A DNA stretch of 63,766 bases, the filler included, from Craspedostauros australis (lineage: Eukaryota), in assembly GCA_030167865.1 (NCBI GenBank). It is 7 parts of 7 records of this genome, joined end to end, with 100 filler letters (N's around TTAATTAATTAA, not from the genome) between each part and the next. Parts side by side here need not be neighbours in the genome. Positions count along the whole stretch, not along the records: positions 24,558 to 48,086 come from JALAGF010002477.1; 6 more parts are not named here. The stretch is one strand, 5' to 3'. Position numbers and translations under genes: made by a program. Below are positions 1 through 63,766 of the stretch, piece after piece (within the stretch, counting starts at the first letter, position 1; every line of letters begins with the position of its first letter). The notes below the pieces were generated by a model. The model had not been told where the DNA came from, did not search any database, and saw only the letters and a list, made by a program, of their open reading frames with translations.

Positions 1-165
1 TAATCACGATTCAATGAAAGTAATCAGGATTCAATGAAAGTAATCACGATTCAATGAAAGTAATCACGATTCAATGAAAGTAATAGCGTTTCAATGAAAG
101 TAATCGCGTTTCAATGAAAGTAATGACGTTTCAATGAAAGTAATGACGTTTCAATGAAAGTAATA
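1..165. repeat. 20-bp minisatellite, 8 units plus a partial unit (TAATnnnnnTTCAATGAAAG); may extend left of the window
   Basis: Units read directly at 1, 21, ... 141. TAAT and TTCAATGAAAG are invariant; positions 5-9 vary (CACGA, CAGGA, AGCGT, CGCGT, GACGT). Confidence 0.95.
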
Positions 166-1110
166 AAATCGACGTTACCGCCTATAACGTCTATTTAACC
201 TTCACAGATTGGAACATCGGAGTTGGTCTTGGCTCGTCGGCGTCGAGGAGTGCCTCGAACACGGGATTGGTGTGGCGAAGGGCGTTTGTCCGTTCTCCGG
301 ACACACTTTCAACGAATTTCCCGTGCCTTGCTGGATGATGGTGCTTGCCATGTGAATCGTTCAAAAACTCAACTGGCGACCGAAGTCGTTTGGTACAGAA
401 ATGCAACGACATTTTAGGTTTCGCCAAGGGTTCCTCTAGTTTCCTTTCGTTAGTACTGGCAGGCAAAACATGTGAAGTTTGGGAGGCCAGAAAGTAAGTC
501 GGTGGACGAGCAAGATGATTGACGATGGGTTGTGCATGAACATCTGCTTGTCTGCAATCTGCGAGCTGCAATCTACTCTATCCTCGTGATACACTTACGG
601 CTCCCACCAGTACCCTGTGCAACATCGCTCACACGACTCCTGTGCATAACTCGTGCGCGTACCTCAAGTCCAGACATGATGAGTCCACCTTTCCGCTTTG
701 TCACCATGTTTTGTGGGACACGTCCTTTTGCACCCCTCCCTTCATCGCGCACTGTCCAAGAAAGAAAAGGTTCGTGCCTTCTGTTGTTCGTGGATCATCC
801 ATGCCGATTCTCAGCACGTGAAATCGCCCATGAGTTCGTTGGAACACTTCTGAGGGAGAGTCGTGGACTGGGTTGGACGCACGTCAACACGAGTCGAAGC
901 CGAACGAATTTCGCCAGAACGGAGCGCACGTTTGTGCCTCACGCAAAGTGTTTCATTGAACAACACCGCGTTGCTACGAGTAATTTGATGGAGAGCGATA
1001 CGGCGACGCCTTCATGCCACACGAGAATGAATGAATGCTCGAGAACCCGCACCACCCACAAACATCACACCACCAAGGGTTTCTCGACTGTCACCCACGA
1101 CACAAACACG

Positions 1111-1300
1111 CAATAACACGCAATAACACACAATAACACACAATAACACACGATAACACGCAATAACACGCAATAACACGCAATAACACGCAATAACACA
1201 CGATAACACACGATAACACACGATAACACACGATAACACACGATAACACACGATAACACACGATAACACACGATAACACACGATAACACACGATAACACA
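1111..1300. repeat. 10-bp minisatellite, 19 units (CRATAACACR)
   Basis: Mostly CAATAACAC(A/G) units at 1111-1200, then ten perfect CGATAACACA units at 1201-1300. Confidence 0.97.
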
Positions 1301-1477
1301 CACGAACAGGAAACATCACAGAACTACGTATTTGCACGACAGAACAAACAAAACGAAGCAAACACAGAAACACGTCCTCACTGTCATAAAATCGAAACCG
1401 CGAGCAACCCACCAACCCGCCAACCCTCACGAAGCATCCCACCAACGCAAAAGACAATCACAACAGCAACAACAATC

Positions 1478-2239
1478 ATGCCGCTCTTCAACTTCAGACG
1501 AAAGCAATCCACAGCAACTCGCAAGGACAAGTCCAGCAAGAGCAAAGGCAAGAAGCAAAACTACCAGGAGAGCCTCGGAGGCGTGTTCACCACCGCGCAG
1601 CACGTGAAGAGCCTCACCAGCATCCACAGCGAAGAGACTGACAATACGCTGCACAGCACCGGCAGCAGCATCGCCAGCACCGAATCCACATGGTCCTCCA
1701 GCGGCAGCCCATCGCATCACCAGGGCGCTCCGCTTGTCGTGCCACGATCACCCAGCGTGTCAGGACGCAGCGGACGTTCCGCGATGGCCATGTCCCGCAC
1801 CACATCCCTGCGCAACATCGATGAACCAGCCACGCTGGGACGCGTCATGGCCAAGGCCCGCACCCTGCCGCACGACTCGGACTACATATCGAGCAACCAC
1901 GTGATGGTCAACGCAGAGCGCATCAACAAGCTGGTGCAACCTCTCGTCCGCATGCCAGCCCTCGATGACATCGCACGCAGTCAGGCCAAGGCCATGGCGG
2001 AGCGCGGCGAGCTGTTCCACTCGGATCCAAAGGGCCTCGTGGATCAGATCCACCGACCATCCAACAGGCTGGGAGAGAACGTCGCACGCGGAGACAACAC
2101 ACGCGTCATGCACACTGCCATGATGAAGAACGTGGCCGACCGCAACAACATGATCGACAGACGTTTCACCAGTTTTGGTGTTGGAACGGCAAAGGCGGCC
2201 GATGGCACCCTCTACCTCTGCCAAGTATACCGAGGTTGA
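1478..2239 (+). CDS. CAP/SCP-domain protein (YkwD-like) with a Ser-rich disordered N-terminus
   Basis: VNAER...L...PALDDIARSQAKAMA...LFHS...GENVARG...RNNMIDRRFTSFGVG...LYLCQVY matches the CAP fold pattern. No signal peptide. Confidence 0.85.
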   Translation: MPLFNFRRKQSTATRKDKSSKSKGKKQNYQESLGGVFTTAQHVKSLTSIHSEETDNTLHSTGSSIASTESTWSSSGSPSHHQGAPLVVPRSPSVSGRSGRSAMAMSRTTSLRNIDEPATLGRVMAKARTLPHDSDYISSNHVMVNAERINKLVQPLVRMPALDDIARSQAKAMAERGELFHSDPKGLVDQIHRPSNRLGENVARGDNTRVMHTAMMKNVADRNNMIDRRFTSFGVGTAKAADGTLYLCQVYRG

Positions 2240-3259
2240 ACCGGCACGGATGCAACGTCCTCATTCATTTGCACTTGTCGGCGACTCCCACTCTTGAAAA
2301 CAACAAGAAAGCCGAAGGCAGTCATCAACTTCCAGACCGCAAGAAACGACCATTCAGCCAAACGAATCTGAAGGTGTCAACAACAAAGCTGATACAGCAT
2401 CAGTGTGCTCAGTGAATGCAACCAACTGCAAAATCATGTCTTACACACACAAAGTAGGCGACCAATAAAACTTAGAGAAGAATCCATGTTACATCCACCA
2501 AACCAAATGAGCCAATCAACAAGTCAATCAATCAATCATAACCCCCCTGTGTCAACTCAATTGCGATCCTGCCGACCCAACAGCAACAACGACAAACAGC
2601 TGGAATGACTCGCGTCACAAGCCAAAGTAACGGTAAACGGGACACCGATGCTCTCACCAACTCCGTGAAAATCGTCGTGTTCCACGTCATTCGATGGAAA
2701 AGTGAGCGAGATGCGCCGAATTTGAATCTTGTGAAGCCAGCAATCCGATCTCCAATACGCATAGACGGACGGACATGTCCCACATGGCAAGTCGTGCATC
2801 ATGTGCCGACCAGCCAAGAAACAAGAAGCCCGAACGTTCCGATCCGCGTACAACGGGCTTCTGGTTGAGACAGAGAGGGTGCATGTGTCTCACTCCGACT
2901 TCGTGGGTGATTCAGATCCGCCACAACAGAGAGCACCTCTCCATCACCGAACGAGCATTCGGCAAAGTGGGCGGAGTGTTTGGACTTGGCGCCATACAAT
3001 TGTGTTCTCCGAATCTTTCTTTCGCCAAAAGAGAGAGTGAGAGAGAGACAAAGCAAGAAGGAAAGAAACAAAGACGGCGAGAGAGGCATCCATTTGAATT
3101 GGACGAGGAGGTATCGCAACGAATTCGATCGTGCAAGAAACAATGCCACACTGTACTAATACTCCAGAAAGATAGAGAATTGGGAGAGAACAACTCCGGG
3201 ATCCAAGAGGCACCATACGTGCCACACGCGCCATACGTGCCATACGAACTCAGAGAATA

Positions 3260-5259
3260 ATGAGATCGACATCTGCCACAGTCGAAGAGATCTCCGCCAT
3301 CGACCGGGTCCATCCGTACGGGGCCTTGCCGGGCGGCAATCGATTCTTCGCGGAGGTTGATGATGACAGCAACAGCAGCAGTCACGACAACAGCGACAGC
3401 AACAGCCACAGCGACACACAACAGAACAAAGATGGCCAGAAGCTTTGCAAGGCCGACACCATCTTTGCGGATGATGTGTGGCAGCAGATCCTTTCCTTCT
3501 GCGACGGCGCGACGCTCAGCAATGCCGTGCAAACGTCGCGGTACCTGTACGTGGCTGGGCATCAGCTGGAGCTGTGGAGAGATCTGGTGCTGCGATACTG
3601 CGACAAGCATCAGCTGTCCATCACGCACATGCAATCCTCATGGAAGGATACCTACATCGTCATGATGAAGGCGGCGAAAGCGAATGTCAAGGATGCAGGC
3701 AAGACACTGCCGTCGGCGTCAAGCAAGGACACCAACCATAAACCCATCATGGTGCCGGGCGTGTATTCCGATACGCTGTATCGGTCGCATGTCTGTCGGG
3801 CGTTTGCAATCCCTCCATCCTGGCAGCAAATATCGTCCTCATCGTCTCCACGCGATACAAAGAATCGCAACCCGCTGGAGGTCCCAAGAGTCGACGCCAA
3901 GGATATGACCACTTCCAGATTTGCGACCGAGTACGAATCACCGAATCTCCCAGTCATCATCGAGAATGCCATCTCCAAGGAGCGGTGCCTTGACAAATGG
4001 AAGGACGTCAAGTACTTGCAGAATCATGTCCTGTCATCTTCCGAAACCACCACGTTCCGCACCACGAGCGGCGCCGCCCCTTTGCCTGCCAATTTCACAT
4101 TCCCAGCCTACCATCAGTACTGCACGCAGTTCGATTACCTGGAGGAATCTCCGCTGTACCTCTTCGACCGCACCGCGTTGACCACGAACAAATGCCAGAA
4201 TGAATGCCACGACTTTTACGACACCTTCTACGAACGGTGTCCCTACTGGAATCCCGCCCAAATCGATCACGATCTCTTCCAACATCTCGGCTCGGCCCAA
4301 CGTCCCGACCACACCTGGCTCATTTGCGGCGCCAAACGCAGCGGGTCGGTGTTCCACATCGATCCCAACTGCACGCACGCATGGAACGCCTGCATCGTCG
4401 GACGCAAGCGATGGATCCTGTATCCGCCCGGTATCACGCCGCCGGGCGTGTATCCATCGCAGGATGGCGACGAAGTGGCGCTGCCGATGTCGGTCGGGGA
4501 ATGGCTGACGCTGTACTGGAAGGAGCATCTGAAACGGTGTCGCGAGGCGCCCAAGGCCGAACGTCCCATCGAATGCACAGTCGGACCAGGCGATGTCATG
4601 TTCGTGCCGCATGGATGGTACGTATGATCCTGTCATTCTTTCACATGTTGTGCGCTGGAGTGTATTGCACTGTACTGGATGGTGAAAGTTGTCTTGGCAC
4701 TTGACAGTGCGTCCATTGTTGTTGTTGTTGTTGTTGTTGTTGCATCGTTCTATGGTGTGCCAAGACAAGTTCGTGCATGGTGCGACGCTCCTCACAACAT
4801 GCACACTCCATGCCCTCACTCCACTGCAATATCATCACCACACAATAACACCGCACTCCACACCATTCTCCGTCTATCCGCAGGTGGCACATGGTCGTCA
4901 ACTTGGAGGACGATTTGAACATCGCCATCACCCACAACTACGTCAGCACCAGCAACTTGGGCAACGTCCTGCAATTCCTCAAGACCAAGCAGGATCAGAT
5001 CAGCGGCTGCCGGGATCGTGAGGAGAGCATCAAGCCGGAACATCTGCACGAGCAGTTCGTGGAGTGTTTGCAACGCAAGTACAGCGAGAACAAGCTGAAG
5101 CGGGCCCTGCAGCAAGATGGCTGGACGTGCGATGCATGGCACGTGGAATCGAAGAAGAAGGCGCGGACGGATGGGAAGGAACAGCAACCGACATCACCAA
5201 AGACGTCGATGGCGGCGCAGTTTCAAGCGAACAGTTCGTTTTCATTCTCGTTCCTTTGA
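3260..5259 (+). CDS. F-box + JmjC (JMJD6-like / plant JMJ22-like) 2OG-Fe(II) oxygenase; exons 3260-4617 and 4884-5259
   Basis: F-box-like DDVWQQILSFCD; JmjC motifs PLYLFD, GSVFHIDPNCTHAWNA, GRKRWILYPP. The intron 4618-4883 (GTACGT...CAG) restores FVPHGWWHMVVNL and so the third Fe ligand. C-terminus FSFSFL. Confidence 0.9.
4716..4742. repeat. (TTG)9 microsatellite in the JmjC intron
   Basis: Read directly. Confidence 0.9.
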
Positions 5260-5529
5260 ACTTCATTTGGATGAGAGCTAGAGTGGAGTACTTGACTCCA
5301 CACAATTGTACCATTAGACATAAATTGAGCAAAGCATACTGTACCAGTGTTCGATCACTGGATTGCCTCTATTGCTTCGCACACCGATGTGTACGTCCAC
5401 GCTGTGTTTGGCGCACAGAACAATACTACTATTGTGCTTGTGTTGTATTCTATGGTGCATGTACCACTATCCACAATGGCCCATGCTTGAACGACATTCG
5501 AAACTGCACCTGCATGTTAGTGAATCCGC

Positions 5530-7176
5530 TCACACGCAATGTACCGTGGGATCATGATGGGACTGCGAAGAGGAGGAGGACGACGTGGATGATCTGGTCT
5601 CATCGATCGTCGTCATCTCCATCTTGCCGGACGCCTTGCTGTTCGGCGACTGCGGACCATCCAACTCCCCGATCCGCTGAATGGGCTGCTGCGCCGTGAC
5701 GTGATTGTAGATGGGACGCGCCGACACGCGTATCGTGAGAAGGCAAATCCCGATCCACGCGATCCTGCGCTGGGCTGCGGGATTGCGGACGCACCAAATG
5801 AGCACGCTCCAAAAGAGGAGGCAACCGACGACGATAGCGATACCGCGGTCCGTGTCATCGCAGGATGTCATGCAGCACATCCACGCTTGCGTTTGCCATG
5901 TGTCGTCGGATTCCTCGAGCAGGCGCTGGGCACGTCGTTGACGGGCCTCCTGGCGCATGGATTGGAAGGTGAACCAGATGGAGGAGAGGATCGATTGGTG
6001 GTAGCGGAAGGTGAGGCATGTGGCGGGCGTGGGAGTTTGGAACATGGTCGTGCCCGTGCTGTTGTTGCCGACGCTGGCGCTGCCCTCGTTGGATTCGTAG
6101 GATTGCGTGAACTCTATCTTGTAGTGCGATTGTCGAGATCCAAGGCCCTGCGCGTGGTTGCCTCCCACGTGCATGGCATCGTCGTTGTCATCATCCTCTA
6201 TGTCGAATGACAAGCCCCTGACGTTGATCGTTCTGAATGTGGAATTGTCCATGGACGGGGGTTCGGTGCGAATGATGTCGTCCGATGGCACGGGTTCTAT
6301 TGCCGTGGTGTTGGAGGTACCTGGTCCTGGTGTTGCAGTAGTTGCTGCGTGGGTCGAATCTGATGGCGATTCCTGCGAATCTGATTGCGCATGGTTGTTG
6401 GCGAGGCCGCGAAACGGAAGCACCATCTTGTTCCCAACCTCCGCAAGGCGATCAGCGCGGAATCTACCCCCATCATGAGGACCCTGCTGCTGCTGCACGG
6501 ACGAAGGCTGGGATGATGATGATGACGATGATGCCACGCTGTGATACGATGTGCGAGATCCGCGTCTCTTGTACTTGGCATGCTGCTGCTCCTTGTCTTC
6601 GCTTGATTTGGTGTTGCCGTCGGCTTGATCTGAGCCATCCGCATGCTGTTCTGAGTTGTCTGTGCTCCTTGGAGACGTGGCCACTCTGTTGTCGTCGGCA
6701 TCCCCTTCATCGCCATTCTCCATGACGCGTCTGTAGCGCTTCTTTGCGAAGTTCATGGCAACCTGCGCCACGGAGAACGCGCGCTTCGTTACTGCCACTG
6801 CCGTGGTGGCTGTCGCCGTTGCCGCTGCGGCTGCCATCGCTTTGGTCGTCGTTGCTGCAGTTGCTGTTGCTGAAGCCGTTGGATCAGTTGAGGCACCTGG
6901 TGTGGTTGTCGTAGCTGCCGTGGCTGATGGCATGGTGGGAATCGAATCGGCGTCTGGCTCCATCTCTGTCTGAATCTCCAGCCTCGGCTTCATCTCCACC
7001 TCTGCCTGCGTCTCCATCCTGTCTTCTGTTGGTGTTGCTTCTGCTGTGCGACTATGTGAACTCGTACTAATAGTCGTATGATCGTGGTTGGTTGTGTTTG
7101 TAGCTGTAGTTGTTGTCGTTGTAGTCGTTTGAGTAGTCGTTGTCGTATCCATCCTTCGCGACTCGTCAGCTTCCAT
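5530..7176 (-). CDS. Hypothetical protein with a long low-complexity N-terminus and two C-terminal TM helices
   Basis: Long open frame; first ATG (MEADES) at 7176; hydrophobic segments GIAIVVGCLLFWSVLIWCV and IAWIGICLLTIRV. Confidence 0.65.
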   Translation of the reverse strand: MEADESRRMDTTTTTQTTTTTTTTATNTTNHDHTTISTSSHSRTAEATPTEDRMETQAEVEMKPRLEIQTEMEPDADSIPTMPSATAATTTTPGASTDPTASATATAATTTKAMAAAAATATATTAVAVTKRAFSVAQVAMNFAKKRYRRVMENGDEGDADDNRVATSPRSTDNSEQHADGSDQADGNTKSSEDKEQQHAKYKRRGSRTSYHSVASSSSSSSQPSSVQQQQGPHDGGRFRADRLAEVGNKMVLPFRGLANNHAQSDSQESPSDSTHAATTATPGPGTSNTTAIEPVPSDDIIRTEPPSMDNSTFRTINVRGLSFDIEDDDNDDAMHVGGNHAQGLGSRQSHYKIEFTQSYESNEGSASVGNNSTGTTMFQTPTPATCLTFRYHQSILSSIWFTFQSMRQEARQRRAQRLLEESDDTWQTQAWMCCMTSCDDTDRGIAIVVGCLLFWSVLIWCVRNPAAQRRIAWIGICLLTIRVSARPIYNHVTAQQPIQRIGELDGPQSPNSKASGKMEMTTIDETRSSTSSSSSSQSHHDPTVHCV

Positions 7177-8947
7177 TGCTGATGGCACTTCACAAGTTTC
7201 GCAGTTGGAGTTTCGCACTCAGCAGGTCTCTGTTCCAGTGACAGTTGCTTTGCTTTGTGTTTGTCTTCCTTTGCTTTGTGTTGGCTTCGTGTTGCGTCGT
7301 GGCTTTGGGAGCTATCGTCTCCTCTGAGATCGCTTTCGTGGAAATCGGCGAAGCAGTGCTGTCCGTACCTTCTTGTGTCGGAGTGCTCTCGCAACGCTTG
7401 CTTTGTCTTCGCTTGTTAGATTGTTTGGTTGTCTGATTGTCTGATTGACTGAATGTAGATGGAGAGGGAGAGATCGATCACTGGATGTGTGCGCTCAATG
7501 AATATAATTACAACTCTCCACACCCACAGAGTTTGCGTGGAAGTGAAGTTGATTGGATCGGTCCTGTGATTGGTCTTGATCGGTTGTCCGCTCTTGCTTT
7601 CACCTCTTCGATGCTTTTTCGTCCGTGAGAGTGAGTGTTTGCTTCTCCTTTGTCTTCCCTCGTTTCCTCTTCCCTTGCCTCTCTTTGCCTTTCTCTTGTG
7701 CGTGGTTTCTTTTAGCCTGCACGCGGTTGTGCCGTATTGTTTGGTGTTGTTGTCCCGCCACGTTCCCTCTTGTGCTTGTCGTGTTTGTACGTATCGTGTT
7801 CGTCCATCCGTGATGGCCGAACGCGAGCCACGAACACAGAAGCGCGGCAAACAAGCGCGTCCGTCACCGAGTTCATCATGTGATTGCACTTGTTCTTCGT
7901 CGCAGTCTCGTCCATCGCTCATTGTGCTACATGTCACGTAGTCGTTATGGAACGTTAAAAACGAATCACGTGGTGTCGACGAAATTCAAACACGAATCAG
8001 ATGTGTTTTTGCAAAATCGCGTGACGTTTGACACCAACATCGTCGTGACACACAAGACTTGATGGGTTTGGTTGCTGTTGCTATCATCACTGTCGTCGCC
8101 AATACAGACACCAAAATCTTCGTGTTGCAGAGAACGAGTCTGTAACATCAGCATCAAACGATGTTGGCAAAGTATGGGAGTGGTTGAGGTAACGTAGCAA
8201 ATGCAAATTGGGGTTGACGGATGGATGGTGGTTCTTGTGACTGTTCAGTGCCGTTTTCCTTGGCGAAACTTTATCTCCATCCGACATCGTGCGGATGCAC
8301 GTGTTGGCAGTGGTACTGTACTCTTACATACGACCGGTGGTGCTTGCGCAGCACTGTTCCTGATGCTCCAGAGTTTTAGGAAGCGGGGAGGGGCAACTCC
8401 GTGAGGTTTTACTCGCACCTTCATTGCATCCTGTAAAGATACCTCACATCCACCATGTTCAGCCTCGACCTCGACCGATCGATCGATTGGTCGATGGGAG
8501 AGGCTTGGAGCCTGACGTTCTCGCCATGGAGATTGCTAATAACTCGCGCAGTTGGCAAACGGAGGCTAACGATCAATCGCCAACAGCCAACGGAAGGAAT
8601 GGCGGCATCCCTCTTGCTTGCTCCGTTTTGTCTCGTTGCTCTTAGCGGAGTGGGAATTCCTCCGGCCACATTTTCTGTACCATCGTTTTACAGCTCCATC
8701 ACATCCCACCAGGCCAACAGATTCATCAACCGAACAAGAAAGCTTCATTGATAGAGCAGAGTTCTAATAGTATCGTAGTATAGTCGTACGCTCGAGTAAT
8801 CCTTGTGCTGGCGTTGCCGCAATAGGAGGCCAAGAATACTCTGCTATAGTCTGCTGTACTCTGCGGGCTGATTGTCATCACCCCATTCTCTGCAAACATT
8901 CAACCAAGTTAGCAGGTCTTCAAATGTAGCCATTGAGCGTATCCATA

Positions 8948-9003
8948 GAGTACTATGATTACTATGAGTACTATGAGTACTATGAGTACTAGAAGTACCA
9001 TGA
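8948..9003. repeat. 9-bp tandem repeat (GAGTACTAT), about 6 units
   Basis: GAGTACTAT GATTACTAT GAGTACTAT GAGTACTAT GAGTACTAG AAGTACCAT. Confidence 0.85.
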
Positions 9004-10648
9004 TAACAACGAGTATATAGTAGTAGAGAGCAATCATCATGAGGTCTCCCACTCTTTTTCCTCCTCGTCCACACGTTTGTCCATCATGGGATTTGAATGA
9101 TCGTCTTGTGGCTGTGTTCCTTCGATACAAAGAGTGTGCTCCATCACAAAGCCTAGCCACAACAGCATGTCGCCATTCATCCTTCTCTCTTCTGTGCCTG
9201 CAACGCACAACTGCCCTTTCGTCGAACGTTGCCAAAAGATTACCATGTGGAATCTTCACAACAGCATAGCCGTGGCATACAGCAGGTCGGAGTGGAGCGG
9301 AGCGGAGCAGGGCCGCCATGGGCGGTCTTTGAGCGATTACTGCGACAGCGCGGGAGAGTCAGTAAACACAATCCATGCTGGTCTCATCTCATCTCATCTC
9401 ATCTCGTCCCATTCCTGATCCTTGGTCCATTTTGGTGCCAAGGAAGAACAAGGAGCAACGGCAACAAGGGGCAAACGTAAACTCCGGGACATGCGCACGC
9501 CTCTCCCCCTCTCCTCTTTGTCCTCGCTCCAAAGGCACGTTGGGAATTCCCACCCACCTCCTTCTGCTTTGACACCACGACCACATCGGCCGAACTCGTT
9601 CCGACACCCAAAAATGGTCACCACCTGGCTCGGTGTTTTTGGCACTCCCGAGTCCCATCAACGGCTATGCAAAATATTTGATCGACTAAATTACTTGGAC
9701 GCGAAAAACGGCTACCGATCCCCACCGAGCCTAAGTAAACCAAGTCCTGCTCACATTTTTGGGCCGACAATTCGGCGACCGCATCATTAACGGGTCAGAA
9801 TGTGGCATAAATTTTCGGCGTGCTGCACGCAAGACAGAAGAGGAACATGCACAGGCACACACCGGATACTTTTCCTTCTCATGTGCGGACGTCGTTCTTG
9901 TCGTTGTTATCGTTGCGGTGGTTGTCTCACCCACCCAGTTTGTTCGTTCGTTCGCTCGCTCGTTCTTTCCTTCTTCGTTGGTGGATTTGCTTTTTTCTTT
10001 CGTCCATCGTGATCGTCTCGTGTTACCCATCGCCGCGATTGTCCGTTCTTTCTGGCTTGTTCTCTCTGTCCTTTCTTCTTTCCTCTTTAGTTTTTGGTCA
10101 GCTGTGTGGATGCATGGCCATGGCATGTGGCGGATTGTGGTGCCCTCGTTCTCTCTTGTGATTGCGCTATGCACCACCGCCACTATTTGCAGGGTGCAGG
10201 AGATCTCTCATCATTGAGTATGGCAGGGTGGAGTGGAGGAGTGAAGTGGAACTGCGATACAAGAACCATTTTCTTACAATCACCACCACCATTATCATAT
10301 GTAATCGTTGCCGTTATCGTTACATACGCAAGAGTTACGGTGGTGCGCTCCCACCATCATCACTCCGACGACCGTCTTATCATCACAATTCTATCCGTTT
10401 GTTGCTTCAATCATTCCAACAATCGCAAAAGTGCCAGACTCCACGCATCGGACGCTGAGGTGCAACAACTGGGAAACAACATTCACACAATCACATCACC
10501 ATCGACATCACCCGTAACATCGTCAACATCGTCAACATCGTTAACATCATCCACACATCACCATCACGGATAGAGTATAGCACATACAAGTACGACGCAA
10601 GCAACCCACCTCTCCACCAAACGCCATCAATTGCCATCAATTGCCAAC

Positions 10649-12754
10649 ATGCCGTCGTTAGTTGACAACATCAAGGAGACGACGCCCACAGGCGCATCGC
10701 AACTGGCTGCCACAAAGGCCGCTTCTGACACAGAACGACCACAGAAGAGAGCCAAGACGGATCGTGATGCAGTGGCCGCCATGATGGCCGATCCATTGAG
10801 CGCACTGGCCAGTGCCGCCATTGCCGCCGAGGCCTCCGAGAATTCAACCAGCGATGCCTCCAAGGACGATGAGAGGCTCACGAGACCCACCAAGCCATCA
10901 TCCACCAAGGCACCAGCCAAGCGAAAAGCCAAAGCTGGCGAAACGCAAGTTCCTGCCGATGATGGCGACAAGGAACGCAAGCCAGAATACTTGGCAGCAA
11001 CTGTCGCTGCAGGAGGAAAGCCGCCTGCGGTCGGCACGCCCGAAACAGCTTTCACCAAGGCCGTCCCCTCCTCCATCTCCTACAGACGGCCGACGTCGCC
11101 TCCTGCTCCCAAGAGGACCATCTACTCACCAGGCTACCACCACCCATCCCCAAGCTACAGACCTCCTGCCGCGGCCGGTGCTGGGCCACCGTATCACTAC
11201 TACTCCGACCACCCACCTCCCAGAAGCCCGTACTCCTGGAGAACCTACCCACCGCATGACTACGGCCACTACCCTCCGATGTACTGGAAGCAGCCAGCGT
11301 CCACCAGTGCGAGAGGAGGTCCGCAGTACCACAGCGCCACGCAGTACCCACCCCCCGAGGCGCCTTCACCCTACAGATCGTACGCGCCGCATCCGCATGC
11401 CCAGCACATGCCACCACCGCACTTCGCGCAAATGCACGAGGCGACCCCGCCAAGGTCCGAAACCTCCGACTCCCCCACAACGCCCATCGAAGACATCAAG
11501 AGCGACCATGCCAAGGAATCCACACCGCGCCTCGTCGCGGTCTCGCCGGAAGGCCGAACCGCAAGCCCCAAGAAGCGCTTGGCCTGCAACATGTCCAACA
11601 GCAGCACGGAAACGCCGGAGTTGGCCGATCACGACAACGCCGTGGGCTCCAGCAAGGCGACGGCCAAAAGCACCGCAAGCAAGGCCAGTCCCAGCAACGG
11701 CAGGACGACGGGCAAGCGACGTGCCTCGATGGGGAAATGGACCGAAGAGGAGGACGACGTTCTCAGGAAGGCGGTGGCCGACTTCAAGGGAAGGAGCTGG
11801 AAGAAGATCGCCGCAAGGTTAAATGGACGCACGGACGTCCAGTGCCTGCATCGATGGCAGAAGGTCCTGCGACCGGGTCTCGTCAAGGGCCCGTGGACGT
11901 CAGAGGAGGATGCCAAGGTCAAGCACCTCGTCGAGGTCTACGGCAACAAGAAATGGAGCCTCATCGCGCGCCAGCTCAAGGGACGCCTCGGCAAGCAGTG
12001 TCGCGAACGATGGTACAACCACCTCAACCCCGACATCAACAAGGGCGAATGGACGGAGCAGGAGGACATCACCTTGATGAGCGCGCACAAGGAGCTCGGC
12101 AATCGATGGGCGGAGATCGCCAAGCGGTTACCCGGCCGCACCGACAACGCCATCAAGAACAGATGGAACTCCACGCTGAAGCGCGTTCTCATCAAGGGCT
12201 TCGATGCCGTCAAGAGACGCAGGACGACCGCGCGCACGCCATCGACCGGCTCGCCGGCGTCCACATCGTCCACATCGTCGCCTGCATCCACCCCAAACCG
12301 CAAGTTCAAGTTACATTCGCGCAGCATGTCGATGGCGGCCGAAGCTCTCAGCGATCTCGCCAGTCCGCACCGCCGTCCGACCAAGAGCGACGGTGGTCAA
12401 GAGAAGCGAAGTAAGTAAGTTTTCACCATCGCATACTGCATGTACATGATGTCAAAGTATCTGTCGTACTTCTGGCGTCTTCACAACAGTGCCATCCACG
12501 TCATCGACAATCCATCAACGCGCCAACTCATCATCTCAATGCAACCAACTCCAACTCTACTCACTCTCCACCCACAAACAGATCGAAGTGAGAACGTCAC
12601 TGCTCACGGTGTTCACACCACAACAGCACAGCATCCACAGCACATACAGCCACCCATCAATCTGATTCTACAACGATGCATCGCATCTCCAAAGCGCACC
12701 AATGATACCGCCAATCATTTGCTCAATCTTTCGTCACAGATTTCATTCATCTAA
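10649..12754 (+). CDS. R1R2R3 (3R) MYB transcription factor; exons 10649-12410 and probably 12582-12754
   Basis: Three MYB repeats: KWTEEED...[24 protein letters not shown]...[17 protein letters not shown]...[13 protein letters not shown] phase-1 donor GTAAGT at 12411 and the CAG acceptor ending at 12581 join in frame to a short last exon (the second exon is inferred). Confidence 0.9.
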
Positions 12755-12976
12755 AATTCATAATGCTTCCACATCACATACGTACTCTATACTCGTACGT
12801 ATCATCCGTACTAAAATGAATACTCTACACTCTAGTACTGTAATACTTTGCATGTCACAACAATACACGATACACCATCTACATCCGCCCATTTGCTATT
12901 ATTATATTTGCAATGACCAGAACAGCACTCCGCGGGACGACATCGTGCCTTATCAGTGTCGCCGTTGATGTCTCGA

Positions 12977-15094
12977 TCATCGTTTGCAAACGATCCGGAT
13001 CTGCTGCTTGCCGAACGCCATCACGACCCATTCACCGTTGGGATGGAATGCAAAGACGTTCGGAAAGGCGGCGACGCTCATCTTGTGGATCACGGGCGCT
13101 GAGCTGCAATCGGACCACAGCAACGATCGCTGTTGCGATGGCACGGCATGCGACTGCGCATGCAGGACGTACTTATCGTGATGCGCGAGATGCTGGGTGA
13201 TGTCAGGGACGTTCGTCCAGGCAATGCTGTGCATGCCAAACGGGCTGCAGCGGATGGGCTGCAACGGCATGCTCCACTTCATTGTGGAGACGAGCTTGCC
13301 GTCCGCCTTCTGGATTTGGACCTTGCGACTGGAGTATTGGAGGGTGGTGGATCTGATGCAGTACTGCTGCTTTTTGGTTGTGACCGTTGCGGAGAGGATT
13401 GTGGAGAAGGACCAACCGCACGTGCTGATCCATCGGATCGGAATTCTTCCCCACATCTTCGCAGGCGTTCCGCGCTCATCATCCGCGGACGACTTGATCG
13501 ATGGCGCCGCCGCCGTCGTCGGCGCGTTTCGCAAGGAATGGACCACGAACCGCTGAACTCCCATCTTGGGAAACGACGGATTGGCCTTGCTGACCAAGGC
13601 CGCCAAGTCGCACACAATCTCCGGTCGATGTTCGGTAGTGGTCATGAAGCGGACAGTCTTGACGCGCTCCCACCGGATCGCAACGAACCGACCGCCAGTC
13701 GTGCCCACGAGGATGTGATGGGCGTCGAGGTTCTGCACGCATGTGACGATGTTATCGTTGGGATGTGTGGTCCACTTCCATCTGGGTTTGGGGGATCGAT
13801 GCAGGAAGCTCTTGGGAATTCGCCAGCAGATCAAATCATCGTGATTGACGGTGATCAGCGTGGTCTCGTTGATGAAATGCAAGCATGATGGCGGTGGTTT
13901 GTTGGATCGACGTCCAAAGTCGCATGCCACGTACAGTCCGCGAGGCGGGAGCATCTGCCGATGCCGTTCGGCCTGTTGCAACCAGTCCGAGATGATGTCG
14001 ACCTGGTAGATGTGCACGGTGCGAGGCGATCGCAAACCGACCACCAGCTGATCCATGTTGTACGGGTTCCACATCATGCACGTTGCCGACGACGGGATGC
14101 GGAACGTGATGATGGGCGGAATGATTGACACTGTGCGTTGAACGGACTTGTCGACCTTGCTGCGGGATCTCTGTCGTCTTCCTGCTTGATCGGCACCGGC
14201 CACTGTGTCCCAATCGTACACGCGAACATGGTTATCGTCGCAGGCAACCGCCAGAAGCACCCCCATCGGGTCCCAGCACATTTGTTGCACCGTGATGCTG
14301 GGTGGCATCTGCACAGACAGCCACGACGGTGTTCTCCATTGTCGGTGGAAGTGCTTGAATCGGTTTGCATTGATCCTCGTTCCATGCGACGCGCGTTGTG
14401 ACAGCGCATTGAGGAGGCTGCAATGTGACACGGGACGATGCGAGGGGTTGCGCAGTGTGCTCGTATGGCCGCTGTTGCTGTTGCTAGTGTCATTGGTCGC
14501 GTCAGCATTGTTGTCAATACCAGAATTGTTGCCCGTTGTCAAGAATGGGACAGAGCTGAAGTCGTCGTAGCTGATGATGCGTCCCTTTCGGGTCGCCATT
14601 CGCTTTGGAATGACGGCAGTTGCGCTGCCCTGTGCAGTGTCTCTCGCTGTTTGGCCAGTTTGGCCAGGGGTTGCGTGGTCATCAATAATAGGTTCTTTGC
14701 ATGCGGATACCACCGACCGCTTGGAATCCTGCGATGGTTGATCAATGTTGCTTTTCATTGCCACAGGCTTGAAGGACAGTTTCGTTTGCTTCATTTTCGT
14801 CACCTTCCTTCGTTTCGTGGCTTTGGCGCCTGCAGTCGAAGACGTCTGGCTCGCACGCGGGCGGCAGACCTTGCGAGGCTTGGGTGCTTCCCTTCGTGCG
14901 TCACCCAATGCGCTGAGAGGAACATCGTCATCCGAATCGCCCGAATCGTCTGCATCAGGACCATTCGCTGCACTGGAATTGCTGCTAGAAGCTTCCAAGG
15001 TTTCACGGCTCACTGATCGCATCAGGGACTTGGAGCCGTTGCCTTCTCCCTTCGTTGCACCCCGTCGTCGCTTTCCTTTCATCAGCACGTTCAT
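12977..15094 (-). CDS. Divergent WD40/beta-propeller-like protein with a basic N-terminal region
   Basis: 705-aa ORF; WDPMGVLLAVACDDNHVRVYDWD, WNPYNMDQLVVG and FHPNGEWVVMA resemble propeller blades. Confidence 0.6.
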   Translation of the reverse strand: MNVLMKGKRRRGATKGEGNGSKSLMRSVSRETLEASSSNSSAANGPDADDSGDSDDDVPLSALGDARREAPKPRKVCRPRASQTSSTAGAKATKRRKVTKMKQTKLSFKPVAMKSNIDQPSQDSKRSVVSACKEPIIDDHATPGQTGQTARDTAQGSATAVIPKRMATRKGRIISYDDFSSVPFLTTGNNSGIDNNADATNDTSNSNSGHTSTLRNPSHRPVSHCSLLNALSQRASHGTRINANRFKHFHRQWRTPSWLSVQMPPSITVQQMCWDPMGVLLAVACDDNHVRVYDWDTVAGADQAGRRQRSRSKVDKSVQRTVSIIPPIITFRIPSSATCMMWNPYNMDQLVVGLRSPRTVHIYQVDIISDWLQQAERHRQMLPPRGLYVACDFGRRSNKPPPSCLHFINETTLITVNHDDLICWRIPKSFLHRSPKPRWKWTTHPNDNIVTCVQNLDAHHILVGTTGGRFVAIRWERVKTVRFMTTTEHRPEIVCDLAALVSKANPSFPKMGVQRFVVHSLRNAPTTAAAPSIKSSADDERGTPAKMWGRIPIRWISTCGWSFSTILSATVTTKKQQYCIRSTTLQYSSRKVQIQKADGKLVSTMKWSMPLQPIRCSPFGMHSIAWTNVPDITQHLAHHDKYVLHAQSHAVPSQQRSLLWSDCSSAPVIHKMSVAAFPNVFAFHPNGEWVVMAFGKQQIRIVCKR

Positions 15095-15403
15095 AATGGA
15101 TGCTCAAAGATCACAATAACAGCAATGAGGGTATGGATTGGTGGTATCGTTGTGACTGCCGTCCCTTCTTTGACTTGTGCTGTGATTCAGCAGAACGAGT
15201 TACTCTGGTTATCTTGATTGTGTGAATTTGTGATTGTGCGTGGACTGTGTTGTGGCAACAATTGTGTGGCGATTGGCGATTCTCCTGCGATCAATTGCGC
15301 GCCAAAAATGAATCGGTGTCGAAACTTGTTGAAAACAAACTGGCGCGTCAGTGCCGAATTAGTGAGGGTAAATTTCGCATGTTGGTGACATCGCAATTTG
15401 AAA

Positions 15404-15475
15404 GGGGGCGTAGTTCAGTGGCAGAACGTCTGTTTCGCATACAGAAGGTCGCGGGTTCGATTCCCGTCGCCTCCA
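15404..15475 (+). tRNA. tRNA-Ala (anticodon CGC)
   Basis: Full cloverleaf: acceptor GGGGGCG/CGCCTCC with the G3:U70 Ala identity pair, D arm GTTC/GAAC, anticodon arm TCTGT-TTCGCAT-ACAGA, T arm GCGGG-TTCGATT-CCCGT, discriminator A. Confidence 0.97.
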
Positions 15476-15479
15476 CCCC

Positions 15480-15483
15480 TTTT
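15480..15483 (+). terminator. Pol III oligo-T terminator of the tRNA gene
   Basis: TTTT begins 5 nt after the discriminator; further T4 runs at about 15505-15513. Confidence 0.7.
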
Positions 15484-15720
15484 GTCTCGAACAGGCGTGT
15501 CTCATTTTGTTTTGTTCGCAAGAGAAAGGGAGAGCACGTACCAGTGGGTTGCATTTTGCATTGGAGTGTAGTAGAGTACGTACAATTTCCAAAAGGAACC
15601 AAAAATTCCGGAAGAAATTGTCGCAGCAAACAAACACGAATAAACAAATTGAAGACAAGCAACAGACAAGAAAATAACCAGTAAAACAACGAGTCAACGA
15701 CGACGGCGAAGCGTAGCAAG

Positions 15721-18438
15721 ATGTCGAGACCATCGGGCCAAATGCCGATGGAAGCATACATGCGCGGCGCAATCAACAACAACAAACCAACACGAGGAGA
15801 AGCAGGAGCAACGAAGGAGAGCGGAGGACTTAGCAGAAGGAAGAACGAGCAAGAACAGGGGGAGAACGATGGAAAACAAGGACGGGGAGTGCAAAAGGTA
15901 GAGTGTGCAGCAGGGAAGTACTGCAAAGGCAGAGGCACAGCAGCTGCAGCCGTACGATGCCTGACATGCGGCGTTCCAGCACATCGGGAATGCAGAGCAT
16001 GGATCAGGCCAGAAGAGGGGCTGACAACGCCACGAGGGTTCCCAGTAGTATGCAAGCAATGCATCGAGAAAGACGGGATCACGGTAAAAGACGCCAACAC
16101 GGGGCAGCAGTACGTAGGAGCAGCACACGAAGTGATCAGACAGGCTCTAAGCAAGAAATGGGGGAAGATGAAGAACAAAGGAGACGAGGGAACCGACGAG
16201 GACAACGCGGAGGCAACAGAGGATGGAACCACGGAGACTGGGGAAGCGGAGAACCAACGCACGGAGACGAAGGACAACGGGGAAGCAACAGGCCAGGCGG
16301 CGGAGAAGGAGCAAGGACAAGAAGATGGGGGAGAGAGGCCAGGAGTGGAAAGCGACAGCGAAGAAGACAATGAGTGGCCAGACGAATGGGAAGTGCAAGT
16401 ACCGGAGCAAGAGACGGTAGGCCAGGAGACGACGACGGAGACAGCAAGAGAGGCAACCAAGAAGAGAACGGAACGGAGCCCAAGACATGCTCAACAAGGA
16501 GCGCAGCCTACTAAACGAAAGGACGCGCGAGGAGCCGTTGACGGGGAAACAACAGGAGATGGGAACACGGAGCCAACAAGAGCAACAGAACGCAGCCAAC
16601 CACCCACGGAAGTTCAGCCAATGGAATGCGACGAGGCAACCCAGGCAGGAAGCAACGAGAGCGGAGCAAAGCAAGGGAGACCAAACAGCAGAGAAGCCAT
16701 CGAAACAAGATACTGTGATGTACAGATGATGATAGAAGGCGGAGACGGAGCCAACGACGCAGGCACAGCGATTGACGCGGCAATCGCATCATGCAAGGAA
16801 TTCTTGAGGTCCATCCAACGAGTGAATGCAACAGCCAAACTCCTACCATGGAATCCGTACGAAGACCAAACTATCGTACACGCAATGGAATCCTTTCCGA
16901 CCGACATGACGAACCTGAAAAGGTTCTTCAAAGGAGTACGACCGATCTACAAAGCAGCAAAGGAGAAAGGGTATCTGAAAGTGAGAATTGAAGCCAAAGG
17001 ACCAATCAGCAGGATCACGAGCGAATTGACCGATTACTTCCAGCATATCGGAGGAAGGTTCGAAGTCGCCAAAATCCAAGCACACTCCACCACGACACTA
17101 GGATGGCTGCTGTACTCAACCAGGCAGATGGATACGGAAGCACTCGAAGAAGAACTTACGAAGCTGGCGAAGACCCAAGTGGCGATCACGTGGAAGAGGA
17201 TCTCGGATGGCGAAAAATACGATCCAAACAGAGACACCAAAAAGGACCCGAGAGCGCTCCATATCGAATCGAGCTCAGAAGACAGGGCACTGGTGGCAAA
17301 AGTGTTGGAGGTGTATTACAGCACCAAGTCAAAGAAGTTCCCATTGGGAGTGCGAATGAGGATCATCACGCCACTATCCGGCATCGTCAACACGGATATG
17401 AGGAAAGGGTGGTTTGAGCTGAGAGAGCGGCAGATGGAATGGTGTCTGAATGTGGTGGCAATGACCACATACGACATCATACCGGAATGCCTGCAAGAAA
17501 TCCCAGACGGAACACACCTGACGCTTCGAGAGATGATAATGCGCATCAAGTCCACCACGGGCAACACAAAAACACCGTTGTTCACAGCAATCGACAAACA
17601 ATGGAGAGGCAATGGGTACGTAATCCAATTCCATCCAGCCAAAGCATCGGAAGCACGCATGGTAGTCAAAGGGCTACTAGTGAAGCTGACGGCGGATCAC
17701 GGTGAAGAAGTGGCAAGGGTATTCACGTCCATGGCAAGAGTTGAGGCACAGACAATGAGATGGGACGAGGAGACCAAGAGAGTGATTTCGGAAAAGGATC
17801 GAGAAGTCGAAGCGGCGATGGAAGGGGACGAAGACATGCACTTCAAGACGGACAAAGAGGAAGACGAAGGGAGCGAAGATGAAGCAGAAAGGTGGGAGTC
17901 CAATATCAGAGAAGAAAAGGATTTTGGCGAAGAGGACACGATCCCATCAATGCGAGACAAGAAGGCATGGAGACAGATCAGAGAGAAACGGGCAGAGAAA
18001 CAGAAAAAAGCACAGAAAGCAAGAGAGGACGAAGGATCAGTAGCGTCATCACTGACGGGAAGCAGCAAAAGGACAACCGGAACACAGCGAGAGAAGGTCG
18101 CAATGCTGCAGGAGCAGATGGGAAGGATCCTGGATGCACAGACACAAGGATCTGTGACCTCAACTTTGTCGGGCAGCACAGGTAGAACGACAGGGACCAC
18201 AAGAGCGATGATGGCGGCGATGCAACAGCAAATGGAGGAAATGAGGACGATGCTGGCGAATACACAAACCGAGAACGAGAAGCTCCGATCGGAAGCGTGT
18301 ACCCAGCCAACAACCAACGACGTAAGGCCACGGACGGTCCAGTGCGAACAGAAAGCTATCGAAAGGGGTGACAACCTGGACGAGGTGCACGACAAAAGAA
18401 GCGACGGGGACTCGGAAGAGGACCCGGAAAAGGGTTAG
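15721..18438 (+). CDS. LINE ORF1 protein (905 aa) with an N-terminal PHD-like C4HC3 finger and a C-terminal coiled coil
   Basis: CAAGKYC...CLTCGVPAHREC...CKQC at 15904-16062; acidic linker; heptad-like C-terminus; lies directly before the APE ORF. Confidence 0.75.
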   Translation: MSRPSGQMPMEAYMRGAINNNKPTRGEAGATKESGGLSRRKNEQEQGENDGKQGRGVQKVECAAGKYCKGRGTAAAAVRCLTCGVPAHRECRAWIRPEEGLTTPRGFPVVCKQCIEKDGITVKDANTGQQYVGAAHEVIRQALSKKWGKMKNKGDEGTDEDNAEATEDGTTETGEAENQRTETKDNGEATGQAAEKEQGQEDGGERPGVESDSEEDNEWPDEWEVQVPEQETVGQETTTETAREATKKRTERSPRHAQQGAQPTKRKDARGAVDGETTGDGNTEPTRATERSQPPTEVQPMECDEATQAGSNESGAKQGRPNSREAIETRYCDVQMMIEGGDGANDAGTAIDAAIASCKEFLRSIQRVNATAKLLPWNPYEDQTIVHAMESFPTDMTNLKRFFKGVRPIYKAAKEKGYLKVRIEAKGPISRITSELTDYFQHIGGRFEVAKIQAHSTTTLGWLLYSTRQMDTEALEEELTKLAKTQVAITWKRISDGEKYDPNRDTKKDPRALHIESSSEDRALVAKVLEVYYSTKSKKFPLGVRMRIITPLSGIVNTDMRKGWFELRERQMEWCLNVVAMTTYDIIPECLQEIPDGTHLTLREMIMRIKSTTGNTKTPLFTAIDKQWRGNGYVIQFHPAKASEARMVVKGLLVKLTADHGEEVARVFTSMARVEAQTMRWDEETKRVISEKDREVEAAMEGDEDMHFKTDKEEDEGSEDEAERWESNIREEKDFGEEDTIPSMRDKKAWRQIREKRAEKQKKAQKAREDEGSVASSLTGSSKRTTGTQREKVAMLQEQMGRILDAQTQGSVTSTLSGSTGRTTGTTRAMMAAMQQQMEEMRTMLANTQTENEKLRSEACTQPTTNDVRPRTVQCEQKAIERGDNLDEVHDKRSDGDSEEDPEKG

Positions 18439-18595
18439 ACCTAACGGGCAAGGGCAACAGTTGGTGGAAGCACAACGACAGACCCAGAGCCCGGAACAAG
18501 CGCCCACAATAGAGGCCGTTATACCGCAACGGACTCGACGTGGAGAGGATGAAAGGGAACAAGGAAGGAGGAGGACGAACAGGGTGAGGAGGACG

Positions 18596-19821
18596 ATGCT
18601 GAGGAAGCAAAAAGGCCAACTGCGAATAGGACTACAAAACTTCGGGGGGCTAGGAAGACGACCAGGGGACGTGGATGAAGGACTGAAGCAATGGATGAAC
18701 GAAGGGGAATTTGATGTATTCGGGATCACGGAAGTCAACGTGGATTGGAGAACGACGACGACGGAACACTCGCTCAAAGGAAGAATCAAGGAGTGGTGGC
18801 CAACCGGCACATCGGTGGCCAGAACCGCAAACAACCAAACCAACGAGCCAACGTACAGCAAACAATGGGGCGGGGTGGCGATGATAAGCCGGTTCCAGGC
18901 AGCAATAAGAATCATGGAGCAAGGCGAAGATGCAACGCGACTGGGCAGGTGGGTATGGCAACGGTACCGAGGGGCGAACCAACAAACACTCCGGGTAGCA
19001 ACGGCATATCGGCCGTGCCGACCGCGAAGCAAGGGATTTCTCAACACGCACGCACAACAGAGACGATACTTCAACGAGAGAAACATGGAAAAGGAACCAA
19101 GGGCGGCGATGATGGAGGACCTACAAACGGAGGTGCAGAAGTGGAAGCAGAGCGGAGATCACATTATCGTGATTATGGACTGCAACGAGGACACCGACTC
19201 GACGACCATGAGGCAATTCCAATCCGCAACAGGGTTAGTGAATGTCATGGAGAAAGCAGGGGGGGATGTGCGCCGGACGCCGACACATAGGCTGGGCAAA
19301 GTCCCGATCGACGGGATATTTGCATCCATAGCCGTGACCGTGGAAGGCGCAGGAGTGAGCGACTGGGACGAAGGGATCCAGATGAAACAAGCAGACCACC
19401 GGTGTCTGTGGGTTGATATCAGCATGGAGGCGGTGCTTGGACAATCGATGCCGTCGTTACGAAAAGCGGTATCGAGGCGTGTCAAGACGGAGGATCCACG
19501 CATCGTACAAAAATTCAACGAGAAGTATGAAGCATACCTGAAGCAACACAAGGCGCGGAAGCGAGCGTTTCAACTGGAGAAGCAGGCGTCAGAGATGTGG
19601 ACAGCGGCGATGGAGGCAGAGGCGGAAGCATTGGATCAAGTACGAGTGCAAGGGATTTGGCAGGCGGATAAGGCATGTCGAAGATTACGCATGGGAGGCA
19701 TACCGTATTCCAGAGAGTACAAGATGATCGAAGCCGCGATAGGGCTATGGAATAACATTGCACGGAAGCGACGAGGGATGAAGGTGTCGTCAACTACGAT
19801 CGTGCGATTGGCCAAGAGAGC
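18596..19821 (+). CDS. LINE ORF2, AP-endonuclease domain (RT expected beyond the gap), partial
   Basis: EEP motifs LRIGLQN, FDVFGITEVN, TAYRP, IIVIMDCNE, PIDGIF, DHRCLW. First ATG at 18596; the frame is open from at least 18368. Confidence 0.88.
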
Positions 19822-19921
19822 NNNNNNNNNNNNNNNNNNNNNNNNNNNNNNNNNNNNNNNNNNNNTTAATTAATTAANNNNNNNNNNNNNNNNNNNNNNN
19901 NNNNNNNNNNNNNNNNNNNNN
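19822..19921. other. Artificial assembly spacer N44-TTAATTAATTAA-N44 (also at 24458-24557, 48087-48186, 50463-50562, 61441-61540, 62623-62722)
   Basis: The same 100-nt structure occurs six times; the 12-mer gives stop codons in all six frames. Confidence 0.95.
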
Positions 19922-21609
19922 AAAGAGGATGATTGGTGCCATCTGCATCGCGTGCATGGTGGTGGCAACGAACTCACGGTCATCGCCGTCGTCCCCGTCA
20001 TCCTCACTCCAATGCAGAAGCGAAGCAGCAGCAGCAGCAGCAATGGGAGTGGGAACCACCAACCAATACGGAAGATTGCCGTGATCGGCGGTGGCAGCGC
20101 TGGTCTCTCCTGGTGCAGGCTTTCGAGAAATTCCGACAACGGCGGCATGGAGGCATGTCAGTGCTGAAGCAGATCTCTCCGTCCCTGTAGCGTGCGGCGG
20201 CCGATGGCGCGCTGCCGTCGACGACCGTGAGTTCCAAGACCACCAACTGGATCTCATCCAGACAGATGATCATGAATGTGGAGTGACGCCACGACGAAAG
20301 CGCTGATCCAGGAGGAAGGCGAGGCCATGGCGTACCCTCCTCCATCATGCGGAGAGCGCTGTAGTAGGCGCTGCAAGAGGCGCTGGAGGTGACGCCCGTG
20401 CATCTCAACAAGCAGGTGGTGAATGTGGAATGTCAAAAGACGGAAGAGCGAGATTCCATCCATCTCGCATTTGAAGATGGAACGAGGGATGGGTCGTACT
20501 GGTGCGATATGGTGGAGGGCTGGAATGGTGTCGACAGCGTCGTCAAGCAGCATATCAACGGTGCTGGTGGTGGCAATGGTAATGGCGATGACAGTGGTGA
20601 TGGAAATGTGTTGTCTTCAGCAGGCAACAACGCAGGTTCGGCGACTGTGCACTCTGGCATCTGCATCCGGTACGCCATCCAGGATGTCGCCAAAGAGGAC
20701 AGCGAGCATAACAGCGGGATTAGCAGGAGTAGTAGTAGCAGCAGCAGCAGCGGCGACCGAATGAACACAATGGAACAAGATTCCATCCTGCAGCAACACT
20801 TTGGCAACAGCGCCTACTGCCTCACCAGCAACTGCGACAATGGCAACTATGACAACGGCAACTACAACAGCGGCATCAAGCGTGACACTACCAGAGGCCG
20901 CTTCATCATCTTCCGCAACACCTTCCCCTTCTCCCAGCCCACCGCCAGCAAGGATGACGAGAACATCCCTTGGAAAGCATGATCCGAGGGCGAGCACATC
21001 CAGCAACAGATGTGACAGCAGATCGATGATGCCAAGATCTTCATGCACACCATCAGGCCCATCATCGATCGACTCATGGACAAGGCCAATCGTTTCTTCG
21101 AGTTGGGGATCTACCTCCACAATCCCTTTGCGCGATGGACCAAGGTGATGATGGGCACCACTGGCAACCGCAACGGCAACCGCAACGGCGACTGCAACGG
21201 CAACTGCAATGGAAGCACTTGCAAAGGCGTAGATGCGGATAAGGCCGCCATCCTGACTGTCTGTGGTGATGCGGCGCACGCCATGCCTCTGTTCCTTGGA
21301 CAGGGCACCAATCAGGCCATCCAAGACGCCTACTGTCTGGTCAACGCCATTTAGCAGTACACCATGCAGTACAATGGACAAGCCAATGGTGGCAACAGCC
21401 TCAAAGACATCCTACAGATAGAATACATGGACAAGTGATGGTCCACCATCGGGACCATCACGTCCAGCATGGTCAACCCTGGTCTGATGGGATACCTGAA
21501 GGCCTTGTGAGGACCATTGACCAAGTTCCGGGATGTGTGCTTCATCATTATGGACAAGACGGGTGTTGCGAAGACGGTCTTTCTGGATGCTGCTGTTCCG
21601 AGGATATGA
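19922..21609 (+). pseudogene. FAD-dependent monooxygenase (zeaxanthin epoxidase/salicylate hydroxylase family) pseudogene
   Basis: KIAVIGGGSAGLS (GxGxxG), GWNGVDSVVK (degenerate DG motif), GDAAHAMPLFLGQGTNQAIQDAYCL. Broken by frameshifts and by stops at 20304, 20362, 20365, 20980, 21352, 21436 and 21508. Confidence 0.85.
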
Positions 21610-21990
21610 GAATGTATGGAGCGGTGTGAAATCGCGATGTGGTACATTTGTGATGCAGGTAGATTCTGTGGACGGCTTTCGCTTGTTGTTGATGGACCTG
21701 CCACACTCGTCCGATCCAAACATTCCATACTTCTCACCAACCACAACACTCAATCACAATCATAATCATAATCACAAGTGAACACCTCCCAATCAATCAA
21801 CCTCTCAACCAACCATCTCCCTTTTCCATCTAACTCGTACAACAACACACTCACATTCACCAGAGTATCAATACTGTTTTCATGTGCTGTTCTAATTACT
21901 CGACGACCAGAGTACTCCAAGGCAATGCAGGATCTCATCAATCATCGATGTGCCGTTCTATTCCGCACAGCACGCAGAAGCATCATCGAC

Positions 21991-23346
21991 TCAGACGAGC
22001 CGATCCGCTCTCTTGTCATCCCACGCCTGTTTCAACGTCTCACTGTCCTGCAGCAGAATGTTGAAAGTCTCGTTCATGGGATCCATTGTACCCATTAGAC
22101 CTACTGCATCCATTGGACCCCGTTTGCTTGTTCTCATCAGCATCTCTCCGAACAGGGCCAGTGGCCGCGACCATGTCGGAAGGGAACACAGCACTGCTCT
22201 CACCTTGTTGCGTTGATTTCGCCGCAAGCTATGTTCAACAAGCGCATTGTACGAATGGACATGTTCGTCAGGCGGGCATGGATGAATGTGGAGATGGGTG
22301 AGTTGGGTAGTCTGCTCCAAGGCTTGCTGAAGTGCTTCCATTTGTGCCGAGAGGGTCTCAGGCGGAACCTCAAACATGCTGGGATCCGTTGAGTGAGAGT
22401 ATCTGAGAGATGACAAGGTCTTGTTTCCCAGGAGCGAGATCAATGCGTCGAACATGATCATCTGCTCTTGTTGCGATGACATGTTCCAAATACAGAAAAC
22501 TTTGAGCTTCTTCAGGTGTGATGTATCTGAAAGGAGTTTGATGATCTGGTCGGTTTCTTGTTGTGAGTAGATTTGTCGGGCGCTGTTGACCAGACTGAAA
22601 CTGATGTCGAACTTGTTGATGCGCTTGTTTGACTGGAATAGCTTTGCCAAGCTATCGCAAGTGACTCGGGTGTAGAACAAGGATACTTCGGTGACACTGC
22701 AATTGTTTGGAGACAGCCATCTGCACAAATCAGCGCCCCCATTGGCCAGGTTACAATAATTAAACCCAACATATGTCGAGTTTTGGGAGATGTTGAACAT
22801 GAGCTTGTCGCAATCACCAAGATCACATGAGCACAAACTCAAACAATGTGTCACAAGAGGGATATCATGGAGCTGCTTCATCTCGACGAAGCATGGAGGC
22901 AAGCAGATGCCTTGGTCGAATGAAGATTTGAGTGGGTGTTTGGCAGCCAATCGAAGTACGAAGCGAATCGCTTGCTTGTCTTCTTCTCCAAATTGGTCAT
23001 TGCTGCCGAACTCCAGAGTCAGGTATCGAATGTGCATCCATCCGCAGCCCCTGCGAAACCAATTGCTCAATAGAACACGAGGTGATAAAGCAATGTGTTT
23101 GTGCCGCCGCTCCATCGATTCCAAGTCAGCAAAGGTGAATCCTGCTTCGATGGCCATGTCCCAGTATTCCATCCGCTTGGGTGTGACACTGTAGCAGTCG
23201 ATCTGCTGTCTTGGATGACTCTGTACATTGAACACGGTCTTCGGTGACAGCTCTTTTCGATGGAGTTGTTTCCAGAAAGTCTTGAAGTCTGGATCATGAT
23301 GGCTGTTGGTATTGGTGTTGGCGACAGCATCCATGTCGCGGTTCAT
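21991..23346 (-). CDS. RNI-like/degenerate leucine-rich-repeat protein
   Basis: Intact 451-aa ORF with LxxLxL-type repeats (LSLCSCDL, VTEVSLFYT, LKKLKV, LSSLRY, LTHLHI) and a C-terminal LRRN...W motif like expanded diatom RNI-like families. Confidence 0.65.
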   Translation of the reverse strand: MNRDMDAVANTNTNSHHDPDFKTFWKQLHRKELSPKTVFNVQSHPRQQIDCYSVTPKRMEYWDMAIEAGFTFADLESMERRHKHIALSPRVLLSNWFRRGCGWMHIRYLTLEFGSNDQFGEEDKQAIRFVLRLAAKHPLKSSFDQGICLPPCFVEMKQLHDIPLVTHCLSLCSCDLGDCDKLMFNISQNSTYVGFNYCNLANGGADLCRWLSPNNCSVTEVSLFYTRVTCDSLAKLFQSNKRINKFDISFSLVNSARQIYSQQETDQIIKLLSDTSHLKKLKVFCIWNMSSQQEQMIMFDALISLLGNKTLSSLRYSHSTDPSMFEVPPETLSAQMEALQQALEQTTQLTHLHIHPCPPDEHVHSYNALVEHSLRRNQRNKVRAVLCSLPTWSRPLALFGEMLMRTSKRGPMDAVGLMGTMDPMNETFNILLQDSETLKQAWDDKRADRLV

Positions 23347-24378
23347 TCTTTTCTTGTTGTCGCTGTCGTTTCCGATTGTTGTTGATTGTTGCTGTTGTTG
23401 CTGATTGTTTCTGTTGGTGGTCGGTATAATCGTACGAGTGGAGCAGGTAGAGCTGATAGAGCAGGCAGAGTCTGTGGTCCCAAATCAGTTGCGCTTCGAT
23501 GGCGATTATGAGCTCATCTGGTCGAGCTTGATGTCCTCCATTTCATGATCCTGTGCATTGATCACGAAGCAACGTGTCGTCAGTCAACACGCCTGCATGG
23601 ACTTGCGCGGTTCCACCATGGCATGATACGACTGTGCACAGCCACATCATGATCCGAAGCTGGCGTGCTCGCTCGCTCGCACGATACAACCTTCGATGAT
23701 GCCAACTTGGCCACGCTGTGCAGTTGTGCCTCTTCATGTGATACCATAGTACATCCCTCTGTGATGGTCTTGGGGGGAGTCAACCACGATACTATTATGT
23801 TATACTCCGATCGATACACTTCTTCGGGAGTTGCATGTTATCGAACGACTCCGATGGGCTGATCCGCGATGCGACGAACCCACCACGATGACTTCTTCGG
23901 TGGACATCAGAGACGTTTCTCATGTTCTGTGGCGATGACGATGACGACGATGGTGATGACACCACTCGTGTTTCAATCCACAACAAACGTATCCAGGACT
24001 CATCTCGCCTCACCCAATCGTCGCGAACGACAAATAGCACGGGAAGCCAATCGTTGTGTGGCGGTGGCGGCGACGATGATGACAGTGATGGTGGCGGCGC
24101 AACAGAAATCGCCGCTGCGAATACTGATGCAGATCGCCACAACCACAACCACAACCATAACGCTCAACGATGATCACCGTCGGCACCAAGCATCTATCCA
24201 CAGAGTACGAATACCAATACTCTCTCTCGTTTCTCTCTGCTTCTAGCGAGAGACTTCGAACGATGCCGGCTGGTTGACTTGGTTCCTTACTCATTGATCG
24301 CCCAACCACAGAGACAGCCGCAACCAGAAGAATCACGGCAATGGCACCAATGGCACCAATGGCATCGTTGATGCATCA

Positions 24379-24457
24379 AAAGAGGATGATTGGTGCCATC
24401 TGCATCGCGTGCATGGTGGTGGCAACGAACTCACGGTCATCGCCGTCGTCCCCGTCA
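24379..24457 (+). repeat. 79-bp exact direct repeat of 19922-20000 (both ends of the same contig)
   Basis: AAAGAGGATGATTGGTGCC...CGCCGTCGTCCCCGTCA is identical at both contig termini. Confidence 0.95.
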
Positions 24458-26276
24458 NNNNNNNNNNNNNNNNNNNNNNNNNNNNNNNNNNNNNNNNNNN
24501 NTTAATTAATTAANNNNNNNNNNNNNNNNNNNNNNNNNNNNNNNNNNNNNNNNNNNNCTGCACCTTCATCCCATCCTGATGTCGTATGGCACAGCGCAGT
24601 GCACGTACGTACCATCGCATGCTGGTGCAGTTTTGCTCCTCCTCACCTGTTCCGAGTCCATTGCGAGAAACTGCGTGCAATCAATTGGGGCCAAAAACAG
24701 TCGAAATGTTGATCCGTTCGCACGACTGTAGACACGTCTGAGTTCAGCTTCNNNNNNNNNNNNNNNNNNNNNNNNNNNNNNNNNNNNNNNNNNNNNNNNN
24801 NNNNNNNNNNNNNNNNNNNNNNNNNNNNNNNNNNNNNNNNNNNNNNNNNNNNNNNNNNNNNNNNNNNNNNNNNNNNNNNNNNNNNNNNNNNNNNNNNNNN
24901 NNNNNNNNNNNNNNNNNNNNNNNNNNNNNNNNNNNNNNNNNNNNNNNNNNNNNNNNNNNNNNNNNNNNNNNNAGAGGAACATCATATTAAATTTATAGGG
25001 AAATCTGAGAGGACTTCCCGAGAAAGGTGTACTATTTTCGCTCAGGCGGGTCATAAAAACGTGATTAGCCATAAAGCAGGTGGTGTGGCCAGTGTTGAAA
25101 ATCTGCGCCTGATTTCTGTTGTTACCAGTGGGCTATTTGCTTGGCTGTTCATTTTTGGATCAGTGATTCATACCTGTCGATGCCATCACTGTGATCAACC
25201 TCTTACCGCAGCTCTTCTTCTCTCCATTTTGCATCTCACGTGTGTGTGTTTTGGTTGGAGAATAACCGTATCAACAGGACATGAAGTCATGCAGAGTCCT
25301 CTGCTCCGCTGTGCTCTTTTCTCTTCCATTTCTTCTTGTTGTTGTTTGCGTTGTGCCCATTCGCACACACTGTTGTCACGGCCACGCTGAAAAAGGCGCT
25401 CGGAGTTGCATTCCAGCCTACGTGTGTGCGTACGAGCAGCAGGTGGCCAGCCCCGCTCACTTCCAACGCACAAACGCAAACGTACGCACAATCCTGAGCG
25501 CAGGCTCATCTTGGTAAGGCCAAGGAGAACACGTGACGCACATTAAGACGTACTACCTGGTAAACAATTAACGGGACACGACTTTTGGGTAGAACGAAAC
25601 CGAGGAGAACGAACAGCAGGTATGCTGGGCGAACAATTAGTCGTCATTGCGGAGTTGAAGTGTGACACCCGCTTGGATCATCAAGTTGCTAAGGTGTCGT
25701 TGTTCGTGTCAAGACTCTCCATCACCACTCGAGTTCTCTCACTCGGCTATGGCGATGACGCATGAACTTACGACCACGATCTCAATGGGAGACGTGCAGG
25801 TAAAAAGCTCCTGTGCACCGCACTCTTTCGGTCCAGCCGCCAAAAGGCCGGAAGCAATCACGCCTCGATCGGAATTCGCACACATGCAAATGTCAAGAAC
25901 CTCTTTTGGCCAATCAGAACGGCATTTGGGCCTTATCGCTTCTGACTCATTGGATCGAAACAGTCGAAGACTTCTGGTTCGTGTTTGGGAAACAAGCCAC
26001 GAGTCCCGATTGGCGCCAAAACCACGAAATCGCACGCAACGAATCACAGCCACAAACACAACACATCACGAAGATCTGATTTCGAGCGCATTCCACCACA
26101 CACATCAGTCGACACATCAACACCTCCAATACCAACAATACATGACGAGTTCCAACCGAACACAATTCAGTCATCCATTGCAGCATCTATTGTGTAATAT
26201 TATATAATAGAATATTACATTGCATTCTATTTTTACACATTATTAACGCTACTCATCACGCTTCGACAACTTGACA

Positions 26277-27485
26277 ATGGGACACTCGCGCGCAGCGACG
26301 ATGATGCTGTATGGATTTGTCTACCATACATCCATCATGCGATCATGCACGACCACAGCTGCGTTCGTTGTCGGTGGCGCTCGAATGCATGCAGCAATGT
26401 CACACTCGTGCAGCCAATCAAATAGGATGGCAATTGCAATGGCGGCGACGACAACGAATGGGAATGAGACTCCGCAGCGTACGCGGTACACGATCGATGA
26501 CACCGACTGTCCACCGGTCGCTGATTCCGAACTGAACGCGCTCATCGTCAAGCACTGCAACAAGCTGCCGCTCTTTTGGACGAAGCGTCCCATCGCGAAG
26601 CACACGAAGGTGGCATTCGGTCACCTCGAAGAGATGGTGCGGGAATTCAGCAGCAACAGCAACAACAGCAGCAGCACGACGGATAATGCCGATGCACGAT
26701 CAGATGGCATTCGCTGCAAGATCATTCTGGACAGTGGATGTGGAACGGGCCGTTCCACCAGATTGTTGTCGAAGATGTACCCGGACCATCTTGTCATTGG
26801 TGTCGACCGTTCCTTCACGAGGTTGTCCACAAATACGAAAAGCAGTGAGACCGGCATCGATGCCGACTCTGTCTCTGACTGCGAATCCAAGGGCGACACC
26901 GATAGCGATAGCGGTGACGACCGCGACGAGGACGACATTGGCGAGGAAGAAGGTCGAGAGAGCAAACGGCCGTACATCGAACAGCTTTCACCGAACTGCA
27001 TCATCGTCCGGGCGGAGCTGAACGACTTTTGGAGATGCTGCATCATCAACAAGTGGCCGATTGAACGGCATTACATCCTGTACCCCAATCCGTATCCCAA
27101 AAAGAACCGCATCAAGCAGCGCTTCTACGGCCATCCAGGATTCCCAATCCTGCTCGGCGCGAGCTGCGGCAATCCCATCATCGTGCGCAGCAATTGGCAA
27201 GGTTTCCTGAAGGAATTCGCCATGTCGGTGCAATGCGCGGATGCTGCATTGCGAGCGATGGACGAAGACGCCATCGCCGACATGAAGGATCCCGCGATAG
27301 TGGGCGAGGCGGCGTTGCCGGATCTCGATGTCCTGTCGTGGGCCTCGGCCTACGTTGATGCGGCGAAGAAAGGGCCGAGCGAGAGGCTGGACAAGTCGGT
27401 GGGGATGACGAATTTTGAGCGAAAGTTCGATCGTGTCGGCGAACGGACGTACGAATTGATTCTGTCGAAGGGTATTGCAGAATGA
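26277..27485 (+). CDS. TrmB-like SAM-dependent (tRNA m7G46-type) methyltransferase, probably plastid-targeted
   Basis: IILDSGCGTG, VIGVDRS, HYILYPNPYPK, IVRSNW, TNFERKF. The N-terminal hydrophobic stretch ends in TTAAF|V. Confidence 0.8.
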   Translation: MGHSRAATMMLYGFVYHTSIMRSCTTTAAFVVGGARMHAAMSHSCSQSNRMAIAMAATTTNGNETPQRTRYTIDDTDCPPVADSELNALIVKHCNKLPLFWTKRPIAKHTKVAFGHLEEMVREFSSNSNNSSSTTDNADARSDGIRCKIILDSGCGTGRSTRLLSKMYPDHLVIGVDRSFTRLSTNTKSSETGIDADSVSDCESKGDTDSDSGDDRDEDDIGEEEGRESKRPYIEQLSPNCIIVRAELNDFWRCCIINKWPIERHYILYPNPYPKKNRIKQRFYGHPGFPILLGASCGNPIIVRSNWQGFLKEFAMSVQCADAALRAMDEDAIADMKDPAIVGEAALPDLDVLSWASAYVDAAKKGPSERLDKSVGMTNFERKFDRVGERTYELILSKGIAE

Positions 27486-29000
27486 GCATTCATCCTTGGC
27501 GCCTCCATTCATCTTCCATGGGCCTACTCGTAGCGATGGGCATGGACGATAGAGAGACTCTCGAGCCATTTGAGCCGATACTATTTGCGAGTATCGGTGA
27601 TGTTTCATCCAAGTGCAGCGGTGGCAACGATGGCTCCAAGGAGATGTGCGACACTGGCCGCTTCCTCGCTGTCGCATTCTCCTATGGTCGGTTTGTGGTT
27701 GATGGGAAGGTAGAAGGTTCGAAAACGATAGAATATGCTTTCTGAATGCCTGACAACATACGCACACACGCAGACACACACTCAGACACGCAAAACAGCG
27801 GTATCATCACATTCCATCTCCCTCTCTCTGGTGAATCACGAAAACACTATTGACGCAGACTTGTGGAGCCTGTAACTACGTGCTCTGAACGATTATGTTG
27901 TATTAACAAACGCTCGGCTCAGAACTGTTCCCTCCAATGCGAACATTATCCATCCTCACTCCCTTGGGATTCGGCAAAGCTTCCCTGTGCTCGCATTGAA
28001 TGTTGCTGCCACCTCGCTGATGAGATCCAACATTCAAATGAACGAATGCAATCAAGCAAGTGAACAAGGAGGCAAGCAAGCAAAAGAGGATATCCAAACC
28101 AACGATGAACTGGACGAGAGCGAAAGCCTCCTTCCCCCCAAACCAGATTTTCGCCTCGGACAACGATAGCGATGGCTTGTCGCTCTTCGCAGTGGTGCTT
28201 TTCCTTTGCGTTGCATCATTTGAACGCGGCAAAGGGTTATGATCTGGTAGAGTCCGTAATAATGACAAAGTCTGGATCGATGGGTGTAGGTGAAGATGCC
28301 CTCGTATTCGTGCCATGCATAGGCCCTTGGACTCCAACTTCGGGAACAGCAATGAATGACTCATACGACCATATCTCTAGACAAGTGTATTGTGTACGGG
28401 ATTAATGAATCTTGTTTGGAATTTGACACTTGAACGTTTTTTACGTTTGATACGGTTATTATCACCTGTTCAAATTCGCGGCGCTGTAGCAAGTCCTTCT
28501 TGACTCGTCCATTTCTCACTTTTGCAAATCTGGTGGAGTGAACAAAAAAGCAAACTCAACGGCAGCAGGGTTCTCATTCCAATCGTCCGAAGACCATCTC
28601 CGACAACATTGTGCGCACCATGAGATGACAGCTGTATGTACATGGCTCGTACATGGCTTGTACATGATTGTTCTCGTGGGTGTGGCATCTGTCACGCCCA
28701 AGTGTACACACATACACACCGTTTTGATTGCCAAGGCTGCGAGTATCTGGAGCGCTCCAAGGAACGAACAGCAGGTCGACAGGGTCATCTGGAAGTATTG
28801 GCAACCACCCTCATCATCATTACAAAGAACAAGACATCGGTATCAGCATCAACATTGGCATCAACAACAGCATCAACAGCATCAACAGCATCAACAACAA
28901 CAGCACCGCATTGTCTTGTAGCATCCAGAACAAGAAAGGACTCTGCTCCGTTTGATACATTTCTTCACAAGCCAACATCGCGACGAACATCAGCAACACC

Positions 29001-30763
29001 ATGGCACAATCCAACATCTTTGAACGATGCGGACAACTCGCGAGGTGCGTCATTCGGGCGCTCGAGCGTGGGTTGATGAATGATTTTCCTCGGGGTCCAT
29101 GCTGATGACAGGCATTCACCCACAAGAGGGGCATCTCATACGCACTCTCAGTCTTCGTCGGGTCCAGCACCAGCCGTTGACGATGAAACTGAATGCACGT
29201 AGAAATGCACACATTCGTGGAGTAATGCTGGAGGCCCAGCCCTGTACGTTCCGTTTGATGCACTGCACAGCTCTTCTCACATCATGATTCTCATCCCGTC
29301 TCTCTTCTCAATTCATACTGATCGACATACTTCCTCGCGTGTCAATGACAACGGACAACAATCAAATGAATGAATGCATGAATGGACCACGCAATGCATC
29401 TTCGCTGCATCCTCTCGCCGACTCACATTATTGCATCACAACAGAATCACCATGCTCATCGTGGGAGCGGGCGCCATCGTCTGCTCAGTATTCACAGCCT
29501 ACACGTGTGACTTCTTTGAATTCCGCACGCTCGATGGGGAGCCCTGGGATCAGCTGTTCGCGCCATTCGACAACGTTTCTTCCTCTCACGTTGGCTTCTT
29601 CCGATATTCGTCGAGTGCCCCGTCGTCGTCGTCCAACGGCGAATATGCTTTCGGCAGGAATTGCCAGACCTATGATGATTGGAGAAGCCTGGACAGCGAG
29701 TCCAAGTTGTTTCCGCTATCGCAATATGCATCCGCAGCGGCACCGGGTGCCGCATTGCTGGCATGGATGATCAACTTCATCGAAGTGACATGTCACCAGG
29801 CCAAGAGCCTCTACCTGCTCACTGCGTTCCTCCTACTTGCGGCAACCATCCTGCAGGGCTGCACATTCCTCATTTTCAGCGAGAGTGACTTTTGGTGAGT
29901 TCCAGTTGATCCATGTGACAAGCATTGGCATGCGCATGCCTCATGTTGTGCATGGTCAGCATCCACATCTCCACGCAAGAACAGCGAGCTAGCCTGCTCT
30001 GTTCTACTCTACTCTACTCTGCTTCACCCAATTTTAGCAGGCACCATTCGGCAACGTACGAGTACTAATTGTCTTTCTCTTCTACTTCCTTTTCCGCGAC
30101 CTTATCAAATCAAACGAACTCTTGTTTCCATATCACGTACATATTCGCAGCCTCGAATCCGAGTCTCTGAATGAATGCAGTTTGGGCATCGGAGTGTACT
30201 ACTCTGCGGCCGCAACGTGCGCGTATCTCTTCATGACCCTCCTTACGTGTGCCATGCCAACCTCGAATCCATGTTGTCCGTGCGGCAACACCAGCGGCGA
30301 TGGCGATGAAGATGAGGAGGAGGAATCGCAACAGTCCAAGAATGCTGGCAGCCGAGACAACAGCGACGGCATGGACGCACGATCGATGGGGACTAGCGGC
30401 GAACACGATGATACATCATTCCGTGAAGGCGAGGAAGATATGCCGGAGGGTGCAGATTGCGGATTTCAGCAGAAACTGCAACGCACGAGCCACGAACCAC
30501 GCAACGACGCACCGAGTCGAGCCACCAACGATCTATCCATGACACCGGCAATCTCCGAGGATGAGGAAGATCTGGATCCCATCCTGTTTCCGGAAATGTG
30601 CTGCGGCACCCCGAATCAAGTGAATGGCTTCGTTGAGCCATTGGAGCCTCGCACTTCCTCGTCCGCCGCTGCGCACGCGGTGGCGCCAACCAACACTGTT
30701 GACAACGATGCTATGTCCGACGCAGCCGAAAACGGCTTCGGAGATCGCCAGGACTCACGGTGA
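29001..30763 (+). CDS. Four-TM (claudin/PMP22-like topology) membrane protein; exons 29001-29044, 29445-29894, 30151-30763
   Basis: Both introns (GTGCGT...CAG and GTGAGT...CAG) join in frame. TM1, a Cys-containing loop with GFFRY, TM2-3, TM4 and an acidic tail. Confidence 0.7.
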
Positions 30764-32754
30764 TGATGGTGCCCTCCGATACACGAGCACTTGACATACG
30801 ATGCAATGCGACACGGTGCAACAACATCGGTGCGGTCCACCAGCATGCTGCACTTTGCCACCCCCTACTATTTGCTCCATCGACATTGTCCGACTGCAAC
30901 AACCCACCATGCTCCACCAGAATGTAAAACATGTACTATTAGCATTGTACCATACCCACACAGGGCAACCTCTGGCATCAGTGCACTATTCTCAAACCAA
31001 CCCCGCGCACCCTTTGTGCTCCCGCCCGTGGACAATTGCAAGGACAGAAGCCCACATTCCGTCAACGACGAACCGTGCGATGCACTTCTCATCCATCCTT
31101 GGAGATGCAGTGCTATCGCCGGCGTTGTTGGGGAAGAACATCAGATCATCAACAAACGCACACTTACGTACCCGGTCGTATCGGGAGGCCTCTCTCCCAT
31201 CCAATCCACGTTCAGTCCACAACAGGGTCGCTTTTTCATCTTGGTAGGCGTCAAGATGAGATCGAGAGGCCAAATTAAGGATAGACTGGGGTTGGATGGT
31301 ATTATACTTAACAAATATATATTATACTTGGCATGATATGTACCAATACCAACATGCATGGCTGCTGGGACAGTCTGCATGCATTGGCTTCGACAAAAGC
31401 TGACCACACGCACCTGCGTTTACTCGATTCTACACATTTGCCTGGATTTGGTCCAACTACTAGTTCGAAAGTGCTCACGGACGTGTGTGGTCCGTGAACC
31501 AAACAAACTGTGAAAATACCTTATCACTATATCAGTCTGTCTGTCAATCCGTGGCGGCCATCGTTCTCTGTTGCCCAAAGCGAAAAAGGCGTCAAGATCG
31601 GTTGACGCAGAAACACGATTGCAAAGAACCATAACGCAGAGACTTTGGATTGTTTGTGAAGCATTATCGCGCGTGAACTCCAAACGTATCAGTGGCACAC
31701 AGCGCGCAGAACAGCGCTCCCTGCTCTCACCCTCTCTACCATTACAACCCATCGTCGTCCCCTTACCATACACTGACAGGCAGAACGACGATGCGAACAA
31801 TGACAAGCCACAAGAGATGAATGAGGACCGAGAGGATGCCATCCACAAGGGAGGAAAGATCCTCCCGTGATGGTTGGGTCTGTTCGGATTACAACTTCCC
31901 CGTTTGGCCCTGCTTTTCACAAGATCGGACGTCAACATGATCGGCCACGTTCTGATTCTCCTCTTTGTATCGCGTCTCCGTTGAGCCGCTCGCACATCTT
32001 CCGTCATCTAACTGCCGGTCCATTTTGTACAGCCTCCATCGCGACGGTCGGATTTGGAAACTGGGCGTCGTGCAAAGTGTTGACATAGAGTGGGTTCGAC
32101 CGCGTTCAGGCCGCGTAACGTAACTACTCGCACACTACATACCTCGCACACATCATGCCCAGATCCGCACACGCGATGGATTGCTATCACAGTTTCCCCA
32201 TCATGAAAGAGAGGGCCATCGTCACCAGAAAACTGCTTTCATCCGCGGCAGCGCAACGCAAGGCATCAAATCCGCGTGAAAGCGGATTCTTGATGCTCAA
32301 ATGTTCATGGTTGATCCTTGGAGGCCTCCGAGACGAGGTTTCGTGTCTTTTGGTTCGCAATGCGCACATCACGCGTTGTCTCATCGGCGAAGTTGGCTTT
32401 TTTAGCCTGGATACATGATCAAGAGAGGCGTGATGTGGTGTGGCAATCAATCGTCCGGCTAGCACAAGAGAATGACGAATCCTTCCCAAGGAGGATACTT
32501 TCCGTTGTGCCCGAATTTGCACGACCAGGTGTTGTTCAGCCCTTGGGCGGATGTGTGCTAGTGGCCCGATCTTCATCACGTCACCTCTCTCGCACATGTC
32601 ACAACTCACAGCCACTTTGTTCAACAACCACGCACCTCGCGTCTCTCCTCCAACAACCGCATCAGTCAGAATCATAAAACCAAAAGCTGTCACAAAACAC
32701 AAACAAGCACAAACAAGCACAACCAACGACGCCAATACCACCATCGCAAACAAA

Positions 32755-33414
32755 ATGAAGTTCATCACATCCACAACCGCTCTCGTCTCTCTTCTCGCAG
32801 CATCCTCTGTGAGCGCATTGCCCACCGGGCCAGGAAGCTGCGATTCGCCAACCCCATTCACAGGCGGACCGCACACCAACGAAATTGGCACGTCGAGCTT
32901 TGCGGGCGTCGGACTCCAGGTGAAGATCGGTGACACCGTCCTTGATCCAAACACCCCCTTCAATGTCCCAATTGGAATGGATCACAAGATCGAGATTTCC
33001 AGCACGGGCACCATGTTCAAGGGCTTCCTCCTCAAGCTTTTCAAGAACGGCACCGACACAACCGGCTTCTTCACCACCACCAATGCCCTCGCCCAAGTCT
33101 TGAACAACTGCGCAAACATGGATGCTGCCGGTCTCGGACACAACAGCAATGTCCCAAAGACCGCGGCCGACGGAACCCTCAACATCCCTTCCGCCATGAG
33201 CGACCTCAAACTCGAGGTGGCGTCCGTCATTTCGGCTTCTTTTGCGGCCGGATCCGTGCATTACCTCAGTGACTACACCATCAATGCCATCGACGAAGGC
33301 GCCACCATGGCTCCAACGATGGCCCCCACCAGTGCTGCCGCGCCATCTCGATCAGCGCTGGCCGCCTCCGCTGTCGCCGGAATTGCCTGTGCCGTCGGTT
33401 CCATGTTCCTTTAA
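32755..33414 (+). CDS. Secreted Reeler-like domain protein with a probable GPI-anchor signal
   Basis: Signal peptide MKFITS...VSA; LPTGPGSC...H, FKGFLL, GLGHNS; PT-rich spacer and hydrophobic C-terminus. Confidence 0.72.
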   Translation: MKFITSTTALVSLLAASSVSALPTGPGSCDSPTPFTGGPHTNEIGTSSFAGVGLQVKIGDTVLDPNTPFNVPIGMDHKIEISSTGTMFKGFLLKLFKNGTDTTGFFTTTNALAQVLNNCANMDAAGLGHNSNVPKTAADGTLNIPSAMSDLKLEVASVISASFAAGSVHYLSDYTINAIDEGATMAPTMAPTSAAAPSRSALAASAVAGIACAVGSMFL

Positions 33415-34467
33415 AGTACTTGTATGGTACCACACATACGGAACCACACAACCACACACTACTTGTACCATGCCAGGACATAACCACGGAAAACTAGGAA
33501 CTTCATATAATATATGTTAGGATAATGACGACAATGGCGTGCCGTTCTTCCTCTAATCGCATTGAACCTCGTGGAGTAGTTGCATAGCGCTCTCGCGAAA
33601 TCGTCGAATATCTTTGGTGTCTGAACTGTTGTTCAATTCCTTCATGTCGCTGTGCGCATCGGCGATGGCCGTCGCAACTGTTGTTGTTGGCAACATCCGT
33701 ATCTTGACCGTGGAAGAACTGCAATTGTCTTCCACGCTGTTCGGCGTTTGTGCCTTCTCCACGACCGGCCGTGGAATCGTAATGACATGGGCGTCCCCAA
33801 AAGATGATGGCCTCATTCATTGTCGGAGCCGTCGATCCAAAAGTTCTCACCGGTCTTCGCGAGGGACACCTCATGGGTTCGCCATCTCAGCCTCTTTCCT
33901 CCAAACGCATGATGGCGATGACGCAGCGGCAGGGATCTGACGTTTCCATTCCACACATGTGATCTGTGTTTGTATTCAGCACACATAATATTATAGAATA
34001 GAATATAATAGAATCATTCTTGGACAACATCGCGCACGGTGCATCAGTGCAAGATGATACTCAGTTCCACATCCATAATCGCAGAGCGTTTGGTAGAATA
34101 TTTGTAAACAACTAACTTTACGACCTGTCCAACAACGACGACGATCATCTTGACATCGATGACGGCAGCGACATTATTTGTCGTGATGGCGACGACACCG
34201 ATCGATCCATTCCCTGGATGGAAATATTGGGACGTTGCCATTCGAACACATTCATCACATCCCCATCTTTCCCCACCCCCTCTCGTCCGTGCTGCTCACA
34301 CATACAAACCGCACCTACATTTACGTATTGGTACACATGCCCAAGTCGACGACCTTGTGCAGTCGGACCCACGCCCAATGTGTGTGTAGTACCCATACGA
34401 TACCATCTCATACTCATGCTACGGAGAGTATGTGCACATACTTTGTGCACATCCATACGCGCCCGGC

Positions 34468-37400
34468 TCAAAGGGAAGATGGGAACCGGCGTTCCACATC
34501 GTAGGGATCGATCATGGCGTGGAGGTGACGCAATGCGCAATCGCCCAGGACGGCCTTGTCGAGCGCATTCTGACCATGAGCGGCCGACGATGATTGGGTC
34601 TGTGGCGTCCGTCCATATCCACCTTCCAGCACAGAGACGACGCGGCCTTGACAGCAAATGTCGGCGATCTCCAAGATCTTGCGCGTCGTCCAGGCATAGT
34701 CCTCTGGTTCCAGATCCATGCCGCGCCGTTCTCGGTTCACCTCGTGCTTCGCATTGCCGACGTCATCGCGGCTCGCATCGAAGCCCGCGCTGATAAGGAT
34801 CAGGTCAGGGTTGAATGCTCTCAACGCCGGCAGCAGACGACTTTGGATTGCATTGCGGTAGGCCACTCTGCCGCTGTTCGGGCCGTTGCCTCCGTTGCCA
34901 CTAACGCCTGGTGGCACAGGCGAGGTCGTCGCGGAACGTAGCGAAGTCGCTTCGTTCGGGATGCTCTCAACGTCGCTGGCTCTCGGTGTTCCTGCATCCG
35001 ATGACACGTCGCCGTCGGTCTTATCATCGACGGTGCGCTTGCGAGTCTTCTGTCTCGTGTTGTGAGATGATCGTGTGGCCGGCGTCGTTGCCGTTGCTGG
35101 TTCCTTCCACATCGGCATGATGGGGACATTGATGATGTTCATTGCCACGTCGTCCTCGTCTCCCGTGCCCGGATAGAACTTGTACTGAAATGACTTGGTT
35201 TCGCGCTTCCCCTTGCGATCGTTGTCGTACAGGTGGATGGAGAAGAAGAACAATTTGGATGGATCGTGACATTTGCGAACAATTTCCTCCGTACCGTTGC
35301 CGTGGTGGATGTCGATGTCCACGATGGCGCAGCGTTCGCAAAGCAGCCGTTCGTCGGAGATAGCGTGCATTGCGCCTGCTGCGACGTTGTTAAAGATGCA
35401 AAATCCACATGATTCGCCGCCATCCAACAACCCGTTCACACCGGCATGGTGACCCGGAGGCCGGACGATGCAAAAGGCGTTTCGATTCCTGCCGACGAGG
35501 ACCCGATCAACGGCATGCTGGACTGCACCGGCTGCCCGACGAGCCGCGTTCAAAGATCCCGCACTGAAGGAAGTGTCGGAGTGTTGTCCCAGCTTGACTC
35601 GCGACTCGGAGATTCTCGACATCGATTTCTGGACCATGGGAGTGAACGGGACGACTGGCGGGGTGATGGACCCGCTACCTCCGGCGCTGTCTTCGTCGCT
35701 GCCGTTCTCGCGTTGCTGCAAAAGCTGTTGCTGGGAGTGCAGCTGTTTCTTCGCTTGACTCTCGAGGTCAGCGCTCAGCCGATTCACGAACTTCAAGTAC
35801 TCCGTGCTGTGCACGCGATTCAAAAGATCGACCTTTGCCTTTTCGAATTCCTGCGAGATGTTGAGTTCGTGTGGGAGGATTCCGATCGGAAGTCCGTCCC
35901 TGTCGGTGCCGCATTTCAAGATCCTGTCCAGGATCGTCGTGACTCGTGCTGGGCATTCCCAATCCGACAATGCTTTCGGGATGTGCTCCAGGCATTCCGG
36001 ATGATGCAAAACGAGCGTCCTGGAGTTCGTGGATGCGTTGAAGTGCGTTGCGCGTGCAAACCTCCTGTCCACGGATGCCTGCTTCAGCACTGCCCGTTGC
36101 TCCTTCGTCAATCGTTTCCTCTTTTGGGCCAACAACTTCAATTCCATAACATTCATCGTGGGCCGTGAAGGGCCACCGGTCGATGAGGAGGAAGACGATG
36201 CTACAACGCCTTCGTCGTCAAAGCCATCAGCGGCGATGTCGATGGGCCGTCGGAAGCTTTTGTTAAGAACGGTTGGACGAGCGCCATTCTCCAACAGCAC
36301 CTGCACCACCTTCGAACTCCGGCGACCAGCACGCATGGCCCAATGCAACGGCGTCTCACCATTGTTATTCTTGGCATCTGCACGATGGTACGAGTGGGCG
36401 GCATGGCGATTGGAAAGTGCCAAATGATCAATTCCATCACCAAAAGGAGACAGAACACGGATGGGAGTGAGTGAGAGATGAAGTGAGATGAGATGAAACG
36501 TGGGCGTGTGTCATGCACAACTTTATTCGTTTTGGTTTCGGTCTCGGTCTTGCAATCGTTCGAACAATGTGTTTGGCCTGCGTCCTTCCTCGTACATGAG
36601 TCATAGCATTTGTTTGATACATACATGCGCGTTCGATCAAGCTGGGAGTTCGAAGTGTGGCAGTAACACACCATGATAGCAACGCAGCCAACGCAACCTG
36701 ACGTGACACAACACGACGTACCTCTTGGTCCGCTTTGGAGCAGGAGCACCGCAGCATGTGGATCACCCGCACGGCAAGCCCAATGCAATGGAGTGTTGCC
36801 GTGCTTATCCCTCGTCGAGGAATCAGCGCCAGCTGAAAGCAGGATGCGACAAATATCCGAAGGCCCAGTGGATACCCGGTTACCGCCGGGTTGCTTCAAA
36901 TTCAATGCCGCGGCCGAGTGCAATGGAACGTAACCAGCTTCGTCCTTGCGTTCCAGATGGTCGCTGTTCAGAGATAAGCCAATTTGGATGGCAGCGGAAT
37001 CCATTTCGCACACGGCCTTGTGGATGCGAGAACGTCCCAAGGTCGTGGAAAGTCCGACGACTGGATGCAGAATAGGAGCCTCCGATTCTGCGGGTGGTGA
37101 TGATTCTTCGAGGTCGAGTTGTCCCGCTCCTGTTGCACCACCCCCCACAGACGGCATCTTTGGCAATCCCACGGCCATGCCATTCTCTTCATCTGAATTC
37201 TTGTCTCCCTTGTGTTTCTTCTCCTCACTGCTAACACAAGACCAATCAAAAGCAAAGGAACAAAAGTGCAGGTAGAGTTCATAAACGTAAGTGAGGCGTA
37301 TCCAACATTGAATGAAATCAATTTGCAGCAATCCAAGCCAACAATGCAAGAAAGCATATGCGGTAAGTGGTGAGCCTTTCGCAAACATTGACACACAAAA

Positions 37401-39664
37401 GAAGCAATCCACCCCAGCAGTAATGGCAGCAGCACATCTCCAAGATGCCCCACCATCACACGAATTTAACACAACACATGAAAAGCAGGCAAGCAAGCAA
37501 ACAATACAACGTACTCGATAAGCGCTTGCAGCTGTCCTTCCCACGGCGTGACGGGAGAATCACCTCCGCTCTTCGATCTGCCGGTGTTGTACGTGACGCC
37601 CAAACTCTCTGGATTAACGATTTGCAACGAGAGTGCTGGGGCTGACTTCACGGGTGTTGCCGATACTGGTTGCGATGATGATGCAACTTGACGGCCCGAG
37701 GTATCATCGGGCTGCGTCACTGCGCGTGGTGGAGTGACGTTGGTGGACGCAGCCGAGGATGATCTCGGAGCGGCAACTTGATTTGCGCCAGCGGATGAGT
37801 CGGGTTTGATGACTGCCGGTGCTGCAGACGAGGTGGATATTGGTGGTGGTGTCGCCGCGCCTGCATCGGCAGACTTCAGGATATTGGCAGCACGTTGCGA
37901 TATGCTGGACGAGTGTGCCATCGCTGTCTTGTGCGCTCCGGCGCGCTCCTCCCTGGTTCTGGCCAACGAGAAGAACCCTCCGTTGCCGGATGACGTGGAA
38001 GATGCTACTCCGGCCAACAACTTCGCTGCAGCAATCTCCGCAATTTTTCGCTTGCCGCAAGCAGCAGGGGAAGGCTCCGGGAATGGATTGCGTCGCAAGG
38101 ACGAGGTGGCATCAGGTGCGACGATTGAGATGCCAAAGTTGGGTGTGCGGTGCTGGCCCGCTGTTGATGGCGGGTATGTCTTGCTGGCATCTGCAGCAGG
38201 CGCCGTCGAGAATGCCGAAGCTTGCGTCGACAGTTGGAATGTCGTCCCTGCACCGACAGCTGGTGCAGCGGGCGCAGGGCCGGCGGACGATGGCTTGACC
38301 TTGCTACTTGTGGATCCGGCCAAATTCGAAATGAGCTGTGCCGCAGATGTGACGCTGGACTGTCGATGCGGACTCAAGTGGCTTCGAGAAGGCACGACGA
38401 CAGGAATGCCAAGCGAATTGGCCGTGGTGAGGCCCGTCAGGACCTTCGGTGGGTTCTTCGCGATGCTAACTGGCGTATACTTCGAGATGGGAACAGCAGG
38501 TTCTGCGGATCCGGGCGATTTCTTTTGCGACGAACCGCCGCTTTTCTTCATGCGCTTGTTGGGTGACGCGATGGAGAGTCCGCCGTTGTCGTTGGGCTGT
38601 CCCAGCCCCGCTGGCACCGCCGTCCCCATCTGAACGGACGCAACCTCTTCGCCGGATTGCTTTGCCTTTTGCAGCTTTTGGAAGTACTTCTGCGCGTGAG
38701 TGCGCGTTTGGACGACGGTGCGCGTTTTCACCTTCGCTGCGACCTTCTTCCATTCCTTCCCGTACATGTTGAGGGCCATGAGGAACTTATTGTGCTCCTC
38801 CTGCGTCCAGCGTCCAGTCTGCTCATGTCCAGTCTCCACCACCTTGCCGGGAGTGTTGGGATCGAACTTCGGATTGGATGCGTGGTACGGCCTGCCGCTG
38901 GAGTTGGTGCCTCCAGTGGTCGACGCCGAGATGGAGACAGTGAGACCGCCGCCGCCACCACCACCGCCGCCCTCCTCGTCGCCTCCCTGATGCTTCGATG
39001 CATGCGGTAGGCGCTTGCGGTTGTGTCTGCGTTTCTGTTTGCTGATTGCCGGTGCCATGCTGGTGGTGGTTGCTGGTTCGTTGCGGGTTGTGACATCTGT
39101 CATGCGAAGGTCCTGGTCTTGATCGTACACATGCTGCGCGATGTAGGAACGCACTGGGTCATTCTCTATGGAATGCCTTGCACCAGTCAACCTGGCGTCT
39201 GCCGCATTGCTGTCGTGGCTATTTGCGGGTGGCAACGCGCCTCCTTTGCCGTTGGTGAGGTCGAGGAATTGCGTGTGCTTTGGTCGCTGCGCGCCGGATG
39301 AAGGCGCTCTTGACACTGGTGCTCCGGCAGCTGATAACGCCGGTGACGTGATGGTGCCAATGGGTACCAACGTTACAATTGCCGTTGGTCCCGGAGCCGC
39401 CGATGTTGGTTCGGTGTCCATTGCTGGTGGAGTTGGTGCTGAATTTGTTCCCACGGTGTCCGTATCATCGGTGCTGTTGCCATCATCCTTCCCCGCCTCG
39501 GCTTTGCTGACGGATCTATTGTTCACGTGGAAGTAGTCGGTCGATCCTGCGGGTGCGTTGGTGTTCTGCGCATCGGCCGTTGCACCCATCCTGGCGGCAG
39601 CCGCAGCTGCGTCAAGGCTTGTGAATGCAGTGATGCTTGCATGTTCTCCGTGTGATTCGCTCAT
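34468..39664 (-). CDS. MYB(THAQKYF)-ankyrin-histone deacetylase multidomain protein; exons 39664-37515, 37230-36722, 36377-34468 (about 1522 aa)
   Basis: MYB GRWTQEEH...RTHAQKYF; ankyrin GYVPLHSAA, GNTPLHWAC, GETPLHWAM; HDAC RPPGHHAG, GFCIFNNVA, DIDIHHGNGT, SAGFD, LEGGY. Both GTACGT...AG introns preserve the frame (4569 nt in total). Confidence is high for each domain and moderate for the MYB-to-ankyrin junction. Confidence 0.78.
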
Positions 39665-42600
39665 TGTTTCGGAAGTGTGCGAGTGCGAAGAGAGTCAATT
39701 GTTCTGGCTGGCTGCTCCTGGTGATGTCGATGATAGAGGCAATGACGACGATAACGACGGCGGTGCGGTTCCCCTTGAAGGTTGGATCTGGAGGCGTGAA
39801 TGGAATGCGCGTGGACCAAAATAGTAGAGTGTAGTGTTAGTGCACCTGTGTTGCGGATGAATGGTTGTGAACGAGGGGGAGAATGGAATGGAATAGAATA
39901 GAGTGGAGTCAATAGGAATACAAACAGGGTGTGCACGTGTGCGTGATGAGAAGAGAGTGTGAGCAGAACGGCGATTTGTAGATGTTGCACATGAGCACCA
40001 TTCCTGAAACTTCGCATTGAATGAATCTTCGCAGGCACATAGTAGGCGTTGCACAAGGATGGAACATGGTGGTGCTGCGTGCAATCGAATGCCATGACGT
40101 TGGCAGAGTTCGAATCGAAGTGTGACTGAGGGCGACTTTGTCGGGGCAGGCATTGGTGGGTTGCTTGTCGTCATCCTCGACAAGCGTGGGTTGCTCGTGA
40201 CGGTCATTGAATTAATGGACGACACGACTTTGGAAGCCCTTTCGAAGGTCTTTGGAAGGAGCACATCTCCATTCCCTGATCGAGGTCATCATGATGGCAA
40301 CGGCCGCATTAGTGCAGTGGTCTGCGCAATTATGCACCTGCTCTGTGGTGTGGTATGGTATCATCGCGTCCAGTTGGAAACGCGCCAATGGAACCGCTTG
40401 CATGTGCGCAACTGCGCCATTTTGGCGCCATCTGCATCTCGGTGTTTGACCTTTGGATGGCAGAGCGTTGCTTTCTCTCTTCCACTGCTGCTAAAGGTTG
40501 CAACAGCAGGTAGATGATGAATCGATGATTGTCTTTGCGTTGGTGTTGCGGCTTCTGACACTGTTGCCAGTGCCAGTGCCGGTATCCATGCCATGATGCT
40601 TCCTTGCCTTTGGGTGTTCGCCCCTCCCGTTGCCATCTTCGCAGTCTTCTTCTCGCCATCCACGATCACAAAAACACCATCACCCGCGAACTCACAATCG
40701 ATGCTGGTGCTCGAATCTTGACAATGTGCGTCCTTGCCAATGACGTGCAGACTGCTGTCGACCGATGCTGTTGACTGTCAAGCGATGATGGCAATGACAC
40801 TCACGATGGCAGCGACGATGACAATGTCGGTAATCTTTCTGGTATGGCGCGTCGTGAAGCTGAGATGTTTCTGTTTGGTTGGTGTGATGTGAAGGTGGCG
40901 ATGTCTTGTTGCGGTTGCAGTTGGTGTTGCAGTTCTTGCTGTTTGTTGATGGCGAAGGCATCGCCGCTGCAACAACCAGGTGCGCGGAAGAAGTTGGCTC
41001 TGCCGGCAAAACAAGGGCTCTTTCGCGCCGTCTCCAGAGTATCTTTCGAAGAGACACGACAGAAGACACCGAGCCGGCGTGGCATGTGCTTCGCGACAGC
41101 CTTCTGCTTTTTGTCATTGATTCGCAATGTGTATGCTTCCATTGGTCCGTTGTGTGTCGCTGCGACAAATGGAGTGTTCAGAGGACTGTCGCATTGCCGT
41201 TCCATGCCGTGTTTGATGTTCGTCTGGATGAAGTTTCTGAGCCGTATTCGTCTGTCCGTGTATACGTTTTTCTCCGTGCATCTCGCCAAGATGCGAAAGA
41301 TACAGAGCGAAAGATACCAAGATTCTTCCTCTGGTCGTGAGATGGAATGCACCACTCAACGCACACAAGTGGTTGTGGTGGCGAAAACGCAACCACACCA
41401 CAAGGAGACAAAGGGAGAGGGAGAGACCTTTTTTCTGTTGCCGATGTTGTCTGTGACTTCATTCGTTGTTCTGTTCGTGGCGTGTTCATCATGTGGCTGC
41501 TCCTTTCTTTGTTCGGTTTCTGATTCCCCCTTGGTGCGCGTTCGTTTTCTGTTCTTTGCTCAACCGTCCTTGCTTGTTGTGTGTGGGCGGGGTGCGCCAA
41601 GTCACCGCACGGTTCTTCTTGTCTCATCTTGGTCCGTCTCCAACGGTACCTGGGTTGCGCACCATCGTCGCCACCAGCATCGATATCACCCATGCCTGCA
41701 CCTCCCACCACGCGCCGCTCAACTGTTGCCCGCTGCTGCGGTGCAAGAATGGCATGTTCACACCTCCTCGGATGGTGTCGAATCGATTGGAGTACCACCT
41801 CAAACACATTCTCCCTTACCTTTTCTTTCTGCCTCTCTTGGGTGATGGATATTTGATGCGGAAGGAAGATCCGGATCCAAGAGGCGTATCTTTCCTGGCG
41901 ACCTTCGGCTTTTGTTGATGATGCCTTTGATTTTGACGTGTGTGCTTGTTCGGGATGTGATCTTGTTTGCCTTCGTGTGCTTGTGTGAATGGGCTTGGAT
42001 TTGTTTTCGTCTTCACATGCGCACCGTTGCGTGCTGTGTCTGTCTGCGTGGGTACGATGTGATGTGTGTGCGAGGATGCGAACGCGCGCACGTGATCTCG
42101 CGTTGGTTCGGTGATGATCTCGTGTCAGCGGTCTTGGTTCGGGTTTCTGTGGGGAAGTTGTCCAATTGAAATTCTTCGAATTCTGCACGACCGCTTTCGT
42201 CGTGTCACATTCACATCACGGAAAAAGGTGTCAACTGTGAAGCAGTCATGGGAGTCGATCAATCAAACTCATGACTTGTGAGTCACGATACATACTTCAG
42301 CGATGCCAACACCACGATTGATATTTGTTAAGCCCAAAGGTGCCGTCGCGTGTCCCATGTAACCTGTTGGGAATGATGGAGATCATGAATGCCAACAACG
42401 ACGAGCACGGCCCCGCGCAACTCCGAAAACACAAATCGTCGGGCATCGCTGCTTGGTTGACTTGACATTTGTTTGGAAATGCGTTGCGCTTTTGCCGTTA
42501 TCGCATTGGGAACTGATTCAAACGTCACAATTGCCAATCTTGTTGCGACAAATCGACACAATAAATTCGTGCTGGGCGCAAGTTGAGGGAATGACCAACA

Positions 42601-43213
42601 ATCAAGGCACACAAAGTTGCGTCCGCACACCAAACAAAACAAACGCGGGAGAACGCTGACATCAATCACGAGAGGGACCGCAACAGTTAAGCGCTGACAG
42701 AATCTCTTCGTGTGAACACAAGACGCACACAACAACGCGGAAATGACAAACTCAACCAAGATCCGCTTCACAATTTCAGTAGCCGGAGTGCGCGATCGTC
42801 CATGTCACGTCATTCATCGTGCTGCATCGCCTTCCTGCCGGCGGTTGTTGCTACACAGCGCCTTCCATCCTCGATCGCACACGGACATCTGAGTGCGAAC
42901 AAACACTCTCATCTCCGAACGAGATCAAGAATCCCTCCATAAATTCTGCTTTGCTGCGAAGTATTCAGATCACACACGCACAAGTCAACACCAAGCAAGA
43001 ATCCGAGCCCCTCAACCTGTACCATTCCATAATTCTGACCAGCCTCCATCTCGACTATCGACGATCTGCGCAGTCCTTGAAACCCCAGACGCCACCATTC
43101 TCACAGAGTCCAATCGCCCAAGACACGATCATAGAGCAGCCGAGCCACACCACAGTCACCAACCTTTCTCCAAGAGCAACAACAGCAACCACAACAGCAA
43201 TCGAACGTCCATC

Positions 43214-45254
43214 ATGGTGAAGAGCCCAACAAGCATCACCGCGAACATCTTCGAGGACCCTGAGGCCAGGAAGTCCTTGGACAACAGCTTCAGCTGGGCA
43301 GCCAACGATGCTCCCGTCGGATCCCCTGCATCGTCTCCCACCTCGTCTCCTGCGCAATCGTATCCACATTCCCCAGGTGCTAACGCAAGGAAGGTTTCCT
43401 CGCTTGTGCAGCGATGGAACACAGACAACAAGCCAGGCAACAATGGTGGAAAGAAGAATGGAGCTGCCGTCGATAGGTTCCGCAGATCCAAGGACGCGAC
43501 ACCGAAGAGCCCGGCGAAGAAATGGCAAAAGGTCGAAACGGGCAAACCAGTGGCCGCAAAGAAGACATCGCACGTGTATGGCGCCGCATCTCCCAAGCCA
43601 TACGTTGGCGACAGCGCAGCAGCACCCATCGTCTCGCCTTCGGCCAACAAGAGCTTCGCGAAGGCCCAATCCGCATTGGTGCCACCGCCCTTCACACCAA
43701 CATCCAAGGCGAAGTCCAGCAGGCGATCATCCCTGTCATCCGCAACGACCGCCGGCTCCAAATCATCCAAAGCCAAATCCAAGTCGTCGCACGATAGCTC
43801 TGCTCTCAAATCGCATCACAAGAACGCGCAGAGTCGCAAGAGCAAGCAGAACGATGACGTGCTGAAACAACCGCAGCACCGCCGCAAATCCCAGACAAAA
43901 GCCGTTGCCACAACCATTATGGCGAGCCCCGCCAGAAGCCCCAAAGACAAGGCCCTCGCCCGCGCTCAGAGGAAGCGCGAGAAGGAGGAGTTGAAGGAGG
44001 AGCAGCTGCGACAAGCCCGCATGCTCAAGATGCGACTGCGCATCAAGGAAATCAAGGACAGGATCAACACCCTCCAGGACGAGCGCTCGCAGCGTCCCAA
44101 GCAGGAGAAGAAGCGCATGAAACAGGAGAAGCTATTGGAGCGAAACCAGACGAAGGTGTGACGTCACGACGGGATGGCAACAGCATTAGAGTCAAACGAG
44201 TCAAACGAAAAGATAGGCTCAACAAGGAACCAAGCAACAAAACAACCGGTTGTGTGCTGACAGCAACAACAGCAGCAGCAACAGCAGCAACAACAGCAAC
44301 AACAGAAACAGCAACAACAGAAGACATAAGTCGACTTCAAATAAGACCAACATCGTAGTTACAACAAACCAACATCATCTACTGTGGATTCTGAGTTAGT
44401 TCTAATAGAAGCAGCTGTATCGGCAGCACATCATCCGCACGTACTACCCGGAGCTCAACCCCTCTGCCAAGGCCACGAAGGACAGGGAGAAGCTCGTGCA
44501 CGAATCGACGCAGCTCATCGCCTACCTGCGCAAGGACAACGAGACGCTGCGCACGCAGGTGCAGGTCCAGTACCGCAAGCAGATCCAGGAGATGACCGAC
44601 TCCAACAGGGCCCTCGAGGCCACGCAGGCCAACATGAAGAAGTCCTACGAGCAGCTGCAGCAGCATGTCGCCGGCCTGGAGAAGCTGCAAGGCCGGTTGA
44701 AGAACAAGTGCGACATGCTCAGGGATCAGTTCCTCAAGCACAAGCGCGAGCTGCAGAATCGTGATCGATTCCTGCGTCTCGAGGAACGCTCCGCGCTGCG
44801 TTACCAGTCGGCCATCGTGAAGGTGAGCCGCCGCATCGAGCACCGAGCCCAGCAATCCATGCAGAAGAGGCTGTCCAATTCCAGGATCCAGGTCCCGCCG
44901 TCCCCCAACACCCCGCCATCGCCGTTCACCGCCAAGAGCCGCAAGCACAGGGAACATTCGCGCCGCGCGCAGCAGCTCGTCAGCTGGCTGGCCAGCACCA
45001 TCGCCGAAGGTGAGAACGAGGCAAACCAGATGACGGATCTGGCCATGAGGAGGAATGACATTCCCCAAAACAAGCGCCTGCGCTCCAAGACGCTGATCAC
45101 CGATGCATTGCGGGATGGCAGCACCTTTCCATCACCAGCCACTTCCATGCAATCCAGGTACTACGTCGACCAATTCGCCGACAGCAGCCTGTCCAGCAAC
45201 AGCGACAGTGATTACGATAGTGACAGCGACAGCGATTCGGATGCCGACGATTGA
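43214..45254 (+). CDS. Hypothetical coiled-coil protein; exons 43214-44155 and about 44409-45254
   Basis: Phase-0 donor AAG|GTGTGA and a TAG (44408) or CAG (44414) acceptor in frame; heptad-rich central region; the intron contains a CAG/CAA microsatellite. Confidence 0.6.
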
Positions 45255-48186
45255 TGACCTGGGTCGCACAGCAAGACGATTGACAGCGTTGTCATGAATC
45301 CAATCCAATACTTCATATCATGCCAATTCAAGACATACCTCCACCTTACAGTTTAGAATACTTACACATAGCACACACGCACACACACACACGCTAAGTG
45401 CGTGTTAACAATCAATCCTCCGTATTCATGGAATGCGACGCATGTCATGAGGTCCCAACAAGCAGCAGCCGGAAAGAGAGCCTCGCATAGTCGTGCTTGC
45501 AGCATTGTCCAACAATCACCTCCTCGTCTTGCCTGCACAAGGTCCTCGGCATCTCATCGCATGAGAGATCACAAGCCATGACGCAAAGAGGGAAGGGAGC
45601 ATTGCGGAGACTCCAACATTCGTGTGCCCCTGCAATCACCGTTGATGACTTCCATCGACATCTTCCCACCTGTTGTACTCGTATGAGTGCAATACGAGCT
45701 ATTATACTTGCTTGCGTGCGTCTTCTGAACAGTTCATGATCTGTCGCATGGGTGCCCATCGACACATGCGACGTTTCCTCTCAGAGACAACACACAAAGT
45801 GGAAGAATAGATGCAAGAGGAGGAGCCGGATGGAGATTGTGGCGAAGCGAGAGGCGTGACTTGAGTCGTGGAAAATAACAAGGTGATTGACCAATAGGAC
45901 CAAGTTTTATGCACGACTTGGATTCCCATCACCTCACAATTTGTCAAACAACAAAGAACAAACCAACACGCGCCATTCTGATGCGACACAAAGCACCTTG
46001 TCGCAAATGGACGACGTGGCCACCACATCGTGGCCACCACACAGATGGTAAATGCTGAGATGATGCGATACGATGTGATGCCATGGGACACTTGAACGTT
46101 CCATGCGAGTATGGATACAAAGTGAATGGATCCATGGAGTGGTATCTTTGTGTTGCACTTCATTGAGTTGCGTCGTATTGTTTGATCTACCGTACGTGGC
46201 CACGGATGACGTCTCCCCCATGCTCATGATACGGCTCGTACTCACGCGTCCATAGCACTCTATGTACTCGACACTGTTGCAACGTCAATGCAATTGTTTG
46301 CAATCTTGGAGGTGTCAGCAAAACGTGATCTGGATCCACGGAGGTGGCGTAACACGTCAGTGAACCACAATTTGCTGCCACAATGATCGCAGGTTGGTGG
46401 TGCTACCGACAATGTCAACAACAGAAGGGATGATGGACAACAACGGAAAAGGTGACGGATCCACAGATGGTCAACCGTGGCGTGCTGTTCGACAAAGATG
46501 CTCTCTGTTCTTCGCCATTTCGGGTATGAATAGATTGCTTAAGCACGTGTACAGGATACGCAGAACATTCGTACAAGTGCATCCGTACCATGCCATGCAA
46601 CTCCTTCCATGATGTTCTCGTTCGCGTTCCTATCTTGACTGTCTGGTTGGTGCTGTTGATGCTGTTGATGATGACGGAAATTGTGGACCACGAGCACGAG
46701 CACGAGTACGAGTACGAGTGCGTTGCTCTCTTGCGTATGTGGAAGAACTTCAAGCCACGCTGCTTTGTCCATGCCTGATTGGCTCTCCACAGCCCTCTTC
46801 CTTGACACCATCCGTTGACGTGGAGACATGGTAACACCTCAGCAACGAAGCACCTGCGACTTCTTGTGCAGAGGGAGATTAACATCTGCGGACCTTCCCG
46901 CCGAAGACCAGGCTTCAAGTTGTCGGTGAACAGGCAGTGAACATCCGGATCCATGATGTGGGGTCGTTGTTCATTGTCTGGTGACACTTATGCTTCCACC
47001 ACCCCAGCTTCGCCAGGAAGGGAGAGGCAGCGGACACTGCGCGGAGGCGGTTCTATCCATCTTCAGACATGGCGATCCTTGTCGTGGACGCAAAGTTCGT
47101 GGAGGTTAGGTTTCTGGTTGTATTCCGCCCCACTTCGGTTGGCCTCGTTTGTTGTCAACCAAAAACAGTTTGTTGCTATGTTGCCTAAGCATAGTGCATC
47201 GCTCTTCGTTCGAATCTGGCGCATGGTGCACCATAGCAATAAGTGTGTGCAGACCTCACCGTGTTTGGTGCCGTGCCTTTCGTGCCGCTTCTATGACGTG
47301 CGCCCTTGGTTCTTTGTAGAAAATCGGGCTCTGATCGTACTATACCTACTCTGCGAGCTGTGCTTTCGACAAGAAGCTGGCCGAGTGCCCCATCTCGGCC
47401 ACCTCTCCTTGTCACTCGGAACTATTTGGGTCGAATTTCTCGGGAGACCAGAGATGGGCAAGGTTGTACGGCATCGCACGAGAATGGCCGGGTGCAGACT
47501 CTCTGGAACCTGCTCTACTATACTCTGTTGTAGTGTGCAAACAGTTCCATTTCCTACTCTTCACGAACAGAGTGGAGGAGGAGGAGACTGCTCCAATTAG
47601 GACCCCATTCAGGGTACAATCGTACGATCCTGCCGATTTTTTATCGGACAACATTACTTTATTAGCACATGGTGTAGCTTGTTGTCGCATAGGCTTAGAT
47701 ATTTTTAGCTGGCTTCTACGACACAAATACCTGGCTGACTTGTCCTCATCGTGGACGAAAATGATGACGTCATTGACGGTCAATGTCAGACTGCGATGGT
47801 ATCGAACGGTGTGGATGGCGATGTTGTGGCAGATTCGGCGCCGCGTTGATTCCTCGCGTCGTTTTGGGTTTGGCTTGGTGAGGGGTTGCCTCCTTTGTTC
47901 GTGTTGTGCCATGGAGCACGGCGATGGTGGTGGCATCCCTACACGTCCACTTCCACGTCCACAACAATAGCAACACTTGCGAATACTACACAACATAATA
48001 ACATATATTGTAATACAATATGGTGGAATGGAGCACAGTGACTTCTCCTTTGGTCTGCAAAATAGAATTTGATTTATCACTTGTTANNNNNNNNNNNNNN
48101 NNNNNNNNNNNNNNNNNNNNNNNNNNNNNNTTAATTAATTAANNNNNNNNNNNNNNNNNNNNNNNNNNNNNNNNNNNNNNNNNNNN

Positions 48187-48535
48187 CGGGCGGTTGTTGG
48201 CACTGGAGGAACTCCACCTCGACTACAATGGGCTCACAGGCGCGTTGCCATTTGAAATTGGTGATCTGTCTCAGCTTGTTTCCGTCTCCGTTTCAGGAAA
48301 CTCCATCAACGGGGAGGTCCCGCCCCAATGGGGGAATCTGACGAACTTGCACAGCCTTCGATTGGAGGAGAACTCGATCACAGGCAACCTCACCGAAATG
48401 TTTTGCGATGGATCATTCCAATTCTCTTTGTTTAGTTCAGACTGCAAGGAACCGGACGACGGCATCTTGCCTCCAGAGACCGATTGCACATGCTGCACGC
48501 TGTGTTGCGACCGAACTGATTTCTGCATCCGCTAG
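48187..48535 (+). CDS. C-terminal fragment of an LRR receptor-like protein
   Basis: Plant-type LRRs (LEELHLDYNGLTGALPFEIGDLSQL; LHSLRLEENSITG) and a Cys cap DC...CTCCTLCC. Confidence 0.85.
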
Positions 48536-49453
48536 AGAGTGATGAGCGGCAGAGCGTACAAGTGGGGGCAAGTCGGAGGAGGAGATAGGGAAGACCGCTC
48601 AACAAGCTTCCTTCCATGATCGACTCGCAGCACTTTGCTCTGTGGCATGTCATTACAAATGGAAGCACTCACTATACGCATGAGACGATGAGCTACACAA
48701 AGAAGAGCCATTCTTTTTACGGTACTGATCAGCTAACACTTCGAGCATGCGTTCCAGAGAGTACCAGCTGGTGCGGTATCCGTAGTTGTTGTGTGCTCCA
48801 AATGAAAGTGAAAGTGGCTTGGTTTGTGTCTCAGCTTCACCGGAAGGAACTGTTTGGCATCGTCGCGTCGCTCCCGTCTTCCGCGCCAACGCCAGCGACG
48901 TCGAGCGCCCTTCGACAAACAATTCAATTGTCGCCACGAAGAAGTGGCTCTCGTCAAACACAACCTACCCTGTCATGACAAAATGCATGTAGTCATCAGC
49001 ATCACGATGCAGAGTGATCAATCACTCCCTTCAGAAAGACTTAACCGTCAGAATAGCTCATAGTGGTACAATATTCTTACAACATGCGTATACATGGCTT
49101 CTGTGTGGGTTTATCGCTGCAGTCTTCGTGACAAACTTTTGTCAAAAGTCACATGACTGCGCTGTTCGACTTGATGGCGAAGCGGATCGGCTGCTGCGCA
49201 GGCTTTTTCCGCATTGTTTCGGCATCGTGCACAAAAGCAAACCACCACACAACACCAAACACCAACAATGGCAATTCCTCCCGCCATCTTTCGTCGAAGT
49301 TGCGAAGTTCTCCCGGAGAGCTTTGAGGTCTCAGAATGAGTTGTTGTGCACATCTGATTCCGAATCAGTCACAACTCGTCTCACATCACACCAGGGTCAA
49401 GAGACATCGAAGGCCGCCACCACAGCAACAACAAGGAGGAGATACTATCAGCG

Positions 49454-50462
49454 ATGGAAGTCAAACAAATAGCAACAAAGAGCCCCGACGATGACAAGAA
49501 GCGACAGGGCAGGCGCAAGAAGGCAGCCAATAACGACCACAGCCATGTGAAGACCCCTGACGATCGCCAGCTGCCAAGCGTGGACATCGTCCCAGGATCG
49601 CACAGATCGACGCCAGAAAGGATGAGAAACGAGACCGACAACGTCATCACCGCTGATGTCACGGATGATCAGAAGCCTCCGTCTCGGCGTCGGCAGGTGC
49701 TCATCAGCCGAGACAGGAACCGCCGCAACGGCACATCAGCCGAGTTCAGTTCCACTGCTGACGCTGATGCCAAGGCAAAGGCCAGAGCCGCAGCGCTACG
49801 TGCCGCTGCTGCGACCCGCCCGAGCGATCCTTCCTCGCCGGGCGTTGGTCATTTTTGTGCGATTGGATCGGAGCAACCAAACTCGTCATCATCGCTGCTG
49901 CGACCGGGCGCCGTGCCTTTCTCGGGCGATCAATCCGCAAGGCAAGGTGCCGGAGAGTCAGAAGCTACGGGTTCATCCAGCATGGCCTACAGACTGTCTC
50001 AGAAGGTCGGGGCTGTCCCAGCACCCCCTCACACCTCCACGACGGCTATCGACGGGCCGCCCGTCAATGGCAAGCGCGATGTGACCGAATTCGGCTTTCC
50101 TCAGGGCGTTCGATCACCGCGACACAGCCCCCACCCCAACAGTTCCACCACATCCAACCGCAGCGGAGAGGAAATCCACCAGGATGAAGAGGAGCTGTTG
50201 CAGCTTGTGGATGAAGCAAAGCAGACTGCGCCATATCAACCAGGATTCGTTCGGACCGGTGACAACTTTCGTGAATCAATTGGATCGACCTCTTCTTTCG
50301 GCCTTGCTCGCACACCACCAGCCTCAGCGATGCACCAGCATGCGCCATCTAACACCCCTACCACCTCCACGAGCCCAGCCGAAGACCACGCCCCGGTTGC
50401 CATTCCCATCACAGACCAACTGGAGGCAAACGAAGAGGACATGGAGGACCGCATCAAGGAAC
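49454..50462 (+). CDS. N-terminal disordered part of a probable second LRR receptor-like protein (cut by a gap)
   Basis: Open frame up to the gap; PGAV/PGVG/PGFV and PVAIP motifs resemble the cytoplasmic N-termini of diatom TM-LRR proteins. The family assignment is inferred. Confidence 0.5.
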
Positions 50463-51876
50463 NNNNNNNNNNNNNNNNNNNNNNNNNNNNNNNNNNNNNN
50501 NNNNNNTTAATTAATTAANNNNNNNNNNNNNNNNNNNNNNNNNNNNNNNNNNNNNNNNNNNNCTCGCCAAGGGTGTTGGCGATTCTTCGTGAACGAAATT
50601 GTGAGGAGGGGAAGCGAAGATGATGTGTGTGACGAGTCCAAACGTGCCTGTGGTGCCCAAACACGTCTCGAATGCCTGAACGCATTCGTGAATGATGGAG
50701 GTGCTTGACAGATCACATCAGTGCTCACCGAGCAAGAGAGAAACGGCCACCAAACTTTAGGATTGTATATATAAACTATATACTATGCTACAATATAAAT
50801 ACGAGTACAGGATGGCCCATACGAGCTAAGTCCGGAGAGTTTAACTTTGGTTGATGCTGTTGTTGGCCTTTTTTTGTTCGGGACTTAAGTAGAAAATGTA
50901 CTACATTCTACAGAGCAGTTTCTGTGATCCAAACATCGCCAAACATCGCCAATTTGTTTGGCTACAGCCGGCTCTTTGAGGCACTGGAACGGCACGAAGA
51001 GGAATGGACATGGTCGTGTGGTGGGACGAGGAGATGAAGGTGGAATCAATAATCAATGCTATTGACGAGCGTTGATGAAGCGCGGCGCTGACGATGGTCA
51101 CCACATCGCAATGGTGTTGGTAGAGATCCATCTGTGTCGCGAAGCGAAGCGATGAGGCATGACATGACGTAACTGGACGCGACCGCAAGGGACGGAAGGG
51201 TCCGTGATCAAGACAAGAAGATGATGAGAGAATGAAAGATGGAGAGATACGGACTACAGCGTTGCTACAACAAGCATGGCAGCAGCGCATTCAACAATCC
51301 CATGAAGGCTCCATGCAGGATCGCTGACACGGATGCATTAGTCATCAAAGCCAACAAATTGAGGTGTGAATCAATGTTTCGAACAGCGAAAGTCACCAGT
51401 ATGGAATTGGATTTGGCGGTTGGAGTCTCCCTCATCAAGAATTGACTGGGTACAGTCTCGTCGCACTGCATGGATCAAGATTGGCATGTGGATAAACCAA
51501 GGATAATCGACATCCAATCAACGTCACATGGGACATCGGGATGGCTTGACACGTACCACATGATACAAGCACGTACACAGGCAAACAGGCAACGCAGCAT
51601 TTTCGTCGCTGATGTCCCACAGCTCATGAGCACCCGTGTTCCAGCGAGGTGGATGGACGCCATGGTTCGCCAGCCTTGCGATGGATGACCTCTGCGGTTC
51701 GTCGACCCAAGATGCCGCCCCAACAGATCCTGGGACCCAGAGGATTCAGCATCTCATTCTTCAGCATTCATCACCGCACTCCGCACTATCTGCCACCCGG
51801 AAAGAGTCTTGTACTCACTCTGAAGAGGGTAAAGGACAAGCGTTAACGTCTGCTCTACTCAAATTCGTCGTGTGCC

Positions 51877-54256
51877 TTAGCTTCTACGCTTTTTGGAGCG
51901 CTTCATTGAGCCGCCGGTGTCGGTGTACTCGTTCTCGATATCCTTTCTCTCCTTGCGGAGCCGGTCCACCTTTTGTTTCGATGGTGTGCGTCCCAAGGCA
52001 TCCTTCTCCTTCGTGATTTCGAGCTCTTCGCGTCTCGATGAAAGCTTGTCGACCTTGGCCTTCTTCTTGGCGATGCCGTGCTGCATGCGACCATACAGAT
52101 GAGCGGCTTTGCGGCTCATCATGGACTTGGCCAAGGCGTGGGCTTCCTCTTCCTCTCTCAGACGTTTCTTCTCCGCTTTCTTCTTTGCCTTCGCCGCCTT
52201 TACCTTCTTATCCTTGGCATCGTCTTCTTCGTCTTCCTGCTGTTCGTCTTCTTCGTCGCTATCATCGCTATCATCATCAGCGTCTGGTTCATCGATGGTT
52301 TCGGCCGGTTCGGCAGCGATGCTGTCGTCATCGCTGACCATGGTCTCGATGCTTTCGCCGTTCTTGAGCTTCTCGATTTCTTCGGCGTAGGCTGGTTTGT
52401 AGCCCTCCTCTTCGTTATCCACCCACGGTGACAGATGCGGTGGCAACGTCGCACCGACGGAGTATCGTGCGATGGGAAGGAGGAACATGAAGTTGCTGCT
52501 GTCCAAGATCCATTGCGGTTGCACGAATTCTCTGGACTTCGGGAGCTTCGCGTAAGAGGATGGCAGTTTGGGTCGGTCCACGATGTGATGCGTGATGGAA
52601 GAATCGTTGACCGAGATGGGGCTGTTGGGGCCCTCCCAGCCCACGCTGGCGCCGTAGGCCAGCGACACGAGCTCTATGTAACCCTTGGGGATTTCACGAG
52701 AAAGGAAGAATGTCAGACCATTGAACAACCCCCTTCGTTTGAGCGCATCGTCGTCCAAGTTCGCCCCACCAGACGATGGCATGGCGGTGCGAGCCTCCTG
52801 CTCAGACAAATTCTCCAACGCAGCCTTCAATGGGCCGGCCACGTCAACGTCGTCATCGCCATCATCATCCTCGTCGTCACTCTCACGTGGCAGATCATTC
52901 AAGGCGTCTCCCACGGATTTGAGCAGCTCCTTTTTCTTCTTCTTTTCGCTCTTTGATGCCTTCTTCTTGCTGCCGTTGCCGTCGTCTTGCGTGTCTTTGT
53001 CTGCGCCGACCGACTCATCGACGATGGCTGCCACGGCACTGGATGATGGATTTAGCGCATCCTTCAATGACTTGAGGTTGGCAGAAAGGATGGAGCTCGT
53101 GCTACCCCTCACTTCAGTGCCAGCTGTAACCGCCGGGAGGGGATAGCGGACCCCCAAATCACTGTACAGCTTGAAGAGTACGAAGTTCAGCAGCGTCTCG
53201 TAGAACTCGAAGAATGTGGACATGACGCGGTAGTCAACATCGGTCGGCATGAACTGGGTGAAGGAGTGTGGAATGACCCATCGCACCGGCACGCCCTTGA
53301 TGGTCGCCTCCATGTACACTCCCTTGACGGAGATGAAGGACTTCGTGATGCAGCCGGAGGTTGCGCAGTACGCACCCCAGGCTGACGCCAAGGACTTCGC
53401 GCCGTTGGACGTCTTTGCCTTGATGTTGTGCTCGCTTGGCAATGCCGCAAAAAGATACGTCAATGTCAACGCATCGTCGAGATCGGCCAAGGCATCGACG
53501 AAGCGAGGGTATCGCTCGCGCACCAGGTGATGCACCGTGTACGATGGACAGATGGCATTCTTTCGCACGGCTTCGTCTTTTTCGTTTCTGCCGGCGGCTC
53601 TGCGGATCTGCCGCGGTCGGTGTTGTGCAAGTTGAGATTTGGTGCAAAGTACGCACAAGTACGAGTTGAAGACAATCATGAACGGAAGAACATGTCAGTG
53701 TGCATTCTGGTTGGTGAGATCCGCTCCAACTTCCACAAATCACATTTTGCAATTTCCGAATGTGCAAACGAAATGCACCGCAAGTCAACATGCATACTCT
53801 TCAGAGCAGGCCCATTGTGGAACATCATTCGCAACAAGTGATGCGGTGCATGCGGCACGACCACGAGACGTGCAGAGGACCGTGCCCTCTCAGACGGCAA
53901 CGCACCTTCTTCAAGAATGCGCGGAATTCACGAAACTTCTCCAGGAGCGGTTCATGCGCCAGCGCCTTGATGTCCTTGATGTGGTAGAATGTCTGGCCTT
54001 TCTTGTTGCCTGGCATGCGCCCACGAGGCTCACGTGGGTAGATGCCCTTGAGGATGCACAGACGACGAAAGTCCTTGATCGTGATCTGGAGCATCTTGAG
54101 GGATCGCGAACGTCCTATGAAGGTCGCCTCCAGACCGGAATTGTCCCTCTTCTGCTTCTTTCCCATCCTTGACAGCTTGCGCGTCGATCCCATCTTGGAA
54201 TGCGAGGCTGCCTTGATGGACTTCTTCTTCACGCGTCCCTTCACACGGTTACCCAT
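51877..54256 (-). CDS. PES1: Pescadillo homolog (Nop7), 60S biogenesis; exons 54256-53906 and 53607-51877
   Basis: DFRRLCILKGIYPREP, HLVRERYPRFVDALADLDDAL, DVDYRVMSTFFEFYETLLNFV, BRCT region ITHHIVDRP...QPQWILDS, LPPHLSPWV. The intron 53608-53905 is in frame. Confidence 0.96.
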
Positions 54257-55018
54257 CTTGCGGTTCTTTTCCCGCAGCTGTTGGCTACGCTATTGGTGTT
54301 AGTGTTAGTGGTTGCGTTGGCGTTGGTATTTGTAGTGGTCGATTGGGACCTCTGGTTCCTCTATTCGTTGAGCCAAACGATCTGCTGGACCTTCCTGCTC
54401 TCCTCTATTCTGATTGTCTTCTTGTTGTCTTGCTAGCTTCGTTGGTGCCTGTGCTGTACTGGTATGGTATAACAGGTCTTTATGCCTTGATCCGGATGCT
54501 CGTCAGCCACGATGGTGTGGCGGTGTGATGGCCGAGAGTGTTGGAGGGATCGTGGCGCTGTGTCTGTGTTGGTTGTGGATTGTTTCCTTTGTCCATCACG
54601 TTTTCCGCTTTCGTTTTTCCGCATTTCTCCATTCGTCTTTCGTTGGCTTTGTGGACAATGGGTTATCAGCTATAATGGAATCTCGACTCGTGCGACTTCA
54701 TCGAATCTGCCTTCGAATTTTGGATCGTTGACTCATGCGACTATGGATACGTGAATCCGGGTGATGGGTGGTTGATGTCATCTTCCATGTGGATCCTTGC
54801 CGAACTTGACACGATGGTGACACAGAGAGAAGCGCAACAGCATCAACGGCAACAGCGACATGATCGGATACGAAACACCGAGGACGAACATCCTCCAATT
54901 CCCACCACCTTTCCAACGACTCGAACAACCCATCACATCACAAGACATCACACCACAACAGAACCAAATAGCATTCCTGCCATACGCACCACATCAATCA
55001 CATACTCCCAATTCCAAA

Positions 55019-55456
55019 ATGAACCGCATCGCCGCCACCCTCTTGCTGATCTGCGCAGCCGCTCTCGGACGATCCGAGGCCTTCGTGACCCCGAGCAATA
55101 CCTTCGGAGTCGCCAAGACATGCCTGTCACCAGCAACCTCGCAAGCCGCATTCCAGCCAGAGGCCATGCAGCGACAGAGGCAGTCCGTGGCGTCCGTTCA
55201 GACCATGGGACTCTTCGGCCTTGGCGCACCAGAAATCGGCGTTATCCTCGTGGCAGCCGCGTTCCTGCTCGGACCCGAGAAGCTGGCAGAGTTCGGAAAG
55301 GATGCCGGACGCATCGCTGGTGAGCTCAAGGAGGTGCCAAAGGAGTTCCAGGAGGGAATGAAGGAGGGTGAGGCCTCCGCCGCGAAGCTTAAGGCCAGCG
55401 ACGACCCCGACGTTCCAGCCACGACCGTGACACCGGTTGAGAAGAAGACCGAATAG
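55019..55456 (+). CDS. tatA: TatA/B-family (Tha4/Hcf106-like) thylakoid twin-arginine translocase subunit, plastid-targeted
   Basis: Signal peptide + SEAF|V; GLFGLGAPEIGVILVAAAFLLGPEKL followed by an amphipathic helix (EF). Confidence 0.82.
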   Translation: MNRIAATLLLICAAALGRSEAFVTPSNTFGVAKTCLSPATSQAAFQPEAMQRQRQSVASVQTMGLFGLGAPEIGVILVAAAFLLGPEKLAEFGKDAGRIAGELKEVPKEFQEGMKEGEASAAKLKASDDPDVPATTVTPVEKKTE

Positions 55457-56481
55457 GTCAGCCGACACACTCAAAATCGCGGTCATCGTCGCCGTCATCA
55501 TCATCCAGAGCACCGTGTATCGGCAAGTTCGAAGATAGCGACGAACACCAACACGGCCATGGCCATGACAACGCCACGGGAGGTTCGTTCGTCGTGGTCC
55601 CTGCCAACCGTTCTTACCCTCCTTCTTCGCAGCTCGTCGCGTCACTGCGACAAACTACGACCCACTGCTGCTACTGCTACTGCTATTTCACCGTAGAGTA
55701 ATCCAGTAGTCTTCAATGCATTCAATATTCATCTCCAATGTCCCAATCCAAGACTGGATGTGGCTTGAACACAGGCATGTGCAAGTGTGAATTTGAGGGT
55801 TAGTCTGAAGCAGAACCGGTGCAAATGTGGTGCACCATCAATTCTCTCAAATGAATGCAGCCTCCAAGCCGCTCTTCCTTTCATAATGGCCAAGTAGTCG
55901 TGTTGATCAGAATGCGTCCACCAGGTCTCGGCACTGATCCCTGATGAGGTAGCTCAAACTCGCAAAGCCATCGAATACGAGTTCACTCCGCACGGCTCAT
56001 CTTTATCGAAGCAGTACCAGACGATCTCATGTAGCTTGTGCTTGACGGAACATCGTTCATTGACACTGACTCCACGCTAACGCAAGTTCGGAATGTACGA
56101 CTATGATGAGTAATGTACTATGTGCCCTTCAATGGTGCTCTGCGAGCGCATGATGGTACACTGTATTCGACTTCTGGCATGAACTAGCCCAGTACGACTA
56201 CCCACTCGATGTTTCGTCCCCCCAGGTTGCAGTCGTGGATACGACACGAACGTGGTGGGCGAGTCTGGGTGTGGATCGCAAGGAGACAATTCAACGCGCT
56301 GAAATCACACAAACAGGCGATCTTTTTGTTGACGCACATCATTCCACACCGACATTCCGATTCTCTCTCTCTCGCAACCATTCCCACTCTCTTCTCTCGT
56401 CATCATTCTGTCCACTCTGTTGACTCTATCCACTCCACTCCACGAGCAACAACAACACCACCCCGACCGACACTCGCAAAT

Positions 56482-56940
56482 ATGATCCATGGGACTGTCT
56501 TCCTCCTGCTCCTGTGCGCGCTGCAGCTGCAATCATCGCCGGCGTTCACAAGTCCGCACCACGCAAGAGCCACAACCAGGACCCCAGTCGCCACCACCGC
56601 GACGATATTTCGCAACTCGCAGACTGCGCACATTGGCGTGCAGCGCAGCTCCGTCGCGCAGACGCGATTGATGGGACTTTTCGGACTTGGCGTTCCGGAG
56701 CTCGTCATCATCGCGGTTGCTGGCGTCATCGTCGTTGGACCCACCAATCTGGGACGCACGATGGGCAATTTCGCTGGTTCCACCATGAGCGACATGGGCG
56801 ATCTGGAGGAGCTTAAGAAGATTCCAACGGAATTCCAAAAGGGCGTTGAGGAGGGAGAGATGAATGTTCGATCGCGCAAGGCCAAGCAGATGGAAATGCC
56901 GCCTCCCGAAGATGATGAAAAGTCAGGCAAAAACGAGTGA
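56482..56940 (+). CDS. Second TatA/B-family paralog, plastid-targeted
   Basis: Signal peptide + SPAF|T; GLFGLGVPELVIIAVAGVIVVGPTNL...KKIPTEFQKG. Confidence 0.78.
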   Translation: MIHGTVFLLLLCALQLQSSPAFTSPHHARATTRTPVATTATIFRNSQTAHIGVQRSSVAQTRLMGLFGLGVPELVIIAVAGVIVVGPTNLGRTMGNFAGSTMSDMGDLEELKKIPTEFQKGVEEGEMNVRSRKAKQMEMPPPEDDEKSGKNE

Positions 56941-57641
56941 TATGGAGATCAACAGATGTGCTGTTATGCTACCTTCTGTTGCAGAACATGCTTGCAACCC
57001 GCAGAGTCTATGACAGTACATGGTAGCTCGCACAAGTACAGCAGCAAGTACTGCTCTAACCCACTCTGTCCTGCTCTGACGCACGAGATACTCCATCGGC
57101 ATCGCGCAGCTCCCAAAGGATTCAGCAGCGCCCGCATTCAGTGCTGTGCACGACGATGCACCATACGAGTAGCGCACTGCCGCTGTGTTCCTATTAGAGT
57201 AGAGTACTTCAGTACGTCGTGTGTATGGTACCACATCCCATCTCTGAGTTTAGACAGTGCGAAGTGGATCGCGTGGTATGGTTTGGGCAGCCGTGATCAA
57301 GCCGCCAATACTCATACAATCGCGGCGATGAGATTGTAAAGTGGCAGACCAAGTGGACCCAGATAGCCTGGCATTCCGCATCCACTGCATCACAGTTCAT
57401 TGCATGTTGCTTGTAGTTGCCCCCCTTGGGGACCGCCTTGTGATGGAGAAGAATAGTCATACTCGTATTGTGGAGTACCCACATCACTTGATGGGGAGCT
57501 CAAGCAGCAACCAAGAAGTGAGCATGTCGATTCCATTGGAGTCATTCACTTCATCCTTTCGTTCTGTCGTTCGTTTGAGAGAGGCAGACCATGCTCCGAC
57601 AACATCTACCAACTCATTCACCCATCAAGCCATGCGTTGAG

Positions 57642-59405
57642 CTACTCATCATCGTCAATCGGCTGATCCGTCTTGACCCACCCATTGGATTGGAATTCGA
57701 ATTTGAGGCGCTGCAGCTCTTCCTTCTTGTAGTTCTCGAAGTGTTTCAGATCGAATCCATACTGTGCGCAGAACGTCGCATCCGTGGCGGAGGCCAGAGC
57801 GCTCAATGTGGGCTGGATGTTGCCCTGTGATTGTGCATAATGCCATCGTGGGAGCATACGGTTGTGCAATGAGGCTGTCAGATTACGTCCGCTGATGGCA
57901 CCACTTGTCATGTATCCCATGCGGTGCAGGAATTCCACCTTGGGACGCAGGTTGCGCTCCACACTCGATGACAGGATGATTGGTGACGTGCGCAGCATGG
58001 AGATCGCGGTGGGCTGACCCCATGTGCTGCACAGGAACTCCACAGTTGGTTGGATGTTGTCTGTCAGGCTCATGGTATAGACCGTGCTGGCCTTGCGCAA
58101 GACGAGCGCTGCCAACGAGGCGGGCCGGTCCTGGCTATAGGCGTCGTTCCCAATGGCATCAAAGTATGCGATCTTCGCTTCCAGGTTGCACAACGAGAGC
58201 TGCAAGAAGTAGGGCCATCGCAACACCGATTTCTTGAGCTGCTGTGGTGTCAGCATGGTGAAGAGCAGATCCAATTTGGGTTGCAGGTTGTCTTCCATGG
58301 AGAGGTTGAGATTTATGGCACCATGTCGCAAGAGCAGCGTTGTTGTCTCGGTGCGATTGAGCTGCAGATTATCCACCAGGTACTCCACACGCTGTTGCAG
58401 GTTGCCTTCTGTGTCCATCCAGTTCCTTTGCAACACCGTCTTCAAGATGGTATTGATGACTTCGTTCGTGGATTTGCGTTGCTGACGAAGGACCTCCTCA
58501 TCAAGCACAGATCGCAGGTACGTCACAGCAGCATCGATCTTGGCATGGGTTTTGGCTGATGTGGCGATGTCACCTTCCATCTGGGTGCTGTTTGCAGGAT
58601 GTGACGACTGGTCAGATTCCTCCTCCCAATAATGCTGCAGTTCTTCAGCCACCCTTGCGCCACGGCGCTTGGCGACGCGGGCAAGCAGCAGCTTGGGGTT
58701 GCGCTCGATGGCCTGCTGCAGCCTTTTGTGTCCCCATAGGTTGGTAAGGAAGTCGTGGGTGGGCTTCAGCACGACAGCGACGTCCTTGCGCAGGATACGC
58801 GGTTCCGTCTGAATGACCTTCTGCGCCACATGCGGAGGACAGACAGAGGACACAAAGTCGAGAACGTCCTGCACTTGTTGCGGCGACACCCGATCGGCAA
58901 CGCCGTACAGGTACTTTTGCGACTTGACCCATTCCTTTGGGGTGGGTGGATTGCGCGATGCACCTTCGTTCTGCAGACACTCGCGGACAAGGGAGCGTCT
59001 GTCGTCGTCTCGTATTTGGTCGAAGTGCGAGTAGATGACACTCATGTGGTGCCTCGCCTTGATAGTTGCGATGGATGGTGCCAATGGTGCCAGTGCATCT
59101 GTCTTGGCATCCATCTTGGCGTCCTTCTTGGCATCTGATGGAGCTGACTGGGATGTATCGGTGTTTGATGCCAGCAATCTGGACCATCCATTCCGTGTCG
59201 GCGTGTTCACACATGTTGGTGTTGGTGGCAGATGAGAGTCTGTGTGTCGGTAGATGTTCGAGTATGGATCAATGTTTGACAGCCCCCAGCGATATCGATC
59301 ATGACCATGCTGGTGGCGGTTGCTTGCAAAGGCGGCTGTGGTTGCTGCTTGTGTCAGAGCAGCGACGCCCACTGAGAAGACAAGGGCATGCCTCCCAAGC
59401 ATCAT
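57642..59405 (-). CDS. mTERF-family protein, probably plastid-targeted (start uncertain; ATGs at 59507, 59483 and 59405)
   Basis: Repeats PRIL...LKPTHDFL, NLQPKLDLL, LSLCNLEAKIAYF, SLTDNIQPTVEFL, SSVERNLRPKVEFL; leader MMLGRHALVFSVGVAALTQAATTAAF. Confidence 0.85.
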   Translation of the reverse strand: MMLGRHALVFSVGVAALTQAATTAAFASNRHQHGHDRYRWGLSNIDPYSNIYRHTDSHLPPTPTCVNTPTRNGWSRLLASNTDTSQSAPSDAKKDAKMDAKTDALAPLAPSIATIKARHHMSVIYSHFDQIRDDDRRSLVRECLQNEGASRNPPTPKEWVKSQKYLYGVADRVSPQQVQDVLDFVSSVCPPHVAQKVIQTEPRILRKDVAVVLKPTHDFLTNLWGHKRLQQAIERNPKLLLARVAKRRGARVAEELQHYWEEESDQSSHPANSTQMEGDIATSAKTHAKIDAAVTYLRSVLDEEVLRQQRKSTNEVINTILKTVLQRNWMDTEGNLQQRVEYLVDNLQLNRTETTTLLLRHGAINLNLSMEDNLQPKLDLLFTMLTPQQLKKSVLRWPYFLQLSLCNLEAKIAYFDAIGNDAYSQDRPASLAALVLRKASTVYTMSLTDNIQPTVEFLCSTWGQPTAISMLRTSPIILSSSVERNLRPKVEFLHRMGYMTSGAISGRNLTASLHNRMLPRWHYAQSQGNIQPTLSALASATDATFCAQYGFDLKHFENYKKEELQRLKFEFQSNGWVKTDQPIDDDE

Positions 59406-60056
59406 GCTCTTCAGTTTCGGACGGCGGCTGTTTCGATCCTGTTTCCTTCTCTTCTTCGATGCATCATCCGTGCTTGTGCTCATGACCGCGCAAGTACTCG
59501 TATTCATGATCGTTGTCCGTATCTGTGCGAGAATCATTGAGAGTGATAGGAGCACACCATGTACAATACCATCGATGCATGGGGCAATGGAGTATTATAG
59601 TGGTGGGTGGAAAGATGTGAGTGTGAGCATGTACATGATTTGATGTGCTTGCCCATCCACAACCTCGCCGACACGCGCGAGACGAAGAAGTTCGTGTGGT
59701 ATGTTCTTTTGGAAACACAGAACTCGAATTCATGGAAGATTTGTTTGCCGAGCGTATTTGTCAAAGCACTTGTCAGCGTTTTCGGTGCTTTGTCAGCGAA
59801 CACAGACAAACACAGGCACACACAGAGAGAGAAAGAGAAGACCCACCCGAACAAGACAACAACACACACCACCCAACCCCATACTCGATCACGTCAACAA
59901 CAGACATCGAATTGCCACTCATCACAAAGCGTATGGTACTCATACGAATACAAGCCATTGAAGACACCACCATCGGTAGCTCATACCACGCACTTGCTCG
60001 ACAGCCAATCCATCGCCAATCGTCCAACGTCAATCGTCCAGCAACCATCCCTCAAA

Positions 60057-60878
60057 ATGCCGAATGTTACACACAGACAGCTCCTTGGTGCTGCCACAGC
60101 AGGTGACTTGTCAGTGTTGAAGGAATGGAAGAAGCATAGCAAGACGCAGAATGAAGGAGTTGATGTCAACAAGGTTACAGACAAAAATGGTCAGACTCCC
60201 CTTTATTGGGCATGCCGTAACGGCCAGCTGGAGTGTGCCAAGCACCTCATGGAATCATGTGAGGCGAACATCAACTGTCAAAACAACCATGGTGACACTC
60301 CCCTTCATGTGGCATGCATGCACGGCCACCTGGAGTGTGTGAAGCACCTCATCGAATCGCATGGGGCGAACGTCAACTTCCAAAACAAACATGGTTCCAC
60401 TCCCCTTCATTGGGCATGCCACAACGGCCACCTGGAGTGTGTGCAGTACCTCATCAAATCATGTCGGGCGAACATCAACTGCGAAACCAACGATGGTTCC
60501 ACTTCCCTTCATTGGGCATGCATGGACGACAAGCTGGAGTGTGCCAAGTACCTCATCGAATCATGTGGGGTGAACATCAACTGCAAAGACAACGCTGGAT
60601 CCACTCCCCTTCATTGGGCATGCATCGATGGCAAGCTAGAGTGTATCGATTACCTAATTCAATCATGTGGGGTGAACATCAACTGCAAAGACAATGATGG
60701 CTCCACTCCCCTTCATGTGGCATGCTGCAACAGCCAGCTGGAGTGTGTCAAGTACCTCATCGAATCAGCCAATGCGGATATCAACATCCGAAACAATGAC
60801 AACGAAACACCCCTCAATTTGCTTGATGATTTGATTGATGCAGAGCATAATAATAGAACCCAAACAATATGGCTGTAG
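60057..60878 (+). CDS. Ankyrin-repeat protein (six 34-aa repeats), possibly truncated at the C-terminus
   Basis: TPLH(W/V)AC..G.LEC..YLI.SC..NINC repeats starting at 60195, 60297, 60399, 60501, 60603, 60705 and a partial repeat at 60807. Confidence 0.9.
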   Translation: MPNVTHRQLLGAATAGDLSVLKEWKKHSKTQNEGVDVNKVTDKNGQTPLYWACRNGQLECAKHLMESCEANINCQNNHGDTPLHVACMHGHLECVKHLIESHGANVNFQNKHGSTPLHWACHNGHLECVQYLIKSCRANINCETNDGSTSLHWACMDDKLECAKYLIESCGVNINCKDNAGSTPLHWACIDGKLECIDYLIQSCGVNINCKDNDGSTPLHVACCNSQLECVKYLIESANADINIRNNDNETPLNLLDDLIDAEHNNRTQTIWL

Positions 60879-61540
60879 TCTTTGTTGTCTGTTGCTAGCT
60901 GTAGGCAGAGGCTTGAAAGTCAAGCAGTCCAAATGAGAATCTTCTGGTCCACAAGTGGTCAATTGAGAGTACTTATGAGCGAAGAAACATGCGGGTTTTG
61001 AGAGTTAATGCTATGCTTCTTATTTTGGGGGAGATCTCCTGGGAGCAACGGTAAAAAACAAAAATTACCATAGGTCGGAAAACAAGCTGAAACGAAACAC
61101 GTACGCTACGGTGGCTTGGACTGAATAGCATGACCGGGGCAACCAGTGTTGGAGTGCGGAGAGCGAAGCAACTCACAAACCCGAGAAGCACCACTCCTGT
61201 GTTGTTGGCAACTGNNNNNNNNNNNNNNNNNNNNNNNNNNNNNNNNNNNNNNNNNNTTGATTGACTTGTGTGGGACTATTGATGTGTGGAGTAATTAAGG
61301 TGCCATTGGGGTTGTTGCCTTTGGGCGTCTGAGTGAGCGTTTGGTGTTTCTCTTCGGGGTCGCAGAGGTGGCAGAGTTCTGTTGTTTGGGGCACAACACA
61401 GTTGCAGTGTTCATGACAAAAGACACTGGATCAGTATCGTNNNNNNNNNNNNNNNNNNNNNNNNNNNNNNNNNNNNNNNNNNNNTTAATTAATTAANNNN
61501 NNNNNNNNNNNNNNNNNNNNNNNNNNNNNNNNNNNNNNNN

Positions 61541-62597
61541 AAAGGCAGGGCACAAGATCATCCAATGCTTCAAGCTGAAGGCAGCAATGAAGGAAGCTGA
61601 GAGCGCCAACATGGCGATGGATGGCGACGATGCGATGGACGATATGGCATTGGTCATCGCAGATGGTGGTTTCGTTGAGATTGACGATCTTGATGAGATC
61701 GAACTCGAGGATGGACTCGAAGAGGATCTCTTCGAAATCATGGAGTCGTTCCCTTCGAACGAGAGAGCGGAATCGCCGATCACCGAAGGCATCCGCGACC
61801 TCATGAACGACGATCTGCTCGAATCAGACGAGAGCATTGGGGACACCGAAATCGCGATGCCAGGGGTCGACGTCAACAACGCGCCACCTGCGCAAGGTGA
61901 GGAAGCAGTGGCCACTTGGATGAGTAACGCCATCGACTACTTCCTGCGCGACGAAATCGACCGCGTGTGTGAACGCAGCAGAACGGATGCATGGTGTCCA
62001 ATCTGCCTCGCGCGTGGAGCGATGTATTCGTGGTGCACAGAATGCACCGAATTCGACGTGTTCAAGATTCGAGCACGTTGGGCGTTCAGAAAAATCCCGA
62101 CAACCACCGAACCGGAAAGGATTCGCCGTCGAGCGATCCTGAGCCAATTCGACTCAGTGGAGGACGCCGTGAGGATCTCTCTATCCAACGTCTTGGAGGC
62201 TGTGCAGGTTCGAATCAATTGCGCAATTCTGTGCTACGACGTCAGGAGGGAATCCATTTGGGAGAGAGCCTACTGCTTGTGTTGGCAAGTTCCGCTCACG
62301 GTAACCTACGATCGTGGAAGATGGTGTTGGTTGATAGTTGTCTGTTTGCTATTTCATTACTTGGCTACTCCGATGCTCTCGGTGTACGCCGTTCTCTCGC
62401 CCGATGCTCTCGGTGCTTCAATCTGTTTCGTAGATTCAGTCTCCGACTATGAGTCGGTACGCGAGATGCTCTCTCGCTCCTCTTCTATATTCTCTCTCTC
62501 TCTCAACATCGTGTGCTCATCGCACACGATACTCCGTGTTCGATACGTACTCCGTATTCGACATTCCGTTCATTCAGTACTGGCTCCTACTCCATGA
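61541..62597 (+). mobile_element. Possible LTR-retrotransposon gag fragment (end of a zinc knuckle), deleted derivative
   Basis: The contig begins KAGHKIIQCFKLK...ANMA (GH-x4-C tail of a CCHC knuckle), followed by an acidic tract and CPIC...CTEC. No protease motif follows. Confidence 0.35.
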
Positions 62598-62724
62598 GTA
62601 CTCGCCATTTGAAGTTCACCTTNNNNNNNNNNNNNNNNNNNNNNNNNNNNNNNNNNNNNNNNNNNNTTAATTAATTAANNNNNNNNNNNNNNNNNNNNNN
62701 NNNNNNNNNNNNNNNNNNNNNNAG

Positions 62725-63624
62725 TGCGGCGGCCACAAGTACTACGCACTGGGGTACAAGTACTGCAAGGCTAAGGTACTCTGCTTCGTCTTTTCCGCAG
62801 GAGCTGGGCATGCAGGCTGCGGGGCACCGTATTTGTCGAAGTGGATCTCGGACGATGGGTGCCCCATGACAAAGAAAGTGGATCGGCCGAGTGTCGCTTC
62901 GAAGTACTTTGAAAGCTGCAACAAGGTCGACGTCCACAACCAGGCTCGACAGGACATCCTCGGTCTGGAGAGAACTTGGCCCACACGCGATGGATACTTC
63001 AGGCTTGTCACAACTCTCTTTGGGATAACCGTTGTGGATGCATGGAGGGCATACCGATGCCACTTGGCGGGCAAGCACCGACACAAGAATGTGCCTCTCA
63101 TGGATTTCGTGAACATGATGGTCAGAGACATGCTCCACAACAACGAAGCCCCTGATCCACCAAGCTCATTTGCCAGGATGAGAAGCGACCAGCCATCGGA
63201 AGTGCATTGTGGTGACAATGGTGGCTCCTTGTCTTCATTGACAACCGACAGTCCAGCCCATGCGACAACACAGGTGGCCCGTGCGACGACACAGGTGGCC
63301 GAGTGGCCCCAAGCAGACTTGATCAATGGCCACCACTTGGTAAAGCACCCAGGTAGAGTCCGGAACGGGAAGATTGACCATATGAAGCAGGGGATCGCCA
63401 GGTTCATGACGAGAGGGAAACGAGGCAGATGTTGTGTGTGCACGAACTCGTCAAGGTACCATTGCCTGAACTGTCGAACAGGGTCTCCAGGCCAAACTGT
63501 TTGGTGCTGCGAAATGAAGGAGTACGACGGAATATTTCGACGATGTTTCGAAATCCATGCAGAGAAACATGCAGGATCAAGGTCGCGTAGTTCCACACAC
63601 CCAGACACCATGACAGATAGTTAA
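62725..63624 (+). mobile_element. piggyBac-like transposase, C-terminal part
   Basis: RPSVASKYFESCNKVDVHNQARQ...LERTW...FRLVTTLFGITVVDAWRAY (region of the third catalytic Asp) and a C-terminal Cys-rich domain RCCVC...HCLNC...CC...CFEIH. The frame is open from the gap. Confidence 0.85.
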
Positions 63625-63766
63625 AAAAAGATGAGTGAAGAAGTATGTGTCACAACTCTTTCTATGTTCAATGGATTGTATTCAACAGCCAATGCAATGC
63701 AGGAAAGGAAGTGAAACGCCGCAGGGGGGATGATTGGCAGGAAGAAGCGATGCCACCAGTTTTCAG

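What the first reader, a model, noticed from the sequence alone, without database searches (positions are those of the whole stretch)
34468..39664. A sequence-specific MYB factor fused through ankyrin repeats to an intact histone deacetylase
Seen: three ORFs listed separately splice together. The MYB ORF has a phase-2 donor (ATC GA|GTACGT, 37514) where its sequence turns intron-like, and this fits the acceptor at 37231 in frame. A second intron (36721-36378) completes an ankyrin repeat (SGPR|DAKNNNGETPLHWA). The product has a THAQKYF MYB domain (about 38670-38815), about 4 ankyrin repeats and an HDAC with all catalytic motifs present (GHH, DIHHGNG, GFD, GGY). Known: SHAQKYF MYBs (CCA1/LHY/REVEILLE class) bind DNA sequence-specifically and normally recruit HDACs in trans; ankyrin-HDAC fusions occur in some protists. 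Inference: a self-targeting repressor that both reads DNA and deacetylates chromatin, possibly diel or clock related, and likely to be split in automated annotations. I cannot tell whether this architecture has already been described.
Basis: partly seen in the sequence, partly recalled or inferred. Interest (0 to 1): 0.85.

Follow-up and report, generated by a model that had tools for sequence, protein, structure and literature searches.

The report
Myb-ankyrin-histone deacetylase fusion gene
The three reading frames are one spliced diatom gene for a histone deacetylase that carries its own Myb DNA-binding domain, an architecture shared by many stramenopile algae in public databases but apparently never studied.

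Summary
On the minus strand, 39664-37515, 37230-36722 and 36377-34468 join through two GTACGT...AG introns into one 1522-aa frame. It encodes a THAQKYF Myb domain, about four ankyrin repeats and a class II deacetylase domain with every catalytic motif.

The fusion is supported by relatives, not by RNA of this organism.
- 72 of 120 long relatives of the deacetylase exon carry Myb, ankyrin and deacetylase domains. Nine of these are transcriptome ORFs.
- The spliced protein aligns co-linearly with 18 of them across both junctions.
- 86 of 153 relatives with the motif that ends exon 1 stop exactly there, with read-through tails typical of the same phase-2 intron. 67 continue past the junction (62 into recognisable ankyrin repeats).

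So the intron is conserved, and Myb-only models are annotation artefacts.

The family spans diatoms, Triparma, chrysophytes, Ectocarpus and Blastocystis. Ten literature searches found no description of it. DNA-targeted deacetylation is inferred. A clock role has no support.

Verdict: a real but already catalogued architecture, moderately interesting.

The parts
37515..39664 (-). Exon 1 (ATG at 39664; 716 codons plus 2 nt). It is mostly low-complexity, and holds the Myb domain and three short conserved motifs.
   Evidence: ORF. Sequence. Pfam. Conservation profile.
38681..38815 (-). Single-repeat Myb domain of the SHAQKYF class, with helix 3 reading THAQKYF.
   Evidence: PF00249 scores 46.9 bits against a cut-off of 24.4. 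The best solved match is 6nvz, 'Myb family DNA-binding protein shaqkyf family', E 1.5e-13. T-H-A-Q-K and F are invariant, and Y at least 90%, in 63 of 63 aligned relatives. The domain has pI 10.46.
39239..39277 (-). Conserved N-terminal motif (HTQFLDLTNG-type), aa 130-142.
   Evidence: Seen in the alignment of the window protein with 18 relatives. It is conserved mainly in pennate diatoms.
38006..38083 (-). Conserved linker motif (FPEPSPAA...KRK...LAGV), aa 528-553.
   Evidence: Alignment. In the AlphaFold2 model of relative P0008 it forms a helix (residues 279-294, pLDDT about 76) inside an otherwise disordered linker.
37517..37633 (-). Conserved motif that ends exon 1 (LQIVNPE ... TPWEGQLQAL), aa 678-716.
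   Evidence: Alignment. Found in 153 of 349 fetched relatives.
37231..37514 (-). Intron 1: phase 2, GTACGT...TTAG, 284 nt, GC 0.43.
   Evidence: Relatives show the same position and phase. 84 truncated models read on as 'R', and 25 of those as 'RYV', which is what AG|GTA.. or AG|GTACGT gives when read through.
36722..37230 (-). Exon 2: a variable acidic stretch followed by the first ankyrin repeats. It includes a non-conserved in-frame ATG at 37178-37176.
36378..36721 (-). Intron 2: phase 1, GTACGT...GCAG, 344 nt, GC 0.49. It lies inside an ankyrin repeat.
   Evidence: Junction alignment.
34468..36377 (-). Exon 3: the last ankyrin repeats, a helical linker, the deacetylase domain, and a TGA stop at 34468-34470.
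36217..37034 (-). Ankyrin-repeat region (about 4 repeats, aa about 783-940), interrupted by intron 2.
   Evidence: Ankyrin Pfam models match in exons 2 and 3. The corresponding helical repeat region of relative P0008 (about residues 428-578) has pLDDT above 90.
34492..36030 (-). Class II (HDA1/HDAC6-like) zinc deacetylase domain, aa 1003-1515.
   Evidence: PF00850 E 7.1e-61. HDAC6 structures match at E 1.8e-52. The envelope was defined with an HMM built here. The catalytic His-His, Asp-x-His, Asp and Tyr are all present.
34861..35124 (-). Low-complexity insertion inside the deacetylase domain (aa about 1305-1392).
   Evidence: Pfam and HDAC6 alignments break into two stretches here. Conservation is low. 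The equivalent segment is disordered in the model of P0008, residues 922-969.
34089..34467 (-). Probable 3' untranslated region.
   Evidence: The single identical contig of run X1 covers 34089-35408 on the minus strand. The run's status as RNA is only a guess by the tool, so this is weak.

Best explanation
Shown from sequence:
- 39664-34468 (minus strand) is one three-exon nuclear gene of a diatom. Its closest relatives are Nitzschia, Pseudo-nitzschia and Cylindrotheca.
- It encodes a 1522-aa protein laid out as beads on a string. A basic single-repeat Myb domain (THAQKYF) comes first. A long disordered linker with three short conserved motifs follows. A compact module of about four ankyrin repeats plus a class II zinc deacetylase, with all catalytic residues, comes last.
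- It is the orthologue of a Myb-ankyrin-deacetylase family. That family is conserved, with the same intron position, across diatoms and found in other stramenopiles.

Inferred:
- The Myb domain binds a specific DNA motif and so brings the covalently attached deacetylase to chosen loci. There the enzyme removes acetyl groups from histone tails and represses transcription.
- This would replace the usual recruitment of a deacetylase by a separate DNA-binding protein.
- The ankyrin repeats and linker motifs probably hold partners or regulate the enzyme.
For: Gene structure.
- Splice sites, phases and the single 1522-codon frame are in the sequence.
- GC drops in the introns.

Architecture in relatives.
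- 72 of 120 listed long relatives of exon 3 carry PF00249, ankyrin models and PF00850.
- Nine of them are MMETSP transcriptome ORFs: P0005, P0008, P0010, P0017, P0018, P0032, P0036, P0038 and P0075.
- 12 of 120 in the near-length list carry all three as well.
- The order Myb, ankyrin, deacetylase was confirmed by hmmscan in 8 of 10 relatives scanned. The other two were Hondaea P0076, which has ankyrin-deacetylase-PAH and no Myb, and P0088, which is cut off within the deacetylase domain.

Junctions.
- The alignment is co-linear across both, and the end of exon 1 (TPWEGQLQAL-) runs directly into the EEKK stretch that starts exon 2.
- The intron is conserved. Of 153 motif-bearing proteins among 349 fetched, 86 stop at the junction. 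84 of these begin their tail with R, 53 are R plus stop, and 25 read RYV. 67 continue for 400 residues or more; in 62 of them an ankyrin motif was recognised.

Enzyme.
- PF00850 at E 7.1e-61.
- HDAC6 matches with aligned catalytic motifs.
- Catalytic columns are invariant in 63 of 63 relatives, apart from the second His, which is at least 90%.
- The fold of relative P0008 matches class II-type deacetylases: 5ji5 TM 0.91 and HDA15 0.79-0.80.

Myb.
- Best solved match is the SHAQKYF-family Myb 6nvz.
- pI 10.46, with 13 K/R against 3 D/E.
- pLDDT about 95 in the model of P0008.
Against: - No RNA read of this organism crosses either junction. The only run found gave one contig, at 34089-35408. The splice is therefore inferred from relatives.
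- One transcriptome ORF marked complete lacks both the Myb domain and the linker motif (P0129, 901 aa). An ankyrin-deacetylase-only product may therefore exist in some species.
- DNA binding, the DNA motif, deacetylase activity, the substrate and nuclear location are all untested.
- The closest solved enzymes (HDAC6) act largely on non-histone substrates. That statement is from recall.
- The deacetylase domain carries an insertion of about 90 aa whose effect is unknown.
Confidence: 0.8

Rival explanations
1. Two neighbouring genes. A stand-alone Myb factor ends at the stop at 37466-37468. A separate ankyrin-deacetylase starts at the ATG at 37178. The splice fit is coincidence.
For: Many database proteins are Myb-only (about 400-650 aa) or ankyrin-deacetylase-only. 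In-frame ATGs exist in exon 2. No junction read is available from this organism.
Against: The Myb-only proteins end exactly at the donor, with read-through tails: 86 of 153. Several of the 'deacetylase-only' ones begin inside the exon-1 motif (P0122, P0124, P0125, P0126). Nine transcriptome ORFs are fused. The exon-2 ATG sits in a region that is not conserved in the 18 aligned relatives. The 16 residues after the donor have no counterpart in relatives.
Confidence: 0.04
2. Both forms exist. The fused transcript is made, and an internal promoter or a retained intron also yields an ankyrin-deacetylase product without the Myb domain. Targeting would then be switchable.
For: P0129, an MMETSP ORF marked complete (901 aa), lies inside the diatom clade of the tree. 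It has an unrelated N-terminus and no Myb or linker motif. The window has an in-frame ATG at 37178.
Against: P0129 may be a partial assembly or a retained intron. The internal ATG is not conserved. There are no transcript-start data for any species.
Confidence: 0.2
3. The Myb-like domain is not a sequence-specific DNA reader. It works like a SANT domain, binding histone tails or activating the deacetylase, as in co-repressor subunits.
For: Weaker matches of the domain include SANT domains of REST co-repressors and a SWI/SNF subunit (E 0.002-0.004). That SANT domains partner with deacetylases is established knowledge, stated here from recall.
Against: The best match by ten orders of magnitude is a SHAQKYF-family Myb named as DNA-binding. 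The domain is strongly basic (pI 10.46), whereas SANT domains are typically acidic (recall). The recognition-helix motif is invariant in 63 of 63 relatives. The domain is separated from the enzyme by about 380 disordered residues.
Confidence: 0.12
4. The enzyme acts mainly on non-histone or small-molecule substrates, for example cytoplasmic proteins or polyamines, and the Myb domain has another role.
For: The nearest solved sequences are HDAC6 catalytic domains and bacterial deacetylase-like amidohydrolases.
Against: The fusion to a Myb domain, and several basic clusters that look like nuclear localisation signals, argue for a nuclear, chromatin-directed enzyme. Arabidopsis HDA15 and yeast Clr3, which are histone deacetylases, match about as well.
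Confidence: 0.08

Closest known systems
Predicted Myb-ankyrin-deacetylase proteins of other diatoms and ochrophytes. Examples are Nitzschia sp. Nitz4 NITZ4_005420, Fistulifera solaris FisN_5Hh340, the Amphora coffeiformis UniRef entry named 'histone deacetylase', MMETSP ORFs of Pseudo-nitzschia, Cylindrotheca and Thalassiosira, and Triparma laevis TL16_g08191.
   Same: They share the domain order, the invariant THAQKYF helix, the three linker motifs, the phase-2 intron position and the catalytic residues. Identity is 64% over exon 3 for the best, and 77% over the kept deacetylase columns.
   Different: The window protein is longer: 1522 aa against 1113-1391 for most aligned relatives; one (P0023) is 1533 aa. 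The extra length is a longer non-conserved N-terminus and linker. The junction codon gives Asp rather than the usual Ser. None of these relatives has been studied experimentally as far as my searches show.
Ankyrin-repeat class II deacetylases of oomycetes and apicomplexans. The oomycete ANK-HDACs are described in PMC5112689. The apicomplexan proteins are those named HDAC5 in Toxoplasma, Besnoitia and Cystoisospora records.
   Same: Ankyrin repeats lie N-terminal to a class II deacetylase domain (passages of PMC5112689 read).
   Different: They have no Myb domain. In the deacetylase-domain tree they form a separate long-branch clade (SH-aLRT 100), apart from the stramenopile Myb-bearing group.
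Oomycete class II deacetylases with a PHD finger, two AP2 domains and a Med27 domain (PMC5112689).
   Same: They follow the same logic: a deacetylase fused in one chain to a putative DNA-binding domain (passage read).
   Different: The DNA-binding domain is of a different family (AP2, not Myb), the passage lists no ankyrin repeats for this architecture, and the lineage differs. The relationship was not tested here beyond one PHD-bearing Aphanomyces protein, which sits on a very long branch.
Labyrinthulomycete ankyrin-deacetylase-PAH proteins (Hondaea fermentalgiana, P0076).
   Same: The ankyrin-deacetylase core is related and groups near the Blastocystis Myb-bearing proteins, with weak support of 80.
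   Different: They carry a C-terminal paired amphipathic helix (Sin3-type) domain instead of an N-terminal Myb. This suggests recruitment through partners rather than by direct DNA reading.
Plant CCA1/LHY/REVEILLE and other SHAQKYF-class single-repeat Myb factors.
   Same: They share the single Myb repeat with an (S/T)HAQKYF recognition helix.
   Different: The plant factors recruit deacetylases in trans (recall), whereas here the enzyme is in the same chain. Membership of the clock clade was not tested.

Membership tests
Class II (HDA1/HDAC6-type) zinc-dependent deacetylases, Pfam PF00850 | Match to the family profile above its curated cut-off | tested here: met
   206.6 bits against a cut-off of 27.9, E 7.1e-61.
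Class II (HDA1/HDAC6-type) zinc-dependent deacetylases, Pfam PF00850 | Catalytic set: tandem His, Asp-x-His and Asp zinc ligands, and catalytic Tyr in GGY | tested here: met
   PPGHHA, DIDIHHGNG, SAGFDA and LEGGYG align with the same motifs of zebrafish HDAC6. They are conserved in 18 of 18 aligned relatives, except that Dinobryon has GHN.
Class II (HDA1/HDAC6-type) zinc-dependent deacetylases, Pfam PF00850 | Closer to class II than to class I enzymes | tested here: met
   All 43 solved sequences at E up to 1e-20 are HDAC6, HDAC4/7, HDA15, Clr3, deacetylase-like amidohydrolases or relatives, with no class I enzyme among them. The fold of relative P0008 matches the same set.
Class II (HDA1/HDAC6-type) zinc-dependent deacetylases, Pfam PF00850 | Deacetylase activity on acetyl-lysine | not testable with these tools
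   Needs an enzyme assay.
SHAQKYF-class single-repeat Myb DNA-binding proteins | Myb repeat profile match | tested here: met
   PF00249 scores 46.9 bits against a cut-off of 24.4.
SHAQKYF-class single-repeat Myb DNA-binding proteins | SHAQKYF motif in the third helix | tested here: met
   The variant THAQKYF is present. It is identical in all 19 aligned sequences. The best solved match is the SHAQKYF-family Myb 6nvz, E 1.5e-13.
SHAQKYF-class single-repeat Myb DNA-binding proteins | Sequence-specific DNA binding | not testable with these tools
   Only indirect evidence: a basic domain of pI 10.46.
CCA1/LHY/REVEILLE clock clade of SHAQKYF Mybs | Phylogenetic placement within that clade, and rhythmic expression | not tested
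   No plant sequences were brought in and no expression series was available.
Stramenopile Myb-ankyrin-deacetylase orthologous group (database family, unnamed) | Domain order Myb, then ankyrin repeats, then PF00850, in one chain | tested here: met
   Met in the spliced window model. The same order was found in 8 of 10 relatives scanned.
Stramenopile Myb-ankyrin-deacetylase orthologous group (database family, unnamed) | Shared linker motifs and a shared phase-2 intron after the TPW(E/D)GQLxAL motif | tested here: met
Stramenopile Myb-ankyrin-deacetylase orthologous group (database family, unnamed) | Deacetylase domain falls inside the clade of Myb-bearing proteins | tested here: met
   A quick IQ-TREE of 45 rows places the window with Nitzschia, Pseudo-nitzschia and Cylindrotheca (support 83). 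This sits inside an ochrophyte clade of 26 rows, 22 of them Myb-bearing (SH-aLRT 94).
Apicomplexan/oomycete ankyrin-deacetylases (HDAC5-type) | Deacetylase domain groups with these proteins | tested here: not met
   They form a separate clade with support 100 on a long branch. The search was quick and the branches are long, so the exact relationship is unsure.

The most novel reading that the evidence does not exclude
Proposed reading:
- The Myb-ankyrin-deacetylase is an ancient stramenopile invention. It is present from Blastocystis to diatoms.
- A sequence-specific DNA reader and the chromatin eraser sit in one polypeptide. This would give these lineages a one-component, locus-specific repressor.
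- The invariant recognition helix implies that the same DNA motif has been read for hundreds of millions of years.
- The conserved linker motifs gate the enzyme.
- Labyrinthulomycetes swapped the direct reader for a Sin3-type PAH adaptor.

If this is right, one DAP-seq experiment would define a conserved repressive regulon in diatoms.
Probability: 0.3. Interest if true: 0.65.

Novelty: new member of a known kind. Interest (0 to 1): 0.42.

Why it matters
Deacetylases normally have no DNA specificity of their own and are brought to genes by other proteins. A family in which the enzyme is fused to a conserved Myb DNA-binding domain offers a direct handle on how diatoms and other stramenopile algae target chromatin repression. 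The DNA motif of one small domain would predict the enzyme's targets.

There is a practical point too. Gene callers cut this gene at a conserved intron in more than half of the database entries that carry the junction motif (86 of 153). Counts of 'Myb factors' and 'deacetylases' in diatom genomes and ocean metagenomes are therefore distorted, and the window's gene should be annotated as one 1522-aa product.

The architecture itself is already in public databases. The value lies in recognising and testing it, not in discovering a new kind of protein.

Tried and rejected
RNA evidence from this organism.
- The look-up of sequencing runs listed one run (X1), with no RNA holder on record.
- Laying it gave a single identical contig at 34089-35408 and nothing over the junctions. 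That is no evidence either way on splicing or expression.

Whole genome. None is held for this window.

Earlier scan notes. Nothing by place and nothing by words.

Intramolecular docking.
- I tested whether the conserved linker motifs dock on the ankyrin-deacetylase module, using residues 262-400 against 412-1110 of relative P0008.
- Complex prediction returned no verdict (score 0.02, mark 0.34). I draw no conclusion from it.

Literature.
- None listed a paper on a Myb-ankyrin-deacetylase protein.
- I read passages only, through 'find', in PMC8854648, PMC3145265, bioRxiv 10.1101/2021.11.30.470311, PMC5112689, PMC4827209, PMC5156380, PMC6340190 and PMC7339932. None mentions this architecture.
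- Rayko et al. 2010 (New Phytologist, stramenopile transcription factors) is not held and may bear on the claim. Supplements were not opened.
- One search used Phaeodactylum gene identifiers that I built from numbers in a table of PMC3145265, plus one identifier that was a guess of mine. Its single hit was irrelevant.

Identity of the window's own protein. No listed protein exceeds 64% identity to exon 3. Identity to exon 1 reached 39-41% in alignments spanning most of it, and 85% only over the short Myb stretch. I therefore dropped my early idea that the window might be Phaeodactylum with a split annotation.

A supposed Myb-ankyrin paralogue without a deacetylase. P0088 proved to be a model cut off inside the deacetylase domain.

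Exhaustive representative search with exon 1. It found 6308 proteins at E up to 0.001, and 81 at E up to 1e-30. It added no new architecture information because that library has no annotation.

Full report
**Observation.** Three long minus-strand open frames cover the region: 37466..39694, 36201..37559 and 34468..36510.

- Reading the minus strand, the first frame runs from the ATG at 39664 to ...ATC GA at 37515. GTACGT follows it.
- An AG at 37232-37231 is followed by C AGT GAG GAG. The split codon therefore becomes GAC, and the frame continues as SEEKKHKGDK...
- A second GTACGT follows ...CCA AGA G at 36722, and GCAG ends at 36378. The join gives GPR-D-AKNNNGETPLHWA, which completes an ankyrin repeat.
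- Joined by coordinates in a script, the three stretches give 4569 nt, that is 1522 codons and one terminal stop.
- The introns are 284 and 344 nt, with GC 0.43 and 0.49. The exons have GC 0.56-0.59.
- The exon-1 frame hits a stop 16 codons after the donor.

**Domain content.**

- hmmscan finds PF00249 (Myb) at aa 284-328 of exon 1 (window 38681-38815, E 2.9e-12).
- Ankyrin models match at the end of exon 2 and the start of exon 3.
- PF00850 (histone deacetylase) matches exon 3 at E 7.1e-61, split into two stretches by an insertion.
- Against solved structures, exon 3 matches HDAC6 best (E 1.8e-52). All 43 matches at E up to 1e-20 are class II-type enzymes or their bacterial relatives.
- The alignment places PPGHHA, DIDIHHGNG, SAGFDA and LEGGYG on the catalytic motifs of HDAC6.
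- The Myb segment matches best the Entamoeba 'Myb family DNA-binding protein shaqkyf family' (6nvz, E 1.5e-13). SANT domains of co-repressors match at E about 0.002-0.004.
- The domain is strongly basic: pI 10.46, with 13 K/R against 3 D/E.

**Is the fusion real?** No RNA of this organism could be brought to bear. One run was listed, and its single identical contig covers only 34089-35408. The case rests on relatives, and it is strong.

- Searching the deacetylase exon among proteins of 1113-3175 aa, 72 of the 120 listed carry Myb, ankyrin and deacetylase domains.
- Those 72 include gene models of Nitzschia, Pseudo-nitzschia, Fistulifera, Amphora, Mayamaea, Epithemia, Skeletonema and Thalassiosira.
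- Nine of them are MMETSP transcriptome ORFs, that is, assembled transcripts.
- I aligned the spliced window protein with 18 hand-picked relatives out of those 120. It is co-linear throughout.
- The end of exon 1 carries a conserved motif (LQIVNPE...TPWEGQLQAL). In the relatives this motif runs straight into an EEK(K) stretch and then the ankyrin repeats, exactly as the splice predicts. There is no gap at junction 1 and one residue at junction 2.
- The in-frame ATG in exon 2 (37178) lies in a non-conserved stretch.

**A conserved intron, and why the databases look split.** Searching exon 1 among proteins of 393-1253 aa returned many Myb-only proteins of 400-650 aa. Their C-termini explain them.

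- Of all 349 proteins fetched by then, 153 carry the exon-1 end motif.
- 86 of these stop at the junction. 84 begin the tail with R. 53 are exactly R plus stop. 25 read RYV.
- 67 continue for 400 residues or more, most often with Ser. In 62 of them my pattern recognised an ankyrin repeat.
- R-stop and R-Y-V are what AG|GTAA and AG|GTACGT give when a phase-2 donor after a Ser codon is read through. The window has GA|GTACGT and reads E-Y-V.
- The same intron, in the same phase, is therefore present in many relatives. Myb-only entries are products of gene callers that do not splice.
- Cylindrotheca fusiformis shows this directly. Consecutively numbered models .31 (Myb only, ending at the motif) and .30 (ankyrin-deacetylase) come from the same scaffold4829. 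The Cylindrotheca MMETSP transcript is fused.
- Several 'deacetylase-only' entries begin inside the exon-1 motif and so also bridge the junction.

**Distribution.**

- hmmscan confirmed the order Myb, ankyrin, deacetylase in 8 of 10 relatives scanned: Cylindrotheca, Triparma, Dinobryon, Blastocystis, Ectocarpus, a chrysophyte and two unnamed eukaryote models.
- Hondaea instead has ankyrin-deacetylase-PAH.
- P0088 is cut off within the deacetylase domain.
- I built a quick maximum-likelihood tree of the deacetylase domain with 45 rows. These were hand-picked from the 240 proteins then held. Three rows with aberrant domain extents were dropped beforehand.
- The tree puts the window with Nitzschia, Pseudo-nitzschia and Cylindrotheca (support 83).
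- That group sits inside an ochrophyte clade of 26 rows, 22 of them Myb-bearing (SH-aLRT 94). The four others are short, partial or N-terminally cut models.
- Blastocystis groups weakly (80) with labyrinthulomycete forms.
- Apicomplexan and oomycete ankyrin-deacetylases form a separate long-branch clade.
- In an alignment of 63 of the 72 full-architecture relatives, the recognition-helix residues T-H-A-Q-K and F are invariant and Y is at least 90%. So are the catalytic columns, apart from the second His, which is at least 90%.

**Shape of the protein.** AlphaFold2 was run on relative P0008 with that alignment. The joined window protein cannot be handed to the tool.

- The Myb domain is a confident three-helix bundle (pLDDT about 95).
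- The linker is disordered, with two short helices at the conserved motifs (pLDDT about 76 and about 50).
- The ankyrin-deacetylase module is confident (mostly above 90).
- The insertion is disordered.
- Foldseek matches the model to class II-type deacetylases: 5ji5 TM 0.91, Arabidopsis HDA15 0.79-0.80, and HDAC6 domains 0.72-0.79.
- A test of whether the linker motifs dock on the catalytic module gave no verdict.

**Mechanism.**

- Shown: one gene, the architecture, intact catalytic and recognition motifs, and deep conservation.
- Inferred: the basic Myb domain reads a DNA motif and tethers the deacetylase in cis to chosen loci, where it deacetylates histones and represses. The ankyrin repeats and linker motifs probably serve partner binding or regulation.
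- Rivals:
  - an extra Myb-less isoform, since one transcriptome ORF, P0129, lacks the Myb part;
  - a SANT-like role for the Myb domain rather than DNA reading;
  - non-histone substrates.
- The clock suggestion has no support beyond the motif class.

**What is known.**

- Ankyrin-deacetylases and a PHD-AP2-deacetylase-Med27 architecture are described for oomycetes (PMC5112689, passages read).
- None of my ten searches, and none of the passages I read, mentions a Myb-ankyrin-deacetylase protein.
- One likely source, Rayko et al. 2010, is not held.
- The architecture is nevertheless plentiful in public databases under automatic names.

**Verdict.** The gene is a new member of a catalogued but unstudied family. 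It is a correct and useful re-annotation, and a moderately interesting lead rather than a new kind of system.

Noticed in passing
window 10574-12415 (+): A long open frame encodes a three-repeat (3R-type) Myb protein: PF00249 in three stretches, E 5e-52. It is unrelated to the single-repeat Myb of the finding.
   Followed up: no
window 59601-60875 (+): An open frame made almost wholly of ankyrin repeats (PF00023, six stretches, E 2.7e-64). It is a separate gene about 20 kb from the finding.
   Followed up: no
window 3176-4624 (+), 51880-53694 (-), 57645-59594 (-): Ordinary nuclear genes surround the locus: a Cupin_8 (JmjC-like) frame, a Pescadillo N-terminus frame and an mTERF frame. The window therefore looks like normal eukaryotic chromosome.
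   Followed up: no
relatives P0074, P0076, P0077 and P0079 (Hondaea and unnamed): The labyrinthulomycete relatives of the ankyrin-deacetylase core have no Myb domain and carry a PAH (Sin3-type) domain, which hmmscan places C-terminal in the one scanned (P0076). The targeting module looks to have been swapped.
   Followed up: partly
relative P0071 (unnamed eukaryote model, 1434 aa): This Myb-ankyrin-deacetylase relative has weak extra matches to PHD (E 3.9e-4) and SAP (E 4.3e-4) domains after the deacetylase domain.
   Followed up: no
relative P0129 (MMETSP ORF, 901 aa): A transcriptome ORF marked complete sits inside the diatom clade. It has an unrelated N-terminus and no Myb or linker motif. 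It could be a Myb-less isoform or a retained-intron assembly.
   Followed up: partly
window 34861-35124 (-): A serine/threonine/proline-rich insertion of about 90 aa lies inside the deacetylase domain. It is poorly conserved in sequence but present in relatives, and disordered in the model of P0008. Its function is unknown.
   Followed up: partly
window 37782-38633 (+) and 35413-36168 (+): Long antisense open frames (283 and 251 aa) lie opposite exons 1 and 3. They are most likely shadows of GC-rich coding sequence and were not examined.
   Followed up: no
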